Assembly (NCBI GenBank): GCA_037127795.1
Contig: JBAXXQ010000002.1
Span: 11-64,010, forward strand
Length of the DNA stretch: 64,000 nt
From: a bacterium
Lineage (GTDB): Bacteria > Patescibacteriota > Minisyncoccia > Phycocordibacterales > UBA9973
Direction of reading: 5' to 3'
The translations under genes and the position numbers were made by a program. This document shows, one piece after another, positions 1-64,000 of this stretch (within the stretch, counting starts at the first letter, position 1; every line of letters begins with the position of its first letter). The notes under the pieces are model-generated. The model searched no databases, had not been told where the DNA came from, and saw nothing but the letters and a program-made list of their open reading frames with translations.

Positions 1-10
1 CAATAACGGT

Positions 11-3000
11 GTGATGGAATACAAAGATGTGGGAGGAAGTTGGACTGCTATTACTGGTGGGGGTGGTGCGACGAGTGGGTTGAGTTTGGATGGTGGAGGA
101 AATTTGATTGCGAATACTGTATCTTCAAATATAGCATCATCTAATAGCCCATATCAATCAATACTACTTGGACAAGGGGCTGGTGATGGTATCAATGCAT
201 CAAGTCCATATAACATTTTAATAGGTTCTCATGCAGGGTTTCATGCATATGCAATACAACAAGTTATATTTTTAGGTTCTGGGGCTGGAGATGGTGCGAC
301 GCATGCTGCCAATTCTATTTTTATCGGTACTAATGCTGGATATGGTGATACTGTTGATAATACTTCAAGCTCTGGTTTCTCAATCCTTCTTGGTCCTTCA
401 ACCTCAACAGGTGGTTATTCAAATAGTATTGCGATTGGTAAATCAGCAACAAACAGCGCCACTAATCAATTTATGGTGGGGTCAAATCAGTACCCAATAC
501 GTCAATTTGTTCTTGTTGAGACTGGTGGTCAGAATGCCTACATTAATTTTATAAATGGAAATTCTTCTTATGGAAGTAGTGGTTATGAAACCGGTGACTT
601 GGGTTATGGATTTAAAGATGACAATGGTACCATGAAATACAAAAATGAAGGTGGCTCTTGGACTGCGTTTGGGGGAGGGTCAACAACACCGACATTGGAT
701 GGAAATAATAGTTTTGTTGTAGGTGGAGGTAGTGATCCTTTATTTTCAAATTTTATAGGTATAGGTGCTGGGCAAGGAGCTACGGGGGCACAGGCATCGA
801 ATTTCTTTGGTACTAGTGCTGGAAATAATGCTTATGCCGCAAATAACTCAAATTTCTTTGGTGCAAATGCCGGTCGTGATGCAATTTTTGCATCTAGTTC
901 AAACTTTTTTGGATCTAGCGCTGGTAATAGTGCCACAAACGCTCATGATTCAAATTTCTTAGGAAATAGTGCTGGATATGGTGCAACTAGTGCACAAAAT
1001 TCAAACTTCTTTGGACAATATGCAGGGTACCAAGCAACTAATGCTGGCTTTTCAATTTTCTTAGGTCCTTGGGCTGGCTATAATGCGGTTAGTGCGTATA
1101 ACTCTATTTTTCTTGGTCAAAGTGCTGGTCAAAGTGATAACGTCAACAACACCTCAAACAATGGTTTCTCAATCCTCCTCGGTCCATCAACCTCAACTGG
1201 CGGTTATTCAAACAGTATCGCTATTGGTGGAACTGCAACAAACACAAAATCAAACCAACTTATGCTCGGTTCAAGTAGTTACCCAATCTCTGATCTTTCA
1301 ATCAATAACGTAAACTACACCTTCCCATCTTCACAAGGCTCATCTGGGCAGACATTAGTAAATGATGGAAGTGGGAATTTAACTTGGCAGACAGTAGGAG
1401 GTGTTTCGCTTGATACAGTAGATGCATTTATTGTTGGTGGTGGTGCTGATATGGTCGATTCTGTTTTTATTGGTAAAAATACTGGTGCTGGTGCAACTTC
1501 TGCGCACCATTCTAATTTCTTTGGGGCAGGTACTGGGTATGGTGCAACTAATGCTAGTGGTTCAAATTTCTTAGGAAACGGAGCAGGTTATAGTGCGATA
1601 AGTGCCAGTGGTTCAAATTTTATAGGACAAAATAGTGGATTTTATGCAAATAATGCTAATGATTCAATCTTTTTAGGAAATTACGCTGGTAGTAGCGCAA
1701 CCAACGCTGCTTTCTCAACCTTTATCGGAGGAAATGCTGGTCAAAATGCAACCAATGCCGCTGATGCAATTTTTATAGGAAATGCTGCGGGAGAAGGTGA
1801 TACTATTAATACTTCTTACTCTGGTTCTTATGGTCACTCTGCCATTCTTATTGGTAACGGTACTTCAACTGGTGGGTATATAGATAGTATAGCTATAGGT
1901 CAAGGTGCTACTAATACAAAAACAAACCAGCTTATGCTTGGTTCAAGTGGTTACCCAATTTCTGCTCTCTCAATCAATAATGTAAATTACACCTTCCCAG
2001 CTTCACAAGGTTTATTAGGGCAAACACTCGTAAATGATGGAAATGGAAACCTTAGTTGGAGTACAGTGGGAGGTGGTACAGGGATTACTTCAATTAATGG
2101 TAATACTGCTACCGCACAAACTATTGCAGCAGGGACAGGAATCAGTATATCTAATAATGGGAATGGTACGACAACTATTACTAATACGAGCTCTTCATTA
2201 TTACAGTTTGATGGTACTAATAATTCTTTTTATTCAGCAACAACCCCTGATACTCAAGGTGCTGTATTTTTGGGATATCGAGCTGGTTTTAGTCCTCAAT
2301 CAGAATATAATTCTGTTGCTATTGGAACACAGGCTGGGTATTATGCTTCGCTTAATTCTACAATTGTGGGGTATCAAGCTGGTATGAATGCAAGATATGC
2401 AGAACTCCTTAATGCTTTTGGTATGAATGCTGGATATAATGCAGCAAATGCTCGAAATTCAATTTTTATAGGTGCCAATGCTGGGTATAACGACTCTGTT
2501 GATAATACTTCAGGTGGATATTCAATTCTTATTGGTACAAGTACTAATACTGGCGGCTATTCAAATAGTATCGCCATCGGCTCTAATGCAATCAATACAG
2601 CAACCAACCAGTTCATGATTGGTTCAAGCTCATACCCAATCAATAGTACTGTCATCAAAGGCTCAGGTAGTACTCAATGTACTATCACTACCGGTACTGG
2701 TATTGCGTGTTCTTCAGATATCACTCTCAAGAAAAACATTACTGCAATCCCCGATGGTATGCTTGCAAAAGTATTATCACTCAACCCAGTAACCTACAAC
2801 TGGAAAACACAACTAGACACCGATCCTACCTATGCTGGATTCATCGCACAACAAGTAGAAGTTATATTCCCACAAGCAGTATCTACTGATCCATCTACTG
2901 GTACCAAACTGCTTTCTCCAACAGTACTCATTCCATTTACTATCAAAGCTATACAAGAGATGGATATACAAATGCAAGGTCTCGCAAGTCTCAAAGGGGA

Positions 3001-3169
3001 TAGTGGTAACACCTTCAAGGATGCATTGATTGCATGGTTCGCAGATGTACACAATGGTATCAACAAACTCTTTGTCCGAGAGATAGATACAACCAAGATT
3101 TGTGTTTCAGATACTACAGGCGCAACCTGTATCACCAAAGGACAACTCGACAAACTCCTCGCACGATAA
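11..3169 (+). CDS. Tail-fibre-like surface protein, 5'-partial: the frame is open to the window edge and the N-terminus lies inside a repeat. It has Gly/Asn-rich Hep_Hag/YadA-head-like repeats (SNFFG..AG..AT.A) and a C-terminal peptidase S74 intramolecular chaperone domain.
   Basis: Long ORF with no stop upstream of the GTG/ATG at 11-16. Internal repeats such as GYSNSIAIG..ATN..NQ(F/L)M(V/L)GS recur three times. The C-terminus DITLKKNI...NPVTYNWK...GFIAQQVEVIFPQAV matches the autoproteolytic chaperone domain of phage tail fibres and endosialidases. It is paralogous to the C-terminus of the giant ORF at 38656. Confidence 0.7.
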   Translation: MMEYKDVGGSWTAITGGGGATSGLSLDGGGNLIANTVSSNIASSNSPYQSILLGQGAGDGINASSPYNILIGSHAGFHAYAIQQVIFLGSGAGDGATHAANSIFIGTNAGYGDTVDNTSSSGFSILLGPSTSTGGYSNSIAIGKSATNSATNQFMVGSNQYPIRQFVLVETGGQNAYINFINGNSSYGSSGYETGDLGYGFKDDNGTMKYKNEGGSWTAFGGGSTTPTLDGNNSFVVGGGSDPLFSNFIGIGAGQGATGAQASNFFGTSAGNNAYAANNSNFFGANAGRDAIFASSSNFFGSSAGNSATNAHDSNFLGNSAGYGATSAQNSNFFGQYAGYQATNAGFSIFLGPWAGYNAVSAYNSIFLGQSAGQSDNVNNTSNNGFSILLGPSTSTGGYSNSIAIGGTATNTKSNQLMLGSSSYPISDLSINNVNYTFPSSQGSSGQTLVNDGSGNLTWQTVGGVSLDTVDAFIVGGGADMVDSVFIGKNTGAGATSAHHSNFFGAGTGYGATNASGSNFLGNGAGYSAISASGSNFIGQNSGFYANNANDSIFLGNYAGSSATNAAFSTFIGGNAGQNATNAADAIFIGNAAGEGDTINTSYSGSYGHSAILIGNGTSTGGYIDSIAIGQGATNTKTNQLMLGSSGYPISALSINNVNYTFPASQGLLGQTLVNDGNGNLSWSTVGGGTGITSINGNTATAQTIAAGTGISISNNGNGTTTITNTSSSLLQFDGTNNSFYSATTPDTQGAVFLGYRAGFSPQSEYNSVAIGTQAGYYASLNSTIVGYQAGMNARYAELLNAFGMNAGYNAANARNSIFIGANAGYNDSVDNTSGGYSILIGTSTNTGGYSNSIAIGSNAINTATNQFMIGSSSYPINSTVIKGSGSTQCTITTGTGIACSSDITLKKNITAIPDGMLAKVLSLNPVTYNWKTQLDTDPTYAGFIAQQVEVIFPQAVSTDPSTGTKLLSPTVLIPFTIKAIQEMDIQMQGLASLKGDSGNTFKDALIAWFADVHNGINKLFVREIDTTKICVSDTTGATCITKGQLDKLLAR

Positions 3170-3216
3170 CGTTGACAAATATACATTTTTTGTGTATTGT
3201 TTGAAAAAATATAATT

Positions 3217-3771
3217 ATGGTTTTAATCATTGTAGGGGCTAGTGTCCTGGTAGCAATTTATTTTGGATCCCATCATTGGGTTCAAAAAAAAGAAATTAGT
3301 ACATTAAAAAAATCCAACATTCTTTTGAATGTACGGATTCTGGATCCCCAGGGGGGAGACTCAGTAAAAACATCACTGGTTTTTTTTAGAGAGTATGAAA
3401 AGCTTTCCGAAAATGTATTACATGCATTTACGTATGAGCTTTCTCTGTTCTTGGAAAAGAGGTATCAATATTTATTGGTAGAGGGGAACTTCTATAATAT
3501 TTTTGATGCTATTGAAAAAGACAAAAACATATACGCTGAAACAGTATATATGTTTGATGTTTTTACTAATGTATTAAAGGTACAAAAACTCGCAGAAACG
3601 CTTTCCCTAAAGATTGATCTTGTCGCTGAAAACATTATCAGAGATGAAGATCAGGATCTTGCAAGAGATTTTGCAAATCAGCTAAAAGACCATCGAGGGT
3701 CTATTTGGCTGGGATTTAATAAATCCAAACAGCAAACAATAATTAAACTATTGTCTTGTAAAAAAAGGTAA
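3217..3771 (+). CDS. Hypothetical protein with an N-terminal transmembrane helix
   Basis: 184-aa ORF with a hydrophobic N-terminus (MVLIIVGASVLVAIYFG). No recognisable domain. A terminator hairpin follows. Confidence 0.4.
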   Translation: MVLIIVGASVLVAIYFGSHHWVQKKEISTLKKSNILLNVRILDPQGGDSVKTSLVFFREYEKLSENVLHAFTYELSLFLEKRYQYLLVEGNFYNIFDAIEKDKNIYAETVYMFDVFTNVLKVQKLAETLSLKIDLVAENIIRDEDQDLARDFANQLKDHRGSIWLGFNKSKQQTIIKLLSCKKR

Positions 3772-3806
3772 AAAAAGCCTGGAAACAAATGTTTCCAGGC
3801 TTTCAT
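3770..3806. terminator. Bidirectional Rho-independent terminator between convergent genes
   Basis: Hairpin gcctggaaac-aaat-gtttccaggc flanked by an A-run and a T-run. Confidence 0.6.
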
Positions 3807-3813
3807 GTTTTAA

Positions 3814-4527
3814 TTAAAGAGCTTTAATTTTTTTTATACCCCAACATGTTATGATTCTTCGCAACAACAGTGATGTTATAGAAAAATACAGTGTGTAACA
3901 AATCAATGAAAGATGATAGTACCCTCCTCGAAGTATTTGCTCTTCTCCACCATAACGAACTCCTGAAATAATTATTATTACTAATAAAGAAATAGGATAG
4001 AAAAAAGTTTCCATTTTTCCAAAATTCGATGAAGACTCTTCTTCCAGGTAGTCTTTAAGAAGTTCTTCTTTTGAATTATACAACTTTGGTTGTGCATTTC
4101 TTTTTTGCAACTCTCTAATCAGATAGTTTCTTTGGTGAAATGCGTGCCAGATGAGTAATAAAAATAACACACTATATCCACACAGGCATGCAATCAAAAA
4201 TTTATTTTTTTCAAAATAATGAGGTTTGCACATATGTGTCTTCCATCCATTTCTATAATGAAGAATAGTTCGTGTTATCTTTAGCTTCCAGTGCATCATT
4301 GAAAAAAGATTAAACTTTTCCGGATAAATTCCACGCTCATCTTTTATAACACTAAAGGAATCTTTACACTCCATGAGTGTCACTGCGCGTTCGGTACTGA
4401 TAGATGATGGGTGAGCGTTTAAACTATCCCAAAAATTTTGTACTATATCTGCCGTATCGCATTGTGCAGATACGTGCAATGTTGTAATCATAAGGAGGGC
4501 GATTACTACCACTACTTTTTTTATCAT
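3814..4527 (-). CDS. Hypothetical secreted or membrane protein with a signal peptide and a C-terminal hydrophobic segment
   Basis: 237-aa ORF. The N-terminus MIKKVVVVIALLMITTLHVSAQ is signal-peptide-like. A TM-like stretch lies near the C-terminus. Confidence 0.4.
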   Translation of the reverse strand: MIKKVVVVIALLMITTLHVSAQCDTADIVQNFWDSLNAHPSSISTERAVTLMECKDSFSVIKDERGIYPEKFNLFSMMHWKLKITRTILHYRNGWKTHMCKPHYFEKNKFLIACLCGYSVLFLLLIWHAFHQRNYLIRELQKRNAQPKLYNSKEELLKDYLEEESSSNFGKMETFFYPISLLVIIIISGVRYGGEEQILRGGYYHLSLICYTLYFSITSLLLRRIITCWGIKKIKAL

Positions 4528-4553
4528 ATTCGGTTGTTAATTTATTTGTTGCA

Positions 4554-4581
4554 ATTATATACTATTTAAACAAAAAGTCAA
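4554..4581 (-). promoter_or_regulatory. Sigma70-like promoter (TTGACT-N16-TATAAT on the - strand) for the gene starting at 4527
   Basis: The reverse complement reads ttgactttttgtttaaatagtatataat, about 20 nt upstream of the start codon. Confidence 0.35.
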
Positions 4582-4646
4582 TGTATACTATATGGTGAAT
4601 ATGTTGTAATATCACAAAAAAATGTTCACCTCAAAAACAACAAAAT

Positions 4647-5858
4647 ATGAAAATTTTAGCCGCCTTAGAGCAAGCGCCTCATTGGGCCCTTGCAAACATT
4701 GATCTTACCCCTCGTGTGGAGGATTTGGATCTACCCAAGCAGGACCATTTCCTTTTTGGACACAAAGTGCAGCTTGATGCTGTACAGAAGCAGGATCTTG
4801 ATTTGTCTGTAAAAAGGCAAGCAATCCTTGATTGGCAAGAAGCTGCTCGTGATCTCGCATTGCGCTTCACTGAAAAAGGTTTTCCAAAACCTGTTATTGT
4901 ACCGAAAGAATTGTTTGATACTGTGTGTAAAAAGTGCAAGCTTATCCGGCTTGAAAACATGGATGAAAAAGGTAGTTTACACCTATTTTTTTTAAACATA
5001 GACAATTTCTTTTTTATAAAAGTTTTTGAACATGTATCTCCTTGTATGACAAAAGCAAATGTTCTCGGGGATAATTATTTAAGGCATTGGTGGAATCCTG
5101 GTTGGGGAGGATGGGTTGGAAAACCTATCTATTTTGAACTAAATGACAATCCTTCTTTTTGGGGGAAAGGTGCTAGTGATCCGTATAGTATTGGTCTTGC
5201 ATTTGATAGTGGTTATTTACTAAAACTTGATACACAACAAGCGAAGCATAATTTTGATAGTTTTATGGAAGAGTATAATGACCCATATTATTTATACATG
5301 CTTGCTATGAAAGATCAAAATTTTATTACGATGGGTAGCAAGATGGAAATGAGTAATACATTTGCTGTATTTCCAGAATTACCACCAGAATTTCAAATGC
5401 TTTTGGTAAATCTCAAGAAAACATTTCCGCATTGGCCGGTGTATACCGCTGCTGATCCTGATTTTTTTAGTCTTGTACAAGAAGGGGTTGACGTGAGGAT
5501 TTACACAAAAAAACGTTTTGCCGAGTTTGCTGATATTTTTTCACAGGTAGTAGAAATATCTGAAAATATTAAAAATAAGCAAGAAGAATGGCAGAAAAAA
5601 TTTCTTGATGAATGCGCAGAACAGGGGATATCTCCTACGGGGACACATACGTTTTTGTCAGAAGAGGATGTTGCAAAAGCGGTTCAAATAGAAAAAGACC
5701 CGATTTTTTATCTGCCGGTAGAACTTACACACAAACATGTGAAGTACAAATTTGCTGTGGTGTATGGCCAATGCGGGGAATCTCCGTATGAAAAAGCGGC
5801 TATAGAAGACCTAAAAAATATATCGTATGAGACATTTATGGGGTCGGCTGCAAATTAG
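4647..5858 (+). CDS. Hypothetical protein, 403 aa
   Basis: Long ORF with clean coding character followed by a terminator. No domain was recognised by eye. Confidence 0.5.
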   Translation: MKILAALEQAPHWALANIDLTPRVEDLDLPKQDHFLFGHKVQLDAVQKQDLDLSVKRQAILDWQEAARDLALRFTEKGFPKPVIVPKELFDTVCKKCKLIRLENMDEKGSLHLFFLNIDNFFFIKVFEHVSPCMTKANVLGDNYLRHWWNPGWGGWVGKPIYFELNDNPSFWGKGASDPYSIGLAFDSGYLLKLDTQQAKHNFDSFMEEYNDPYYLYMLAMKDQNFITMGSKMEMSNTFAVFPELPPEFQMLLVNLKKTFPHWPVYTAADPDFFSLVQEGVDVRIYTKKRFAEFADIFSQVVEISENIKNKQEEWQKKFLDECAEQGISPTGTHTFLSEEDVAKAVQIEKDPIFYLPVELTHKHVKYKFAVVYGQCGESPYEKAAIEDLKNISYETFMGSAAN

Positions 5859-5879
5859 TATGGTATTGTTTTTCACACA

Positions 5880-5913
5880 AAAGCCCTGTAGATGTATATC
5901 TGCAGGGCTTTTT
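5880..5913 (+). terminator. Rho-independent terminator
   Basis: Hairpin gccctgtagat...atctgcagggc followed by ttttt. Confidence 0.6.
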
Positions 5914-5933
5914 CTCATATAAAGGCATATATT

Positions 5934-5968
5934 ACTTGACCAAAAAGCAGTATTCTGCTATATTTCCA
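5934..5968 (+). promoter_or_regulatory. Candidate sigma70 promoter (TTGACC-N17-TATATT) upstream of rpsZ
   Basis: Reads ttgaccaaaaagcagtattctgctatatt. It lies in the 200-nt gap before the ribosomal protein genes. Confidence 0.35.
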
Positions 5969-6060
5969 GTCGCACTAAAAGAAGTCCATAGTCCTCTTTT
6001 TGCAACAGATGCAAAAAAAGTATTATGCGATACTCTTAATCAAGTGCACTAATAATCATT

Positions 6061-6246
6061 ATGGCAAAAACATCAGTTATCGCGCGTTCTCAAAAGACGC
6101 CAAAATTTAGTACAAGAGCGGTTAACCGCTGTTTTAAGTGTGGCCGCAGACATGGATATATGAGAGATTTTGATCTCTGCCGTATCTGCTTCCGCGAATT
6201 AGCAAACGAAGGAATGCTCCCAGGTATCCGTAAATCATCATGGTAG
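6061..6246 (+). CDS. rpsZ: 30S ribosomal protein S14 type Z (zinc-binding)
   Basis: 61 aa with CxxC...CxxC ([20 protein letters not shown]), the canonical S14Z sequence. Confidence 0.9.
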
Positions 6247-6253
6247 TTTTTAT

Positions 6254-6646
6254 ATGACAGACCCAATCGCAAACATGTTAATATCGCTCAAAAATGCAGC
6301 AATGATCTCAAAAGAGAAAGTTGTAGTGCCATTTTCTAGTATCAAGCATTCTATTGCAGAATGTCTTTTGAAACACGGCTATGTTGCCTCAGTACAAAAG
6401 AAGACAGAAAAAGGAGACATTGCAGTTTTGGAACTCACTCTCGCATTTGACGCACAAGGTCCAAAGATCCACGATGTTACTCGTGTATCAAAGCCTTCAC
6501 GTCGTATGTACGCAGGAGTAAAAGAAATCCACTCATTCAAAAATGGGCATGGTATGTATGTATTCTCAACACCAAAAGGAATTTTGAGTGACACAGAAGC
6601 ACGCAAAGAACAGGTCGGAGGAGAAGTTATTTGTAGTATTTGGTAG
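6254..6646 (+). CDS. rpsH: 30S ribosomal protein S8
   Basis: The N-terminus MTDPIANMLISLKNA is a typical S8 signature. 130 aa. Confidence 0.9.
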   Translation: MTDPIANMLISLKNAAMISKEKVVVPFSSIKHSIAECLLKHGYVASVQKKTEKGDIAVLELTLAFDAQGPKIHDVTRVSKPSRRMYAGVKEIHSFKNGHGMYVFSTPKGILSDTEARKEQVGGEVICSIW

Positions 6647-6657
6647 AGTTATATATA

Positions 6658-7202
6658 TGAGTAGAGTAGGAAAACAACAATTCACCATCCCAGCAAACGT
6701 TACTGTTACTTTCGAGAACGGACTATTTTCTGTAAAAGGACCACTTGGTACTTTGTCAAAAAACTTTCTTGATACTGTAGTAGTAACTATCGCTGACAAT
6801 GTTATATCTTTTGCACCAGCAGTGGATGAGCCATTTGCACGTGCTCTTTGGGGAACATACGCTTCACATGTGAAGAATATGATCGCTGGAGTACAAGCTC
6901 CATACGTAAAGAAATTGATTCTTGAAGGAGTTGGATTCAAAAGTGAAGTAAAGGCAAATGGGTCTAATAGCGATTTGCACCTTGCACTAGGGTTCTCTCA
7001 TCCCGTAATAGTAAAAATCCCAGAAGGGCTTACTGTTACTGCAGAAAAGAACAATATTACTGTAACAGGTATCAACAAAGAACAAGTAGGGCAATTTACT
7101 GCAGCTGTTCGCGCACTCAAGAAACCAGAACCATATAAAGGTAAAGGGTTCCGATACAGTGACGAAGTTATCCGTCGAAAAGCAGGTAAGAAGACCGCAT
7201 AA
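6658..7202 (+). CDS. rplF: 50S ribosomal protein L6
   Basis: MSRVGKQQFTIPANVTV... is an L6 signature. The start was moved to the ATG at 6658, since the 6588 ORF-track start overlaps rpsH. Confidence 0.9.
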
Positions 7203-7213
7203 CGAGTACAATT

Positions 7214-7561
7214 ATGTCTACACAAAACAAACTACAAAAGAAAATGCGATTGAAGAAAAAGATTCGTTCACGAATCAATGGTACAGATGTACGTCCACGT
7301 ATGACTGTTACTCGTTCAAATACTCACGTATATGTACAACTCATTGACGATACAAAAGCTCGTACATTGGTTGCTGCAAACGATTTGAATCTCAAATCAG
7401 GAAACGGAGTAGAACGTGCTACATTGGTAGGGAAGGCAATTGCAACTCTCGCAAAGAAAGTAAATATCTCTACTGTTGTCTTTGATCGAAACGGCTACAA
7501 ATACGCAGGTCGCGTAAAGGCTTTAGCAGATGCTGCTCGTTTAGAAGGCCTAGAGTTTTAA
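7214..7561 (+). CDS. rplR: 50S ribosomal protein L18
   Basis: Carries the L18 motif RPRMTVTRSNTHVYVQLIDD. 115 aa. Confidence 0.9.
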   Translation: MSTQNKLQKKMRLKKKIRSRINGTDVRPRMTVTRSNTHVYVQLIDDTKARTLVAANDLNLKSGNGVERATLVGKAIATLAKKVNISTVVFDRNGYKYAGRVKALADAARLEGLEF

Positions 7562-7564
7562 TAT

Positions 7565-8146
7565 ATGACTGAACAAAAAACACAATCACAACCACGAGAC
7601 AAACGTCCAGACTCACGTCCACGTCGTCCTGATCGAGCACCTGTTATAAAGGATGTTGATCAAAAGATTCTCGAAATCCGCCGTGTTACTCGTGTGGTAG
7701 CTGGAGGACGTCGTATGAGTTTTGCAGTATCTATGCTTATCGGTGATAAGAAAGGTGTTGTTGGTGTTGGTACTGGAAAAGGTAATGACACAGCACTTGC
7801 TATCGCAAAAGCATTGAAAGATGCAAAAAAGAATGCGCTCAAAATCAAGCTCAACCAAGGACATGCTATCCCTCACGAAATCAGTGCAAAGTACTGTTCT
7901 TCAACAGTAAAACTTTTCCCAAACAAAGGTAAAGGACTTGTAGCTGGTGCAGCTATCCGAGATCTCCTCGTACTTGCTGGTGCAAAAGATGTATCTGCAA
8001 AAGTACTTTCAGGAAGTAAGAACAAGCTCAATACTGCTCGTGCCGTAATGAAAGCATTTGGTCCAATCTCAACTCCTTACAACTTTGCAAATAAGCCTGT
8101 AGAAGCAGCCCCTGTTGCAGAAGCAGTAGAAGCTAAAAAAGAGTAA
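7565..8146 (+). CDS. rpsE: 30S ribosomal protein S5
   Basis: The S5 core RVTRVVAGGRRMSFAVSMLIGDKKG. 193 aa. Confidence 0.9.
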   Translation: MTEQKTQSQPRDKRPDSRPRRPDRAPVIKDVDQKILEIRRVTRVVAGGRRMSFAVSMLIGDKKGVVGVGTGKGNDTALAIAKALKDAKKNALKIKLNQGHAIPHEISAKYCSSTVKLFPNKGKGLVAGAAIRDLLVLAGAKDVSAKVLSGSKNKLNTARAVMKAFGPISTPYNFANKPVEAAPVAEAVEAKKE

Positions 8147-8152
8147 ACCTAT

Positions 8153-8590
8153 ATGTTACACGAATTAAAACCAACAACAAAAAATAAAAAAGCAAAGACT
8201 GTCGGTCGTGGTGGAACACGTGGAAAAACAGCTGGTCGCGGTACAAAAGGACAAAAAGCTCGTTCTGGTCACCGTATCCGTCCACACATCCGTGATATCA
8301 TCAAGAAACTTCCAAAACTTCGTGGCCGTGGAAAGAATATCAACAAGACATTCCGCCTCACTGCACAAGTAGTAAACCTTGATATCATTTCAATGAATTT
8401 TGAAAAGGGTGCAAGTATCACTCCTTCAACATTGTTTGCAAAAGGTCTTATCAAACGTCATCAAGGAATTTTGCCACAAGTAAAAATCCTCGGTACAGGT
8501 AAAATCACTGGTGCCTACTCATTCTACGAATGTTCTGTATCAGCAACAGCAAAAACAAAAATCGAAGCTGCTGGTGGAAAAGTAAACTAA
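8153..8590 (+). CDS. rplO: 50S ribosomal protein L15
   Basis: Gly/Arg/Lys-rich N-terminus (GRGGTRGKTAGRGTKGQKAR) typical of L15. It starts 6 nt after rpsE, which leaves no room for L30. Confidence 0.9.
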   Translation: MLHELKPTTKNKKAKTVGRGGTRGKTAGRGTKGQKARSGHRIRPHIRDIIKKLPKLRGRGKNINKTFRLTAQVVNLDIISMNFEKGASITPSTLFAKGLIKRHQGILPQVKILGTGKITGAYSFYECSVSATAKTKIEAAGGKVN

Positions 8591-8603
8591 CGAAAACAAT
8601 TTT

Positions 8604-9872
8604 ATGCAATCATTTCTAAAAAAACTAAAAATCTTATACACCGATAAAACTCTCCGTAATAAGATCTTGTTTGTAGTACTAGTGCTTGCTATTTTTAGAG
8701 TGCTCGCAGTGATTCCAGTACCTGGTATTGATACGAGTCGTCTCGCGCAGTTTTTCTCTGGTAATCAATTCCTCACACTCTTCAACACCCTTTCAGGGGG
8801 AGGGTTCTCACACTTCTCAATCGTTATGCTTGGGGTGGGTCCTTATATCACCGCATCTATCATTATGCAATTGTCATCTATGATGTGGCCTCGCTTGAAA
8901 GAGCTCATGCAAGAGTCTGGTGAAATTGGTCGCAAGAAATTCAATCAATACACTCGTTTGATTGCTGTGCCAATTGCATTTTTCCAAGGTATTGCATTTT
9001 TGCACTATCTTCAAACACAAAATGTAGTTGATACACTTTCTCTCGGCGCATTGGTAGGAAATGCAATCATTATCGTTGCTGGATCAATGTTGCTTTTGTG
9101 GCTCGCTGAGCTCATCAATGAATTCGGTATTGGTAACGGTACTTCACTTATCATTATGTCTGGTATCGTGGCTACTATCCCACAAAAGATTTCACAATTT
9201 GCATTTACCTATACTGCAGATCAGCTTCCTGTTACACTCTTGTATCTCGCACTCGGATTTATCGTTATCGCAGGAGTAGTATATATCTACGAAGCACAAC
9301 GCCCTGTAGAAGTAACCTACGCTCGTCAAGCTCGTGGTATCCGTATGTTTGGATCAAACGAAACATACATTCCACTTCGTCTTACACAAGCAGGAGTAAT
9401 GCCAATCATCTTTGCATCATCATTGCTTTTGTTCCCACAATTCCTCGCAAACTTCTTTGCAAATAGTACTTCAGCAAAATTGCTTGCAGTATCACACGCA
9501 CTTACTAGTTTCCTCCAAAGTAACTGGCAATATGCGATCGTATACTTCTTGCTCGTAGTATTCTTTACGTACTTCTATACTGCTATTACATTTGATCCAA
9601 AACAAATGGCAGAGAATTTGCAAAAGAATGGTGCATTCATCCCTGGTATTCGTCCTGGAGAATCTACTCGTGCGCACGTTGCAGATATTGTGACCAAGCT
9701 TACACTTGTCGGTTCTATCTTCCTTGGTATCGTCGCAGTACTCCCACTCATTGTTCGTAGTACTACCGGTATCACTGCATTTGCAGTCGGAGGAACATCA
9801 CTCTTGATTACCGTCTCTGTGGTTATCGATCTTATCCGCAAGATTGACGCACAAGTTGCAATGCAAGAATAA
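8604..9872 (+). CDS. secY: Preprotein translocase subunit SecY
   Basis: 422 aa with 10 TM segments and the conserved position after rplO. Confidence 0.9.
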   Translation: MQSFLKKLKILYTDKTLRNKILFVVLVLAIFRVLAVIPVPGIDTSRLAQFFSGNQFLTLFNTLSGGGFSHFSIVMLGVGPYITASIIMQLSSMMWPRLKELMQESGEIGRKKFNQYTRLIAVPIAFFQGIAFLHYLQTQNVVDTLSLGALVGNAIIIVAGSMLLLWLAELINEFGIGNGTSLIIMSGIVATIPQKISQFAFTYTADQLPVTLLYLALGFIVIAGVVYIYEAQRPVEVTYARQARGIRMFGSNETYIPLRLTQAGVMPIIFASSLLLFPQFLANFFANSTSAKLLAVSHALTSFLQSNWQYAIVYFLLVVFFTYFYTAITFDPKQMAENLQKNGAFIPGIRPGESTRAHVADIVTKLTLVGSIFLGIVAVLPLIVRSTTGITAFAVGGTSLLITVSVVIDLIRKIDAQVAMQE

Positions 9873-9876
9873 TATA

Positions 9877-9912
9877 AGAAAAAATTCCGCATTATGCGGA
9901 ATTTTTTCTTAT
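9877..9912 (+). terminator. Rho-independent terminator after secY
   Basis: Palindrome agaaaaaattccgcat/atgcggaattttttct. Confidence 0.6.
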
Positions 9913-9926
9913 GATACACTATCTCT

Positions 9927-10514
9927 ATGACAAACACTGTTTATATTTTTATTGGACAAAGCGGCTCTGGTAAGGGGACACAAGTACAGCTACTTGAGCA
10001 GACTATTCGCGCCCTTCATCCGAGCGATACTATTTTTCACTTAGAAACAGGGGAGAAGTTTCGCGAGCTTATAGAAGGAGAATCTTTCACTTCTCGCAAG
10101 ACAAAACAATATATCGATGATGGTGTATTGCCGCCAGCATTCCTCGGCGTGCATGCATGGAGCCATGTCCTCATAGAAGGATACACTGGCGAAGGGCATG
10201 TATTCCTCGACGGTACCCCTCGCGTATCTGCAGAAGTCCCTGCATTGCTTTCTGCTATTTCATTTTATGATTGGCACCCACATATATTCTATATCGATGT
10301 TGGCGATGCATGGGCTCGCGACAAGCTCCTCGCTCGTGGTCGCGCAGATGATACAGAGGCAGAGATCACTGGTCGCATTGCATGGTTTTATCAAAGTGTG
10401 ATGCCGGCAGTCGATATGCTCAAGAGCTCTCCACTGGTACAATTTCATCATATCAATGGTGAACAAAGTGTAGAAGCAGTCCAACAAGAAATTCTTTCAC
10501 ACCTTTCTATATAA
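9927..10514 (+). CDS. adk: Adenylate kinase, short form, with P-loop GQSGSGKGTQ
   Basis: Walker A GxxGxGKGTQ, the conserved position between secY and map, and a length of 195 aa. Confidence 0.8.
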   Translation: MTNTVYIFIGQSGSGKGTQVQLLEQTIRALHPSDTIFHLETGEKFRELIEGESFTSRKTKQYIDDGVLPPAFLGVHAWSHVLIEGYTGEGHVFLDGTPRVSAEVPALLSAISFYDWHPHIFYIDVGDAWARDKLLARGRADDTEAEITGRIAWFYQSVMPAVDMLKSSPLVQFHHINGEQSVEAVQQEILSHLSI

Positions 10515-10516
10515 GT

Positions 10517-11296
10517 ATGATATATATCAAGACCCCAGAAGAAATAGCACACCTCCGCGAGGCTGGCCCAATACTTGCTCGTATTGTGCAAGAAGTGGCG
10601 GGTATGGCTCGCGAGGGTATGACTACTGGCGAGCTCGACAAGATCGCTGAAGCAAAGATTCGCGACGCAGGTGCAACACCAGGACTCCTCGGCTACAAGC
10701 CCGAAGGTGCTCGCAAACCATATCCAGCGACTATGTGTATCTCGGTCAATGACGAAGTGGTACACGGTATACCAGGGAATCGCGTTCTCAAAAATGGCAA
10801 CATTGTGTCTTTTGATACCGTACTCAAATACAAAGGAGTTTTTGTAGATTATACGACGAGTGTCGGTATTGGCGCTGCAGAGGGCAAAGTAAAAAAGCGC
10901 GATATGGATCTTTTGAAAGTAACCGAAGACTCACTCTATGCGGGTATATATGCGATCAAAGCAGGAAGCCGTACAGGGGACATTGGGGCTGCAATAGAAG
11001 CCTATGTGAAGCCACATAGGCTCGGTATTGTCCGTGGCCTTTCAGGCCACGGCGTCGGCCGCCACATCCACGAAGACCCATATATTCCCAATTATGGCAA
11101 AAAAGGTAAGGGCGAGCTCCTCGTCCCTGGTATGGTCATTGCTATCGAGCCTATGATGACATTGGGCTCAGAAGACGTCCTCGAGCTCCGCGACGGCTAC
11201 ACCCTCGTCACAGACGACCACTCTCGCGCCGCCCATTTTGAACACACGGTACTCATAAATGAAGCAGGAGAAGCCGAAATTTTGACCCAAATCTAA
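10517..11296 (+). CDS. map: Type I methionine aminopeptidase
   Basis: Pita-bread fold motifs (HGIPG, the metal ligands D..D..H..E..E) and the conserved operon position. Confidence 0.9.
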   Translation: MIYIKTPEEIAHLREAGPILARIVQEVAGMAREGMTTGELDKIAEAKIRDAGATPGLLGYKPEGARKPYPATMCISVNDEVVHGIPGNRVLKNGNIVSFDTVLKYKGVFVDYTTSVGIGAAEGKVKKRDMDLLKVTEDSLYAGIYAIKAGSRTGDIGAAIEAYVKPHRLGIVRGLSGHGVGRHIHEDPYIPNYGKKGKGELLVPGMVIAIEPMMTLGSEDVLELRDGYTLVTDDHSRAAHFEHTVLINEAGEAEILTQI

Positions 11297-11322
11297 AGCC
11301 CTGAAAAGGGGCTTTTTTTGTT
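11297..11322 (+). terminator. Rho-independent terminator after map
   Basis: Reads agccctgaaaaggggcttttttt. Confidence 0.55.
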
Positions 11323-11328
11323 GGTTTT

Positions 11329-11694
11329 GTGGTAGAATTCTTATATATGGCTGACATAAAAGAGCTTACTAATAAAGTGGTAAAATTCCGAGACCAGCGA
11401 GATTGGAAGCAATTTCACAACCCCAAAGATCTTTCAATATCTTTGGTTCTTGAAGCAAATGAAGTACTTGAACATTTTCAATGGAAGTCACCAGAGGAAA
11501 TGACTATTCATGTAAAACAGAATAAAAAAGAAATTTCAAAAGAATTATCTGATGTTTTGTATTGGGTACTTTTGATGTCTCATGATTTAGATATTGATGT
11601 AGAAAAAGCTTTTCTTACAAAACTAAAAGAAAACGCAAAAAAATATCCAGTAAAAAAAGCGAAAGGAAGTCATAAGAAATATACTGAGCTGTAA
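11329..11694 (+). CDS. MazG-like nucleotide pyrophosphohydrolase (small all-alpha NTP-PPase, COG1694-like)
   Basis: 121 aa. The pattern R.W..FH...L...L..EA.EVLE.F...S.EE......E...EL.DVL..VL..S..L.IDVE.A matches MazG/YpjD-type house-cleaning NTPases. It sits 4 nt upstream of the next ORF. Confidence 0.65.
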   Translation: MVEFLYMADIKELTNKVVKFRDQRDWKQFHNPKDLSISLVLEANEVLEHFQWKSPEEMTIHVKQNKKEISKELSDVLYWVLLMSHDLDIDVEKAFLTKLKENAKKYPVKKAKGSHKKYTEL

Positions 11695-11697
11695 GAT

Positions 11698-13725
11698 ATG
11701 TCAAAGATAGAAACCTTTCCTTTTAATAAAGATAATTTTGATCAAATCAAAGACTATAAATTTGGTAGAAATTGGCCTGTTGTATATGTTATCGAAGATA
11801 AAAAGGAAGTGTATATAGGACAAACTGTAAATGCTTATTTTAGAAGTAAACAGCACGTAGAAAATCCAGAAAGAAAAAAACTAAAAGAAATTCACATAAT
11901 TACAGACGAGGAATTTAATGTTTCTGCTGCGCTTGATATAGAATCTTGGCTTATTCAATATATATCCGCTGATGGAAAATTTATTTTACAAAACGGTAAT
12001 GGTGGTTTAAAGAATCATAATTATTACGACAGACAGAAATATAAAACAAAATTTGAAATCGCATGGGATCGTCTTCGTGAAAAGGGGATTGTACAAAACA
12101 CTCTTGCTGATTTAAAAAATAGCGATCTATTTAAATACTCACCATATAAGTCTTTAACAGAAGATCAATTCCTTGTTGCAAAACAAATATATAAAGATAT
12201 TAAGAAAAATGAAATAAATACATTTATTGTAAATGGAAAACCGGGAACAGGTAAGACTATTCTTGCGACATATCTTTTTAAGTATTTAAAAGAACAAGAA
12301 GAAACAAAAAATTTAAATATTGGACTTGTTGTACCTATGGCTTCACTTCGTAAAACAATACGAAATGTTTTTTCAAAAATAAAAGGATTAAAATCAAATA
12401 TGGTTATTGGTCCAAACGATGTTGTAAAACAACAGTATGATCTATTGATTGTAGATGAATCACATAGACTACAAAGACGAAAAGGGATTATGGGGTATGG
12501 TGCGTATGATACTGTAAATAAAGGATTAGGTTTGGATAATGAGGGAACTCAACTTGATTGGATTATGAAGTCTTCTAAACACCAAGTATTTTTTTATGAT
12601 GAAAATCAGAGTATAAAACCAGCAGATATTCGTGCAGAAGATTTTAGAAAACTCAATGCAAAAAAATACACACTTAATTCTCAAATGCGTGTTGAAGCTG
12701 GGGAAGAATATATAAAATTTATTGAAGATATTTTTGATTTACAAAAACCAAAACACACAGCATTTTCAAACTATGACTTTCAAATATTTGATGAAGCACA
12801 AGAAATGGTTGATAAGATAAAAGAGAAAGATAAAAAACATAAGCTTGCCCGTGTTGTGGCTGGCTACGCATGGCCATGGCATACAAAACCTGGAAGTAGT
12901 TCAAAGCAAAAATATGATATTGGAATAAATGGATTAGAGCTTATTTGGAATTCTACAGCACAAGATTGGGTAAACTCGTCAAACGCTATAAATGAGGTGG
13001 GGTGTATTCACACAGTACAAGGATACGACTTAAACTATGTAGGCGTGATTATTGGTCCAGAACTCTCATATGATATCAAAAATAAAAAGCTTGTGGTTGA
13101 TAAGCAAAAATATTTTGATACTAATGGACGAAATGGTATTTCTGATCCTTCAGAATTAGAGCGATATATTATAAATATTTACAAGACACTGCTTACTCGT
13201 GGAATCATGGGAACATATATGTATATTTGTGATGAAAGTTTAAGAAACTATTTTAATGATGTTATAAGTCAAAAACCTGTAATAGAAGAAAAGGTAAAAG
13301 AGGAAAAAACAGAAAAAATAAAGTCACCATATACAAAAATGGTTAGCTTGCCACTATATGAATCTGTAGGTTGTGGAGAGTTGATGTTTGCAGATTCTAC
13401 AGTACAAGAAATGGTAGATGTCCCAGAAGAATTTGTTTCAAAGGGGTCAAAATATTTTGTACTTAGAACAGACGGAGATTCTATGGATAAAGCTGGAATA
13501 CATGACGGAGATCTTGTGCTTTGTCGAAAGGACTACCACCCCGAAATAGGGAACAAGGTTATCGCGCTTATTGGTGACGATGCAACTATAAAGGAATATC
13601 GACGCGACCCAGAAGGAAATGTAATACTTCGACCGTGTTCTACAAACCCAAAGCATAAAGATCGTATTTTTACTGAATATGATGATTTGAAAGTACAAGG
13701 GGTAGTGGTTAGGGTTTTAGAATAA
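11698..13725 (+). CDS. Three-domain protein of 675 aa with an N-terminal GIY-YIG nuclease, a central P-loop SF1/DUF2075 (Schlafen/Nhi-like) helicase-type ATPase and a C-terminal LexA/UmuD-family S24 serine peptidase domain. The product is novel.
   Basis: GIY-YIG: VYVIEDKKEVYIGQT..R..QH..E..N. Walker A: NGKPGTGKT. Walker B: LLIVDESHRL. SF1 motif VI-like: IHTVQGYDLNYVGVIIG. S24: the GDSM serine nucleophile and the ATIKEY lysine general base. A VGCGELM Cys-Gly candidate autocleavage site precedes the S24 domain. Confidence 0.7.
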   Translation: MSKIETFPFNKDNFDQIKDYKFGRNWPVVYVIEDKKEVYIGQTVNAYFRSKQHVENPERKKLKEIHIITDEEFNVSAALDIESWLIQYISADGKFILQNGNGGLKNHNYYDRQKYKTKFEIAWDRLREKGIVQNTLADLKNSDLFKYSPYKSLTEDQFLVAKQIYKDIKKNEINTFIVNGKPGTGKTILATYLFKYLKEQEETKNLNIGLVVPMASLRKTIRNVFSKIKGLKSNMVIGPNDVVKQQYDLLIVDESHRLQRRKGIMGYGAYDTVNKGLGLDNEGTQLDWIMKSSKHQVFFYDENQSIKPADIRAEDFRKLNAKKYTLNSQMRVEAGEEYIKFIEDIFDLQKPKHTAFSNYDFQIFDEAQEMVDKIKEKDKKHKLARVVAGYAWPWHTKPGSSSKQKYDIGINGLELIWNSTAQDWVNSSNAINEVGCIHTVQGYDLNYVGVIIGPELSYDIKNKKLVVDKQKYFDTNGRNGISDPSELERYIINIYKTLLTRGIMGTYMYICDESLRNYFNDVISQKPVIEEKVKEEKTEKIKSPYTKMVSLPLYESVGCGELMFADSTVQEMVDVPEEFVSKGSKYFVLRTDGDSMDKAGIHDGDLVLCRKDYHPEIGNKVIALIGDDATIKEYRRDPEGNVILRPCSTNPKHKDRIFTEYDDLKVQGVVVRVLE

Positions 13726-13726
13726 A

Positions 13727-13779
13727 AGAGTATAAAAAAATCCTTTTTATAAAGGATTTTTTTATACTCTTTTATTCAT
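13727..13779. terminator. Bidirectional terminator (perfect ~22-bp-arm palindrome) between convergent genes
   Basis: Reads aagagtataaaaaaatccttt-ttat-aaaggatttttttatactctt. Confidence 0.6.
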
Positions 13780-13787
13780 ATTTTTAA

Positions 13788-14003
13788 TTAATCTTGTTGG
13801 GTTATTTTTGCATTTCCCGTAATTTTAATTTGTGCATTTCCTGTTAAATGTATTCCTGTATTTTTTGTAACACTAGAATAATTACCAGTAATTTCCATAC
13901 TACCACCATCTGTTGATAGGTGTTCAATTTTTGATTTTGGTTGTAAACCAGAAACTAACCCCTCAGTAATACCTGCTGTGATAGATTTTAAGTATTCGGC
14001 CAT
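13788..14003 (-). CDS. Small hypothetical protein (71 aa) with ITGN-type short beta-repeats
   Basis: ORF convergent on the nuclease gene. The repeats are TGNAQIKITGNAKIT. No recognisable family. Confidence 0.3.
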   Translation of the reverse strand: MAEYLKSITAGITEGLVSGLQPKSKIEHLSTDGGSMEITGNYSSVTKNTGIHLTGNAQIKITGNAKITQQD

Positions 14004-14115
14004 ATTGATTTATTGTTTTATTAATCGGTTCGACTAGTCCGATAGGATAATAATACATTTTTACAATAAATACTGTCAACTTGTGAATATCTGTGGATTG
14101 TGTTAATATCTCTAT

Positions 14116-14847
14116 ATGTCTACATGGATTCAAAATAAGCGAAATATATCAGGGCTTTCTCAGGAACAAGTAGCAAAGACGTTGGGGATTTCACGTCCTA
14201 CATATATAAAACTTGAGCACGGGTTGAGTAAACCTACCGCACAGCAAAAAGAGCTTTTGGTGCAATTGTTTGGTGTCTCTACTGAAGCTTTTGAAAAAAA
14301 TGCTACAGAAAAAAAAATAAAAGAAGATACTATATATGAAGTATCTGTACCAAAAGAAAATATTGATAAATTTAAACAGGTACTTTTGTATATAGTGAGT
14401 AAGGTAGGGAGTCGTCCAAATATTGGGCAGACCGCTTTGTATAAATTACTTTATTTTATTGATTTCGATTATTATGAAAAATATCAAGAATACTTGATGG
14501 GGGCTACTTATATAAAAAACACTCATGGTCCAAGTCCTGTTTCGTTTGCAAAGATTGCAAGGGATTTAGAACATGCTGGTGAGCTTGTAGAAGTGCAAAG
14601 TAAGTTTTTCAAATATGATCAAAAGAAATATATTACGACTAATTCTCCTAATGTATCTACACTCACAGCACAAGAATTGCAACATATAGACGAAGAGCTT
14701 GATCGTCTTGCAACAAAAACCGCTCGAGAACTTTCTGATATGTCTCATATAGATACTCCATGGCGAGTAGCAAAAGAAAAAGATATTTTAAATTATAGGC
14801 ATGTATTTTATCGTCCAGATGAAACATCTGTGGTGGATAGTGAGTAA
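14116..14847 (+). CDS. HTH-XRE DNA-binding domain fused to a Panacea (DUF4065/SocA-like) antitoxin domain
   Basis: The N-terminal helix-turn-helix is LSQEQVAKTLGISRPTYIKLEHG. The C-terminal segment ALYKLLYFIDFDYY...HGPSPVSF is a PanA-type signature. Confidence 0.65.
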   Translation: MSTWIQNKRNISGLSQEQVAKTLGISRPTYIKLEHGLSKPTAQQKELLVQLFGVSTEAFEKNATEKKIKEDTIYEVSVPKENIDKFKQVLLYIVSKVGSRPNIGQTALYKLLYFIDFDYYEKYQEYLMGATYIKNTHGPSPVSFAKIARDLEHAGELVEVQSKFFKYDQKKYITTNSPNVSTLTAQELQHIDEELDRLATKTARELSDMSHIDTPWRVAKEKDILNYRHVFYRPDETSVVDSE

Positions 14848-14853
14848 TTATAT

Positions 14854-15189
14854 ATGCCCGAGTTTCATCAATTACCAGAATACCAAAAAGAGCTAAAAAG
14901 GCTTTCTAAAAAATATCCAAGCGTTTCTAATGATATAGAAGATATCAAACAAGTATTATTAGCATCTCCCACAGGAATAGGAAAAAATTTTACTATAATT
15001 TCTTCAGAGAAAGATATAAAAATTGTAAAAGTTCGTATTCAATGTGCTTCTTTACGAAGTCGTACTATCCGACTTATATATGCATACCATGCAAATACTA
15101 TAGAATTTATTTATATAGAGGTATATTTTAAAGGTGATAAGGAAAATGAAGATAGAGTAAGAATTTCAGAATATCTAGAAAATAAATAA
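14854..15189 (+). CDS. RelE/ParE-superfamily-like toxin (putative partner of the Panacea protein)
   Basis: 111 aa, 6 nt downstream of the Panacea ORF. The C-terminal pattern [26 protein letters not shown] resembles RelE/YoeB/HigB-fold toxins. Confidence 0.45.
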
Positions 15190-15190
15190 T

Positions 15191-15406
15191 ATGCCCACCC
15201 AACCCAGCAACCCACTTCAAGGAAAAACGCTAGAGACAATACTTGTGTTTCTTGTCGATATGTATGGCTGGGAGGAGATGAGTAGGAGGATACGGATCAA
15301 TTGTTTTGCGAATGATCCGAGTATCAAGTCTAGTCTGACATTTCTCCGACGGACACCCTGGGCTCGTAATAAAGTAGAGCAGCTGTATATCAAGAGTGTG
15401 GGGTAG
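15191..15406 (+). CDS. VF530/DUF2132-family small DNA-binding protein
   Basis: Reads [55 protein letters not shown], which matches the VF530 family consensus. Confidence 0.6.
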
Positions 15407-15410
15407 AACA

Positions 15411-15440
15411 CAAAAACCGGACTGTTTGTCCGGTTTTTGT
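15411..15440. terminator. Bidirectional Rho-independent terminator
   Basis: Reads aaaaaccggactgtttgtccggttttt. Confidence 0.6.
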
Positions 15441-15443
15441 GCA

Positions 15444-15677
15444 TTAGGCTTTTTTGAGAAATTCGGTGCGGAGCACGAGGCCTTTGACACCTTCGGCGCT
15501 ACACTCGATCAGCTCTTCGTCGTCTGAGAGGCGAATGTTTTTGATCTTGGTCCCTTTTTTGAGGGTGAGGTTGCTTCCTTTTACTTTTAATTCTTTGATT
15601 ACGGTCACACTGTCGCCATGTGCAAGAGTATTGCCATACGCGTCTTTGTGAATTATTACTTCTTCTATATCATCCAT
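15444..15677 (-). CDS. PhnA-like (PhnA C-terminal domain) small protein
   Basis: Reads DAYGNTLAHGDSVTVIKELKVKGS..TLKKGTKIKNIRLSDDEELIEC...GLVLRTEFLKK, a PhnA-domain consensus. Confidence 0.6.
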   Translation of the reverse strand: MDDIEEVIIHKDAYGNTLAHGDSVTVIKELKVKGSNLTLKKGTKIKNIRLSDDEELIECSAEGVKGLVLRTEFLKKA

Positions 15678-15754
15678 TGCTCTAGTATACGGATTTTGAG
15701 AAATAAAAAAAGTGCCGGCTGCACAAAAAATTTTCTAGTATAAAAAATACATAC

Positions 15755-17314
15755 TTGATATACTTGTACACATATATGAAAAAAATTATTTTGAGTTGTA
15801 TTTTTTTGTTTACTATCTGTATGGGTGGGCAAGTATTTGCTGCGAGCCCCACTGTCGCTATATCATTGGGAAGTTATGCGCTCTCTAGTGGCCAGACGAC
15901 AAGTGTTACATTTACATTTTCTGATGCGCCGCGAAGCTTCACTCTTGGGGATATCGCAGCTACTGGTGGTGTGGTGACAAACTTGGTAAATACAGGGAAC
16001 CCACTCGTATACACGGCGCTCTATACACCAAATACAAATACACAATCAACAGGAAATACTATTACCGTACACGCGCTCACTACAAATACTACAATCACTG
16101 GTGTAGGAAGTGGTCCTTCAGAAATGGCTTTTGATGGTACCAATATGTGGGTTGCAGATACGTATGATAATGCGGTGAGTAAGATCGCACCAGATGGTAC
16201 TATTACAAAATACACAGGCACAGGAGGATCGCCATATGCTATTGCTTTTGATGGTACCAATATGTGGACTGCTGATTATGATACAGACTCTGTGACAAAG
16301 ATAAGTCCTAGTGGGGTGATGCATACATATTTTGGTACAGGGCACCATCCCAATAGTATTGCTTTTGACGGTACCAATATGTGGACCGCTGATTTTGGAA
16401 ATAACTCAGTGACCAAGGTTACTCCTAGCGGTACAATGACTACCTATACAGGGACAGGACTACATCCACACGGTATTGCTTTTGATGGTACCAATATGTG
16501 GACCGCAGATTATGATGATGATTCTTTTACTATGATCGCACCAGACGGTACTATAGCGACATCATGGGCAAATGCAGGAAGTAATCCATTTGCTATCGCA
16601 TATGATGGCTCTCGTATGTGGGTGACAGATTTTGGAAGTAATACTGTTTCAAATATTAATACAACAACACACAGTACCAATACATACGCAGGGACAGGTG
16701 CCGGTCCATATGGAATCTCTTTTGATGGTACTAGTATGTGGCTTGCAAACTTTGATGGGGGAAGTATTACAAAAGTAAATACTGATGGTACGATGACGAC
16801 ATATACCGGCATGGGAGATTTTCCATATAGTACAAGATCTGATGGTCATTCTATATGGGTGACAAATATTTTCAGTAGTACAATACACAAACTTGGTTTC
16901 CTTGCTGAGACAAATTCTAATTCTTTTTCTGTAAATACTATACGACATAGTGGTGCGTACAACAGTGTGCGTGCGACATCGATTGATACAAAACCGCTTG
17001 ATTTTATTTTGAATAAAGGAGTGCTTGAAACAAAAGATCCATCTGTTTCTCTTGCGCTTAATGCAGATCCTGCGACAGTGTCTGGGTATGCGATATCTCT
17101 TGATGCGCATTTTGCTGGAGGGATTATTCATCCTTATGGAAAAAGCACCGATACCTATACATACGAGCTACCGCATACTCCTGGTACATATACGGTATAT
17201 CTCAAATATTTTTCAAAAACAGGGAATAGTTCAGAGGTTATACAACACACTATTTCTTATAATAAAAAAATAAAAATACCAAAAAAGGTAATAATAAAAA
17301 AGATTAAAAAATAA
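15755..17314 (+). CDS. Secreted beta-propeller-like repeat protein with about 7 repeats of the FDGTNMW(T/V)AD...V(T/S)KI.P.G..T.Y.GTG..P..IA module. It has a C-terminal beta-domain and a Lys-rich tail.
   Basis: Signal peptide MKKIILSCIFLFTICMGGQVFA. The ~45-aa tandem repeats are streptogramin-lyase/NHL-like propeller blades. Confidence 0.6.
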   Translation: MIYLYTYMKKIILSCIFLFTICMGGQVFAASPTVAISLGSYALSSGQTTSVTFTFSDAPRSFTLGDIAATGGVVTNLVNTGNPLVYTALYTPNTNTQSTGNTITVHALTTNTTITGVGSGPSEMAFDGTNMWVADTYDNAVSKIAPDGTITKYTGTGGSPYAIAFDGTNMWTADYDTDSVTKISPSGVMHTYFGTGHHPNSIAFDGTNMWTADFGNNSVTKVTPSGTMTTYTGTGLHPHGIAFDGTNMWTADYDDDSFTMIAPDGTIATSWANAGSNPFAIAYDGSRMWVTDFGSNTVSNINTTTHSTNTYAGTGAGPYGISFDGTSMWLANFDGGSITKVNTDGTMTTYTGMGDFPYSTRSDGHSIWVTNIFSSTIHKLGFLAETNSNSFSVNTIRHSGAYNSVRATSIDTKPLDFILNKGVLETKDPSVSLALNADPATVSGYAISLDAHFAGGIIHPYGKSTDTYTYELPHTPGTYTVYLKYFSKTGNSSEVIQHTISYNKKIKIPKKVIIKKIKK

Positions 17315-17641
17315 ATGCAAGACAACTCTTTTACTGACTATATCGTCTACGACATACTCGGGCATATTCCCGATATTCGTACCAAAAAAATGTTCTCAGG
17401 GGTGGGGATATATGTCGGGGATAGTATTGTGGCATTTGTCGCTGGTGGGGAATTGTATTTCAAAAGTGATGCAGCATTGGTGCAAAAATATACTGCGCTT
17501 GAGTGTCATCCATTTACCTATACCAAAAACGGTAAAGACATAGCGCTCAAGTATATGTCGGCGACGGAGTCTATGCTCGAAGACCGCGCAATAATGGAAG
17601 AGCGCATCGCGGAGGCTTTGAGTTTGAATAACAAGGAGTGA
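17315..17641 (+). CDS. TfoX N-terminal-domain-like protein
   Basis: Reads KKMFSGVGIYVGDSIVAFVAGGELYFKSD, which matches the TfoX_N pattern (MFGG.G.Y..G..FA.....LY.K.D). Confidence 0.55.
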   Translation: MQDNSFTDYIVYDILGHIPDIRTKKMFSGVGIYVGDSIVAFVAGGELYFKSDAALVQKYTALECHPFTYTKNGKDIALKYMSATESMLEDRAIMEERIAEALSLNNKE

Positions 17642-17647
17642 TATACT

Positions 17648-18076
17648 TTGGGTATGGAGGAATATAATATTTTTGATGCGTGGAACAGCGAAAAGAAAAA
17701 TATTCATGCGGCTGATAATACTACAGACTTTTTCATAAAGCCTCGTGAAATATGGTTTACGAAAATGGGAAAAAATATTGGGTATGAAGAAAATGGTAAA
17801 AAAGAATTTACTCGTCCGGTATTAGTTTTGAAAAAAGTAGGGAATTTATTTTTTACTGTAGCTCTAACAACTAAAGGAAAAGAAGAAAACAAATTTCATT
17901 ATAAATTTACCCAAGCGCATTTTACCGGGGAACACAAAGATCATGAAGATAGTTCTTTTGTAATTCTTTCACAGGCTCGTGTGATGGATAAAAAAAGATT
18001 TCAAGAAAAAATAGGATATATTGGCACTGAAGAATTTGAGATCATAAAACAGAAAATCACAACATTGCTATTGTGA
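17648..18076 (+). CDS. MazF/PemK-family-like toxin (CcdB/MazF fold)
   Basis: Reads REIWFTKMG.NIGYEENGKKEFTRPVLVLKKVGN...VALTTKGKE. The RP(V/A)LVL motif and overall layout match MazF/PemK mRNA interferases. Confidence 0.5.
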   Translation: MGMEEYNIFDAWNSEKKNIHAADNTTDFFIKPREIWFTKMGKNIGYEENGKKEFTRPVLVLKKVGNLFFTVALTTKGKEENKFHYKFTQAHFTGEHKDHEDSSFVILSQARVMDKKRFQEKIGYIGTEEFEIIKQKITTLLL

Positions 18077-18194
18077 TTTTCTGAAACTTTTTCCCTCCTC
18101 GTGAGAGGAGAAATCCCTAAGGACATTTGTATTTACATAATATACCACTTTTTATTGAGCGTCAAATAGTATGATTTGATGATATACTAAGTAT

Positions 18195-18599
18195 ATGAAA
18201 AAGAAGAATGCATATACCTGGTACAAAACCCTCAAAAAACCGTCCTGGGCGCCTCCACAATGGCTTTTTGGCCCGGTATGGACATTCCTCTATATTCTCA
18301 TTTTTATCTCATTTGGGGCTGTTTTTACGGCTTTTGGAAGGGGTTTGATACCGTTTTGGGTAGTACTTCCTTTTGGGATCAATATTTTCTGTAATGCAAT
18401 ATTTACGACACTGCAATTCAAACTCAAAAACAATCTCCTTGCTGCGCTCGATATCAGCCTTGTCCTTATCAGTCTCGTCTGGGCTATGTATGTAGTATAT
18501 CCGTACATACACTGGGTGGCGTATATGCAGATCCCGTACTTGGTGTGGGTTTCTTTTGCGACAGTGTTGCAGTTCACGGTGACATATATAAATAGGTAG
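18195..18599 (+). CDS. tspO: TspO/MBR-family (tryptophan-rich sensory protein) membrane protein
   Basis: Motifs [19 protein letters not shown] and [13 protein letters not shown] match the TspO consensus. Five hydrophobic segments. Confidence 0.65.
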
Positions 18600-18600
18600 T

Positions 18601-19131
18601 ATGGGAGATCTACAATACAGTATCAAGATACACGCGAGAGCGAGAGGGGTAAAAATTTCTATTCATGCAGATGGGCATATCGTAGTGACCAAGTCTCGTC
18701 GCGTATCTGATGCAAAGGTTGCAGAATTGGTCCACACAAAAAAAGAATGGATTTTTGAAAAACAACAAGAGATGTTGTCGCGTCCCAAAAAATATCTTGC
18801 ACACTATACCAAAGAAGATTTTTTACAATACAAAAAAGACGCACTCATACTCGCGACAAAAAAAGTCGCACAGTGGAATGCGATATATCAGTTTCCTATA
18901 CAAAATATTTCTATACGCAATCAAGCTACTCGCTGGGGGAGCTGTACCAAACATCGCTCTATTCAATTTAATTACAAAATAGTATTTCTTCCAGAATACT
19001 TGGTGGACTATCTTGTCGTACACGAATTGTGTCACCTCAAACAGATGAACCATTCGCAAGATTTTTGGGATCTCGTCGGAAAGACTATTCCAGAATACAA
19101 AACATATCGCAAAGAGCTTCAGTTGTATTAG
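18601..19131 (+). CDS. YgjP/DUF45-family metal-dependent hydrolase
   Basis: Reads HELCHLKQMNHSQDFW, identical in pattern to the E. coli YgjP HELCHLKEMNHS..FW zinc motif. Confidence 0.65.
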   Translation: MGDLQYSIKIHARARGVKISIHADGHIVVTKSRRVSDAKVAELVHTKKEWIFEKQQEMLSRPKKYLAHYTKEDFLQYKKDALILATKKVAQWNAIYQFPIQNISIRNQATRWGSCTKHRSIQFNYKIVFLPEYLVDYLVVHELCHLKQMNHSQDFWDLVGKTIPEYKTYRKELQLY

Positions 19132-19151
19132 CTCGGGTGTATACTATAGCT

Positions 19152-19640
19152 ATGCATACACACAATCATCCCATAGTCGGACACATACATCTCACCGTCG
19201 CAAATCTTGATCGCGCAATAGCGTTTTATGAATTGCTCGGTTTTACTATATCTGCACGATATGGGGAGTCTGCGGCATTTATGTCTGCGGGCGGATATCA
19301 CCACCACATAGGGCTCAATACGTGGGCGGGTACCGATGCGACTCCTGCGCCAACAGGGCACACAGGGATGTATCATGTTGCATTTTTGTATCCTAGTCGT
19401 CGCGCATTGGCAGAAGTATTGCAAAAACTTATTGATGCAGGATTTCGTCTCGAAGGAGCTGCAGATCATGGTGTCTCAGAAGCACTCTATCTCCGTGATC
19501 CAGACAACAATGGCGTCGAGCTCTATACTGATCGCCCCAAAGATACCTGGACTGTCCAAAATGATGGCATGGTAGAAATGGTGACCGAGCCGCTCGATCT
19601 CCAAAACCTCCTCGGAGAGCTTGTTGATCCGATTGTATAG
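19152..19640 (+). CDS. VOC-superfamily protein (glyoxalase/bleomycin resistance/dioxygenase fold)
   Basis: Reads GHIHLTVANLDRAIAFYELLGF. The start was moved to the ATG at 19152 to avoid overlap with the YgjP gene. Confidence 0.7.
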   Translation: MHTHNHPIVGHIHLTVANLDRAIAFYELLGFTISARYGESAAFMSAGGYHHHIGLNTWAGTDATPAPTGHTGMYHVAFLYPSRRALAEVLQKLIDAGFRLEGAADHGVSEALYLRDPDNNGVELYTDRPKDTWTVQNDGMVEMVTEPLDLQNLLGELVDPIV

Positions 19641-19662
19641 ATATATTTGCTATACTATATAC

Positions 19663-20190
19663 ATGAAGAAAAAATATTTGGTATATCTCGCGATAATATT
19701 TATTGTACTTGCTATTGTGGCAGCTGTAGGGTTTGCTATTTTACAAATAAAACTTTCAAAAGCACAATCAGTATCACAAACAACAACACTAAGTGAAGTT
19801 GTGGTGAATACAGATGAGGTAATGTCTGCTCCTGTTCCTCCTACGGATTATACACAGCCACTAGCTACAAAGTATGTGACCGGGGCAAGTGTGTGGCCAC
19901 CAAAAGTGACAACAACAAACAAAGCATTTAGTTGTACTGATACACAAAAAGATATTCAGGGAAATATGTATTGTATAAAAAAAGATGCAGAGGGTGCAGC
20001 GGGTAGTACCTATACGACATACACATACAAGACCAAGGTGGGGGAACAACTCGCAACTACGACATTTACTCTCCGCACTGTGCAATGTATGAATTATGAC
20101 GAGCCACAACAGAGCGAATGTACTAATGAACAAAACAACTTTGATGTGGATATGTTTGCCGATGGCCTGATTCATCAATTGGTGAAATAA
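19663..20190 (+). CDS. Membrane-anchored hypothetical protein
   Basis: The N-terminal TM is MKKKYLVYLAIIFIVLAIVAAVGFAIL. The start was moved to the internal ATG that begins the signal anchor. Confidence 0.45.
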   Translation: MKKKYLVYLAIIFIVLAIVAAVGFAILQIKLSKAQSVSQTTTLSEVVVNTDEVMSAPVPPTDYTQPLATKYVTGASVWPPKVTTTNKAFSCTDTQKDIQGNMYCIKKDAEGAAGSTYTTYTYKTKVGEQLATTTFTLRTVQCMNYDEPQQSECTNEQNNFDVDMFADGLIHQLVK

Positions 20191-20224
20191 AAAAAGCCCC
20201 GACATGAATATCGGGGCTTTTGTA
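20191..20224. terminator. Bidirectional Rho-independent terminator
   Basis: Reads aaaaaagccccgacatgaatatcggggctttt. Confidence 0.6.
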
Positions 20225-20232
20225 GTACTACA

Positions 20233-21924
20233 TTACTTTTTTATTACTTTTGTACTTTGATTATTTACCTTAATTACATAAAGGCCTTTTGTATATGCTG
20301 ACATGTCTACACACATCATACTATCAAAAGAAACTTTTGAAAAAAGTACCCTTCCTTGCATATCAGATACTTGTACTATATCTCCAGATTTTATTCCAGA
20401 GATAGTACAACTACTTTGTACAGGATTTGGATACACACTAATTTCGTTGAGGTGATACAATATCTTCTCTATATTACTATAGTGAAAATTTCCATCATTT
20501 TCTAATACCTTTAATCGATAGTACGATATGCCATCTAATGGTTTCTCATCTGTATAGCTTGTAGTGCTTGTTTGCACTAATTGTTCCCAATCTGTACCAG
20601 TAGAGCTTCTTTGTAGTATTACTCTTTCTGTAGAATTCCAGTGTAGTTGTACAATGTCTTTTTCTAGTACGGCATTAAGGTGTAGCCTATCTAAAGCAAG
20701 TACTGTTTGAGGTGAAAGTTTTACAATTAGAATTTGGGACATTCCTTTATTATCAGAAGTTCCTGATAATAAATATCCACCATCTGAAGTTTCTAAGACA
20801 CTCAGAGCGTTATCATAAACTGAATCTTTTATGCTTTTCTGCCATTGTAGTAATCCAGTTGAATCAATTTTAACACATTGGTAATTAGCAGCACTATCAA
20901 GACCAATAGTAATAAAGTCTGAATTTTTTGTTTTTGTTATGTATTTTATAAAAAATCCATAACACTTTTGCCAAATAATATTACCAGTATCGTTAATTTT
21001 AATAATCCAACCATCCTCATTAGGGGTCCCAGTGTATACACTTGTAAGATCTCCGTCTTTTGATGACGTTGTTCCTGCGATAATAAAATTTCCATCATTT
21101 GTTTTTGTTACAGAACGTAGTTCATCATTATTTTTTCCTCCTAAGCATTTTAACCATCGAGTATTTCCGCTAGAATCAATTTTAACAATTACACCATCTG
21201 TTAACCACTTAAAACCACTCCATATGTGATAACCTGGTAGGTCTCCTTGTGTTGACCCAACAACAAGGTAGTCATTACTGATCGTCTCTGTAATAGAATA
21301 TGCTTGATCAGCACTGTCACCACCGACACATTTTTGCCAAATAAGAGATCCAGATCCTGTAAGTTTAACAATCCACATATCAGATGATTGAGATGTATTA
21401 CTCCAGTGATTACCTGAAACATCGCCATCGTTTGATTTTGTAGTTCCAGCAAAAACAATATTGTGATCTGTGGTTTCAATAATGCTCCAAACAAGGTCTT
21501 CTTTTGAGCCACCCAAACTTTTTTCCCATAATATATTTCCAACACTATCAATTCTTGTAACCCAGGCATCACCTAATCCTATAAAACTTTCTCCAGCAAT
21601 AAGATATTCATTATTAAATGTTTTTGTAAATGCCATAACAACACAACTTGTATTGTGTATCATATTTTGCATCTGAATATTTCCCACAGAGTCTCTTGTT
21701 GTAAAATATATACCACCAGAGATAGGCCCAAAAACTTCCTCAATCGAAACATATTGATTGTTACTTTTTTGTATAACCTGTGAGGTTATTGTTGAGTTTC
21801 CGTTTAATCCAATTTTTTTCTGCCATTGAATATTTGGCGCCTGAGCTTTCCCAGAATAGGAAAGTGTAGTAATTGCAAGGATTAAAGTCACTGCAAAAGC
21901 GACTACTTTTGTTACTTTTTTCAT
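20233..21924 (-). CDS. Secreted multi-repeat beta-propeller-like protein with a type IX secretion system (T9SS)-type C-terminal sorting domain
   Basis: Signal peptide MKKVTKVVAFAVTLILAITTLSYSGKAQA. Repeated modules (D/N)GGY(L/I)..G.T....GD. The C-terminus vYPNPv...V.V.D.QGRVLF.......GLYVIKV....TKVIKK matches the T9SS CTD type A. The start is trimmed to MKK. Confidence 0.6.
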   Translation of the reverse strand: MKKVTKVVAFAVTLILAITTLSYSGKAQAPNIQWQKKIGLNGNSTITSQVIQKSNNQYVSIEEVFGPISGGIYFTTRDSVGNIQMQNMIHNTSCVVMAFTKTFNNEYLIAGESFIGLGDAWVTRIDSVGNILWEKSLGGSKEDLVWSIIETTDHNIVFAGTTKSNDGDVSGNHWSNTSQSSDMWIVKLTGSGSLIWQKCVGGDSADQAYSITETISNDYLVVGSTQGDLPGYHIWSGFKWLTDGVIVKIDSSGNTRWLKCLGGKNNDELRSVTKTNDGNFIIAGTTSSKDGDLTSVYTGTPNEDGWIIKINDTGNIIWQKCYGFFIKYITKTKNSDFITIGLDSAANYQCVKIDSTGLLQWQKSIKDSVYDNALSVLETSDGGYLLSGTSDNKGMSQILIVKLSPQTVLALDRLHLNAVLEKDIVQLHWNSTERVILQRSSTGTDWEQLVQTSTTSYTDEKPLDGISYYRLKVLENDGNFHYSNIEKILYHLNEISVYPNPVQSSCTISGIKSGDIVQVSDMQGRVLFSKVSFDSMMCVDMSAYTKGLYVIKVNNQSTKVIKK

Positions 21925-21961
21925 TTTTGTAATTATTTTGTTGTAAATGTAATTTGTATAT

Positions 21962-21990
21962 ATAATAGCATATTTATATATAAAAGTCAA
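21962..21990 (-). promoter_or_regulatory. Strong sigma70-like promoter (TTGACT-N17-TATTAT; copy of the conserved promoter module)
   Basis: The reverse complement reads acttgacttttatatataaatatgctattatatatacaaat. It is about 40 nt upstream of the 21924 start. Confidence 0.5.
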
Positions 21991-22018
21991 GTATATATAG
22001 TTATGTAATACACAACAA

Positions 22019-22050
22019 AAAACCTCTACGAGTTGTAGAGGTTTTTTGTA
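22019..22050 (-). terminator. Rho-independent terminator downstream of rplT
   Basis: Reads aaaaacctctacgagttgtagaggtttttt. Confidence 0.55.
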
Positions 22051-22063
22051 TAGGAGATGATGA

Positions 22064-22408
22064 TTATTTTACGCGTTCAACGATTTTTGCAAAAGAAGTA
22101 GGATTTGTGTGTGCAATATCTGCAAGCACTTTTCGGTCGAGCTCAATCTTGTGTGATTTGAGGGCACCGATGAACTTTGAGTAGCTCATACCAAGAGTGC
22201 GAACTGCAGCATTGATACGTACTTCCCAAAGTGCACGCTTGTCATTCTTTTTGTCTTTGCGGTGTGCAAAGGCATATGTTCCAGCATGAGAAATTGCTTC
22301 CTTTGCTTGTCGTTCTTTTGTTGAGCGGCCAAAACGGTAGCCTTTTACCATAGAAAGTACTTTCTTTCTGCGTTTGAGTGCTACTTGTCCTCCTTTTACT
22401 CTTGTCAT
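22064..22408 (-). CDS. rplT: 50S ribosomal protein L20
   Basis: MTRVKGGQVALKRRKKVLSMVKGYRFGRS... is an L20 signature. Confidence 0.9.
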   Translation of the reverse strand: MTRVKGGQVALKRRKKVLSMVKGYRFGRSTKERQAKEAISHAGTYAFAHRKDKKNDKRALWEVRINAAVRTLGMSYSKFIGALKSHKIELDRKVLADIAHTNPTSFAKIVERVK

Positions 22409-22438
22409 AAATGTATATCTATTGAAATGCTATTAAAA

Positions 22439-22630
22439 TTATTGGTGGGGGATAAAACGTCCAAGATCCTTTGCTTTTATAGCAAAATCTACCATTTTCT
22501 TGCCTGCAAGTTGTGTTGTACGACTTTGCTTTGCATTAAAATGGTTAAATCCTGGCTTTCGTGCCAAAACCTTGCCACTTGGTGTCAATTTAAGGCGTTT
22601 TGTATATGATTTGTTTGTTTTTACTGACAT
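22439..22630 (-). CDS. rpmI: 50S ribosomal protein L35
   Basis: 63 aa and basic (KRLKLTPSGKVLARKPGFNHFNAKQS). Sits between infC and rplT. Confidence 0.85.
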   Translation of the reverse strand: MSVKTNKSYTKRLKLTPSGKVLARKPGFNHFNAKQSRTTQLAGKKMVDFAIKAKDLGRFIPHQ

Positions 22631-22631
22631 A

Positions 22632-23156
22632 TTATGGTTTTTTTGCCGTTTTATCCTTTTCTATAACAACTGCCAATCCTTTTGGCGATCGTTTATATGG
22701 CTCTGCTATCTTATAGTGTTCTGTGATAAAATGCAAGACCCTGTCTAGTCTTTCTCGTAGAAAGGCATCTTGTTGTCCTTTTGAGCGTCCTTTGAGGTAT
22801 AGCTCAACTTTTATCCGGTGACCTTCTTTGAGCCAAGCTGAAGCGGTGCGAGCTTTCATTTCGAGGTCGTGATCTCCGGTCCCTACTTTGATTTGGATGG
22901 CTTTTGTTTCAGAAGGTTTTGCACCAGACTTTGCTTTCTGGGCTTTTTTCTTTTGTTCATAAAGATATTTGCCGTATTCCATTATCTTACAGATAGGTGG
23001 TTTGGCTTGGGGAGTGATCTCGATAAGGTCGAGCCCCATAGATTCTGCTTTTGCTAATGCTTCTGCAATAGGCAAAACACCAAGGTTCTCACCTTCTTCG
23101 TCGATAACGCGAACTTCTTCCGCGCGGATTTGTTTGTTGATTCGTTCCTTCAAAAT
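22632..23156 (-). CDS. infC: Translation initiation factor IF-3; the start codon is uncertain (probably the non-ATG ATT at 23156)
   Basis: INKQIRAEEVRVIDEEGENLGVL... and the C-terminal domain match IF3. The ORF-track ATG at 23210 would overlap the divergent pseudouridine synthase gene. infC classically uses AUU/AUA starts. Confidence 0.8.
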   Translation of the reverse strand: MLKERINKQIRAEEVRVIDEEGENLGVLPIAEALAKAESMGLDLIEITPQAKPPICKIMEYGKYLYEQKKKAQKAKSGAKPSETKAIQIKVGTGDHDLEMKARTASAWLKEGHRIKVELYLKGRSKGQQDAFLRERLDRVLHFITEHYKIAEPYKRSPKGLAVVIEKDKTAKKP

Positions 23157-23171
23157 AAGTATAGTGTTTAA

Positions 23172-23933
23172 ATGTCTGAGTATTATAGAAAAAATTCTGA
23201 TATAAGTCAAATAATTACTACATCAAAAAAGCCGGGCGAAACCCTCGCGGTGTTTTTGGAGCGGGTCCGGGGTACATATGGGGTACCGGCCGGCGTACCG
23301 ATGACGTACGCCGGCCGTCTCGACCCTATGGCCGAAGGCGACATGCTAGTACTCACTGGGGAATATTGTAAACAAAAAGACGATTATCTCGGTTTTGATA
23401 AAACATACATACTAGATATCTTGCTCGGTATCAGTACTGACACTGGAGACATGCTCGGTATTGTTTCAAACATGAATATAGGTGTGTATGCTGAAAAAGA
23501 AATACAAGATGCGGTATCAGAAATAGAAAAAATAAAAACACTCGCATATCCAGAGTATTCTTCAAAGACTATCGAAGGTGTTCCACTTTGGGTTTCTGCA
23601 CGAGCGGGGGACGCAGTGGTAGTACCAGAAAAGGAAGTAATCCTTTCTGATGTATTGTTGCTCTCTATTACATATAAAAAAATACATACGCTCCTCGATG
23701 AATCGTACGAGATCATACGAGAAGTGCAAGGAGATTTTCGGCAGCAGGCTATTTTGTCTGCATGGCAAAAAATATATGAAAATTATGGTGATATAGAAAT
23801 ACCAGTAGTCCGCATACAAGTCACCGCTTCAACAGGTGCATATATGCGCACCCTTGCTCGTAGGGTAGGAGAGATGCTCCAAACCCCAGCGCTTGCATAC
23901 CATATCAATCGCACTAAGATTTGGATTAAATAA
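23172..23933 (+). CDS. Pseudouridine synthase catalytic-domain protein (TruB/RsuA-like)
   Basis: Reads YAGRLDPMAEGDMLVLTGE....YLGFDKTYILDILLGISTDTGDMLG. This is the catalytic Asp motif (RLD/GTLDP type) with a downstream TDT.D pattern. Confidence 0.55.
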   Translation: MSEYYRKNSDISQIITTSKKPGETLAVFLERVRGTYGVPAGVPMTYAGRLDPMAEGDMLVLTGEYCKQKDDYLGFDKTYILDILLGISTDTGDMLGIVSNMNIGVYAEKEIQDAVSEIEKIKTLAYPEYSSKTIEGVPLWVSARAGDAVVVPEKEVILSDVLLLSITYKKIHTLLDESYEIIREVQGDFRQQAILSAWQKIYENYGDIEIPVVRIQVTASTGAYMRTLARRVGEMLQTPALAYHINRTKIWIK

Positions 23934-23935
23934 AA

Positions 23936-23970
23936 AAGACCTCCTTAGAAAAGGAGGCCCGGCCCGTGCC
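23936..23970 (+). terminator. Rho-independent terminator
   Basis: Reads gacctccttagaaaaggaggcc. Confidence 0.5.
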
Positions 23971-23993
23971 ATTTTGATTGCTAATACCAGAAA

Positions 23994-24425
23994 TTAAGCG
24001 ATAAGCTCTTCAAGTTTTACATACCCCTTGATAAAGTCTTCAGTCTTTTTTCTCTCTAAGATGGTATATCCAGATAGACTGTCTCCAGATATTCCCAGTC
24101 TTGCAGGAATACGAAATTTCGTCTTAACGATAATCACTTCTTCGGCAAGATCGTTCCAACCTGCATGTTTGAAGCATGGATGGCTGATCTTAATCGAGTC
24201 ATGATGCGGATTTTTTTCTAAGTATTTACTTAAACACTTAAAAATTTCTCCTCCTGTTAATTTACTTTTTATCAATTCAGCCTCTTTTTCATTTGAGGAC
24301 TGCTTTGGGTGGTGTTGAAAAATTTCTTCGATAGGCACAAAAAATGCACCCTTCTTTAATCTTTCAAGTTTTTCTTGTTCTGACTTCTGTGCCGTCTTGC
24401 GCACTTCTGTTTGATTAGTAAGCAT
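23994..24425 (-). CDS. Hypothetical protein
   Basis: 143-aa ORF with no recognisable domain. Confidence 0.4.
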   Translation of the reverse strand: MLTNQTEVRKTAQKSEQEKLERLKKGAFFVPIEEIFQHHPKQSSNEKEAELIKSKLTGGEIFKCLSKYLEKNPHHDSIKISHPCFKHAGWNDLAEEVIIVKTKFRIPARLGISGDSLSGYTILERKKTEDFIKGYVKLEELIA

Positions 24426-24564
24426 ACAATAATATTTTTTTCTATTATTGCATATTATAAAATAAAGTCAAGTTTAAGATGTGAAGATATTTTGACTTTG
24501 TGTATATACCTGGTAGTATTGTTTTTAAATAACAATATTGTTCAACAAACAAAATTAGCTGCGT

Positions 24565-24873
24565 ATGTTTACTGTTAATGATGCGAACGGGTTTTATACA
24601 AAAACCGGAGCGTACAATTTTTTGAAAGAGCTTCTTGGAGTAGCCAAGAATGTTTTAATTAAAAAAGAATTCTTCAATCTTTTTTTTGAAGAGGTGGATG
24701 GTTTTTTTAAGATCAAGAAACCAGAAGAGTTTGTTAGAGGGCTTTTTGAAAAAAATAAAATCAAAGAGTCAAATTTTGAGTATCATGCACTTGTACAAGA
24801 CAATCAGTCTGACAAGGCACGCACATTGTTTTGTAATGTGCATAACAATGCACGAGCTCTTATGGCTGCCTAA
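24565..24873 (+). CDS. Hypothetical protein
   Basis: 102-aa ORF followed by a perfect 14-bp-stem terminator. Confidence 0.4.
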   Translation: MFTVNDANGFYTKTGAYNFLKELLGVAKNVLIKKEFFNLFFEEVDGFFKIKKPEEFVRGLFEKNKIKESNFEYHALVQDNQSDKARTLFCNVHNNARALMAA

Positions 24874-24879
24874 AAAAAT

Positions 24880-24915
24880 ACCGTTCCAAGGATTAATCCT
24901 TGGAACGGTATTACT
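24880..24915 (+). terminator. Rho-independent terminator
   Basis: Reads taccgttccaagga-ttaa-tccttggaacggta followed by ttactattt. Confidence 0.6.
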
Positions 24916-24939
24916 ATTTATAGGGGATACTAAAGGTAC

Positions 24940-24968
24940 TTGACAAATATATATAAATATGCTATCAT
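24940..24968 (+). promoter_or_regulatory. Strong sigma70-like promoter (TTGACA-N17-TATCAT; copy of the conserved promoter module)
   Basis: Reads ggtacttgacaaatatatataaatatgctatcatatatacaaatac, nearly identical to the element at 29071. Confidence 0.5.
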
Positions 24969-24986
24969 ATATACAAATACTAAAAC

Positions 24987-25268
24987 ATGTTATATTCAAT
25001 TTTTAACGCAGCGACAGTTACTGCAAATAAAATATTTTTTACTTGCGAGGAAAAAAGAGAGCTAAATATTAACTTTCTTGATCCATTTGCTGAACAAAAT
25101 GAAGTGCCGGTTTTTAAAATCAGACACCATAATAGAATCCAGACATCGCAAAGTAAGAAAACTGCTGAGACGATAGCTCAGAATAAAGATCGCAGATATT
25201 ACCGCTCTCTAGGAGAGTGGGAAAAAAGATCTAAGGAAAAAGCTATTGCACAAAGACATGCGGCATAA
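24987..25268 (+). CDS. Hypothetical small basic protein
   Basis: 93-aa ORF directly downstream of a strong promoter and followed by a terminator. No domain recognised. Confidence 0.3.
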   Translation: MLYSIFNAATVTANKIFFTCEEKRELNINFLDPFAEQNEVPVFKIRHHNRIQTSQSKKTAETIAQNKDRRYYRSLGEWEKRSKEKAIAQRHAA

Positions 25269-25284
25269 AAAACACCAGGGGTGG

Positions 25285-25320
25285 GCCAGTTGAAATTAAT
25301 TTTCAACTGGTTTTTTTTGT
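25285..25320 (+). terminator. Rho-independent terminator
   Basis: Reads ccagttgaaattaattttcaactgg followed by tttttttt. Confidence 0.55.
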
Positions 25321-25445
25321 ATGTAAAAAGAAATTTGTAGTTTGTATATAAAAAACCGTATGTAAACTACGGTTTTTTATATATGTGATACTTCGCCAAG
25401 GCGAAGTCCTACAAAAATATAGTCGCGCTTTGCGCTCGTTATTTT

Positions 25446-25840
25446 TGTGGAGATGGGGGGAATCGAACCCCCGTGCAAGTATTGCCGATATATACATCTA
25501 CGTACGTAGTACATGTATATTGTTTTAAAATATATCAGTGCCCCGTGTACAGGAATGATATATTCGAGTCTTTATGTGTTCGGTGTCATCCTAAGACGAG
25601 GGTGACTGCCTACACTCAAAAAAATATTGCCAGTGTTCTTGTATTGAGCATCCAAGAATCTGACACCAGATTGACCTAAATTAGGCGAATGCTGGAGCAA
25701 AGCCAAATGCGTTAGCAAATGGAGACTTTACTGAACCTGAACTGTTTGCAGTTGTCGGTGTGGTTGATAGTTACAGAAGATACAACCATCTCTGGTACGC
25801 ATATATAGCGCGCAATACATGTCGATGCCTGTGCATCCCC
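25446..25840 (-). ncRNA. ssrA: Transfer-messenger RNA (tmRNA, SsrA). It has a tRNA-Ala-like acceptor with a G3:U70 pair and a tag reading frame ANSSGSVKSPFANAFGFAPAFA-stop encoded at 25684-25749 (- strand).
   Basis: The - strand 5' end GGGGATGCACAGGCATCGACATG resembles the E. coli GGGGCUGAUUCUGGAUUCGACGGG. The 3' end GGGGGTTCGATTCCCCCCATCTCCA-CAA gives a T-arm plus a 7-bp acceptor that pairs with the 5' GGGGATG through a G3:U wobble. The gene lies immediately downstream of smpB. Confidence 0.75.
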
Positions 25841-25886
25841 AAATTTGTAAAACAAATTTGTCCCTTTAGTGGGCATAAAATTTGTT

Positions 25887-26330
25887 TTATAAAGCAGCGC
25901 GTTCGCGATCACTGTCGCGTTTTGCTGCTTTTTCTTTCAGTGTGTTTCTTTTGTCAGAGAGCTTTTTACCTTTGGCAATACCAATACTGAGCTTGATCTT
26001 ACCTCCTTTATTATACAATGAAAGTGGGATAATTGCAAAGCCTTTGGTGTGAAGGACTTTATTGAGGTACAAAATTTCTTTTTTGTGTACGAGTAATTTG
26101 CGGGTACGGTATGGATCGTAAGTGTTTACCACATTCTTTTCTTGCCAAGCGGGGATATGTGCGCCGAGGAGTACTACATCAGCACCTACTATATGTACAT
26201 ATGCGCCAGAAAGGCTCCCGCGACTCGCTTTTACAGATTTTACCTCGGTACCCAAAAATTCCACCCCTGCTTCGATGGTGTCTTCTATAGAGTACTCAAG
26301 CCCTGCTTTTTTGTTACGAATATATTCCAT
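25887..26330 (-). CDS. smpB: SsrA-binding protein SmpB
   Basis: Reads IAKGKKLSDKRNTLKEK....RKLLVHKKEI..L...KGFAIIPLSLY, the SmpB consensus. The start is trimmed to MEYIRNKK (ATG at 26330). Confidence 0.85.
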   Translation of the reverse strand: MEYIRNKKAGLEYSIEDTIEAGVEFLGTEVKSVKASRGSLSGAYVHIVGADVVLLGAHIPAWQEKNVVNTYDPYRTRKLLVHKKEILYLNKVLHTKGFAIIPLSLYNKGGKIKLSIGIAKGKKLSDKRNTLKEKAAKRDSDRERAAL

Positions 26331-26370
26331 ATCACTGTATATAGTAGCATTTTTGTGTATAATGTGTGAT

Positions 26371-28281
26371 ATGTCAAAAAAGCAACCAACAACTCCTCCT
26401 ACTCCGGAGAAAACAAAAAAACCAATAGGGAAAATGCCCGGCAAAAACCCTATTACTTCATACATTTTTTCAGCATTACTTGTATTTGCTGTTATTGTTG
26501 CATTGTTTAGCGGGGTGTCTGATTACTATAGTAAAAGACCTGTTGCTATAGGATTTTCTGAAGTAGTGCGCATGGTCCAAGCGGGAGATATAAAGACTAT
26601 CTCAGTGGATGATCAATCTCTCGATATTACCAAAGTAGATGGCACACACCTTACTTCAAAAAAAGAAGCAAATGGATCTTTAGTGGAAACATTGAATGCG
26701 TATGGAGTACCGCAAGATAAATTGGCAAAAGTAGATATCAGTGTAGTAGTGCCAAGCGCCTTTATGTCTTTCTTGGGTACTGCATTGCCAATCATCCTTC
26801 CTATTGGGGTAATCATCTTTTTATTCTTCATGCTCACACGCCAAGCAAAAGGTGCTGGTATGCAAGCATTTACTTTTGGGCAATCAAAAGCTCGTATCAC
26901 AGATCCTAATGATGCAAACAATAAAGTAACATTCAAAGATGTTGCTGGTGCTCGCGAAGCAAAAGAAGAGTTGCGAGAGATTGTAGATTTTTTGAAAAAT
27001 CCAAAAAAGTTTCTTGATATTGGTGCACGTATTCCCAAAGGAGTATTGCTTGCAGGAGCACCAGGTACTGGTAAGACGTTGCTTGCTCGTGCAGTAGCAG
27101 GAGAAGCAGGGGTACCATTTTTCCATCTTTCTGGTAGTGAATTCGTAGAAATGTTTGTCGGTGTTGGGGCAAGTCGTGTACGTGATCTTTTCAAAATGGC
27201 AAAGCGTGCAGCACCTGCAATTATTTTTATTGATGAAATAGATGCAGTAGGACGTGTACGAGGAAGTGGTCATGGGGGAGGAAATGATGAACGTGAGCAA
27301 ACATTGAACCAAATTCTTGTGGAGATGGATGGCTTCGAACCAAACAATAAAGTGATCGTTATGGCAGCGACAAACCGTAGTGATGTGCTCGATCCTGCAT
27401 TGCTTCGCCCAGGGCGTTTTGATCGTCGAGTAACGCTCGATCTTCCAGATCGTCGTGATCGTGAAGAGATATTGAAAGTACATGCAGAGAAAAAACCTTT
27501 TGCTGAAGATGTGAATCTCGTAGTGATAGCAGAGCGAACACCTGGATTTTCTGGTGCAGATCTTTCTTCTCTTATGAATGAAGGTGCTATCTTGGCAGCA
27601 CGTGAAAATAGAAAAAAGGTTGCACAATTTGATCTTGTGCGTTCAATTGAAAAAGTAATGATGGGACCAGAACGTAAGAGTCACCTTATTACAAAACATG
27701 AAAAAGATATTGTGGCATACCACGAAGCAGGACATGCGCTTGTTGCATCAGTATTGCCCGATGCAGATCCAGTACACAAGATCTCTATTATTGCGCGTGG
27801 TTCTGCTGGTGGATTTACTATGAAGCTTCCGTTGGAAGAAAAGCGCCTCACTGCAAAGAAAGAGTATCTCGATGATCTCGCTATGTCTATGGGAGGATAC
27901 GCTGCAGAGCAATTGGTATTTGGTGATATTACTACAGGACCATCTGGTGATCTGCAGACATCAACAAATCTCGCACGTGCTATGGTGACACAATGGGGGA
28001 TGAGTGATGTACTCGGCCCAGTAGCACTTGAGCAAAATACTCGTAATCCAATGACAGGCAACAGTAGAGAATATTCAGAAAAGATCGGAGACCTTATTGA
28101 TGCAGAAGTAGAACGAATGATGAAAGAAGCTCGTGATCGCGCAACAAAAGTACTTGTTGATTATCGTCACGTGCTCGATATCATTGCAGCAAAACTTATC
28201 GAAGTAGAAACGCTTGAACAAAAAGAATACGAAGATATTATCTCAGCACACGGTATTCCTCTCAAAAAGAAAGTGGATTAA
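26371..28281 (+). CDS. ftsH: ATP-dependent zinc metalloprotease FtsH
   Basis: Two N-terminal TM segments, an AAA module ([18 protein letters not shown], the SRH region) and the HEAGHALV zinc motif. The start is set to MSKKQ at 26371. Confidence 0.9.
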
Positions 28282-28772
28282 AACGCGCGGTCGCCTCCGA
28301 CTTCTGCAAGCTTACTTTCAATTTTTTCTAAACATTCATAGTGCCACGCGATAGCTTCATTGCTAAGCTCGAGTAATTGCTCGTGGTTGAGTGCTTCTGC
28401 GGCACCTTGCACAAGAGCAAAGTGTACAATAGCGGCACCAAAGAAAAAACCACTCCATTCAAAAATCTCAATAGGGTTGTGCCATTGATCACCAATATAC
28501 ATTTCGCGCATGGTGGTGAGCTTTTCGCCGGTCTTGAGTGCTTTGGTATGAGTAGTATCAAACATCTCGCTAGTTGTCGCTATATCGAGGAGCGCTTGCT
28601 TGTAGAGGGTATTCTTTTCTTGGATATCGAGGACGAATTCATCGCCGAGCTGGAGTCGTAATGCGTCACCTCCTTTTTCTAGGGTGTCATTTCCTACAGT
28701 ACAAAACGCTACAACTTCTCCGATTTTTTTGGCAACAAATTCATTGATATTCATATGGAGATAGTGTATCAT
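28278..28772 (-). CDS. Hypothetical protein
   Basis: 164-aa ORF convergent with ftsH. No confident domain. Confidence 0.45.
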   Translation of the reverse strand: MIHYLHMNINEFVAKKIGEVVAFCTVGNDTLEKGGDALRLQLGDEFVLDIQEKNTLYKQALLDIATTSEMFDTTHTKALKTGEKLTTMREMYIGDQWHNPIEIFEWSGFFFGAAIVHFALVQGAAEALNHEQLLELSNEAIAWHYECLEKIESKLAEVGGDRAF

Positions 28773-28843
28773 AACTTTTGGTAATCAAATCCGCCCTTAG
28801 CTGTTTTGGCTATCTAAACAGTTTTATAATATATATAATAAAT

Positions 28844-28917
28844 CCGCCTTTAGCTCAGTTGGTTAGAGCGCAGAGCTTATACCTCTGATGTCCATGGTTC
28901 GAATCCATGAAGGCGGA
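28844..28917 (+). tRNA. tRNA-Ile with anticodon UAU (decodes AUA)
   Basis: Cloverleaf: acceptor ccgcctt/aaggcgg, D-arm gctc..gagc, anticodon stem cagag/ctctg with loop cTTATAc (U33-UAU-A37), T-arm catgg-ttcgaat-ccatg, discriminator A. CCA is not encoded. Confidence 0.8.
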
Positions 28918-28948
28918 CAATATGTGGGGCAGATTGTCCTCTACTATT

Positions 28949-29048
28949 AAAAAACAACCTATTTTCCTGTCGGAATTATTCTGCTGAATAATATCCTCAT
29001 TTTCGCCTCAGTCAGGCTCAAAAGTCAGTAAAATAGGCTGTTTTTTAA
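28949..29048. repeat. About 100-nt structured intergenic element bounded by a 17-nt inverted repeat (aaaaaacaacctatttt / aaaataggctgtttttt), with an internal hairpin (gaattattc..gaataat)
   Basis: Inverted repeat with one mismatch and nested palindromes, located between tRNA-Ile and the promoter of the lipoprotein gene. Confidence 0.3.
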
Positions 29049-29074
29049 TACCTTAAAGATAATAAATAGGGTAC

Positions 29075-29103
29075 TTGACTTTTATATATAAATATGCTAT
29101 TAT
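29075..29103 (+). promoter_or_regulatory. Strong sigma70-like promoter (TTGACT-N17-TATTAT; copy of the conserved promoter module)
   Basis: Reads ggtacttgacttttatatataaatatgctattatatgtacaaatac, about 65 nt upstream of the lipoprotein start. Confidence 0.5.
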
Positions 29104-29169
29104 ATGTACAAATACAATAAATAAAAAAAACGAGCATATTGCTCAAATTCATTTACAAAATAATACATT

Positions 29170-30729
29170 ATGAAAAAGATTATTATATCTTTAGTTAGTC
29201 TTGCAGTAGTTGCAATTAGTATTTCATCCTGCTCAAAAACAGCAGATGGTGGGAGTACAACACCTCCGGTAGAAAAAACAAAAGCAACAATTGTTGCAAA
29301 TCAGTCAAGTAATACTGTCTCAACTGGTGATACGGTATTACTGGGAAACTACACCTATACAGTAGTAGATTCTGCAAACGTTAGTAACGTACATGCGCTG
29401 ATAACAGGCACAAGTAGTACAAACATAAGTAATGTGTTTGCTACGATTATTCAAAACGGAAATGTTTTATATAACTTACCGTTGAGTAGTTATGGAAACC
29501 AGGGAGCGAATACGCAACAAGACTTTTTGTTTAGTTGGGGGAAAAATACTTTTCCTGGTGTGTATACAGTGAATGTATATGCTCGCGTTACTAGCAGTGC
29601 TACCAAAGATTCTATTACAACCATTCTTATGTTTGATTGTAATAGTATTGATGGATTAACTTCGTATGGTACTTCAACAAGTAATGCTTCTGTAAAAGAT
29701 ATTTTTGTAAATGGAAATTTGCTGGTATCCGTATCACCAAATACTCCTATTACAAAAAATGTACAAGCAGGACAAACAATTGAAAGTACTCGCATTATGA
29801 TTTCTGCTATTGGTAAAGATTACAGTCCTTCATATATGGAGGTTGTTGTGACAAACCCTGCAATGGTAGGTAGTATTATCTTACAAGATAGTAAAGGAAC
29901 TAAATTGGGTACAGGAAGTATTGCAAATGGTATTGCAAAAATTTCTGTAAGTAATTTTAAGGTTCTAAAAAATACTACAGATTCAGTAATGGTGTTTATG
30001 CAATTAAATACTATTTCATCTCAAACAGGTGTTATGGTAGGAACTACTGTAACAACTGCTACGTATGTAGATAATTTTGGTAAAACAATTATTGATCAAA
30101 ATGATTATGCTGGTAATGGTATGTATGTGTATAAAACCTTGTTTTCAATAACAGGAAATAACACAACAAAACAAATTACACCAGGTGTTGCTATGTCGTT
30201 ATACGATATGACGATACGAGGTACAGGTACATTAAAACAAATTACCTACAAAATTACATGGAATCAAAAAGGTACAGATACTCTCAAGATTCCACTACAA
30301 TTTTTTGAAGGTAATACTAATGTTACAAATGTAGTTTATTTCACCAATCAAAACGGTGATACTATTACGTATGCTACGCCGACAACCACTGCAATCACCG
30401 TAACGTATATGTCTGGACTTGAAGAGTCTCAGATATCTAGCTCAACAGAATATATCTTAAAAGGTATTTGTGTTGGATTTAATACAAACGGTAGTGGTGT
30501 TCGTGTTGATCTTGTGTTGGATGCGCAGTATGTGAATCCTGGTGCCATAAGTTATGTTTCGTATCTTAAGCAATTTCAAGTTTCTTTGAATGGAACAGTT
30601 CCAGCTTTATTACTTAGTGACGCAAGCGCTGCAGGACATAATGCAGTACCTGGGCTTAGTACTACTGATTGGTTTTCTTCGTATCTTATCGATGCGAAGA
30701 ATATGGTATCAAGTACTATATTCAAATAA
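29170..30729 (+). CDS. Putative lipoprotein (signal peptide with lipobox-like ISSC), Thr/Ser/Asn-rich beta-rich surface protein
   Basis: The N-terminus MKKIIISLVSLAVVAISISSCSK has the Cys lipidation motif. Low-complexity T/S/N/V composition. Confidence 0.55.
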   Translation: MKKIIISLVSLAVVAISISSCSKTADGGSTTPPVEKTKATIVANQSSNTVSTGDTVLLGNYTYTVVDSANVSNVHALITGTSSTNISNVFATIIQNGNVLYNLPLSSYGNQGANTQQDFLFSWGKNTFPGVYTVNVYARVTSSATKDSITTILMFDCNSIDGLTSYGTSTSNASVKDIFVNGNLLVSVSPNTPITKNVQAGQTIESTRIMISAIGKDYSPSYMEVVVTNPAMVGSIILQDSKGTKLGTGSIANGIAKISVSNFKVLKNTTDSVMVFMQLNTISSQTGVMVGTTVTTATYVDNFGKTIIDQNDYAGNGMYVYKTLFSITGNNTTKQITPGVAMSLYDMTIRGTGTLKQITYKITWNQKGTDTLKIPLQFFEGNTNVTNVVYFTNQNGDTITYATPTTTAITVTYMSGLEESQISSSTEYILKGICVGFNTNGSGVRVDLVLDAQYVNPGAISYVSYLKQFQVSLNGTVPALLLSDASAAGHNAVPGLSTTDWFSSYLIDAKNMVSSTIFK

Positions 30730-30776
30730 TCTTTTTCATTTTGTTTTATTGAATGTTTTAAGTTCTTCTTAAGGCA

Positions 30777-30812
30777 AAGACCTTCTGTTTCTACAGAAGG
30801 TCTTTTTTATTA
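30777..30812. terminator. Bidirectional Rho-independent terminator
   Basis: Reads aaagaccttctgtttctacagaaggtcttttt. Confidence 0.6.
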
Positions 30813-30816
30813 CCTG

Positions 30817-32988
30817 TTATTCAAAGTGTAGTCTTCCTATATCTGCAATCTTTTCGAGTAGTGCTGGGTAGTTTTCGAGTGTTTCATTCTTCTCTATAAT
30901 ATCAATTGCAGATTTTCGGGCGAGTTCTACAAGGCGAGGATTTTTTAATGATTCCATACCGATATCGCTCATACCCCATTGTTTACTACCGACAAGTTCT
31001 CCTGCGCCGCGCATATCGAGATCGTACTCTGCAAGTTCAAAACCGTTTTTTGCTTGTAAGAATCGCTTGAGACGTTCCACACTTTTTTCATTTGTTGTTT
31101 CACTAAAGAGATAACAGTATGGTTGGTGTGCGCTACGCATAACACGGCCGCGAAGCTGGTGTAATTGCGAAAGTCCAAAACGCTCTGAACCTTCGATGAT
31201 AATACTTGTTGCATTAGGTACATTGATACCAACTTCAACCACTGATGTTGCGACGAGGATATCGATATGTCCTTCAGCAAAAGATTCCATAGTTGCTTCC
31301 TTTTTTTCTTTGGTCATTTTGCTGTGGAGTATACCAATACGGTATGTAGGGAATACATACTCTTGGAGACGTTTTGCTTCGCTTACTACAGACTTCATAA
31401 TCATTACTTGTGCATCTTCTGGATCTGATTCATTGATGCGAGGGCAGATAATATATGCTTGGCGCCCCTCTGCAAGAAGACTGCGCATATGCTCGTATGC
31501 TTTTTCTCTTTCACTTGGTGCTGTCGCGTAGCTAGTGATAATAGGCTTTCTATTTTTAGGCATTTCATCTATGACACTGAGATCGAGGTTACCATAGACA
31601 GTGAGTGCGAGAGAGCGAGGGATAGGAGTAGCTGTCATCGAAAGGAAGTGCGGATAGTGTGTATCTTTTTTTGCCAATGCTTGACGCTGTGCGAGTCCAA
31701 AGCGATGTTGTTCATCGATAATCACCAGTGCTAAATGTTTGAATACGAGTGTTTTTTGAATCAATGCGTGGGTCCCGATGACGATAGGAATTTCACCATT
31801 TGCAATCCATTTTTTGAGTTGTGGTTTTGAAATAGTGGTCCATGGGGTCTGGCTCGATGCGACCTTGGTAGGGAATTTGCGACAGCCACTTCCGGTAATA
31901 AGTGCTATTTGCATACCTGTGTGTGCAAACATTTCTACAAAACTTTCGAAGTGTTGTGTTGCAAGAAGTTCTGTCGGAGCCATGTACGCAACTTGTAAAT
32001 TACCAAAACTTTGTTTTTTGTCGTCTACACCCGGGCGAGACATACTAGTCAGATATGCAGCTACAGCGGCGACAGCGGTCTTACCACTTCCTACATCACC
32101 TTCGAGAAGGCGAGACATAGGCGAATCCTTCATCAAGTCTGCTGCAATATCTGCAATACAGCGAGCCTGAGCATCACTAGGAGTAAAAGGAAAACGCGAT
32201 ACAATGTCTTGTATTTTTTTATCATCAGCGATGACTTGATAGGCTGATTGTTTTTGTAAACTCTTTTTTTCTTTTTGAAATGAAACTTGTATAGAAAATA
32301 ATTCTTCAAAAGAAAATCGTTTTCGCGCAATGAGTGCATCATCTTTTGTCTTGGGTGTGTGTATCCAAATAAGTGCTGAGTATAAGGGTGGGAGAGAGTA
32401 TTGTTCGCGATATTCTTGAGGTATAGGATCGAGAATGTCTTGCATTTGCGGGAGGATTTTTGCTATTGCATGGGTGATCCATAAACTAGAAACATGCTTT
32501 GTTTCTTTATATATTGGGGTCAGTGTTGTCGTGTCTGTTGTAGCAAAAAGTGAATCAATACTATCTATGGCGAGTACTTTTTCTTTTTGTATAGTAGGGT
32601 TGATGATGGTGAATTTACCATTTTTTTCACTTACTTTTCCAGAGAGTGCAATATTTTGCCCAACAGAAAACATCTTGCCTATATAGGGTTGATTGAGCCA
32701 GAGTACTTCGATAGAGCCACTCATGTCGGTGACGGTTGCGTATGTCGCAGGGATACGAGATGTAAATGTTTTTTTGGTTTGGATTTTTTGAATAGTGCCG
32801 TGAATGGTGATTGGTGTATCAGTAGTTGCGTGCTCGATAGAGACATACTCGCTTGCATCTGCGTAGCGAGTAGGGAAATGATACAACAAATCACCGACCG
32901 TATGGAGGCCGAGTTTTGTAAGACCTATTTTGATATCTGGCTTGATATGAAGACAGGTAGTAAGTGGTGTCTTGATATTGAGCGCCAT
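30817..32988 (-). CDS. recG: ATP-dependent DNA helicase RecG
   Basis: An N-terminal wedge/OB region, Walker A GDVGSGKT and Walker B DEQHRFG helicase motifs, and a 723-aa length typical of RecG. Confidence 0.85.
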   Translation of the reverse strand: MALNIKTPLTTCLHIKPDIKIGLTKLGLHTVGDLLYHFPTRYADASEYVSIEHATTDTPITIHGTIQKIQTKKTFTSRIPATYATVTDMSGSIEVLWLNQPYIGKMFSVGQNIALSGKVSEKNGKFTIINPTIQKEKVLAIDSIDSLFATTDTTTLTPIYKETKHVSSLWITHAIAKILPQMQDILDPIPQEYREQYSLPPLYSALIWIHTPKTKDDALIARKRFSFEELFSIQVSFQKEKKSLQKQSAYQVIADDKKIQDIVSRFPFTPSDAQARCIADIAADLMKDSPMSRLLEGDVGSGKTAVAAVAAYLTSMSRPGVDDKKQSFGNLQVAYMAPTELLATQHFESFVEMFAHTGMQIALITGSGCRKFPTKVASSQTPWTTISKPQLKKWIANGEIPIVIGTHALIQKTLVFKHLALVIIDEQHRFGLAQRQALAKKDTHYPHFLSMTATPIPRSLALTVYGNLDLSVIDEMPKNRKPIITSYATAPSEREKAYEHMRSLLAEGRQAYIICPRINESDPEDAQVMIMKSVVSEAKRLQEYVFPTYRIGILHSKMTKEKKEATMESFAEGHIDILVATSVVEVGINVPNATSIIIEGSERFGLSQLHQLRGRVMRSAHQPYCYLFSETTNEKSVERLKRFLQAKNGFELAEYDLDMRGAGELVGSKQWGMSDIGMESLKNPRLVELARKSAIDIIEKNETLENYPALLEKIADIGRLHFE

Positions 32989-32995
32989 ATGAGAT

Positions 32996-33352
32996 TTAGA
33001 GTTCTTGGACTCGTTCTACAATTTCATCAAGAGTAAATTGGGCTTTGATCATAAAATCTGTTGCACCAAGATTTTTTGCTTTTTCTATATCAGCAGCTGT
33101 GCCAAGATTTGAAAATACGATAATAGGAATATTTTTGGTTGCTTCGTTGTGGCGAGCTTTGGTCAAAAGGGTAAAGCCGTCTGTTTCAGGGAGCATGAGA
33201 TCGAGCAAAATACATTCTGGATCCTTTTTAAGCTCAGTATCAAATTCTTCTTCAGATGAGGCATAGGTTACATCAAATCCTTTTTTATTGAACTTGGTAA
33301 CTTCCATATTTTTGAGAAATGTGTCGTCTTCTACAATAAGTAATTTTTTCAT
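32996..33352 (-). CDS. Single-domain response regulator (CheY-like receiver)
   Basis: Reads LIVEDD..., with the phospho-acceptor D in ILLDLMLP and T/K motifs. 118 aa with no output domain. Confidence 0.8.
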   Translation of the reverse strand: MKKLLIVEDDTFLKNMEVTKFNKKGFDVTYASSEEEFDTELKKDPECILLDLMLPETDGFTLLTKARHNEATKNIPIIVFSNLGTAADIEKAKNLGATDFMIKAQFTLDEIVERVQEL

Positions 33353-33375
33353 ATAGGCTATTGTAGCATATTGCC

Positions 33376-34116
33376 CTAAGAAACTGTACTAGGAAGGACA
33401 AGGGTAAACGTAGTCCCTATAGACTCTTTACTATGGCAGAGAAGTGTCCCATTGTGATGTTTTGCAATCATATAGGCAGTATAAAGCCCAAGACCACTCC
33501 CAACACTTTCTTTTTCTTTTGCATTTGTTGCACGGAAGAATTTACCAAAGAGTTGTTCTTGTTCTTTTTCTGGGATACCAATACCGTGATCACGAACAAT
33601 AATATTGATGTTTTTTGTATCTTGTGTAAGCGCTACTTCGACACCTTCACCTTTGTTACTATATTTAAGTGCATTACTAAATAGGTTTTCAAGAAGGATT
33701 TTGATCTTATCTATATCGATATGTGCGATAATTTCTTTTTGTGGTTTGGTGAACAAAATAGGGACACCGCGTTTGAAACTTTCACTAGAAAATTCTGCAA
33801 TAATAGCATCGACTACTGATACAAGATTTGCTTCAACAATATTGTATGAAATATGCATATCATCGTTTTGACTAAAATTGATCAAATCAGTAACAATTTC
33901 GATAAGGTGTTCGTTTTGTGAAAATCCTTGCGTCAATGCATTTTTTTGTTCGTCAGTAATAGGACCAAAATCACTATCGAGGAACATACTAAGCATCCAT
34001 TTTTGTGCGGTGAGTGATGTGCGGAGCTCATGTGCGACCAAAGACATCACCTCACGCTTGTTTTGGTTTTCTTGTTCAAGCTTTTCTATTTTTTGTAAGA
34101 GTTCTTCTGGATTCAT
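33376..34116 (-). CDS. Soluble sensor histidine kinase (HisKA plus HATPase_c, no TM segments)
   Basis: The H-box is LVAHELRTSLTAQ. The N/G boxes are ENLFSNALKYS and DHGIGIPEKEQEQLFGKFFRA...GSGLGL. Confidence 0.8.
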   Translation of the reverse strand: MNPEELLQKIEKLEQENQNKREVMSLVAHELRTSLTAQKWMLSMFLDSDFGPITDEQKNALTQGFSQNEHLIEIVTDLINFSQNDDMHISYNIVEANLVSVVDAIIAEFSSESFKRGVPILFTKPQKEIIAHIDIDKIKILLENLFSNALKYSNKGEGVEVALTQDTKNINIIVRDHGIGIPEKEQEQLFGKFFRATNAKEKESVGSGLGLYTAYMIAKHHNGTLLCHSKESIGTTFTLVLPSTVS

Positions 34117-34139
34117 AGAGTGACTAGTATATCATAGAA

Positions 34140-34173
34140 AAACCTCCCTGTGTTACCAGGGAGGTTTTTGTCT
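34140..34173 (-). terminator. Rho-independent terminator for the 34188-34682 gene
   Basis: Reads aaaacctccctgtgttaccagggaggttttt. Confidence 0.55.
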
Positions 34174-34187
34174 AAGAGGTCAATATC

Positions 34188-34682
34188 TTATTGTTTTTTC
34201 AATGCTTGGAGCTCTGCTTTTTTATCAGCAATAGCTTTCTTTTTTGCATCAAGTGCTGCTTTTTTCTCAGCTTTTATTTTTTCTTGTGCAGCCTTCTTTT
34301 CTGCGGCTTTTGCAATACGAGCATCAGAGGCAACCTTTTTTGCAGCATCAAGTGCAGCTTTCATTGCGTCTTGATCTGTTTTGATTTTTGCTTGATCAGC
34401 AACGATAGCTGTTTTGAGTGTTGCAATTTTTGCTGTGTCTTTTGCTTTTTTTGCATCCATAAGTGCTGCACGATCAGCTTTGAGAGTTGCACGATCATCT
34501 GTTACAAGTTTCTTTGCAGCTACGTATGCAGCATCATCTGTTGCTTTTGGTACTGTTGTAGTTGCTGGAGCAGAAATTACTACAGGAGTTGCTGTTGTAT
34601 TTGCATCTTGTGCGTATGATGTAGTGAGAGCAGCAAATGCAATTGCGGGAATTGCAAGAGACATAATAAGTTGTTTTTTCAT
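34188..34682 (-). CDS. Secreted Ala/Lys-rich low-complexity coiled-coil-like protein
   Basis: Signal peptide MKKQLIMSLAIPAIAFAALTTSYAQ. The remainder is A/K/D/T-rich repeats (KKA.A..K). Confidence 0.5.
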   Translation of the reverse strand: MKKQLIMSLAIPAIAFAALTTSYAQDANTTATPVVISAPATTTVPKATDDAAYVAAKKLVTDDRATLKADRAALMDAKKAKDTAKIATLKTAIVADQAKIKTDQDAMKAALDAAKKVASDARIAKAAEKKAAQEKIKAEKKAALDAKKKAIADKKAELQALKKQ

Positions 34683-34788
34683 ATTGTGTATATTGAGCTA
34701 CATTTACTAGTAAAGACTATCAACTGCAGCATTTGATAAGTCCATGTATATAGTATATCAGATATGGTGGCGAGGCTTTCCACAATAC

Positions 34789-34820
34789 AAAAACCTCCCC
34801 AAAAGGGGAGGTTTTTGTAT
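34789..34820 (-). terminator. Rho-independent terminator downstream of the RRM gene
   Basis: Reads aaaaacctccccaaaaggggaggttttt. Confidence 0.55.
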
Positions 34821-34835
34821 GAATTGAGTACCTAA

Positions 34836-35096
34836 TTAGTTACGCTTTTCACTTGGGCGAGCGATATCTACGAAGATTGTTCGTCCGTCAAATTCTGTGT
34901 TGTTGAGCTTTGAAACAGCTGCTTGTGCTTCTGCTTCTGTAGAAAATTCTACGAAACCGAAACCTTTTGATTTGCCTGTCATTTTATCAAAAATAACATT
35001 TGCACTTGTAACGTTTCCAACTTGAGCAAAATAGTCTTTTAATGCTTGGTTGTCTGTTTTGAAAGGCAAGCTTCCAACGAATACTTTATTTAACAT
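34836..35096 (-). CDS. RRM-type RNA-binding protein
   Basis: RNP2 is KVFVGSL and RNP1 is KGFGFVEF. 86 aa. Confidence 0.8.
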   Translation of the reverse strand: MLNKVFVGSLPFKTDNQALKDYFAQVGNVTSANVIFDKMTGKSKGFGFVEFSTEAEAQAAVSKLNNTEFDGRTIFVDIARPSEKRN

Positions 35097-35171
35097 GAAT
35101 TTTTTTTGTTTTGTTTAAACGCAACGTACGGTATTAAGTAGTACATTACTGGGTTTCAGTGTATCACAGGC

Positions 35172-36023
35172 TTATTGTTTTGGGAAATAGTCCGTCAATA
35201 CGTCGCTGTTGTAAATAAGGGTGCCAAGCTCACCAAATGCGTAGTTTTTGCCACCGAGCGTGATAGTAGATCCACCGATAATAGGGTTGGTATTTGGATT
35301 TGAATTTCCAAAGCCAGTATTAAAAATTGTAATACTGATACCAGGGGTGAGTGCATCACCGAGAGAAGCATTATTCCACTGTGCTTGTACTTCTTTGAGG
35401 AAAAGTGCCGTGTATAAATATGAGTAATAGTGATTGTGTGCATCGGTAAGACGATCATAGAGTACTGTATCGTGTATATCAGTAGGATTGTATGCGATGA
35501 GATTCGCCATGTCAGCGCCAGGGTAGAATGCACTATGGGTATCTTTGAGATGGTTTTCTATAGCAGTCGCAGTGTCTTGTTTGATACCAGAAACACCGAG
35601 TGAGAATTTTGAAAGAGAGCCGAGAATTTTTAATGGTTCAAAATATTTTTTGAAACTTTCTCTATTTGAAGTAAAAAAGCGTAGTTGTTCTGGTGTCACA
35701 GTAGAGATAATAAGTCGAGCGGGAACACCTGTCTCGTGTGAGACGCGAGTAATAATATCTTTGTCTTTGATAAGTCCTGCTTGTACGACATTCCATTCTG
35801 GTGTTTGGTCCCAATCGCAGACAGTACTTGTGTCATTGCAAGGAGTAGTTTTTACGGAAGTTTTTTGAGCACTTTTGAAAAAACTATCACGCTCGACACT
35901 TGACCCTCGGACATTAAATACGCCCCAATGCATACCGATATAGACGCTTGTAGTTGCAAGGCCGATAAGTGCAAATACCACAATGAGTATTTTGCCAAAA
36001 ATAATAAGATAGTTCTTTATCAT
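35172..36023 (-). CDS. Membrane-anchored hypothetical protein
   Basis: Long ORF, trimmed to the internal Met (MIKNYLIIFGKILIVVFALIG) because the ORF-track N-terminal extension would contain a terminator hairpin at 36066-36103. Confidence 0.45.
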   Translation of the reverse strand: MIKNYLIIFGKILIVVFALIGLATTSVYIGMHWGVFNVRGSSVERDSFFKSAQKTSVKTTPCNDTSTVCDWDQTPEWNVVQAGLIKDKDIITRVSHETGVPARLIISTVTPEQLRFFTSNRESFKKYFEPLKILGSLSKFSLGVSGIKQDTATAIENHLKDTHSAFYPGADMANLIAYNPTDIHDTVLYDRLTDAHNHYYSYLYTALFLKEVQAQWNNASLGDALTPGISITIFNTGFGNSNPNTNPIIGGSTITLGGKNYAFGELGTLIYNSDVLTDYFPKQ

Positions 36024-36065
36024 AGTGCTACTATAAACGAAAAAGTGTTTTTTGTCATACAGGTA

Positions 36066-36103
36066 ATTAAAAAAGCCGGTTTGTGTTTTAAAACACAAAC
36101 CGG
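36066..36103 (-). terminator. Rho-independent terminator for the 36126-36575 gene
   Basis: Reads gccggtttgtgtttt-aaaacacaaaccggc. Confidence 0.55.
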
Positions 36104-36125
36104 CCACCTTCCTGGAAGGATTTAA

Positions 36126-36575
36126 TTAAATTGATCTAATGTACTCTACAGGTTTTTGTATTACCCATGAAAAAACCATTATATATAAAACTGAAAATAA
36201 TGCGTCTGGTATTATATTAATAAGACCATGGTAGCTAATATTTCCCAGTAATGGATATATAATCATCTGGGCAATGAATGCTCCAATAGGGAGAGTTACA
36301 AAAAATGCTGCAAATTTCATAAATGCTCTAATTTCTGAATTTTTTTCGTTTTTTGATTTATACCAAATAAACAAACCGGCACTCATTCCCATAATGATTA
36401 TTATTCCTACTAAAGGAATGGTGAAAATGTGTAGTATTTTTTTTGTCTCTGTATTTGTAATATAGAGAGAAATTAAATCACTAGCTGATCCGATTATAAA
36501 TACAGAAATTAAAAATATTGATACTAGTTTTTTGCAAACTGTAGAATACTTAAAGAAGAAGATAATCTTTTTCAT
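36126..36575 (-). CDS. Integral membrane hypothetical protein (4 TM)
   Basis: 149-aa hydrophobic ORF directly downstream of a copy of the conserved promoter. Confidence 0.45.
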   Translation of the reverse strand: MKKIIFFFKYSTVCKKLVSIFLISVFIIGSASDLISLYITNTETKKILHIFTIPLVGIIIIMGMSAGLFIWYKSKNEKNSEIRAFMKFAAFFVTLPIGAFIAQMIIYPLLGNISYHGLINIIPDALFSVLYIMVFSWVIQKPVEYIRSI

Positions 36576-36612
36576 AATTGTTATTTTATTGTGGAGAACT
36601 TGTTATAAGTAT

Positions 36613-36641
36613 ATAATAGCATATTTTCAATTAAAAGTCAA
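36613..36641 (-). promoter_or_regulatory. Sigma70-like promoter (TTGACT-N17-TATTAT; copy of the conserved promoter module)
   Basis: The reverse complement reads gattgacttttaattgaaaatatgctattatatac. Confidence 0.45.
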
Positions 36642-36648
36642 TCATACA

Positions 36649-36677
36649 AAAACCCCTTAATATAAGGGGTTTTTGAG
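36649..36677 (-). terminator. Rho-independent terminator downstream of the DoxX gene
   Basis: Reads aaaaaccccttaatataaggggttttt. Confidence 0.55.
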
Positions 36678-36701
36678 GTATATAGAAGAAATATCGTCTA
36701 A

Positions 36702-37145
36702 TTATGCTTTTGGAGCAACGTCTGCATCGATACATGCAGGGCATGTACTACAGCCACAAATACGTGCTACGAGAGAGTATTTGCCACCTCCAGAAAGGAA
36801 GAGTGAGAGTGCTGAGAAGAAAAGGATAAAAGGTGTCATTACCATGTTGATATTGTTGTGTACTACATACACTGCAACAAGCATAGTAATAGCGAGCAAT
36901 GCAGCTGCGAGGCGTGTCCATGCACCGAGTACAATAGCGATACCACCGATAAGTTCTGTGAATGATACGATGTATGTCCAGAATGCATTGAAGCCCATTT
37001 GTGCAAACATACCTACAGTGATTTGAAGGTGACTTACTTTTTCCCATCCTGCGAGAATAAATACTGCACCAAAACCGATGCGAAGTACAAGGAGCCCTAT
37101 GTCGTTATTTACCCATGTACATTTTTTAACAATTGAATTAAACAT
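36702..37145 (-). CDS. DoxX-family membrane protein
   Basis: Reads DIGLLVLRIGFGAVFILAGWEK, a DoxX signature. 4 TM. Confidence 0.7.
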   Translation of the reverse strand: MFNSIVKKCTWVNNDIGLLVLRIGFGAVFILAGWEKVSHLQITVGMFAQMGFNAFWTYIVSFTELIGGIAIVLGAWTRLAAALLAITMLVAVYVVHNNINMVMTPFILFFSALSLFLSGGGKYSLVARICGCSTCPACIDADVAPKA

Positions 37146-37205
37146 AATTATCTTACTTATTTTTTTAATTTATTAATACGAGCGATTATACCACAGAGAG
37201 GATTT

Positions 37206-37388
37206 TTAAATCCAATGGATCAAATATGCGATAAAAAGTATTGCGCCAAGGAGGCCGAGTAGTGGTTGTATTCGTGAGAGAATACCGATAATAACAACAG
37301 CGATAACTACTTTTACCCACCCAAGTACCAAGAGAGAAGCCCAGATCGTTTGCAAAAGTGTTTGAATGATTGTTTGTATGCTTGTCAT
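37206..37388 (-). CDS. Small hydrophobic protein (60 aa)
   Basis: Two TM-like segments. Weak support. Confidence 0.3.
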   Translation of the reverse strand: MTSIQTIIQTLLQTIWASLLVLGWVKVVIAVVIIGILSRIQPLLGLLGAILFIAYLIHWI

Positions 37389-37442
37389 ATAGCTATAAGT
37401 ATATATTGCACCAAAACAAAAGCAATAGCGTATACTATATAC

Positions 37443-38591
37443 ATGAATACAGATATATATGCGGCATCACTTGCGTTGCACAAAAAAAATAAAGGAAAGC
37501 TCGAGACAGTAAGTAAGGTACGACTTGATTCAAAAGAGATTCTTTCGCTCGCGTATAGTCCGGGGGTCGCAGAAGTATCTCGTGAGATTGCACGCGATCC
37601 AAACCTTGCTCGTGAATACACACTCAAAGGCAACACTATTGCTATTGTCTCAGACGGCTCAGCTATTTTAGGGCTTGGCAATCTCGGAGCGCTCGCTGCT
37701 ATTCCTGTGATGGAGGGCAAAGCCGCAATATTCAAAGAGTTTGCTGGAGTGGATGCATTCCCTATATGTCTCGACACACAAGATACTGAAGAAATTATTT
37801 CTATTGTAAAAAAAATCGCACCAGTGTTTGGTGGAATCAATCTCGAAGATATCGCAGCGCCTCGTTGTTTTGAAATTGAAGAGCGCTTGCGTAAAGAATT
37901 ATCTATTCCTGTAATGCACGATGATCAATGGGGTGCAGCGACAGTGACTCTCGCGGGAGTAATCAATTCGCTCAAGCTTATTGGCAAAACAAAAGAAGAA
38001 GTGAAAGTGGTGCTCAGTGGTATTGGTGCTGCAGGAGTAGCGACAGCACGACTACTTTTGATATATGGTATTACCAATATTGTTTTTTGTGATAGTAAAG
38101 GAATAATTTTTGATGGTCGCACAGACATAACCAAAGAAAAACAAGAACTTCTCAATGGTAGTAGTGCATCTCCCGTAGAAGGAGACCTCGCTATGGCAGT
38201 ACAAGACGCAGATATCTTTATTGGCCTTTCAAAACCAGGGGTTTTGACGCCTGATATGGTCCGTTCTATGGGGCCAAAGCCTGTGATTTTTGCTCTCGCA
38301 AACCCAACTCCGGAGATAATGCCTGACATAGCAAAAGAGTCTGGTGTATTTATTGTCGCTACTGGCCGCAGTGATTTTCCAAATCAAGTGAACAACTCAC
38401 TCGTATTCCCAGGTGCATTCAAAGGCATGCTCGAAGCAAATATTCCACAATTCAAAAATGAAATGTTTAGTATCATTGCGCAAGCACTCGCAGATTTTGT
38501 AGAAAATCCGACACCCGAAAAAATAATTCCTTCGATGTGGGACGCGGGTATAGTAGAGCTTGTTTCTAGTGTAGTAAAAAACTTCTCGTAA
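37443..38591 (+). CDS. NAD(P)-dependent malic enzyme (small bacterial type)
   Basis: Reads SLAYSPGVAEVSREIA, followed by a nucleotide-binding domain VLSGIGAAGVA. The start was moved to MNTDIYAASLAL (ATG at 37443). Confidence 0.85.
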   Translation: MNTDIYAASLALHKKNKGKLETVSKVRLDSKEILSLAYSPGVAEVSREIARDPNLAREYTLKGNTIAIVSDGSAILGLGNLGALAAIPVMEGKAAIFKEFAGVDAFPICLDTQDTEEIISIVKKIAPVFGGINLEDIAAPRCFEIEERLRKELSIPVMHDDQWGAATVTLAGVINSLKLIGKTKEEVKVVLSGIGAAGVATARLLLIYGITNIVFCDSKGIIFDGRTDITKEKQELLNGSSASPVEGDLAMAVQDADIFIGLSKPGVLTPDMVRSMGPKPVIFALANPTPEIMPDIAKESGVFIVATGRSDFPNQVNNSLVFPGAFKGMLEANIPQFKNEMFSIIAQALADFVENPTPEKIIPSMWDAGIVELVSSVVKNFS

Positions 38592-38655
38592 TCCACAAAA
38601 AAAGCTTTCATTAATTTACTTTTTCTAGTAAAATATAAGGGACGTTTGTCGTTTC

Positions 38656-41600
38656 ATGAGAGCAAATATTTTTAAAAAATTTGCGTCGTTCATTTTGTAC
38701 ATTTTTGTACTCTCTTTTGTCGTACCAAGTACAACTCTCGCTATCACAGGAGCCCCAAGTATTATCAGCTACCAAGGAAGACTTACAGATAGCTCTGGTA
38801 ACTTGCTCGGTGGCGCAGGCACACTCTATGCATTCAAGTTTTCTATCTGGGACAATTCAGTAGTGGGGGCTGGTACCAAGCTTTGGCCTGCAGCAAATCC
38901 TGGCGTAGATTCTGTGCAGGTCACTGATGGGGTGTTCAATGTCCGCATCGGTGATACTGCGAACGGCTACCCAGATACACTCAACTACAATTTCCAAGAT
39001 AATGCCAATGTCTATTTGCAAATAGAAGTTTCTTCTGATGGTACGACATTCGAGACGCTTGGTCCTCGTCAGCAAATCACTTCAGCAGGCTATGCGATAA
39101 ATGCACAGACACTGCAGGGCCTCACCCCTGGTACTGGCGCAAACAATCTTTTGCAATTGGGAAGTAATGGCGAGATCAATCTCTCAGGAAATGGTATTTC
39201 TACACTCGGCAATGTAGGTCTCGGTACTGTATCGAGCGGTGTATGGCATGGCGATCCTATTGCAGACGGCTATTTTGTAAAAACAGGGAACTGGGAAGGA
39301 AATTTTGGTGGGTACGATAGTAGTTACTATCTCAATGCGACTCATTTATCAAACTTCCAAATCCCATTTGATACTGCATTCGCGACAAAGACTACAGATA
39401 GTCTCGCAGAAGGAAGTTTGAATAAATATTTTACCGATACTCGTGCGCGCAATGCTATATCTGTAGCAGGTGCACCGTTGAGCTACGATACTAGTACTGG
39501 AGTAGTATCTATCGCACAAGCAGATAGTACACATGCAGGATTTGTATCAGCGGCAGATTACAACACCTTCAACAACAAACAAGATGTATTGATCTCTGGC
39601 ACTAATATAAAAACAATAAACTCAAATTCTCTCCTCGGTGCGGGAGATATTTCTGTTGCGACATTGCTTGGCTATACACCATACAACACAACAAACCCAA
39701 GTAATTTTATTTCAAATATTGGCGGCCTCGTAACTCCTGGTACCAATGTCTCAATCACCGGGAGTGGTACTGCGATAGATCCGTTTGTTATCACTAGTAC
39801 CAATCCAGGTGGGACAGTGACTTCTTTTGCTTTTACAAACAGTAACGGCTTCACAGGGAGTGTTTCAAATAGTGGGACTACGCCGACACTAACGCTTGCT
39901 TTGCAATATGCAAACAGTACACAAGACGGTCAGCTTTCTGCTACTGATTACAATACCTTTAATAATAAACAAGATACACTCGGCTACACACCATACAATG
40001 CGACCAACCCCGCAGGATATATCTCAAATCTTAACGCACTTACTACAACAAATTTGAATGAAGGAAGTAATTTGTATTTCACCAATGCCCGCGCAATAAG
40101 CGCACTCACCGGGCAAAATATTTCATTATTAAATAATAACGCTGGCTATATCACCGGTGTCTCATGGGGTGGTATTACAGGACTTCTTGCAAATCAAACA
40201 GACCTCCAAAATGCACTCAATGCAAAACAAAATGTCATCACACTCGGCACTACTGCACAATATCTCCGTGGAGACTTGTCTCTTGGGACATTTCCAACTG
40301 CAGTATCGAGTTTTACCAATGATGCAAACTATATCACCACCGCAGGTGCACGAAGTGCTATATCTGTAGCTAGTACACCACTCACATACAATAGTAGTAC
40401 GGGGGTAGTCGGTATCAATCAGGCAAATAGTACAACCGATGGTTTTGTATCAAGTACTGATTGGAATACATTCAATAATAAATTTAGTCTCCCAGCCCTT
40501 ACAAGTGGCTCTGTTGTTTTTGCAAATGGTTCAACACTTGCACAGGATAACAATAACTACTATTGGGACAGCACTAATGCGCGTTTGGCAATTGGTGGCT
40601 CTTCGTCAGGTGCAAGTTATCCAAGTGTTGCAATGACAGGTGCAAGTACTCCGAGTCCTTATGTGGCTAGTGCCTCAACTTTTAATACAGGGTTTGAAGC
40701 CTATAGAGCTTTTGATAATAATAGTGGTACAAACTGGAATAATACTGCAAGTACTGGTTGGCTTGCTATTGACCTAGGTAGTACGACAACAATAAATAAA
40801 TACCAAATTCAAGCATTAAATAGTGCTGGTACTGTTTCTGCGACCCCAAAAACATGGACTCTCGAAGGTTCTACTACAGGTGCATGGGCTGGGGAACAAG
40901 TGATTATTGATACTCAGGCAAGCCAAACAGGTTGGACTGTAAGCGAAATACGAACTTTCACTCTTTCATCAGCACAATCATATAGATACTATCGTATAAA
41001 TATATCTGCAACTAATGGGTACCCTACAATAGGTATAACCTCATTTGTTTTACAAAATACTTCACCTATTCACGTTTCTCCGCTTGCAAAACTCCATATC
41101 ACCGCTGGATCAAATACGGAAAAAGGTCTCATTGTACAAGGTGCTGCAAGTCAAACTGCAAACCTTCAAGAATGGCAGGATAGTGCAGGGGGTATATTGT
41201 CATATATGACCCCCGCGGGAAATATAGGGTTTGGATATGGTAGTCATACTATATCTATAGATGCTCCATCATCAAACAGTAATGGAAGTAATTTGACGAT
41301 TATTGCGGGGGCTACTACTGGGACTGGATACACAGGAGGAAATTTGTACTTACTTCCTGGGGCAACTGCGGGAGGAGGTTCTGCAGGTAGTGTTTGGATT
41401 GGGGGAAACTCTTCAGGTAATTACCAATCATATAGTAATAATATTCAAGGTTTTACAAGAGTTAGGAATGGGGGGCCTAATACAAATAATTTACTTGCTC
41501 TTGCTGGTGGATCCGGTTTGGATAACTGGGTATTCTCATACGATCAAACAAATAAATATGCAATTACGACATATGCGAGTACGTATCAAGCGCAATTTAA

Positions 41601-44600
41601 AACTGCTACAGCGTATACATTTGATAATAATGTAGGTGTTGGTACTATTTCTCCCTCAGCACGATTGCACTCTCTTGCTACTACCGAGCAGCTTCGCCTT
41701 GGATATGACACAGCAAATTACATGTCTACTACTATTGGTAGCACTGGCAATGCAACTCTCGCACTCACTGGCACCGGCACTCCAGCATTTACATTCTCAA
41801 ACCCTATAAATATCTCTGGTGCACTCACTGCGACAAGTATTACAAACTCATCACTCACTCAAGGCTCAGTACTCTTTGCAGGTGTGGGTGGGTTAGAGTC
41901 ACAAGACAATAACAACTACTATTGGGATAGTACCAATGCACGGTTGGCAATTGGAGGGTATTTAGGCGGGACTGTATATCCGACAACTGCAATGACTGCA
42001 AATAATCTACCATCTCCTTATGTAGCAAGTGCCTCATCTGTATCGGGAGGTTACCCAGAATATCAGGCTTTTGATAAAAACGCTTCAACATTTTGGGCAT
42101 CTCTTGTTAATAATCCAACCGGTTGGATTGCGATTGATTTGGGTAGTACTACAACAATAAATAGATATCAGGTACAAGCTACTTCTGGTGGAGGAAATGT
42201 AAACCCTAAAAACTGGACTCTCGAAGGTTCTACAACTGGCGCATGGGCAGGTGAGCAAGTAGTACTTGATACTCAAACAAACCAAACCGGCTTAATGACA
42301 GGGGGTGCGATTCTCACATACACTCTTTCGTCAAATCAATCATACAGATATTACAGATTAAACGTGAGTGCAAACAATGGCGCTACTAACTACCTTGAGG
42401 TTGCTAGTTTCAATGTACAAAATACAAATACAACTCATGTAGCACCACTTGCAAAACTCCATATCACCTCAGGTTCACAGACTGAAAAAGGTTTGATTGT
42501 TCAAGGATACGCAAGTCAAACTGCAAACCTTCAAGAATGGCAGGATAGTACTGGTGCAGTGAAGGCATATATTGATCCGTTCGGTCAGATTACTTCATCA
42601 AGTAATATTTATGCAACAGGTACTGTTACTGGTGGTAATGGAAGAATTATAATGTCTGGTGGTTTAACTAATGGAGCAAACGGTTCTATCTACACACAAT
42701 CAGGACAATCAAGAAGTTTGGAATTGGTAGTCGATCAAACTGCTGGTCGCGGAATGCTTATTCAGACAGGGACAGGGTATGTAGGAGTAGGTACTACATC
42801 TCCTACGTCTATGCTCGATGTAGCAACAAATGCGCTCGGTACAACACAGACAACAACAAGTGGTCTTGCGCTAGAAAACAACACTGCAGGTGCGCTCAAC
42901 GCAATGCAAATATCTCCAGCTGTACGTATGAGCGGGCAGGGATGGTATGTAAACGGAAGTGTATCACAACAAGTTGATGCTCGTATGTATGTGTTGCCAG
43001 TTCAAGGAACATCAGCAAATGCAACAACGTCAATAGTATTTGATGCACAAGATGGAAGTCGTGGAGGATTTAATAAAATTGCTGATTTTTCTAATCAATA
43101 CGGAGGTACCAGTGGAAATTTAAATTTATATGATAGCGGTGTTATTAAGGCTTCTTTGTTTGCTGGAGGTAATGCAAGATTAAATTTAAATGGAGGTATA
43201 GTAACTAGTCGAGGTAGTAATATTATAATGAGTACATCAGTTCTTAACGATCCTAATACTTATAATATGGGGATGGTGACATCTATATCTAACACTCTTC
43301 CACAATTTTCTGCAAACTATAATGCGACAAACTATTTTACAACAACGGTAGGTAGTACAGGCAACGCAACACTCGCACTTACAGGTACTGGTACACCATC
43401 ATTTACATTTTCAAACCCCGTAAATATTTCTGGTGCACTCACTGCGACAAATATTACCAACTCATCCCTCACCCAAGGCTCAGTAATCTTTGCTGGTGCG
43501 GGTGGAGTAGAGAGTCAGGATAACAATAACTACTATTGGGATAGTGTAAACAATCGTCTTTCTATTGGAGGGTATTTAGGTGGGACTGTATATCCAACTT
43601 CTTCAATGACTACAAACAGCTTGCCATCTCCTTATGTGGCTACGTCTAGCGGCTCTCAAATTGGTGGGTATGAATCATTTAGAGCTTTTGATGGAGTCCT
43701 TTCATCTGCGTGGGCTGTTGGGACTACTTCTGGTTGGCTTGCTCTAGATACAGGTAATGCTCTTGGGACAACAATAAATAAATATCAAGTACAAGCATCA
43801 AATCCGATGGGCATAGGTATTGGTTCTATGCCAAAAAACTGGACTATTGAAGGTTCTACAACTGGTGCATGGGCTGGTGAGCAAGTAACCATTGATACAC
43901 AAACAAATCAAACTGCTTGGTCTTTAGGAGAAATTAGAACATATCCCCTTTCAACACCTCAAACATATAGATATTATCGTATAAACATTAGTGCAAACAA
44001 TGGTAGTAGTTCATATACTGGTATTGGTGCATTTAATCTTCAGAATACTGCAACAACACACGTAGCACCTCTTGCAAAACTTCATATCACTTCAGGTTCA
44101 CAGACAGAAAAAGGATTGATCGTACAAGGATATAATTCTCAAACTGCAAACCTCCAGGAGTGGCAGGATAGTAGTGGAAGTATAAAAGCATATGTTGATA
44201 GTGGTGGTACTTTTAATACCGGTGCTACTATTGTTGCGACAGGTTCTATTACTGGGGGAAATGGAAGAGTTGGTATAGGTGCGGGTCTTACAAGTAGTAC
44301 GAACGGCGCGATATATTCTACTTCTGGAAAAAGTTTGGAATTGGTTACAGATTCAACAGCTGGTCGTGGAATGCTTATTCAAACAGGAACAGGTAATGTC
44401 GGTATTGGCACAACATCACCTTCAGCAAAAACACACATTCTCGGTACTACTGAACAACTCCGCCTCGGATACGATGCTTCAAACTACATGTCTACTACTA
44501 TTGGTAGCACTGGCAATGCAACTCTCGCACTCACTGGCACCGGCACTCCAGCATTTACATTCTCAAACCCTATAAATATCTCTGGTGCACTCACTGCGAC

Positions 44601-47600
44601 AAGTATTACAAACTCATCACTCACTCAAGGCTCAGTACTCTTTGCAGGTGTGGGTGGGTTAGAGTCACAAGACAATAACAACTACTATTGGGATAGTTCA
44701 ACACAACGTCTTGCAATTGGAGGTTCTTCATCGGGGTCAAGTTATCCAAGCGTTGTTATGACCGGGAATAGTAGTCCGTCTCCGTATGTAGCTAGTGCAT
44801 CAGGTACTAATTATGGTGCACCGTGGAACGCTTTTGATAATAATTCTTCAACAACATGGAAATCTAATGTACTTGGATCAGGTTGGCTTGCTATTGATTT
44901 AGGAAGTGTTACAACTATAAATAAATATCAAATTCAGGTAGATCCTGTCTACACTAGTAATCAACCAAAAACATGGACTCTCGAAGGTTCTACTACGGGT
45001 GCATGGGGAGGTGAGCAAGTAACTCTCGACACACAGGCGAGTCAAACAGGGTGGGCTGTGGGTGAAATACGTACATTTACTCTTTCGTCATCTCAATCAT
45101 ATAGATATTTTAGAATAAATGTCACAGCAGTTTCTGGTGTTGATAATGTGGTTATTGCTTCATTTGTTTTACAAAATACTTCTCCGACCCACGTTTCTCC
45201 TCTTGCAAAACTCCATATCACTGCTGGATCAAATATTGAAAAAGGTCTCATCGTACAGGGTGTAGCAAGTCAAACCGCAAACCTCCAAGAGTGGCAAAGT
45301 AGTACCGGAAGTATTTTGTCTACTATAAATAGCAGTGGATATTTGGGTATTGGAACAAGTACTCCTCGATATCAAATTGAATTAAATAGCGGAACTGCTA
45401 ATTCAAGTCTTGTATTGTCGGATTCCGCAGCTTCGTCTACAAGTCGTGGACTTTCTTGGACACGATCAAGTGATGGAACAGTATTTCAATATATTTCTGC
45501 AACAACTGATAGTGGAAATATGCTTTTAGCAGCATATCACAATGTATTGTTTGTCTCAGGATCTGGTAGTGGTGTTGGTATGGGACTTCCGACAACAAAC
45601 AATTTCCTTTCAGGTAAATTGCATATTCGTGGAGAAAGCTCTGATACATCTTCAAACACTTATACAGGTACCAATGCATTGTATGTAGAAAACTCGCTTG
45701 CGCAACAGCTCTTCTCTGTGGCAAACACAGGAAGCGTCGGTATTGGTACAAACACTCCTACATCATTACTCCAAGTAACTCAACGTACAACAGGTGCGGG
45801 TACTGTTACCAACACTGCGGGCGGTACAACTGTTACTGGTACTGGTACACAATTTACAAACACCTTTAAAGTCGGAGACACAATCACTATCGGTGGGCAG
45901 ACTGTTGCTATTTCTGCTATTGCATCAGATACAGGTATGACAACAGCTGCGATCACAAATGCAAATACCAATGCGGCATATACACTCGTCGGTGGAAATA
46001 GATTTGCGGTGAGTGGTAATGGAAATACTATCGTTGGTCCTGCAACATATAGTCCGTCTAATGCACAATTCTTTGTTTCAAACTCAACATATAATAATGG
46101 ATCAGGGGTTATTATTGATACGAGTGGGACATACCCAAATGCAAGTACAAACCCTCTTATTGGATTTGTGGGTGCTGGATTAACACTACCTTCATCGTGG
46201 ATTCAGGCTGTATTGCCGTATGGTGCAATGCAGATGAGAGCGTATAGTGACTTGCAAATTACAACTACAAATGCAACAGGGGGAGGTTTGAGTGTCAACA
46301 GTGGGGCTACATTTAGTGCTTCGTTGGGTAGAATAAATGCAGCGGGTACGCGTACCTCAGTTTCTGGGCAAGCATCTAGTTTCTATAGTAATGTTGCACT
46401 TACCGCAGCAGCAACAAATGATATTTTGGCAAGTTATTATATAAATGATACTTATGTTCCTGGTGCATTTACTGGTGTTACTCAATACGGTATTTATCAA
46501 AACAATACTGCGCAAAACTATTTCCAAGGGAATGTGGGAGTAGGTACTGCGACACCTTCTGCAAAACTACATTCTCTTTCTACTGGTGAACAGCTTCGTC
46601 TTGGATATGACGCGTCAAACTATACCGCATTTACAACATCTTCAACTGGAAACTTAACTATTAATCCAAGTGGTGCTGCGGTCCAAATTGCTGGTAATTC
46701 TGCCCTTATTATAAATCCTGGAAATGGAACACTGGGTGTCGGTGTAAGTGCTCCAACAGCAAAAGTTGATATTGCAGATATTGCACTTGCCGGTAGTGGA
46801 TCACTTGCTGGATCGGTGTTAAATATCGCACAAACTTGGAATACGTCAGGTTCACCTACTGCTATAAAATTGGCGGTTACAAATACTGCAAGTAACGCTA
46901 CCTCAAGTTATCTCCTTGATTTGCAGGCAAACAATAGCGGAGGAGGAATGTATTCTAAGTTTAGTGTGAGATATGATGGGTATGTCGTTGCGGGTTCTTC
47001 AATATCAGCAGGTGGTGCTTTTGTAGGGTTAACAAACGGACAAGATAATCAGCCTATTATTAAAAATAATAATACAGCGTTTGGTTTATGGACAACAAAT
47101 TCACTATCATCAAGTTATGTAGGCTATGGTACTAATATCACACTAGGTATGAATATGAATAGTACTGGAAACTTTGGATTCAGTACTACGGCAACAGCAA
47201 CAGAGAAAGTGACAATTGCAGATACAACTCTTGCTGGTAGTGGGTCACTTACTGGCTCAGTACTTAATCTTACACAAACATGGAATACAACAGGAGCACC
47301 AACTGCTATTAAATTGAATGTGACAAACACTGCAAGTACAGGGACGCCAAAACTTCTTGATTTGCAAGTGGGAGGAGTGTCGAAGTTCTATGTGCCAGCG
47401 AGTGGTAGTGTTCAGGCACCAAACGGCATTGTTGCAAGTAGTGGATTCACTATGAATGGTGGCTTAGGAATTGGTTCTGCATTTGCTGGTAATGGATCAT
47501 GGGGTAATTCTTCTGGCTCAAATGTGATTAATGGTGTTGCAATTTATCCTACAATAAACCTTACTGGTACATATTCAGGAAGTGCATTTGGATTTTCTTT

Positions 47601-48783
47601 TACGCCTACTATTACATCATCAACAGGAAGCTTGTATGCGTTTTATTCTTCAAATGGTATGAACTCGTTTACCGATACTATTTCTGCTAGTTCAGGTTCT
47701 CGTGCTGGTTCACTCCTTTCTCTTAATCAAAAATGGAATACAACAGGAAGTCCGACAGCTATACTCCTTAATGTGACAAATGGGTCTGGTGGTGCTGGAG
47801 TAGCTGGAACTAATGCTAATTTAATGGATTTGCAAATGGGAGGAACGAGCATGTTTGCTGTAGGGGCAAATGGAAATGTGGGTATCAATGGTATTCCGAC
47901 AAATCGTCTCTCTGTTATGGGTGCAAGTGGTGATACTACTGTAGTTAATATCGGTACGACCAGTGGAAACAACTGTAGCTTCTCGACAACGACTGGCTCA
48001 TGGAGTTGTGCGTCTGATATTCGTTTGAAGCATGATATCTCAGATATTTCTGCAGCAGATGCGCTTGCAAAGCTTGGTATGCTCAATCCAGTATTCTTCC
48101 GATATAATTGGCAAGCAGATAGTGAGTCTGCTATTGCTGGATTCATCGCGCAAGATTTTGAAAAAGTATTTCCAGAGCTCGTAAATACAGATCCAAATAC
48201 AGGATACAAGTCGCTCTCATATGCACCACTTATGCCGTACGTAGTAAAAGGACTCAATGATCAAGAAAAGAAAATTTCTGATATGGATATTCGTGTTTCA
48301 AAATTGGAAACAATACTCGCACTCGCAACACCTAGTACAAATTCTTTTGATGGAGTACTTGCAAGTATGAATGCAAATGTGATCGACGGGGTGGCGCATT
48401 TCAAGAGTTTGTTTGTCGATACTATACATGTAGACAAGGGTATCGAAATGAAAGATCAAACAACTGGCGCATTGTACTGTGTAGTAATCAATAATGGTGA
48501 TTGGGTAAAAAATCCTGGTCCTTGTGATACACCAGTAGTGGTGCCGCTTGCGCCAACACCTGCAGTATCTGTACCGACTACTACGACAACCCCAAATACA
48601 ATTCCGGATACACCCGTAGTAAGTCCTACTCCAAGCACAACAGATACTAGTACTCCATCAGTAACAACTACAGTTACGCCAGATCCAGCACCTAGTTCTG
48701 CTCCAGTAGTAGCCCCAACCAATACAACTGATTCTGCTCCAGCACCTACAGTAGCAGCACCTGTAACAACAACCACCCCATAA
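38656..48783 (+). CDS. Giant secreted surface and tail-fibre-like protein (3375 aa) with a signal peptide and LGYTPYN(T/A)TNP modules. It has four ~130-aa discoidin (F5/8 type C)-like modules, each followed by a conserved PLAKLHITSGS.TEKGLIVQG.ASQTANLQEWQDS block, and (V/I)G(V/I)GT.(S/T)P. fibre repeats. The C-terminus carries a peptidase S74 intramolecular chaperone domain and a Thr/Pro-rich tail.
   Basis: Signal MRANIFKKFASFILYIFVLSFVVPSTTLA. Discoidin-like blocks lie near 40680-41070, 42040-42430, 43660-44060 and 44810-45190 (AFD.N.ST.W...GWLAIDLGS.TTINKYQIQ...PK.WTLEGSTTGAWAGEQV). The chaperone domain sits at about 48000-48330 (SDIRLKHDISDI...NPVFFRYNW...GFIAQDFEKVFPELV). The PT-rich tail is at 48520-48780. 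Confidence 0.85.
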   Translation: MRANIFKKFASFILYIFVLSFVVPSTTLAITGAPSIISYQGRLTDSSGNLLGGAGTLYAFKFSIWDNSVVGAGTKLWPAANPGVDSVQVTDGVFNVRIGDTANGYPDTLNYNFQDNANVYLQIEVSSDGTTFETLGPRQQITSAGYAINAQTLQGLTPGTGANNLLQLGSNGEINLSGNGISTLGNVGLGTVSSGVWHGDPIADGYFVKTGNWEGNFGGYDSSYYLNATHLSNFQIPFDTAFATKTTDSLAEGSLNKYFTDTRARNAISVAGAPLSYDTSTGVVSIAQADSTHAGFVSAADYNTFNNKQDVLISGTNIKTINSNSLLGAGDISVATLLGYTPYNTTNPSNFISNIGGLVTPGTNVSITGSGTAIDPFVITSTNPGGTVTSFAFTNSNGFTGSVSNSGTTPTLTLALQYANSTQDGQLSATDYNTFNNKQDTLGYTPYNATNPAGYISNLNALTTTNLNEGSNLYFTNARAISALTGQNISLLNNNAGYITGVSWGGITGLLANQTDLQNALNAKQNVITLGTTAQYLRGDLSLGTFPTAVSSFTNDANYITTAGARSAISVASTPLTYNSSTGVVGINQANSTTDGFVSSTDWNTFNNKFSLPALTSGSVVFANGSTLAQDNNNYYWDSTNARLAIGGSSSGASYPSVAMTGASTPSPYVASASTFNTGFEAYRAFDNNSGTNWNNTASTGWLAIDLGSTTTINKYQIQALNSAGTVSATPKTWTLEGSTTGAWAGEQVIIDTQASQTGWTVSEIRTFTLSSAQSYRYYRINISATNGYPTIGITSFVLQNTSPIHVSPLAKLHITAGSNTEKGLIVQGAASQTANLQEWQDSAGGILSYMTPAGNIGFGYGSHTISIDAPSSNSNGSNLTIIAGATTGTGYTGGNLYLLPGATAGGGSAGSVWIGGNSSGNYQSYSNNIQGFTRVRNGGPNTNNLLALAGGSGLDNWVFSYDQTNKYAITTYASTYQAQFKTATAYTFDNNVGVGTISPSARLHSLATTEQLRLGYDTANYMSTTIGSTGNATLALTGTGTPAFTFSNPINISGALTATSITNSSLTQGSVLFAGVGGLESQDNNNYYWDSTNARLAIGGYLGGTVYPTTAMTANNLPSPYVASASSVSGGYPEYQAFDKNASTFWASLVNNPTGWIAIDLGSTTTINRYQVQATSGGGNVNPKNWTLEGSTTGAWAGEQVVLDTQTNQTGLMTGGAILTYTLSSNQSYRYYRLNVSANNGATNYLEVASFNVQNTNTTHVAPLAKLHITSGSQTEKGLIVQGYASQTANLQEWQDSTGAVKAYIDPFGQITSSSNIYATGTVTGGNGRIIMSGGLTNGANGSIYTQSGQSRSLELVVDQTAGRGMLIQTGTGYVGVGTTSPTSMLDVATNALGTTQTTTSGLALENNTAGALNAMQISPAVRMSGQGWYVNGSVSQQVDARMYVLPVQGTSANATTSIVFDAQDGSRGGFNKIADFSNQYGGTSGNLNLYDSGVIKASLFAGGNARLNLNGGIVTSRGSNIIMSTSVLNDPNTYNMGMVTSISNTLPQFSANYNATNYFTTTVGSTGNATLALTGTGTPSFTFSNPVNISGALTATNITNSSLTQGSVIFAGAGGVESQDNNNYYWDSVNNRLSIGGYLGGTVYPTSSMTTNSLPSPYVATSSGSQIGGYESFRAFDGVLSSAWAVGTTSGWLALDTGNALGTTINKYQVQASNPMGIGIGSMPKNWTIEGSTTGAWAGEQVTIDTQTNQTAWSLGEIRTYPLSTPQTYRYYRINISANNGSSSYTGIGAFNLQNTATTHVAPLAKLHITSGSQTEKGLIVQGYNSQTANLQEWQDSSGSIKAYVDSGGTFNTGATIVATGSITGGNGRVGIGAGLTSSTNGAIYSTSGKSLELVTDSTAGRGMLIQTGTGNVGIGTTSPSAKTHILGTTEQLRLGYDASNYMSTTIGSTGNATLALTGTGTPAFTFSNPINISGALTATSITNSSLTQGSVLFAGVGGLESQDNNNYYWDSSTQRLAIGGSSSGSSYPSVVMTGNSSPSPYVASASGTNYGAPWNAFDNNSSTTWKSNVLGSGWLAIDLGSVTTINKYQIQVDPVYTSNQPKTWTLEGSTTGAWGGEQVTLDTQASQTGWAVGEIRTFTLSSSQSYRYFRINVTAVSGVDNVVIASFVLQNTSPTHVSPLAKLHITAGSNIEKGLIVQGVASQTANLQEWQSSTGSILSTINSSGYLGIGTSTPRYQIELNSGTANSSLVLSDSAASSTSRGLSWTRSSDGTVFQYISATTDSGNMLLAAYHNVLFVSGSGSGVGMGLPTTNNFLSGKLHIRGESSDTSSNTYTGTNALYVENSLAQQLFSVANTGSVGIGTNTPTSLLQVTQRTTGAGTVTNTAGGTTVTGTGTQFTNTFKVGDTITIGGQTVAISAIASDTGMTTAAITNANTNAAYTLVGGNRFAVSGNGNTIVGPATYSPSNAQFFVSNSTYNNGSGVIIDTSGTYPNASTNPLIGFVGAGLTLPSSWIQAVLPYGAMQMRAYSDLQITTTNATGGGLSVNSGATFSASLGRINAAGTRTSVSGQASSFYSNVALTAAATNDILASYYINDTYVPGAFTGVTQYGIYQNNTAQNYFQGNVGVGTATPSAKLHSLSTGEQLRLGYDASNYTAFTTSSTGNLTINPSGAAVQIAGNSALIINPGNGTLGVGVSAPTAKVDIADIALAGSGSLAGSVLNIAQTWNTSGSPTAIKLAVTNTASNATSSYLLDLQANNSGGGMYSKFSVRYDGYVVAGSSISAGGAFVGLTNGQDNQPIIKNNNTAFGLWTTNSLSSSYVGYGTNITLGMNMNSTGNFGFSTTATATEKVTIADTTLAGSGSLTGSVLNLTQTWNTTGAPTAIKLNVTNTASTGTPKLLDLQVGGVSKFYVPASGSVQAPNGIVASSGFTMNGGLGIGSAFAGNGSWGNSSGSNVINGVAIYPTINLTGTYSGSAFGFSFTPTITSSTGSLYAFYSSNGMNSFTDTISASSGSRAGSLLSLNQKWNTTGSPTAILLNVTNGSGGAGVAGTNANLMDLQMGGTSMFAVGANGNVGINGIPTNRLSVMGASGDTTVVNIGTTSGNNCSFSTTTGSWSCASDIRLKHDISDISAADALAKLGMLNPVFFRYNWQADSESAIAGFIAQDFEKVFPELVNTDPNTGYKSLSYAPLMPYVVKGLNDQEKKISDMDIRVSKLETILALATPSTNSFDGVLASMNANVIDGVAHFKSLFVDTIHVDKGIEMKDQTTGALYCVVINNGDWVKNPGPCDTPVVVPLAPTPAVSVPTTTTTPNTIPDTPVVSPTPSTTDTSTPSVTTTVTPDPAPSSAPVVAPTNTTDSAPAPTVAAPVTTTTP
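41720..41931 (+). repeat. Copy 1 of a perfect 212-bp intragenic direct repeat (identical to 44486-44697)
   Basis: acatgtctactactattggtagcactggc...caataacaactactattgggatagt is identical at both positions by direct reading. A diverged third copy lies at about 43330-43545. Confidence 0.85.
44486..44697 (+). repeat. Copy 2 of the perfect 212-bp intragenic direct repeat
   Basis: See copy 1. The two copies are 2766 bp apart within the same ORF and in the same frame. Confidence 0.85.
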
Positions 48784-48784
48784 T

Positions 48785-50104
48785 ATGAAAAACGTATATA
48801 AAAAAATTCTATATATAGTAGTCTTGGGAATAGGAATTTTTTCTTATTCGCAAGTGTCTGCAACAAGTATCGTGGGATTAGATTTTTCTATTGTGAATCC
48901 GATTCTTTCTAGTGGTTTTGCGCAAATAAAATCTACCAATTTTGGGCTTGGGCAATCGTTTGGGCAAAGTGTAATAGGGAAGTCTATCTCTGCTCGATTC
49001 CAGGTGTGGAGTGGGTTCCAATACTATGCGACAGCAAAATCGTTTGTTGCGACAGCACAACCAGGAGATAGTAAAATAACGTATTCATGGACTGCGCCGC
49101 AGACATATCTGGGTGCGACTGTTGGTTCATATGAACTCGGTATAGGTACTACGCCAGGGACATATGTATTTCAAAATGTAGAAAGTGTTACTACGTTTGT
49201 AAAACCAGGACTTACCAATGGTGTGCAGTATTATGCAATCATAAAAGCAGTTTCTCCTGGTGGGGCTGTACTTTCTTTTTCTAATGTACTAATTACAAAA
49301 CCAGTAGCGGCTACTATAAATCCTGGTACTGGCGGCGGCGGTGGAGGCGGTGGAGGAGGTGGTCCTTCGAATACTGGCTCTGTTGGTAATGCAGCTATTA
49401 TTATAAAAGGTATTGCATACCCTGGTGCGCAAGTGACTATTCTCAAAGATGGTGCAGTACAAGCGGTGACTACTGCAGATATGGGGGCTTTGTTTTCTAT
49501 TACTATAAATAATCTCGTCGCAGCGCAGTATACATTTGGCGTATATGCGACAGATTCAAATGGAAAAAAATCTAGTGCGTATAGCTTCCCGATGACACTT
49601 ACTGACTCAGTGACTGCCGAGATCGACAATGTATTCCTCGCGCCAACTATTGGGGTAGATAGTAGTACGGTGAAAAAGGGTGATCCGATTGGGATTTTTG
49701 GTACTGCTGCGCCGAATGCACAGGTCAATATTTATGTGCACTCGGCGCAGCAATTCACTGAGCAGGTGAGTGCGTCAAAAGTCGGTGCATGGTTCAAGCA
49801 ATTTGATACATCATTCCTCGAGCTTGGAGATCACGTGACATTTTCTCGACAAATAAAAGGCACGCAAGTGACTGATGTCAGTCAGAGTGTCGGCTTCACG
49901 GTGGGTGATAAAACTATAAAAGAAAATACTACGTGTGGGCGCAGTGATATGAACTGCGACAAGAAGGTGAATATTACAGACTTGAGTATGCTCTTGTATT
50001 ACTGGCACAAAACACCTCCTGCAAATTCAAAAGCAGATATAAATAAAGATAAGATTGTTGACTCAAAAGATTTTTCAATATTACTATATGACTGGACAGG
50101 ATAA
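48785..50104 (+). CDS. Secreted protein with FN3/Ig-like beta domains, a poly-Gly linker and a C-terminal dockerin-like domain
   Basis: Signal anchor MKNVYKKILYIVVLGIGIFSYSQVSA. The linker is GTGGGGGGGGGGGPS. The C-terminus carries two Ca-loop/helix repeats, DMNCDKKVNITDLSMLLYYW and DINKDKIVDSKDFSILLYDW. Confidence 0.6.
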   Translation: MKNVYKKILYIVVLGIGIFSYSQVSATSIVGLDFSIVNPILSSGFAQIKSTNFGLGQSFGQSVIGKSISARFQVWSGFQYYATAKSFVATAQPGDSKITYSWTAPQTYLGATVGSYELGIGTTPGTYVFQNVESVTTFVKPGLTNGVQYYAIIKAVSPGGAVLSFSNVLITKPVAATINPGTGGGGGGGGGGGPSNTGSVGNAAIIIKGIAYPGAQVTILKDGAVQAVTTADMGALFSITINNLVAAQYTFGVYATDSNGKKSSAYSFPMTLTDSVTAEIDNVFLAPTIGVDSSTVKKGDPIGIFGTAAPNAQVNIYVHSAQQFTEQVSASKVGAWFKQFDTSFLELGDHVTFSRQIKGTQVTDVSQSVGFTVGDKTIKENTTCGRSDMNCDKKVNITDLSMLLYYWHKTPPANSKADINKDKIVDSKDFSILLYDWTG

Positions 50105-51227
50105 AAAACAAAAATTATATACCATATTTTTTTATACACTTATAGTATTTTTGTGTAGTGTATTTCGTGTACATGCTGCTGTGCTTTCTGTCGGATCAGC
50201 GCAGCAAAATATATATGTTGGCGATAGTGTCTCTATTGATTACTATATAGATACCCAAGACGCGCCAATAAATGTCGTCGATGCGACATTGCACTATGAT
50301 GCAAAAACATTACGCGTAGACAATATCTCTACTGGAAATTCTGCGGCAAGTATCTGGGCAGAAAGTCCTAGTGTGGTACGTGATGGCTTTATACATTTTG
50401 TTGCAGGGTTCCCTGATGGTATAACAGGCAACCATATATCACTCCTTCGTGTTACCTATGTAGCGCAAAGTGCTGGAAGTTCATTTCTTTCAAATACTAT
50501 ACAAAATTCGCACGTATATATAAATAATGGCGCAGGGACAGAGCAAGAGCTCTCTATGCAGCCTGTGAGTTTTATGATTCTCCCAGAAGGCGGCAAGGTC
50601 GCCACTATATCTTCTAATACAAATCCTATGCAGACTAATTGGTACAAAGATCACGATGTCAAAATTCATTTCACTATGCAAAAAGATAGTGTGTATAGTT
50701 ATAGTTTCAGTACCAATCAAGAGCTTATCCCAAGCGATACCCCAATGCAGACAAATGGTGATGTACTGTATGAGCATATTCCTGATGGAGTGTACTATTT
50801 CAAGCTTGCTATGAAGAGTGGCTCAGGATGGAGCGAAGCGGGGGTATATAGAGTACAAATAGATAGTACTAGTCCCACTATTTTGTCTGCATATATAAGT
50901 AGTGACATGTCTATATATAGTGGTAATGCATTCGTATCTTTTTCTGGGGTAGATAAAACAAGTGGTATCGCGCAATATGCAGTACGCAGTGGGTACTTTG
51001 GGTTCTATCATACAGCGACAAGTCCATACAAAATAAATCGTCCATTGTTTGGTAATTTTATTACTGTGCGTGCGCGTGATGTTGCAGGTAATACTAGTAC
51101 AGAGACAGTGTACTATCCTGCATACATTCCAAATTGGCTTGCAATAATACTGTTGTGTATACTTGTGTGTGGTTTGTTGTTGCGATACACCACACTCCGT
51201 CGTATACTTACTAAGATACAAAAATAA
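50088..51227 (+). CDS. Membrane-anchored surface protein with an N-terminal cohesin-like beta-sandwich domain and a C-terminal TM anchor
   Basis: Signal ...FLCSVFRVHA. The domain begins AVLSVGSAQQNIYVGDSVSIDYYIDTQ..INVVDATLHYDAKTLRV..ISTG, matching the cohesin start pattern. The C-terminal TM is NWLAIILLCILVCGLLL followed by RR. The start was chosen at the ATG at 50088. Confidence 0.45.
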   Translation: MTGQDKKQKLYTIFFYTLIVFLCSVFRVHAAVLSVGSAQQNIYVGDSVSIDYYIDTQDAPINVVDATLHYDAKTLRVDNISTGNSAASIWAESPSVVRDGFIHFVAGFPDGITGNHISLLRVTYVAQSAGSSFLSNTIQNSHVYINNGAGTEQELSMQPVSFMILPEGGKVATISSNTNPMQTNWYKDHDVKIHFTMQKDSVYSYSFSTNQELIPSDTPMQTNGDVLYEHIPDGVYYFKLAMKSGSGWSEAGVYRVQIDSTSPTILSAYISSDMSIYSGNAFVSFSGVDKTSGIAQYAVRSGYFGFYHTATSPYKINRPLFGNFITVRARDVAGNTSTETVYYPAYIPNWLAIILLCILVCGLLLRYTTLRRILTKIQK

Positions 51228-51230
51228 TTT

Positions 51231-51953
51231 ATGAAAAAATTTTTTACACTCATATCAATTTTCTTTTTTACTTCAGTACTTGTAGTACATGCTGCTGTTA
51301 TATCTATCGCGCCAAGTAGTAAGTCTGTTGTTGAGGGAACAACCTTTAGTGTATCTGTAGAAGTAAATACAAAAGGCCAAGCGGTAAATGCTGCAGAGAC
51401 CACGGTAAGCTTCCCATCTGATTTACTCGAAGTAGTATCTGTTGCTGGTGCAAAAACTTTTTCATTACAAACACCAGGGTCTCCTTCTCGTACAGAAAAC
51501 TCAGTTTCATTTTCTGCAGGGATACCATCTCCAGGATACAATGGTCCTCGTGGTGGAGTAGGGCGTATTACCTTTAAAGCAAAAACACCAGGTAGTGCTC
51601 GTATAACAGTTACTTCTGGAAAAGTATTGCTCAACGACGGCAATGCGACAGATGTATTTGATGGTACAACAAATGCACTTATTACTATCACTGCTGCACC
51701 AAAGAAAGAAGTACCTGTTGAGGTAGTACCAGCTCCAGAGACTCCAGCTACAGTAACACCAACAGAAACACTTCCTCCAATCACTCCAACTGTTGCGCCT
51801 GTAGTACAGACTGCACCAACTCAGACCATATCGATCAAAGTATCTGATCTCTTCACCCTTATATACGTACTTATCGGAATAATCGTTCTTCTTGCAATAT
51901 CAGTACTTATTCTTGTACTCTTGTTACTCAAAAAGAATAAGAAGATTAAATAA
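51231..51953 (+). CDS. Membrane-anchored cohesin-like domain protein with a Pro/Thr linker and a C-terminal TM anchor
   Basis: Signal ...FTSVLVVHA. The domain begins AVISIAPSSKSVVEGTTFSVSVEVNTKGQAVNAAETTVSFPSDLLEVVSVAG, paralogous to the N-domain of the preceding gene. A PT-rich linker is followed by the TM LIGIIVLLAISVLILVLLLL and KKNKK. Confidence 0.45.
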   Translation: MKKFFTLISIFFFTSVLVVHAAVISIAPSSKSVVEGTTFSVSVEVNTKGQAVNAAETTVSFPSDLLEVVSVAGAKTFSLQTPGSPSRTENSVSFSAGIPSPGYNGPRGGVGRITFKAKTPGSARITVTSGKVLLNDGNATDVFDGTTNALITITAAPKKEVPVEVVPAPETPATVTPTETLPPITPTVAPVVQTAPTQTISIKVSDLFTLIYVLIGIIVLLAISVLILVLLLLKKNKKIK

Positions 51954-51959
51954 TTAAAA

Positions 51960-51998
51960 ACCGCCCCCGTCAGCTGACGGGGGCGGTTTTTTTATAAG
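51960..51998. terminator. Bidirectional Rho-independent terminator
   Basis: Reads aaaaccgcccccgtcagctgacgggggcggttttttt. Confidence 0.65.
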
Positions 51999-52001
51999 AG
52001 A

Positions 52002-52361
52002 TTATTTTTTAATTGCATTTAGTGCGCCGATTTTTCCAAGATCCACTTTTCCAATTTGCTCTTCATCGATATTAAATATTGAAACACCAAAATATACTAC
52101 AAATGCGATAACAATAAAATCGATACCATTGTTTATAAAAGTACCGTAATGTATTGCAGCGTGTCCTACATGAAATACTTCTGTATCGAGATCGTTCACT
52201 CCACCGAGCAATCCATGCAATATCGGATTGATGATATCTACTACGAGGGAAGTGACGAATTTTGATATAGCACCACCAAGAATAAAACCGACAGCAAGGC
52301 CGACAATCCCTTGGTTTTTTATGAAATTTTTGAATCCTTTAAATTTTTTGATACCAGGCAT
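52002..52361 (-). CDS. mscL: Large-conductance mechanosensitive channel MscL
   Basis: Reads FKNFIKNQGIVGLAVGFILGGAISKFVTSLVVDIINPIL, the MscL TM1 consensus. 119 aa. Confidence 0.85.
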   Translation of the reverse strand: MPGIKKFKGFKNFIKNQGIVGLAVGFILGGAISKFVTSLVVDIINPILHGLLGGVNDLDTEVFHVGHAAIHYGTFINNGIDFIVIAFVVYFGVSIFNIDEEQIGKVDLGKIGALNAIKK

Positions 52362-52422
52362 AATTTTTATACTAGCATAGTTTTATTATATGTCTATATA
52401 TAGCCTGGTATATACTATATAT

Positions 52423-54651
52423 ATGAGCATTACAAAAACATACAAAATAAAAGGTATGCATTGTGCAAGTTGTGCAGCTATTATTACCAATAAAGTTTCA
52501 AAAATTCCTGGTGTAGAAAATATTGTTGTACAAATTGGTACAGAAAAAGCACAGCTTTCTTTTGCTGAAGATATTGTTTCATTAACCGATATAAATAATA
52601 CTATTGGAGTATTGGGGTACAGTTTTGAATCTACAGAATCCATACATGGAGAAAAAGAAAAACACTTGCACGATATGAAAATAAAAGCTGTATATAGTAC
52701 TCCTATTGCAGTATTCGTATTTTTACTTATGCTTTGGGATATTGTATCAAAAAGTTTTTCTTTTGTGCCAGCATTACCACTATCAATGATGCTTTTTAAT
52801 AGTGTCCTTTTTGTACTATCTAGTGTCACACTGTTCTGGATTGGTAGACCGTTTTTGCAAGGAGTAATAAATTTTATAAAACATAAGGTTGCAAATATGG
52901 ATACACTTATCGGTATAGGGACGAGTGTTGCGTACCTGTATAGTGTGTTGATTATGATGTTCCCGTATATGCGCACAGTGTTACACCTTCTGGAGACTAC
53001 ATATTTTGATGTAGTAATAGTAGTTATTGGTTTTGTACATTTGGGAAAATATCTAGAAGCACGATCAAAGCTTCGTACTGGAGAAGCAATAGAAAAACTT
53101 ATTGGACTTCAGGCGAAAACAGCAATAGTAATACGAAATGGTGTTGAACAAGAAATATCAGTAGAGCATGTTGTTGTAGGAGATATTTTTATTGTAAAAC
53201 CTGGAGTAAAAATTCCTGTTGATGGATTGGTTATTTCTGGAAGCTCTTCTGTAGATGAATCTATGATTACCGGAGAATCTATCCCTGTCGATAAAGGTAT
53301 CGGCAGTAGTGTTGTCGGTGCGACTATTAATAAACAAGGGAATATGCAATGTAGAGCAACAAAAGTTGGGTCTGATACAGTGCTCGCTCAAATCATAAAA
53401 ATGGTTGAAGATGCGCAAGGGTCACGTGCCCCAATACAAAAACTCGCGGATAAAATTTCTAGCGTATTTGTTCCTGTAGTACTTTTGATCGCTATTGCTA
53501 CATTACTAGTGTGGCTTGGTGTAGGAAGTTTTTTTATTGGATTTTCTAGTGCGCTTTCGTATGGGATACTTTCTTTTGTCGGAGTGCTTGTTATAGCGTG
53601 TCCGTGTGTTCTTGGTCTTGCAACACCGACTGCGATTATTGTAGGTGTCGGTAATGGTGCAGAGCATGGTATATTGATTCGCAATGCTGAAGCTTTAGAA
53701 AAATTGAGTAAAGTTACTACAGTAGTCCTAGATAAGACAGGCACTCTTACAAAAGGAAAACCTGAAGTAACAGATATTATCTCTCTTGATAGCGCGTGGA
53801 CAGAAACAGAGATTCTTCGTATAAGTGTAAGTATAGAAAAACTTTCTGAACACCCACTTGCTGATGCTATTGTTGTGAAAGCGGGAGAGCAGCATATAAA
53901 ACTCGGTAGCGTTACAAATTTTGAAGCACTTGAAGGTGTGGGAGTACAAGGTGTAATTGATGGAAAACATATTGTGATTCATAGGCCATCAAAAATTGAC
54001 GCGCAAGAAACAAAAATCAAAGAATTACAAGAACAAGGAAAAACAGTCGTTATTGTTGAGGTTGATAAAAAACAAGTTGGTCTTATCGCACTTTCTGATA
54101 CTCTCAAAGAAGAATCAAAAGAAGTAGTAAAAAAACTTCATGCAAGAAATATCAAAGTAGTAATGCTTACTGGAGACAACTATGTAGCTGCACAGTATAT
54201 TGCAAAACTCGCAGGTATCGATGAGGTGATTGCAGAAGTATTACCCGGAGAAAAAGCAGGTAAGATAAAAGAATTGCAAAAGGATGGCGCTTTTGTTGCG
54301 ATGGTGGGGGATGGTATCAACGATGCGCCGGCGCTTGTACAAGCAGATGTTGGTATTGCTATGGGTACAGGGATAGACGTTGCTATAGAGTCTTCTGGTA
54401 TCACGCTTCTTGGTGGTGATATTACAAAGGTTGTGCAGGCAATACAGCTTTCAAAAATAACCATGGCTGGTATACGACAAAATCTTTTTTGGGCTTTTAT
54501 TTTCAATATACTAGGAGTTCCTATTGCTGCTGGGGTATTATATCCAATATGGGGTATAACATTAAATCCGGTATTTGCAGGTCTTGCTATGGCGTTCTCA
54601 AGTGTTTGTGTAGTATCAAACTCATTACGAATTAAAACTAAAAAAATATAA
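52423..54651 (+). CDS. copA: Copper-translocating P1B-type ATPase (CopA-like) with an N-terminal HMA domain
   Basis: HMA motif [10 protein letters not shown], the CPC motif in a TM segment, the phosphorylation motif DKTGTLT and the [10 protein letters not shown] motif. Confidence 0.85.
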
Positions 54652-54653
54652 TT

Positions 54654-55670
54654 ATGAAACAATATACTTTTCACATAACAGGCACTCATTGCGCATCATG
54701 TAAAATCTTGATAGAAGATATTTTGCAAGAAAATACAGATATACAAAAATCGAGTGTACATATCAAAAAAGAAATACTTTCTATTGATACAGATAGTGAC
54801 AAAACTCCTGAAGAAATTATTTTTGATATAAATCAAAAAATACAACAGCACGGCTATGTGGTATCTCTTGAAAAACCTCTCGCACTACAAGACAAAAAAC
54901 AATACGAAATACTTTGGACAGCTATCCCTATAGGGCTTGTATTTTTAGTGTTATTTTTTATGTTACAAAAGTCAGGTATTTTGAATCTTGGTATTGGGGG
55001 TACGACAACACCGAGTACTAGTTTTATAATTGGGCTTATTGCGTCTGTTTCAAGCTGTCTTGCTATTGTGGGTGGCTTGATACTTTCTCTTTCTACAAGT
55101 CTTGCACAAGATGAAAAAGAAAACACAAAAAGAGCTGTTGTGTTATTTCATGTAGGACGAATTATTGGCTTTGGATTACTTGGGGGGCTACTTGGAATGA
55201 TAGGGGGTGTTATAGGTATTAGTTTTACTTTTTCTGCAATACTAGGGCTTATTGCAGCTAGTATTATGATAGTACTCGGACTCAATCTTATCGGAGTATT
55301 TAGAAAAAGCAGTATCACACTACCTGCTGGTATATTTACTTATTTTAGAAAAATAGAACACACCTCTATTGCGCCCATTGTGATAGGGGTAGGAACATTT
55401 TTCTTGCCATGTGGGTTTACTCAATCAATGCAATTCGCAGCACTTTCGAGCGGATCGTTTTTGGGAGGAATGGGGATTATGCTCGGTTTTGCTTTAGGGA
55501 CATTGCCGGTTTTGAGTATGTTGTCATTTAGTTCTGTAGGGTTTGCAAAATCAAAACATGCGCCATTGTTTTTTGCATCAGCAGGAGTAGTGGTTATAGG
55601 ATTGGGATTGTTTGCACTACTTGCAGGACTCGCTGGTCTCGGTATTATTAGTCCATTATTTACTATATAA
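54654..55670 (+). CDS. HMA-domain-fused polytopic membrane protein (DsbD_2/CcdA- or TauE-like core with 7 TM)
   Basis: The N-terminal HMA domain reads GTHCASCKILIE. Seven hydrophobic segments with Gly-rich helices and a membrane-embedded LPCG motif. It starts 3 nt after copA. Confidence 0.5.
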   Translation: MKQYTFHITGTHCASCKILIEDILQENTDIQKSSVHIKKEILSIDTDSDKTPEEIIFDINQKIQQHGYVVSLEKPLALQDKKQYEILWTAIPIGLVFLVLFFMLQKSGILNLGIGGTTTPSTSFIIGLIASVSSCLAIVGGLILSLSTSLAQDEKENTKRAVVLFHVGRIIGFGLLGGLLGMIGGVIGISFTFSAILGLIAASIMIVLGLNLIGVFRKSSITLPAGIFTYFRKIEHTSIAPIVIGVGTFFLPCGFTQSMQFAALSSGSFLGGMGIMLGFALGTLPVLSMLSFSSVGFAKSKHAPLFFASAGVVVIGLGLFALLAGLAGLGIISPLFTI

Positions 55671-55677
55671 TATTTGT

Positions 55678-56070
55678 ATGGAGAAAAAAGCTAGTATGAT
55701 TTTAATATCAGGTTTTGTTATCGGTCTCGGTATTATTTTTATGTATCGAGGGGGTGGGGTACAAAATACTCCGACAAATACTAATGCAGTAGTTGTAAAA
55801 GATGGTGTGCAATATATCACTATACACGCAGGTGGCGGCTATAGTCCTAAAGAATCTACTGCACAAGCAGGTATCCCTACGAAGCTTGTAGTACAAACAA
55901 ATGGCGCATACGACTGCTCATCTGCACTTGTAATACACTCGCTCAATTATCAAAAAATGCTCCCTCAGATAGGCACAGAGACTATAGATGTAGGTATTCC
56001 AAAAGCTGGTGTTCCACTCCGCGGGGTATGTGGTATGGGTATGTATAGCTTTGTGGTGAATTTTAAATAA
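55678..56070 (+). CDS. Small membrane-anchored beta-rich putative metal-binding protein (cupredoxin/EfeO-like?)
   Basis: N-terminal TM followed by a ~100-aa soluble domain containing C...VCGMGMY. It lies in the cop cluster. The fold assignment is weak. Confidence 0.35.
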   Translation: MEKKASMILISGFVIGLGIIFMYRGGGVQNTPTNTNAVVVKDGVQYITIHAGGGYSPKESTAQAGIPTKLVVQTNGAYDCSSALVIHSLNYQKMLPQIGTETIDVGIPKAGVPLRGVCGMGMYSFVVNFK

Positions 56071-56090
56071 TAAGAGTATACTGTGTCTTT

Positions 56091-56540
56091 ATGGTGCAGG
56101 TTTTGTTTCCTAGAAATGCGTACGCAAAACACCTAACTTGTTTAAAAAACTCTTGTGCTTTTTGTACCGAAGGTGGAGAGCTTTTAATTAAAAGATTTCA
56201 ATATTGGGATTGGATATATTCAAAATTCCCATATAGAAAATTCCATACACTTCTTATACCAAAGCGACATATAACACGGTTTGAAGAATTACAAACAGAA
56301 GAGCTTTTTGAACTTAGTAGTATTCTCAAAGAAGTAGAGCATAGATATATAGATGCGCATATTGTGAGTGAAGATTCTGTGTATGGTGATCAAATGTATT
56401 TTTGTTGGAGGTCTCGTTTTGTACCCAAGGAGAAAAAATCAGTAGAGCATTTTCATTTACATATTTGTCCTAAGTTTGAAATACAGCAGGGAATTATTCT
56501 CGAAGACGACGCGTGGGATATTGAGATAGGGGTTTTGTAG
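56091..56540 (+). CDS. HIT-family hydrolase
   Basis: Histidine triad HFHLHICP near the C-terminus. Confidence 0.6.
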   Translation: MVQVLFPRNAYAKHLTCLKNSCAFCTEGGELLIKRFQYWDWIYSKFPYRKFHTLLIPKRHITRFEELQTEELFELSSILKEVEHRYIDAHIVSEDSVYGDQMYFCWRSRFVPKEKKSVEHFHLHICPKFEIQQGIILEDDAWDIEIGVL

Positions 56541-56616
56541 GAATAATATAGTGTGAGATTTCGTCACCCAGTAGGCGATTCTGCTGAATCGCGAATTACT
56601 AAGTTTTTTAGTATTG

Positions 56617-56703
56617 CGGAGGATGTGAGATTCGAACTCACGGGGCCGATTAAAGCCCGACGGTTTAGTAAACCGTTGATTTAAACCACTCATCCAATCC
56701 TCC
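56617..56703 (-). tRNA. Type-II (long variable arm) tRNA with discriminator G73, most consistent with tRNA-Ser. The anticodon loop reads UUACUAA, giving an apparent ACU anticodon (unusual).
   Basis: The - strand reads ggaggat-tg-gat-gagtggtttaa-atc-a-acggt-ttactaa-accgt-cgggctttaatcggcccc-gtgag-ttcgaat-ctcac-atcctcc-g. This gives a 7-bp acceptor, a 3-bp D stem, an 18-nt variable arm and a canonical TTCGAAT T-loop. The T-loop is canonical only on the - strand. Confidence 0.65.
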
Positions 56704-56748
56704 AGATCGTATTGGTTTAGGATACGACTTCGCTACTATAGCAAAAAT

Positions 56749-57261
56749 TTAGTTGAGTTTCAATAGTTTGAGAACGAGCACTGCGACAGGGTCTGCACTT
56801 GGTCCATATACCATAACCCCACCGAGAAGTCCTGTTATAGAGATTGCAATAAGTCCAAGGAATGCAAGGATTCCAGATACTACCTTTCCTCCAAAAAAGG
56901 CTTGGTACCAGTTGAGTATTTTTTGTACAAAATTACTTTGTATTTTTACCAACATATTTTTTTCTTGTAATGTTGCAATAATTTCTACTACGAGAAGTAC
57001 TATATATATGATAGTCGCAAGACCAGCAAAATTTGAATGAGCTTCTACAATACTACGCACTGGTCTGAATACGTGCTCTGCTGCATCACCAGTTTGTAAT
57101 GCAATAAATGCACCAAGGACACCGATAGTAAGAGTGATCCGTTCTATATCACGCCATGTGATAGAAGGAAAATACTTTTTTGTAGGAAGTAATTTGATAA
57201 TTGAATATATAAAAAGTAATGCGATCGGGAAGTGTACGAACAGTGGGTGAATATTTGTCAT
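56749..57261 (-). CDS. DUF2231-like integral membrane protein
   Basis: The N-terminus HPLFVHFPIALLFIY is characteristic of DUF2231-type membrane proteins. 170 aa with 4-5 TM. Confidence 0.4.
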   Translation of the reverse strand: MTNIHPLFVHFPIALLFIYSIIKLLPTKKYFPSITWRDIERITLTIGVLGAFIALQTGDAAEHVFRPVRSIVEAHSNFAGLATIIYIVLLVVEIIATLQEKNMLVKIQSNFVQKILNWYQAFFGGKVVSGILAFLGLIAISITGLLGGVMVYGPSADPVAVLVLKLLKLN

Positions 57262-57327
57262 ATGTATCAGTATAGACTACATATAGGCTTCCGGGCAATA
57301 AATCTATATTTATGGCATAATCAATAT

Positions 57328-59076
57328 ATGAAAGGAAATGGTGCTCCACAAACAGAACAAAAGAAAATAAGCGTATTTAGTGTGCTCGGTGGGTATAAAA
57401 AAACCATCGTTTTTTTGATACTACTTACCCTTGTAGGGAATGCGTTGACATTGTTTGTACCAAAATTTATTGCAAAAAATATTGATGCATATACTGCAGG
57501 TGTTTTTGATATGCATGCTGCTGTCTGGGAATTTATTTTTGTTTCTATTGGGGTATTTGTGTTTACCTATATACAGAGTGTTGTGCAGACATATGCATCA
57601 GAGCGAGTTGCAAAAGATTTGCGAAGAAAAGTAGTACAAAAAATATCTGAACAAAACTACGCATATATTCAAAAAAAAGATCCTGCAAAACTCCTCACAG
57701 TACTTACTTCAGATATTGATTCGGTGAAATTGTTCGTCTCTCAAGCTATTGTTTCTATTGTGTCATCATTTGCGGTGATTGTGGGTGCTGCGATATTACT
57801 TATTTCTATACATTGGAAATTGGGATTGGTGGTGCTGTGCGTGATACCTGTTATTGCTACGGTATTCTTTTTTATATTTTCAAAAATACGAGTACTGTTT
57901 TTGCGCACGAGAGAGATTGTCGACAAACTCAACAAGGTCATCAATGAAAGTATTCTTGGTGCTGCGCTTATTCGGGTAGTTCATGGTGAGCACGCAGAAT
58001 ACAAAAAATTCTTTACGGTAAATACTGAAGCAAAAAATACCGGTCTTAGTATTTTGAAATTGTTTGCGTCGCTTATCCCGCTTATTACATTTGTCTCAGG
58101 GCTTGGGACTATTGCAATTGTTGCATTAGGAGGACATTTTGTAATTATCGGTACTATGTCACTTGGGCAATTTACGGCGTTTTATACATATCTTGCAATG
58201 CTTATTTTCCCAATACTTATTATTGGGTTTATGAGTAATATTATTGCGCAAGCAAGTGCTTCGTATACGCGTATTGCTTCAGTACTTGATTCTGCAGAGC
58301 CTGTAAAAACTGATGGTATCATTGCTCCTATTGTAGGCTCTATAGAAGTACAAGATGTATCTTTGGTATTGCGCGATACTACTATATTGCAAAACATTTC
58401 TTTTTCTGTGAAAAAAAATACCCGTACTGCTATTATTGGTCCGACTGCTGCAGGGAAGACACAATTGCTCTATATGCTCAGTGGGCTTATACAGCCAACG
58501 AGTGGGAGTATTTTGTATGGCAATACGCCGATAGATGCATACGATATGCAAAGTTTTCATTCACAAGTAGGTCTTGTATTTCAAGATAGTGTTATTTTTA
58601 ATACTACTATACGCGAAAATATTGCATTCAATACATCAGTCACCGAAGAGAGTTTATTGCGCGCAATACAAACCGCAGCATTGGAAGATTTTATAGATGC
58701 ATTACCAGAAAAGTTATATACCGTTATTTCTGAGCGCGGATCAAATCTTTCTGGAGGGCAGAAGCAACGTATCATGCTTGCTCGAGCTCTTGCGACAAAC
58801 CCATCTGTGCTTTTGCTCGATGATTTTACGGCACGTGTAGATATAGAAACAGAGCGTACTATTTTGCAAAATATAAAACATAACTACCCAGATCTTACGC
58901 TTATTTCTGTGACGCAAAAAATTGCACCAGTCGAAGAGTATGATGCAATTATTCTTTTGATGGAAGGAGAGCTTATCGCTACAGGGACACATGAGCAATT
59001 GCTCGCAGTCGTTCCAGAATATGCCCAATTGTACGATACACAACAATCAACACAACAATATGAATTACAAACTTAA
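57328..59076 (+). CDS. ABC transporter permease/ATPase fusion (MsbA/multidrug-exporter type), subunit 1 of a probable heterodimer
   Basis: Six-TM exporter domain, Walker A GPTAAGKT, signature LSGGQKQR and Walker B LLLDD. The start was set to MKGNGAPQ (ATG at 57328). Confidence 0.8.
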   Translation: MKGNGAPQTEQKKISVFSVLGGYKKTIVFLILLTLVGNALTLFVPKFIAKNIDAYTAGVFDMHAAVWEFIFVSIGVFVFTYIQSVVQTYASERVAKDLRRKVVQKISEQNYAYIQKKDPAKLLTVLTSDIDSVKLFVSQAIVSIVSSFAVIVGAAILLISIHWKLGLVVLCVIPVIATVFFFIFSKIRVLFLRTREIVDKLNKVINESILGAALIRVVHGEHAEYKKFFTVNTEAKNTGLSILKLFASLIPLITFVSGLGTIAIVALGGHFVIIGTMSLGQFTAFYTYLAMLIFPILIIGFMSNIIAQASASYTRIASVLDSAEPVKTDGIIAPIVGSIEVQDVSLVLRDTTILQNISFSVKKNTRTAIIGPTAAGKTQLLYMLSGLIQPTSGSILYGNTPIDAYDMQSFHSQVGLVFQDSVIFNTTIRENIAFNTSVTEESLLRAIQTAALEDFIDALPEKLYTVISERGSNLSGGQKQRIMLARALATNPSVLLLDDFTARVDIETERTILQNIKHNYPDLTLISVTQKIAPVEEYDAIILLMEGELIATGTHEQLLAVVPEYAQLYDTQQSTQQYELQT

Positions 59077-60829
59077 TACACAAAAAAATATTGTTGGTGA
59101 GAAAAAAAGTTTTTTCCAAACTATGCGCGGGCTTCGTCCGCTTGTTGAAGGTCAAGAAAAACGTCTCGGCATTGCAATCGTTGCGATTGTGGTGAACTCA
59201 GCAATAAACCTTTCTGCGCCATTGCTTATTGGGTACACTATAGATACCTATATAACTCACAAAAATATGCATGGAGTATATATCTCTGCATTTGTTTTGC
59301 TCGGTATGTATATTGTCGCTTTGGGGACGAGCTATCTGCAGACGACACTCATGGGTCAGGTAGGGCAAAGATTGTTATTTAATTTGCGTAATAATATTTT
59401 TAATAAATTACAAGAACTTCCTATTGCATTTTTTAATCAAAATAAAGCAGGAGATCTCATTTCTCGTATAAACAATGATACTGATAAATTGAACGCATTT
59501 TTCTCGCAATCATTGGTGCAATTTATGGGAAGTCTTTTTGTTATGCTCGGTGCAGGTATTGCAGTACTTTGTATAAATTGGAAATTGGGATTGTTTGCAT
59601 TGTTGCCAGCGATAATAATGTTTGTCCTTACGAGAGGGCTCTCAGTTTGGGTAAAACAAAGAAATGCGAAAAGTCTTGCGAGTGTAGGTGATCTCAGTGC
59701 TGAGATACAAGAAAGTATTGAAAACTTTAAGGTGGTTATTACTGCACATAGACAAGATTATTTTGTAAAAAAATTTGATGCGGTAAATAAAGTAAACTAC
59801 GCGACGGCGATATCTGCAGGTATTGCAAACAATATTTTTATCCCGCTCTATGGACTCGCTGCAAACATTGCACAAATAATAGTACTCGCATATGGGATAT
59901 ATCTCATCTCGCTCGGGCATTTTACTGTCGGACTTTTGGTAAGCTTTTTCTCATATGTAACAAATTTTTATAACCCATTGCGACAACTCGCAGCACTCTG
60001 GGGGAACTTCCAAGTAGCACTTGCGGGCTGGGATCGCGTGTCTGCAATTCTTGCATTGGATACAGATCTTGTTGTTGCACCAGCTGATACACATATGCAC
60101 AAAGGCAATCTCGGGGTGCTTCATTTTGATCATGTACATTTTAGGTATGCAGATGGTGCGGTAGTGCTTCGTGATGCGACATTTACTTTAGAGCAAGGTA
60201 AAACATATGCATTGGTAGGGCCGACAGGAGGAGGAAAAACAACGACTGCTATGCTCATGGCGAGATTGTATGATCCGACAGATGGGGAAGTATTTTTGCG
60301 CGGAGTAAATATCAAAACCATATCTCCAGAAGAGCGTACAAAAAGTATTGGATTTATTTTGCAAGAACCGTTCCTATTTTATGGTACACTGGCAGAAAAT
60401 ATAGTATATGGAAATACAGAGTATAAAAATTATACTCATGAAATGTTATTGGAAAAATTGGACGATATGGGTCTTACCGATCTTATTGCACGTTTTGAAA
60501 AAGGTCTTGATACGCATATCAATAATATGAGCGAAAGTATCAGTCTCGGACAAAAACAAATTATTTCTTTTGTACGAGCAATTTTACGCAACCCTGATGT
60601 TTTGATTCTCGATGAAGCAACTGCAAATATAGATACCGTGACAGAAGAATTGTTGCAATCTATTTTACAAAAATTACCAGCAAAAACTACACGTATTGTG
60701 ATAGCACACAGACTACATACTATCGCAAATGCTGACGAAATATTTTTTGTTAATAATGGATCAATTGTTGCTGCTGGGTCTATGGAGCACGCGCTCGATA
60801 TGTTGCTCCATGGGAAGCGAACGAGTTAA
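59060..60829 (+). CDS. ABC transporter permease/ATPase fusion, subunit 2 of the heterodimer
   Basis: TM exporter domain, Walker A GPTGGGKTT, signature SLGQKQ and Walker B ILDEAT. It overlaps the upstream gene by 17 nt. The start at MNYK is uncertain. Confidence 0.8.
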   Translation: MNYKLNTQKNIVGEKKSFFQTMRGLRPLVEGQEKRLGIAIVAIVVNSAINLSAPLLIGYTIDTYITHKNMHGVYISAFVLLGMYIVALGTSYLQTTLMGQVGQRLLFNLRNNIFNKLQELPIAFFNQNKAGDLISRINNDTDKLNAFFSQSLVQFMGSLFVMLGAGIAVLCINWKLGLFALLPAIIMFVLTRGLSVWVKQRNAKSLASVGDLSAEIQESIENFKVVITAHRQDYFVKKFDAVNKVNYATAISAGIANNIFIPLYGLAANIAQIIVLAYGIYLISLGHFTVGLLVSFFSYVTNFYNPLRQLAALWGNFQVALAGWDRVSAILALDTDLVVAPADTHMHKGNLGVLHFDHVHFRYADGAVVLRDATFTLEQGKTYALVGPTGGGKTTTAMLMARLYDPTDGEVFLRGVNIKTISPEERTKSIGFILQEPFLFYGTLAENIVYGNTEYKNYTHEMLLEKLDDMGLTDLIARFEKGLDTHINNMSESISLGQKQIISFVRAILRNPDVLILDEATANIDTVTEELLQSILQKLPAKTTRIVIAHRLHTIANADEIFFVNNGSIVAAGSMEHALDMLLHGKRTS

Positions 60830-60831
60830 TT

Positions 60832-61386
60832 ATGATACACCTTTTACTTACCTATAAATATATAATCCTTATCCCACTAGCAATTATTGAGGGTCCTATT
60901 GTGACTATACTTGCTGGGTTTTTGGTGACTCTTGGTGTTATGAATCCGTTTATTATTTATCCGATAATGGTTGTAGGGGATGCTGTAGGGGACGGGCTTA
61001 TATATTATGTTGGCTATACAGGGAAAAAACTTCTTTCTTTTTTTAAGGTAGATGATGCGAAGCTGGTACGTGCAAAAAAATATTTTGCAGACAATCACCA
61101 CAAAGCAATCACTATGTCGAAACTTATTCATGGTATTGGGTTTGTGGGGCTTATTGCTGCAGGTGCGACACATGTGCCATATAAAAAATATTTTACTACG
61201 TGCATACTTATTTCTATGGTGCAGTCTTTTGTAATGCTTGCTATAGGAATATTATTTGGACACGCATATATAACAATAGAAAAATATTTGAATACCTATG
61301 CAGCAGTAGTAAGTAGTATTGGTATTATCGTAGTAGCTGTTGTAGTATTAAAAAAATATGTATTTAAACCCAAAATAATATTATGA
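60832..61386 (+). CDS. DedA/SNARE-associated (TVP38) family membrane protein
   Basis: Reads LIPLAIIEGPIVTILAGFLVTLG....VVGDAVGDGLIYYVGY, the DedA consensus. Confidence 0.6.
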   Translation: MIHLLLTYKYIILIPLAIIEGPIVTILAGFLVTLGVMNPFIIYPIMVVGDAVGDGLIYYVGYTGKKLLSFFKVDDAKLVRAKKYFADNHHKAITMSKLIHGIGFVGLIAAGATHVPYKKYFTTCILISMVQSFVMLAIGILFGHAYITIEKYLNTYAAVVSSIGIIVVAVVVLKKYVFKPKIIL

Positions 61387-62570
61387 AACAGGAAAAAAGA
61401 AAACTACATATTGCAATGATCTGTGACCCGATAGGGAGTAATAAATCTGGTGTTGTAATGTCTACGTTGCGATTTTCGAAACTACTTACCGATCGCGGAC
61501 ACCATGTGATCTTTATTGCAGCAAATTCAGATGAGCACAAAAAATACAGTATTCACAATGGTGTATATACCTATAGATTCCGTAGTCTGCCAGTACCAAA
61601 ATCTGGTGGATGGAATCTCGCATTTCCAACTGTCGCAGAATTGAAAAAAGTTTTTATCGATGAAAAAATCGATGTAGTACATATTATTTTGCCGATGTCG
61701 GGAGCTATAGTTGCTATCAAGGCAGCACGTGCATTGGGGATAAAAATTGTCGCGCACTCACATTCACAACCAGAAAATCTTTTTATGGATGCGCCAAAGT
61801 TTTTGCAACCAACACTCAACAAAACTTGGAACAAATATCTCGCCTGGCTATATAGCAAGTCTGAAGCGCTTATTTATCCAACAGAAATGGCAAAAAGTTT
61901 GTTGCACGGTTTAGGAAAAAAAGACCACACCGCAGTAGTGATTAGTAATGGTATTCATACGCAAGAATTTCAACCATTGCCTGTAGGAGACTTTTTTACT
62001 CGATACAATATCCCTGAAGAAAAAATAAAATTAGTTTTTGTTGGAAGATTATTTCCAGAAAAATCCGTTGATACTTTGATACGAGCAATCCCTCATATAT
62101 TGCAAAAGCATACCAATATGCACGTGCTTATTGTGGGAGGTGGACATTTGCGTGAAAAATTGGAAGCTATAGCGCGAGAGCTTGGTGTAATAGAATATAT
62201 AACATTTCTCGGGCTGGTGAGCGAAACAGACAAGATACATGCATACAATGCAAGTGATATTTTTGTCCTACCATCGCTTGCAGAGCTCGAAGGTATGGTG
62301 GTACTTGAGGCTATGGCATGTGGTAAGCCGATACTTATTGCAGATGCACCAATGAGTGCGTCGAGATATTTTGTAGATGGTAATGGATTTTTATTTGCGC
62401 ACAAAAATCCCGTGCATCTCGCCGAGCAAGCATTACAATTGATTCTTGATGAAAAATTGAGAAAGACTATGGGGGAGAGAAGTTTAGAAAATAGTAAGAA
62501 TTTTGATATTATGAAAAGTGTTGAACAGCTTGAAGATGTGTACTATCTTGCATTGAATCATCATGACTGA
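61383..62570 (+). CDS. GT4-family glycosyltransferase
   Basis: The C-terminal GT-B motif reads VLPSLAELEGMVVLEAMACGKPIL, with an E..E-type signature. Confidence 0.75.
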   Translation: MKQEKRKLHIAMICDPIGSNKSGVVMSTLRFSKLLTDRGHHVIFIAANSDEHKKYSIHNGVYTYRFRSLPVPKSGGWNLAFPTVAELKKVFIDEKIDVVHIILPMSGAIVAIKAARALGIKIVAHSHSQPENLFMDAPKFLQPTLNKTWNKYLAWLYSKSEALIYPTEMAKSLLHGLGKKDHTAVVISNGIHTQEFQPLPVGDFFTRYNIPEEKIKLVFVGRLFPEKSVDTLIRAIPHILQKHTNMHVLIVGGGHLREKLEAIARELGVIEYITFLGLVSETDKIHAYNASDIFVLPSLAELEGMVVLEAMACGKPILIADAPMSASRYFVDGNGFLFAHKNPVHLAEQALQLILDEKLRKTMGERSLENSKNFDIMKSVEQLEDVYYLALNHHD

Positions 62571-63366
62571 ATATTTTTTGAATAATGAAATATCATATCG
62601 TACCAATAGTTTTGTAAAGGATAGAAAAACTATAGTGTTTGTGCACGGGCTTTCTGGGTCATGTTCTGCGTGGTATCCATACGAGCCTTTTTTTGAGCAA
62701 GAATATAATATTGTAATGTATGATATTCGAGGGCATGGGAATTCAAAAAAGTATCCTTTATATACTGATTATGAAATACATAGTTTTGCCCAAGATTTAC
62801 AAAAACTTTTAGACTACCTCGAAATACAACAGTGCATCATGGTGAGTAATTCTTTTGGTACTCTTATTGCACTCGAGTTTATAAAAGAAAATCAAGATAG
62901 AGTAATAGGTAATATCCTCACTTCACCAATCATATACCTCAATGAAGAACCTTCTGCAACATACATGCGAGGATTTCTTGACATACTCACATCAATACTC
63001 GGACTATTCCCGTTTCAAAGTAAACCTCGCGGACGAGTGGATTATGCGAAACACAAAAATTCTACTGATTGGGATATACGAAGAAATCTCGCAGATATGA
63101 GAAATACGACACTTCGCGCGCATATGCATACACTCCGCCAATCATTGGTTTTGGGACAGGAGTATTTTGTAGAAAAAATATCTATACCGACTATCATCAT
63201 GCATGGAGAAAAAGACTCTATGGTGCCGTACAAAAACGCAGTATTACTTGCACAAAAAATCCCCCATGCAGAATTTATTTCAATACCCAATATAGATCAC
63301 AATACCGCCCATAATGCAGTCGGTACAATAGTAGCGGCTATAAAGAAAATGTGTAGTACACTATAG
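62563..63366 (+). CDS. Alpha/beta-fold hydrolase
   Basis: HGLSGS oxyanion region, the nucleophile elbow VSNSFG and the C-terminal His DHNTAH. Confidence 0.65.
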   Translation: MTEYFLNNEISYRTNSFVKDRKTIVFVHGLSGSCSAWYPYEPFFEQEYNIVMYDIRGHGNSKKYPLYTDYEIHSFAQDLQKLLDYLEIQQCIMVSNSFGTLIALEFIKENQDRVIGNILTSPIIYLNEEPSATYMRGFLDILTSILGLFPFQSKPRGRVDYAKHKNSTDWDIRRNLADMRNTTLRAHMHTLRQSLVLGQEYFVEKISIPTIIMHGEKDSMVPYKNAVLLAQKIPHAEFISIPNIDHNTAHNAVGTIVAAIKKMCSTL

Positions 63367-63368
63367 AT

Positions 63369-64000
63369 ATGAGACAGTGGTACAAACAATGCTTTACCGA
63401 TAGACGCTTTATTTATTCTCTTATAGAAGGATTTTTTTTACTCGGTATAAGTTTGATAATACAATTTTTTACTAGTGCGTATGTAAATAGTCTACCTTCT
63501 ACTCCAGTAGCTGATTTGATTTTAAGTAATACTCGTGTGCATGATGTCGATGGTATGTTTGTTTGGGGGACAGTATTTATATTTTTGTTTGTAGTATTTT
63601 TGGGTATAAAAGAAATACAGCGTGTACCATTTATTATAAAAAGTGTTGCATTGTTTACACTTATTAGATCAGTATTTGTCGTACTGACGCATATCAGTGC
63701 ATTCCCTACACATATTGCTATAAGTTCTGCGTTTTTTACCAGAGAAGCATTTAATGGTATCTTCACAGGAAATGATTTGTTTTTCTCGGGGCACACAGGA
63801 TTACCATTTTTGCTCGCATTGATGTTTTGGGATAGTGTATATCTCCGGTATATCTTCCTTTTTTTCTCAGGTATGTTTGCGACTGTGGTATTGCTCGGTC
63901 ATATTCACTATTCTATAGATGTGCTTTCAGCATTCTTTATTACGTATAGTATTTTCCAGCTCTGTAAATTCTTTTTCAAAAAAGATTGGGAATTATTTGG
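63369..64000 (+). CDS. PAP2-superfamily-like integral membrane protein, 3'-partial (runs off the window; absent from the ORF track)
   Basis: The frame is open from the ATG at 63369 to the window end. It is multi-TM with an FFSGHTGL (PSGH-like) motif and LLGHIHYSIDVL (SR..H...D-like), suggestive of the PAP2 C2/C3 motifs. Confidence 0.45.
   Translation, partial: MRQWYKQCFTDRRFIYSLIEGFFLLGISLIIQFFTSAYVNSLPSTPVADLILSNTRVHDVDGMFVWGTVFIFLFVVFLGIKEIQRVPFIIKSVALFTLIRSVFVVLTHISAFPTHIAISSAFFTREAFNGIFTGNDLFFSGHTGLPFLLALMFWDSVYLRYIFLFFSGMFATVVLLGHIHYSIDVLSAFFITYSIFQLCKFFFKKDWELF

Follow-up and report, generated by a model that had tools for sequence, protein, structure and literature searches.

A perfect in-frame 213-bp repeat in a giant surface-fibre gene of a Patescibacteria-like genome, the probable footprint of recent gene conversion

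Within a giant surface-fibre gene of the window (i.e., the whole 64-kb stretch of DNA analysed here, from an uncultured bacterium with a small genome), we found a block of 213 bp that occurs twice, letter for letter and in frame. This block is probably the footprint of a recent, short, ectopic intragenic gene conversion between the diverged neck segments situated upstream of discoidin modules 2 and 4. The preliminary description of this DNA had also held that the perfect block marks recent gene conversion, and that reading stands on three observations: a synonymous divergence (dS) of 0 in the block versus more than 1 in its flanks, a pairing of modules that differs outside the block, and a sister lineage in which the identity is missing. 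The gene and the domains of its product lie at the following positions of the window:

38656..48783, + strand: giant surface-fibre gene, 3375 aa, ~10 kb (from the ORF list, translation, Pfam and PHROGs)
40630..41055 (approximate), + strand: discoidin module 1, aa 659-800 (Pfam and PHROGs stretches, alignment)
42025..42396, + strand: discoidin module 2, aa 1124-1247 (best Pfam stretch)
43711..44091 (approximate), + strand: discoidin module 3, aa 1686-1812 (Pfam, PHROGs), without an orthologue in the sister lineage
44806..45132 (approximate), + strand: discoidin module 4, aa 2051-2159 (Pfam, PHROGs)
48013..48183, + strand: Peptidase_S74 (chaperone of endosialidase) domain, aa 3120-3176 (PF13884, scoring 49 bits where 22 is the cut-off)

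From its N to its C terminus, the product comprises a signal/anchor peptide, repeated stalk units, four discoidin modules, the Peptidase_S74 domain and a Pro/Thr-rich tail. The discoidin modules (F5/8 type C, CBM32-like) match PF00754 above threshold in four stretches (117 bits, Pfam), and a PDB sequence search related module 2 to the CBM32-type discoidin domains of glucanase/chitosanase (4zy9 and 2rv9, E ~1e-4), with matches confined to the discoidin part and none to the block. The modules are spaced by 1359, 1614 and 1152 bp, rather than forming the uniform units of ~1.2 kb first described. Peptidase_S74 fibre proteins trimerise and cleave themselves at a Ser/Lys dyad; the domain found here opens with SDIRLK, whose Ser and Lys, 5 residues apart, we take, following the endosialidase literature, to be the putative catalytic dyad of autocleavage. 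The product also matches tail and tail-fibre families in PHROGs, and its gene lies not in a prophage but in a chromosomal housekeeping context, near the genes for ribosomal proteins, SecY, tmRNA/SmpB, RecG and malic enzyme. An exact-protein look-up returned no record of it, and all relatives retrieved by protein search and by pattern-based scans of genome and metagenome collections share at most 44% identity with it. An AlphaFold2 monomer of one unit (aa 985-1325, from a four-row alignment) reached a pLDDT of 43, with the block region below 50. A second S74 protein is encoded at 11-3169 of the window.

The two block copies, the diverged copy and a partial remnant each lie upstream of one of the four modules:

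41719..41931, + strand: block copy A, 213 bp, 71 codons, YMSTTIGSTGNATLALTGTGTPAFTFSNPINISGALTATSITNSSLTQGSVLFAGVGGLESQDNNNYYWDS; stalk/neck segment directly upstream of discoidin module 2
44485..44697, + strand: block copy B, identical to A; directly upstream of discoidin module 4
43333..43545, + strand: diverged copy C, upstream of discoidin module 3; 81.2% nucleotide and 87% amino acid identity to A/B
40541..40571, + strand: remnant of the block's 3' end with the motif QDNNNYYWDS, upstream of discoidin module 1; the remainder of this unit is not homologous to the block

Copies A and B are offset by 2766 bp start to start, with a gap of 2553 bp between them, and since 2766 = 3 x 922 the repeat is in frame. 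The exact in-frame match had been given earlier as 41720-41931 = 44486-44697; we recovered it and found it to be one base longer (213 bp, not 212). The diverged third copy reported near 43330-43545 was likewise recovered, in register at 43333-43545 and with 40 mismatches in 213 positions. A/B is the sole exact repeat of at least 40 bp in the entire 64-kb window, the runner-up within the giant gene measuring 39 bp. No further copies or donors of the block were found in the window, including in the second S74 protein, and a degenerate pattern of the block peptide had no match in metagenome or viral collections.

Between A and B, all 213 nucleotides and all 71 codons are the same (dS = 0), whereas paralogous codons for the same amino acid elsewhere in the modules are identical in only 39-65% of cases. 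Moreover, in a Sawyer-type permutation of the variable sites, the 40 concordant sites in a row that we observed were matched by none of 100000 shuffles, whose longest run was 16. A chance origin of the A/B identity is therefore excluded. Copy C has diverged from A/B in an ordinary synonymous manner, without base bias: of the 40 mismatches, 29 fall at codon position 3, they are distributed by base as T 16, C 12, A 8 and G 4, and dS amounts to 0.87.

The sequences adjoining the two copies are paralogous and far more diverged:

41628..41718, + strand: left flank of A, NVGVGTISPSARLHSLATTEQLRLGYDTANY, homologous to 44394-44484 and 46531-46622 (~68-73% nucleotide identity); repeat family D9
44394..44484, + strand: left flank of B, with 68-70% identity to the corresponding flank of A; on this side the tract of conversion has a sharp edge

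When the units that hold A and B are compared, the edges of the block are abrupt, the left 93 bp being 68% identical and the right 59 bp 56% identical. Outside the block, dS between these units rises to 1.72 on the left and to 1.08 on the right, at 60-63% nucleotide identity. The surrounding modules had been put at '70-80%' identity, which is too high: outside the block, their similarity comes to 68.6-75% in BLAST local alignments and to 60-71% in codon-aligned flanks, and falls to the above 56% over the right 59 bp. The pairing of the module-containing units (U1-U4, numbered as their discoidin modules, with A in U2, C in U3 and B in U4) is also incongruent. Away from the block, U1 is closest to U4 and U2 to U3; inside the block, U2 equals U4, and U3 is 75-91% identical to both.

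The identity can be dated against a sister lineage, represented by four ENA samples (L156-L159) and reached through cluster members of the neighbouring genes. Its flanks are 86-90% identical to those of the window at the nucleotide level (dS 0.44-0.55), and its gene encodes 3035 aa with 3 modules, versus 3375 aa with 4 modules in the window. The sister units O2 and O3 are orthologues of U2 (84%; right flank 0.85) and of U4 (right flank 0.86, at the right side of copy B), respectively, so positions A and B were distinct before the lineages split. The sister gene carries one full block copy only, in O3, along with a half-copy in O2, and none of its exact repeats exceeds 29 bp. The block of the window differs from that of O3 at 31 of 212 sites (85% identity, dS 0.73) and from the half-copy of O2 at 19 of 95 sites; over these 95 bp, its identity is 0.85 to O3 and 0.80 to O2. 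Given that the sister lineage has both host modules and lacks the identity of A and B, this identity arose after the lineages parted. In comparison with the sister gene, purifying selection acts on the N-terminal and the C-terminal part (dN/dS 0.03-0.07), and the middle of the gene is more rearranged than its ends (70-84% versus 90% identity).

The conversion we propose would have been a short, non-reciprocal homologous exchange between the two paralogous neck segments preceding modules 2 and 4. One copy would have served as the template, overwriting the other over at least 213 bp, with the tract ending at either side once the paralogues are too divergent to pair. The pathway may have been RecA-mediated, or it may have involved template switching during gap repair; recA itself is absent from the 64-kb window. 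The resulting 213-bp repeat could now act as a substrate for the in-frame loss or gain of a two-module segment of 922 aa. As computed, an exchange between A and B subtracts or adds 922 aa and yields in-frame proteins of either 2453 aa (2 modules) or 4297 aa (6 modules), and hence moves two modules and not, as the preliminary description anticipated, a single whole discoidin module. That description also envisaged the block as a hotspot that might give rise to length or phase variation; the sole variation observed is that between the lineages, in module number (4 vs 3) and protein length (3375 vs 3035 aa), and its breakpoints do not fit an exchange between A and B.

Perfect blocks are common in genes of this kind, and the present finding is ordinary. 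Exact direct repeats of at least 80 bp are present in 21 of 153 related loci. Several of these, from MAGs of Patescibacteria and Saccharibacteria, are in frame with diverged flanks within ORFs of 4211 aa and 4760 aa; another, from a Pedobacter isolate, lies between tandem paralogues.

The alternative that survives best, which we nevertheless consider unlikely, is an assembly or polishing artefact, in which similar copies, or a loop of another copy number, were merged into one consensus that was then used twice. The region is indeed hard to assemble, as the preliminary description had warned. Independent k=31 Logan contigs of SRR12676973 (same sample) agree with the window at 100% yet reach no further than the edges of the repeat region: one (L155) ends at 40875, on a 30-mer of the 32-bp repeat listed below, and the other (L154) resumes at 45954.

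40846..40877, + strand: 32-bp exact repeat, identical to 44965-44996; end point of the independent Logan k=31 contig

The sequence from 40876 to 45953 thus comes from a single assembly, on which both the number of copies and the exactness of the A/B identity depend. N-gaps also lie within the gene in 3 of the 4 sister scaffolds, the source is a 74-kb MAG contig, and bubble-merging or polishing could turn 'nearly identical' into 'identical'. The window's own lineage was found in one run only, SRR12676973, for which a full-text literature search returned no paper. Against an artefact, assemblers do not usually work with a k-mer of 213, a direct repeat in line can be traversed in a single order only, and the flanks are distinct on both sides and in frame, with the ORF unbroken over 3375 aa. 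Comparable blocks, moreover, are present in the genome of an isolate and in MAGs that were deposited as complete chromosomes. Merging also presupposes copies that were nearly identical to begin with, and next to flanks with a dS above 1 such near-identity would still imply a recent conversion.

Considerably less probable is programmed variation, whereby the block would be a recombination anchor through which carbohydrate-binding cassettes are exchanged, lost or amplified, as a switch of antigenicity or host range. The in-frame exchange between A and B, with its intact products of 2453 aa or 4297 aa, is compatible with such a role, as are the far greater rearrangement of the middle of the gene than of its ends between the sister lineages and the recurrence of perfect blocks across related giant genes. 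However, no recombinase, invertase or reverse transcriptase was found near the gene among the window ORFs scanned, and the sister lineage has no such repeat, hence the block is no conserved device. Module number is constant in the four sister samples, and the breakpoints of the difference between 4 and 3 modules neither fall at the block nor fit an exchange between A and B. We give little credence to the broader idea that the perfect in-frame blocks here and in related giant genes are maintained anchors, which would reshuffle the attachment-fibre cassettes of ultra-small episymbionts without a dedicated recombinase; if it were true, cassette exchange for host-range or antigenic variation would need no such enzyme.

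A recent segmental duplication of a module, of which the block would be the undiverged remainder, is highly improbable. Although the direct repeat is in frame within a modular gene, a duplication would have left the entire unit identical, whereas flanks with a dS of 1.1-1.7 stand right beside a dS of 0 and are orthologous to different sister modules. The 'recent intragenic duplication' suggested earlier is accordingly not upheld, the flanks being anciently diverged. A nucleotide-level constraint, whether from an embedded RNA, from a regulatory element or from the template/variable repeat pair of a diversity-generating retroelement, is equally implausible, with nothing in its favour beyond the identity itself and with copy C and the sister copy diverging freely at synonymous sites. 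Two specific candidates were rejected: an embedded structured RNA (folding z-scores of +0.12 and +0.31 on the two strands, and no Rfam match in the gene) and a diversity-generating retroelement (no reverse transcriptase in the scanned ORFs of the window, and mismatches that are not adenine-specific).

Gene conversion, as favoured here, reveals no new mechanism and is an ordinary instance of recombination among repeated modules. It does provide a clean, well-dated example of a short conversion tract in a Patescibacteria-like genome, and a gene whose middle is rearranged between sister lineages while its ends are conserved offers a background for studies of surface-fibre variation. In practice, the case is a warning that the module count and the exact sequence of such genes depend on the assembler.

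Ectopic gene conversion and concerted evolution are known from other repeats, e.g., tufA/tufB in Salmonella and the repeats of the streptococcal alpha C and Rib proteins. As in ectopic conversion of surface-protein genes, the tract described here is short and perfect, its flanks are old and diverged, relationships inside and outside of it conflict, and the paralogues are closer to each other within the genome than to their orthologues. Unlike pervasive homogenisation, it is sporadic, covering only 213 bp of modules of 1.2-1.6 kb whose remainder is ~60-70% identical.

The giant-gene product also resembles the Periscope Proteins (SasG, Aap, Rib and Sgo_0707) in being a large, secreted surface protein with repeated modules. 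In those proteins, the high DNA identity of the repeats has been proposed to permit length-changing intragenic recombination, and the repeats form long tandem arrays of highly identical whole domains whose number differs between strains (PMC8201768). In our gene, by contrast, the modules are 60-75% identical and unevenly spaced, and only a single dispersed block of 213 bp is identical. Module number differs between the sister lineages (4 vs 3), with no variation seen within the sister population, sampled four times. At pilE/pilS and vlsE, gene conversion from cassettes brings about antigenic variation (Vink et al. 2012, as cited in PMC8201768), and there, too, one homologous segment of a surface-protein locus is copied non-reciprocally onto another. 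Here, however, silent donor cassettes, a specialised initiating element and signs of high-frequency switching are lacking, and donor and recipient both lie inside the expressed gene.

With regard to the pathway, direct repeats of ~100-200 bp within a few kb of each other are documented substrates of RecA-independent template switching in Escherichia coli (PMC7145654), a scale similar to that of the present repeat (213 bp, 2.8 kb apart), although the events measured there took place in engineered plasmids. As for the fibre itself, an S74 domain bearing SDIRLK and matches in PHROGs are shared with phage tail fibres and tailspikes that carry Peptidase_S74 and with the 'tail fiber domain-containing proteins' of Patescibacteria MAGs. 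The giant gene differs from phage tail fibres in its housekeeping context, its signal peptide and its four CBM32-like modules, and the stalk units of its product ('NVGIGTTSPSAKLH...EQLRLGYD') are common to many tail-fibre-type proteins.

The window holds a single exact repeat of at least 40 bp, a 213-bp segment (the block) that is identical between 41719-41931 (copy A) and 44485-44697 (copy B), and both copies lie within one giant gene:

38656-48783, + strand: giant gene, a single ORF of 3375 aa that carries the repeat

The perfect direct repeat reported in the preliminary description is therefore present, its real length being one base beyond the 212 bp given there. Copies A and B share a reading frame (start-to-start offset of 2766 bp, i.e., 3 x 922) and are separated by 2553 bp; the next longest exact repeat within the gene is 39 bp. 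A diverged third copy (copy C), in register at 43333-43545, differs from A/B at 40 of 213 positions (81.2% identity), with 29 of the 40 mismatches falling at third codon positions.

The encoded protein begins with a hydrophobic signal/anchor peptide. Four stretches of it match the F5/8 type C (discoidin) family (PF00754, 117 bits) and are similar by sequence to the CBM32-type discoidin domains of a Paenibacillus glucanase/chitosanase (PDB). Residues 3120-3176 form a Peptidase_S74 ('chaperone of endosialidase') domain, scored at 49 bits (cut-off 22); the domain opens with SDIRLK and is followed by a Pro/Thr-rich tail. PHROGs tail and tail-fibre families match the protein. The 71 aa of the block, with its left flank, are part of a stalk unit of which numerous 'tail fiber domain-containing' proteins from Patescibacteria MAGs have several copies each. 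The C-terminal stalk (46754-47780) contains three more diverged repeats of ~444-453 bp, 71-77% identical (motif AGSGSL.GSVLN..QTWNT.G.PTAIKL.VTNTAS), and no recent homogenisation was seen among these three.

We codon-aligned the four units of the gene, each comprising a neck segment and a discoidin module, with copies A, C and B preceding modules 2, 3 and 4. Between units 2 and 4, 71/71 codons of the block were identical (dS = 0), whereas dS reached 1.72 in the left flank (60% nucleotide identity) and 1.08 in the right flank (63%). Elsewhere in the modules, codons for the same amino acid were identical in only 39-65% of cases. The block's edges are abrupt, with identity of 68% over the 93 bp on the left and 56% over the 59 bp on the right. 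In a sliding comparison, the nearest pairs outside the block were units 1 and 4 and units 2 and 3, while inside it units 2 and 4 were identical and unit 3 was 75-91% identical to each. Shuffling the 439 variable sites yielded a longest concordant run of 16, versus 40 observed, with 0 of 100,000 permutations reaching 40. These differences in dS, the incongruent pairing of units, the permutation result and the sister lineage described below support well the earlier proposal that gene conversion produced the A/B identity; a short non-reciprocal transfer between units 2 and 4 would yield the identical block. The recent duplication also proposed there is rejected, since it would leave an entire unit identical, yet identity is confined to the block and the flanks are diverged. 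The repeat adds one more case of a known process, and the gene that carries it is uncharacterised.

Direct searches for relatives of the giant gene returned only distant ones (<=44% identity), and a sister lineage was reached through 90% clusters of neighbouring genes. It is represented by ENA scaffolds L156-L159, each from a different sample of a single project, which are 98.8-99.9% identical among themselves. Relative to the window, identity is 86-90% in the flanking genes and at both ends of the giant gene (dS 0.44-0.55, dN/dS 0.03-0.09). The sister orthologue (3035 aa) has three discoidin modules, O1-O3, corresponding to unit 1 (76%), unit 2 (84%) and unit 4 (76% overall, 0.86 in the block's right flank), respectively, and no orthologue of unit 3 in that gene. 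Its lone full block copy stands before O3 and is 85.4% identical to the window block (31/212 differences, dS 0.73). Before O2 it carries the second half of the block only (80% over 95 bp), joined to another stalk type; over the comparable 95 bp, the window block has an identity of 0.85 to O3 and 0.80 to O2, values that favour neither direction of copying. This fusion, seen in L156, makes the midpoint of the window's block a recombination junction in the sister. The longest exact intragenic repeat there is 29 bp. A and B were thus distinct, diverged positions by the time the lineages split, yet are identical in the window, so that homogenisation postdates the split; zero differences in 213 sites suggest that it is much younger.

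In L156 the half-block starts at block position 119 (~4046), with ...LMDLQVGGASMFSVATNGNLATTG on one side of the junction and ITNSSLTQGSV... on the other. The middle of the giant gene (window 39446-47908, L156 1682-9130) is rearranged between lineages, with four versus three discoidin modules, other stalk units between modules and 70-84% identity where alignable, whereas the ends and neighbouring genes are ~90% identical. A stalk unit near 46555-46862 in the window sits between modules 1 and 2 in the sister.

Much less probably, the perfect A/B identity is an assembly artefact, bubble merging having turned a near-identical pair into a perfect one. Logan contigs of the same sample (run SRR12676973) match window positions 29076-40875 and 45954-51985 at 100% identity; one stops exactly on a 30-mer common to a 32-bp repeat at 40846/44965, and the interval 40876-45953, including the number of loop passes, is known from one assembly only. 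However, near-identity beside flanks of dS >1 would still mean recent conversion. The other contig (L154, k=31) begins at 45954; no repeat within the window explains this break, and repeated sequence in another part of the genome, strain variation or a fall in coverage may be the cause. Three of the four sister assemblies have N-runs inside the giant gene (L157 1465-1564, L158 418-427, L159 7910-7919), and in L157 and L159 it is called as two pieces. An embedded RNA is not supported (fold z-scores +0.12 and +0.31, no Rfam match), and a diversity-generating retroelement is excluded, the window ORFs scanned including no reverse transcriptase and the mismatches between copies not being centred on adenines.

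Of 153 related loci fetched for comparison, 1.88 Mb in total, 21 carry exact direct repeats of at least 80 bp, and eight carry ones of at least 200 bp. The majority keep the reading frame; in several, the flanks compared at the offset of the repeat drop to the level of unrelated sequence. Such repeats occur within single ORFs of a Patescibacteria MAG (L037, 4211 aa) and a Saccharibacteria MAG (L047, 4760 aa) and, in a Pedobacter isolate (L066), between genes that are tandem paralogues. This frequency indicates that patchy module homogenisation is routine for this kind of gene.

As computed from the sequence, recombining A with B would preserve the reading frame and leave an intact product of 2453 aa (two discoidin modules) or 4297 aa (six), removing or adding two modules rather than the one previously suggested. 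Deletion and expansion between direct repeats of ~100-200 bp that lie no more than a few kb apart have been documented in E. coli, where they arise through either RecA-dependent recombination or RecA-independent template switching (PMC7145654), and length variation of Periscope Proteins is proposed to rest on high DNA identity between repeats (PMC8201768). A recombination hotspot or phase variation would be a plausible consequence of the A/B repeat. The sister lineage does differ from the window in module number, but at breakpoints other than A x B, and module number is uniform across its four samples.

The window belongs to a 74,257-bp contig of an NCBI MAG. The setting of the giant gene is chromosomal, not prophage; window genes include those for ribosomal proteins L6 and S5, SecY, Adk, Map, IF3, TruB, tmRNA with SmpB, FtsH, RecG and malic enzyme. 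Other features are:

11-3169, + strand: second protein with a C-terminal Peptidase_S74 domain, at least 1052 aa, ORF start 10 bases from the window edge
11698-14847, + strand: Schlafen-group-3-like helicase fused to a Peptidase_S24 domain, then an HTH and SocA/Panacea antitoxin-domain protein
20233-21990, - strand: 585-aa ORF with a Por_Secre_tail (type IX secretion sorting) domain
25445-26465, - strand: tmRNA (117 bits), smpB immediately after on the same strand
48785-51227, + strand: dockerin/Big_6/fn3 protein and, after it, one with a weak cohesin match, the pair following the giant gene directly

No near-identical DNA is common to the S74 gene at 11-3169 and the giant gene. The helicase and antitoxin-domain genes, beside the ribosomal operon, may form a defence or toxin-antitoxin island. 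The dockerin and weak-cohesin pair is kept in the sister lineage and, with the fibre, may act in surface assembly. The Por_Secre_tail domain is surprising if the host is Patescibacteria-like and lacks an outer membrane.

Follow-up and report, generated by a model that had tools for sequence, protein, structure and literature searches.

A conserved dockerin gene followed by membrane-anchored cohesin genes: a candidate surface-attachment module of Patescibacteria

The closest structural relatives of the cohesin described here are modules of Clostridium perfringens glycoside hydrolases, namely the cohesin and FN3 domains of GH84C (2w1n), the cohesin of GH33 (2vo8) and 2jh2. These modules use the cohesin beyond cellulose degradation, adjoin FN3/Ig-type domains, and serve on secreted enzymes to assemble enzyme complexes. 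In the cellulosome type I pairs of C. cellulolyticum (2vn5/2vn6), C. acetobutylicum (6kgc-6kgf) and C. thermocellum (4fl4), the dockerin is composed of two 22-residue repeats, each a Ca loop followed by a helix, with an 8-residue linker. The repeats are near-symmetric, a property that underlies dual-binding modes. Cellulosomes also contain multi-cohesin scaffoldins, CBMs and dockerin-bearing enzymes, and are anchored by SLH domains or sortase. Cohesin and dockerin sequences reportedly occur in Archaeoglobus fulgidus, a non-cellulolytic organism from a different domain of life, where their biological role is said to be unknown; the architectures differ from those presented below, and we know of no report from Archaeoglobus of a conserved operon of a dockerin gene followed by TM-anchored cohesin genes. 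The Ruminococcus bromii amylosome, an enzyme complex of GH13 amylases, reuses cohesin-dockerin pairing in another extracellular assembly (PMC4611034). In the candidate phyla radiation (CPR, Patescibacteria), SEML1_0315 of the Saccharibacterium Southlakia epibionticum was described as a surface protein with a dockerin domain, essential by Tn-seq, and its structure-based annotation lists Ig/FN3-type domains. This 927-residue protein is encoded monocistronically; its gene lies between those of a tRNA and a hydrolase, and no cohesin gene adjoins it (PMC10633639).

Here we describe a cassette of three genes, encoding the proteins P1, P2 and P3, in a 64-kb stretch of DNA from an uncultured, ultra-small CPR bacterium (hereafter, the window). 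The cassette probably represents a minimal, non-enzymatic surface-attachment module of the CPR, in which the dockerin of P1 would dock to the cohesin of P2 and/or P3. The sequence identity of the C. perfringens modules to P2 is only 16–20%; the cassette is enzyme-free, and each of its cohesins resides on its own TM-anchored protein. Unlike the amylosome, it contains only fn3/Ig domains. Like P1, SEML1_0315 is described as a CPR envelope protein with a dockerin. The cohesin and dockerin modules themselves are already known and named in NCBI.

The cassette forms the distal part of a co-directional four-gene unit on the forward strand, composed of a giant fibre gene (38656..48783), P1 (48785..50104), P2 (50088..51227) and P3 (51231..51953). 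The reading frames of P1, P2 and P3 were all found in the window at the positions assigned to them in advance. The junctions are tight: the ATG of P1 lies 1 nt past the stop codon of the giant gene, P1 and P2 overlap by 17 nt, and P2 and P3 are 3 nt apart. Sec-type signal peptides are present on all four proteins. Directly 3' of P3, a strong, G+C-rich palindromic hairpin (51956..51991, assigned to neither strand), with a 16-bp stem and A and T runs on either side, is the one predicted terminator, likely bidirectional, and would end the unit before the convergent mscL gene (52002–52361, reverse strand). The genes flanking the unit, for malic enzyme, MscL and a P-type ATPase, are chromosomal.

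P1 is a secreted fn3/Ig/Ig/dockerin protein of 439 residues without a membrane anchor. The signal peptide (aa 1–26, 48785..48862, forward strand, as are all of the following features) is apparent from the sequence and from a helix at residues 2–20 in the AF2 model, and it is likely cleaved after the predicted site ...VSA. The subsequent family-specific segment (aa 24–86, 48854..49042; S.NF.L.QS.GQ..IGKS.S..FQVWSGFQYY) has nearly invariant alignment columns, a very low model confidence (pLDDT 36–42), and is seen only in P1-like proteins; it is presumed to be the distal tip. A fibronectin type III domain follows (aa 89–171, 49049..49297), modelled as a β-sandwich with pLDDT above 90. Its Pfam score of 22.4 bits is under the cut-off of 25, PF00041 is found on most family members, and Foldseek retrieves tandem FN3 arrays. 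A Gly-rich hinge with an 11-Gly run (aa 182–197, 49328..49375; pLDDT below 50), in which G190 and G191 are nearly invariant across the family, leads to two Ig-like Big_6 domains (aa 203–284 and 293–374, 49391..49906), supported by Pfam (29.5 bits against a cut-off of 27.6) and by the AF2 model.

An earlier note, made from the sequence alone, had read the end of this protein as two dockerin repeats and proposed a search with PF00404; both repeats were recovered, and the profile matches residues 387–433 at 30.2 bits, above the gathering cut-off of 22.9. The dockerin (aa 387–439, 49943..50101) consists of repeat 1, DMNCDKKVNITDLSMLLYYWHK (aa 388–409, nt 49946–50011), and repeat 2, DINKDKIVDSKDFSILLYDWTG (aa 418–439, nt 50036–50101), which are 8 residues apart, the second forming the C-terminus of the protein. 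In both repeats of about 22 residues, a 12-residue EF-hand-like loop with the pattern D-x-N-x-D-x3-[ND]-x2-D precedes a helix (DMNCDKKVNITD and LSMLLYYWHK in repeat 1, DINKDKIVDSKD and FSILLYDWTG in repeat 2). The Ca-loop residues are all present, with Asp/Asn at positions 1, 3, 5 and 9 and Asp at 12, and the model places helices at residues 397–405 and 427–438. The best PDB sequence matches are dockerins (2y3n_B and 4fl4_A), and PF00404 is found on most of the 120 P1 relatives listed. Among 150 P1-family members, ligand positions 1, 3, 5 and 12 are kept in all sequences with a recognisable repeat 1, those of repeat 2 are 73–99% conserved, and the two repeats average 52% identity to each other. 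P1 shares with cellulosome type I dockerins the two 22-residue repeats, the 8-residue linker and the near symmetry. As compared to these dockerins, the helix motif, D-F-S-I-L/M-L-Y-x-W, is distinctive, the protein terminates in W-T-G, and the host belongs to the CPR.

P2 is a type I membrane protein of 379 residues. Its most likely start is the ATG at 50088, in agreement with public gene calls, rather than the TTG at 50055. The signal peptide (aa 1–30) is followed by the cohesin (aa 31–165, nt 50178–50582), two more β-sandwich domains (aa 172–258 and 264–342), and a TM helix with a basic tail (aa 349–379, nt 51132–51224), modelled as a helix at 349–378; the residues after the TM helix are RYTTLRRILTKIQK. 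In the AF2 model (pLDDT 87.6), the N-terminal domain is a genuine cohesin fold, and not a generic Ig fold: Foldseek superposes residues 31–165 on 2vo8 with a TM score of 0.81 and an rmsd of 2.4 Å, and matches the model to 2w1n with an E-value of 2.5e-10. The TM scores are 0.67–0.75 with 6kgc, 2jh2, 2vn5, 1g1k and 4ums and about 0.7 with 6kgd. The same fold is shared with cellulosome type I cohesins, and the matches near 0.7 include the CaCohA2, C. cellulolyticum and C. thermocellum cohesins solved in complexes with dockerins.

P3, a type I membrane protein of 240 residues, has a signal peptide (aa 1–21), a cohesin (aa 22–157, nt 51294–51701) and, as read from the sequence, a Pro/Thr/Val-rich linker (about aa 158–206), a TM segment (about aa 207–233, nt 51849–51929) and the basic tail KKNKKIK. 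P3 itself has no Pfam match; an identical protein in NCBI bears the name 'cohesin domain-containing protein'. The first ~140 residues of P2 and P3 are paralogous (BLASTP, 28% identity, E 2e-14), and their family profiles align over 159 columns (HHalign, 99.9%, E 2e-35). The cohesin identity of P3 is predicted from its homology to P2 and from the PF00963 matches of its relatives. In profile searches of PDB sequences, the P2 family matched cohesins weakly (E 0.011–0.22), and the P3 family profile matched none. The earlier note had recognized the paralogous cohesin-like starts and the linker and TM termini, all of which are borne out here, as is the cohesin fold of P2 over the unrelated Ig-like fold that it had named as the refuting outcome. 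Its suggested PF00963 search succeeded in part: 10 of 25 P2-family members (best 4.7e-9) and 17 of 24 P3-family members (best 1.8e-11) match at E < 0.01, while P2 itself scores 23.1–23.2 bits (E 8e-5), about 1 bit below the cut-off of 24.1, and P3 gives no match.

Beyond the module identities, topology and operon structure, the analysis shows that the dockerin-then-cohesins order is strictly conserved across the CPR. Of 87 related loci, 86 have a single dockerin gene with one to four cohesin genes directly behind it on the same strand, and P1 relatives are encoded in at least 503 stretches of GTDB species genomes, with record titles mostly of CPR lineages. The anchored cohesins and the anchorless dockerin are a family-wide topology: a TM segment follows the cohesin in 164 of 173 complete proteins, a TM segment beyond the signal peptide occurs in only 1 of 85 dockerin proteins, and 76 of these 85 end exactly at the W-T-G/A of the dockerin. 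Each cohesin protein has a single cohesin domain, both in the window and in every related locus. The plug-and-socket model offers no explanation for one dockerin alongside two to four separately anchored cohesins. HMM searches of the whole window detected exactly one dockerin and two cohesins; this count covers the 64 kb, and further dockerin proteins may exist elsewhere in the genome, possibly as the true partners of one cohesin. With this count, and with the same order of genes seen again in 86 of 87 loci, their co-occurrence is far beyond chance. In the literature searched, we found no paper describing such a conserved cassette, nor one behind the earlier statement that CPR pairs are thought to build surface scaffolds.

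In the arrangement that we propose, P2 and P3 would stay in the cytoplasmic membrane through their C-terminal helices, with the basic tails in the cytoplasm. The cohesin of P2 would be held off the membrane by the two rigid β-sandwich domains, and that of P3 by the flexible linker, some 50 residues long and rich in Pro and Thr. The anchorless P1, whose C-terminal dockerin has both Ca2+ loops intact and a pair of near-symmetric helices, would most likely plug Ca2+-dependently into the cohesin of P2 and/or P3. On the cell, P1 would form a rod (Ig, Ig, Gly hinge, fn3), with its N-terminal ~60-residue segment facing outward as the working tip. The strong conservation of this tip suggests a conserved partner, which may be an envelope component or a co-encoded large fibre or lectin protein. 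We infer the physical contact, the partner cohesin, the Ca2+ dependence and the ligand of the tip; the docking is a predicted pairing, supported indirectly by the synteny in 86 of 87 loci and the complementary topology. The cassette probably serves to pin a surface protein to the cell and has no part in cellulose digestion.

The giant protein of 3375 residues, directly downstream of which the cassette had been placed by the earlier note, is composed of a signal peptide, a conserved N-terminal region of ~290 residues, four F5/8-type-C (discoidin) repeats (Pfam, 117 bits in 4 stretches), a Peptidase_S74 domain (aa 3120–3176, 48013..48183; PF13884, 49 bits against a gathering cut-off of 22), which is an intramolecular chaperone of the endosialidase/tail-fibre type, and a Pro/Thr-rich tail. 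The dockerin and cohesin HMMs did not match it, and the evidence for a surface structure shared with it is the gene arrangement (operon linkage). Extending our explanation rather than strictly opposing it, the cohesin-dockerin module could be the membrane socket for this fibre: the P1 tip would grip the fibre, for example at its N-terminal ~290 residues, and the S74-processed trimer would be held on the cell via the P1 dockerin and the P2/P3 cohesins. This is possible, though doubtful. It agrees with the 1-nt junction inside one terminator-bounded unit, and with the S74-type fibres that precede the cassette in 10 non-redundant related loci; in L001, L002 and L008, the closest relatives, and in the distantly related L085, the fibre gene borders immediately on the dockerin gene. 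The N-terminal ~290 residues are conserved (54–67% identity to the fibres of L001, L002 and L008), while total fibre length varies from 996 to 3383 residues, and a conserved tip that is unmodelled as a monomer is expected of a segment folding on a partner. An upstream same-strand ORF of at least 600 residues occurs in 41 of the 54 loci with enough upstream sequence, but the other 13 lack a large upstream ORF. Moreover, the large upstream proteins are of unrelated types (S74 fibres, fn3 arrays, Laminin_G_3 lectins and a separate C-terminal-domain family), whereas the P1 tip is conserved across all, and none of them bears a dockerin. The giant protein also matches PHROG tail and tail-fibre families (including tail-fibre PHROGs 1980 and 33119), which, with its Peptidase_S74 domain, could point to a prophage or phage-derived tail-fibre module in the chromosome. 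We consider this origin highly improbable, given that P1, P2 and P3 have no PHROG matches, a tblastn search of 50,697 phage records gave no match to P1, and the cassette, flanked here by chromosomal genes, is vertically conserved beside housekeeping genes across CPR lineages.

Alternatively, the two modules may not pair at all, the cohesin-like domains being generic structural or glycan-binding surface β-sandwiches and the dockerin a Ca2+-binding stabiliser or the binder of another ligand, so that the neighbourhood would reflect a shared envelope function only. To our knowledge, no partner has been demonstrated for many of the cohesin and dockerin modules outside cellulosomes. The cohesins of the window score under the Pfam cut-off, in a mirror-tree test dockerin and cohesin covaried weakly once shared phylogeny was accounted for (partial r 0.10 and 0.29), and the essential Southlakia protein stands without an adjoining cohesin. 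However, the nearly invariant gene order in many CPR lineages, the strictly complementary topology and the dockerin-binding cohesins that are the closest structural neighbours of P2 make this unlikely. A cellulosome- or amylosome-like complex degrading polysaccharide would be suggested by the modules themselves, which define such complexes, and host glycans have been proposed, speculatively, as the target of dockerin proteins in the CPR (PMC10633639). Nevertheless, no catalytic or CBM domain was detected above threshold in P1, P2 or P3, one cohesin per protein leaves no multi-cohesin scaffoldin, and the single dockerin in 64 kb is not on an enzyme. The anchor is a C-terminal TM helix, with neither an SLH domain nor a sortase (LPXTG) signal, and we regard such a complex as very unlikely.

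Docking of P1 to the membrane-anchored cohesins remains our preferred reading. In a wider and rather doubtful form of it, the cassette would be a 'plug and socket' that is lineage-wide in Patescibacteria and apparently present once per locus, a conserved membrane anchor for a surface apparatus, with the P1 tip holding either the lineage-variable fibre or lectin proteins encoded next to it or a coat resembling an S-layer.

Little is known of how CPR bacteria build their surface or attach to their hosts, and for most of their envelope proteins no role has been assigned. The cassette, usually encoded beside large proteins of fibre or lectin type, offers a protein-protein link that is conserved, simple and testable, between one dockerin and two to four cohesins in the membrane. 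Should the docking not be real, these would be ordinary annotated domain proteins. If it is, the cassette would provide a mechanism of non-covalent surface display in the CPR, a route of which we found no description in the literature searched, and would extend cohesin-dockerin biology to a non-enzymatic, membrane-anchored form. Its small recombinant domains could then serve in pull-downs, in labelling uncultured cells and in finding the ligand of the P1 tip. If the lineage-wide plug and socket were true, the module would be needed for the episymbiotic attachment of these wall-poor, host-dependent cells, and would give a universal handle to study or block CPR-host contact.

P1, a secreted protein that ends in a dockerin, is encoded on the plus strand at 48785–50104 (439 aa), directly behind the gene of a giant fibre protein (38656–48783, plus strand, 3375 aa). 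It is followed on the same strand by two genes for membrane-anchored cohesin proteins: P2, which starts at ATG 50088 (379 aa, as in public gene calls; the longest ORF runs from TTG 50055), and P3 (51231–51953, 240 aa). The giant and P1 genes lie 1 nt apart, P1 and P2 overlap by 17 nt, and 3 nt separate P2 from P3. Directly after P3, a palindromic, G+C-rich hairpin with a 16-bp stem and A and T runs on either side (51956–51991) stands between P3 and the convergent mscL gene. Given the tight junctions and this hairpin, taken as a terminator, the four genes look like one transcription unit. Minus-strand ORFs inside 48785–51953 (e.g. 49231–49728 and 51113–51784) were not counted as genes, since they overlap the conserved plus-strand genes. 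Beyond mscL, the translations of 52390–55670 (plus strand) read as two metal-related genes, a P-type ATPase with CxxC, CPC and DKTGT motifs and a membrane protein with a CxxC heavy-metal-associated N-terminus. The window also carries a tmRNA gene (25445–25840, minus strand; tag peptide ANSSGSVKSPFANAFGFAPAFA) and two tRNA genes called by ARAGORN, both of which pass Rfam tRNA: tRNA-Ile with anticodon UAU (28844–28918, plus strand) and tRNA-Ser with anticodon ACU (56616–56703, minus strand). The latter anticodon would be unusual for bacterial tRNA-Ser, and its position may be mis-assigned.

The dockerin of P1 scores 30.2 bits against Pfam Dockerin_1 (PF00404; match over aa 387–433), above the curated cut-off of 22.9, and is composed of two 22-residue repeats spaced by 8 residues. 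Repeat 1 is DMNCDKKVNITD-LSMLLYYWHK (aa 388–409) and repeat 2 is DINKDKIVDSKD-FSILLYDWTG (aa 418–439), which forms the end of the protein. The profile search thus confirms the two C-terminal dockerin repeats that an earlier note had read in this protein. The best sequence matches of P1 in the PDB are cellulosomal dockerins (2y3n_B and 4fl4_A), at a weak E of 0.02. A set of 150 non-identical family members whose first repeat could be recognised was compared: in repeat 1, Ca-ligand positions 1, 3, 5 and 12 are invariant, partly by construction because this pattern was used to locate the repeat, and those of repeat 2 are 73–99% conserved. In the same set, positions 8, 10 and 12–18 are similar between both repeats, with a mean repeat–repeat identity of 52%. 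The two repeats are in this way nearly two-fold symmetric, the property by which cellulosomal dockerins can bind in two modes (see the titles of PDB 2vn5 and PMC5429695).

The AF2 model of P1 (80-row alignment, mean pLDDT 83) comprises a signal helix (aa 2–20), a low-confidence segment (aa 22–79, pLDDT ~40), an fn3 domain (aa 89–171), a Gly hinge (aa 182–197), two Ig-like domains (aa 203–284 and 293–374) and a two-helix dockerin; signal-peptide cleavage sites are putative throughout. Foldseek with this model returned tandem FN3 arrays and nothing else, and P1 contains neither an enzyme domain nor a CBM.

The N-terminal domains of P2 and P3 are paralogous (BLASTP 28% identity, E 2e-14), as had been proposed from their cohesin-like starts, and the two family profiles align over 159 columns (HHalign 99.9%, E 2e-35). 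Pfam Cohesin (PF00963) matches 10 of 25 P2-family members (best E 4.7e-9) and 17 of 24 P3-family members (best E 1.8e-11); of the window's own proteins, P2 reaches 23.1 bits (E 9e-5) against a cut-off of 24.1, and P3 has no match of its own in Pfam. A copy of P3 in NCBI bears the name 'cohesin domain-containing protein'. Sequence matches to the PDB were weak for P2 alone and for its profile (7urp_A, E 0.009–0.011; scaffoldin cohesins 5aoz and 5m2o, E 0.15–0.22) and consisted of TM-helix noise for the P3 profile, so that a fold search was required. The AF2 model of P2 (pLDDT 87.6) resembles solved cohesins, including 2w1n, the cohesin and FN3 pair of C. perfringens GH84C (E 2.5e-10), 2vo8 (TM 0.81, rmsd 2.4 Å) and cohesins crystallised with dockerins (6kgc-f, 2vn5/6, 4fl4 and 5lxv; TM about 0.6–0.75). 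Given the paralogy, the PF00963 matches of the relatives and the fold of the P2 model, the N-terminal domain of P2 and P3 is a cohesin and not a mere Ig-like sandwich, which disposes of the unrelated Ig fold that the earlier note had named among the outcomes that would overturn its reading.

Behind the cohesin, P2 continues with two extra β-sandwich domains (aa 172–258 and 264–342) and a TM helix (aa 349–378) with a basic end. In P3, the cohesin is followed by ~50 linker residues rich in Pro, Thr and Val, then by a TM segment and the tail KKNKKIK. Both are in agreement with the anchors and basic residues already noticed at these C-termini. Both proteins start with a signal peptide and carry positive charges behind the TM helix, so that the positive-inside rule predicts type I membrane proteins whose cohesin lies on the outer side.

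Homologue searches showed that the three families co-occur on the same contigs, and the P1–P2–P3 cassette was confirmed on contigs of MAGs labelled Paceibacterota, Parcubacteria Gr01-1014_31, Yanofskybacteria and Doudnabacteria, and of other bacterial MAGs. When GTDB species genomes were scanned with the P1 alignment, at least 503 stretches were found to encode relatives; the best 80 of these carry titles such as Paceibacteria, Doudna-, Taylor-, Kaiser-, Giovannoni-, Yanofsky-, Nealson-, Vogel-, Buchanan- and Veblenbacteria, and Ca. Microsyncoccus archaeolyticus PMX.50 (L082), obtained from an enrichment, is among them. Lineage names are those of the record titles, and the automatic titles 'Saccharibacteria', 'Gammaproteobacteria' and 'Planctomycetia' were treated as unreliable.

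All 87 related loci were searched with HMMs derived from the P1, P2 and P3 families of the window. Exactly one dockerin gene is present at every locus (87/87), and in 86 it is immediately followed on the same strand by one to four cohesin genes, usually two or three; at the exception, L033, the contig stops 55 bases past the dockerin gene. A TM-like segment follows the cohesin in 164 of 173 complete cohesin proteins and lies beyond the signal peptide in just 1 of 85 dockerin proteins, as called by a hydropathy threshold at which a few borderline cases (1.6–1.73) scored negative. The exact C-terminal end is W-T-G or W-T-A in 76 of the 85 dockerin proteins. The 64-kb window itself holds one dockerin and two cohesins, and none further. 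Mirror-tree comparison of the dockerin with the first and second cohesins, controlled for the P1 Ig domains, gave partial r of 0.10 and 0.29, respectively, with the orthology of the cohesins across loci uncertain. Other lineages encode a second cohesin protein of ~570–750 aa (e.g. L015 8430–10499, L011 8418–10541 and L082 7562–9277), and Pfam scans of such examples gave no informative match; across the set, cohesin proteins extend up to 489 aa beyond the TM segment. At L006 (Doudnabacteria), a 115-aa 23S_rRNA_IVP/bAvd-like four-helix-bundle gene (9367–9714) lies between the dockerin and cohesin genes, and a P2-like protein, P0047, has the same Pfam domains.

The data show the identities of the modules, the topology and the genetic linkage of P1–P3. 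We propose that P1, secreted and without an anchor of its own, would attach to the cell when its dockerin plugs, in a Ca2+-dependent manner, into the membrane-anchored cohesin of P2, of P3 or of both, and that docked P1 would project a rod of Ig, Ig, hinge and fn3 with its conserved N-terminal segment at the end. We regard this docking contact as probable. The opposite view, that no dockerin–cohesin pairing takes place at all, is hard to reconcile with the near-invariant order of a dockerin gene followed by cohesin genes and with the complementary topology of their products. An enzyme complex resembling a cellulosome or amylosome would call for features that our searches did not find in the 64-kb window: a multi-cohesin scaffoldin, dockerin-bearing enzymes or a CBM, and anchoring by SLH domains or sortase.

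Besides its signal peptide, the secreted giant fibre carries four discoidin-type repeats, a Peptidase_S74 chaperone domain (aa 3120–3176) and a tail rich in Pro and Thr. A phage origin of the cassette fits these domains only; P1–P3 have no PHROG or phage matches, their neighbours are chromosomal genes, and we reject such an origin for them. The cohesin–dockerin module might serve as the membrane socket on which the giant fibre is mounted. In L001, L002 and L008, the closest relatives, S74 fibres do adjoin the dockerin gene, and they lie upstream of the cassette in 10 non-redundant loci. Of the 54 loci with 4.5 kb or more in front of the cassette, 41 have an ORF of 600 aa or longer there on the same strand. 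The N-terminal ~290 aa of the giant protein (window 38656–39530) are 54–67% identical to the fibres of those three relatives, with total lengths of 996–3383 aa, and this sequence comparison points to a conserved base and a variable shaft. However, the large upstream proteins are of several kinds, among them S74 fibres, fn3 arrays, Laminin_G_3 lectins and proteins of unknown type, and neither a dockerin nor a cohesin was found in the giant protein. At 24 loci, they carry a conserved ~170-aa C-terminal domain (F.GRPYF..DTAGFA...GFTI.LNK...F.WIALAVK) followed by a Pro/Thr/Glu-rich tail (e.g. L046 ORF 1–5454, aa 1528–1817; L062 ORF 1–2892, aa 672–960; L004 ORF 2–4861, aa 1315–1584), but it was discarded as their common handle because the window's giant protein lacks it. 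We consider the socket role unlikely. The frequent presence of a large surface protein near the cassette supports a common surface function; mounting of the fibre on the cohesin–dockerin module would go beyond it. For the surface structure shared with the giant protein, as suggested by the earlier note, the gene arrangement speaks in favour, and the mixed protein types and the giant protein's lack of either module speak against.

Just upstream of the dockerin gene, many CPR loci encode small proteins (~130–190 aa) with an N-terminal TM segment, in two families of 35 and 10 members (e.g. L004 4891–5370, L005 3885–4274, L007 7091–7486 and L006 6984–7927), which have no Pfam match and no homologue in the window. 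At L001 (Paceibacterota), four N_methyl (type IV pilin-like) genes flank the cassette (5712–7010 and 13209–14928). A pilus link was not retained as a general feature, as none of 225 ORFs upstream of dockerin genes contains a GFTLIE-type prepilin motif.

The N-terminal segment of P1 (aa 22–79, window 48848–49021) ranks among the best-conserved stretches of the family (G77 is invariant, and ~12 positions are conserved at 90% or more) and is modelled as a monomer at a pLDDT of only ~40 despite the 80-row alignment. It is found essentially in the P1 family alone: exhaustive phmmer gave 18 matches, all at the N-terminus of P1-like proteins. A portable N-terminal module was ruled out, as HMM and exhaustive phmmer searches found only P1-like proteins and four neighbouring ORFs. 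Given its conservation, its failure to model as a monomer and its near-exclusive occurrence in this family, the data suggest that the segment acquires its fold by binding a conserved partner and is not a rapidly evolving adhesin specific to one host. Folding probably requires a partner or assembly into an oligomer.

Cohesin and dockerin modules also occur outside cellulosomes in the R. bromii amylosome (PMC4611034), in Archaeoglobus, according to references within that paper, and likewise in C. perfringens enzymes, as PDB titles indicate. In Southlakia epibionticum, the surface protein SEML1_0315 is an essential, monocistronic dockerin-domain protein of 927 aa with no cohesins adjacent (PMC10633639); going by this description, its architecture and neighbourhood differ from those of P1, and we do not treat the two as orthologues. 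The individual cassette proteins already have domain-level names in NCBI. Full-text literature searches for either module in CPR, Patescibacteria or Parcubacteria yielded only CAZyme surveys and the remark on SEML1_0315, with no description of a conserved CPR cohesin–dockerin cassette, and neither module comes up in a 2026 review of the phylum. Since the modules are known elsewhere and the conserved cassette was not found described, we class it as a variant: a non-enzymatic cohesin–dockerin system in which single cohesins are each borne on their own TM-anchored protein, across many CPR lineages. The cassette would overturn nothing, yet three small recombinant domains make CPR surface assembly directly testable.
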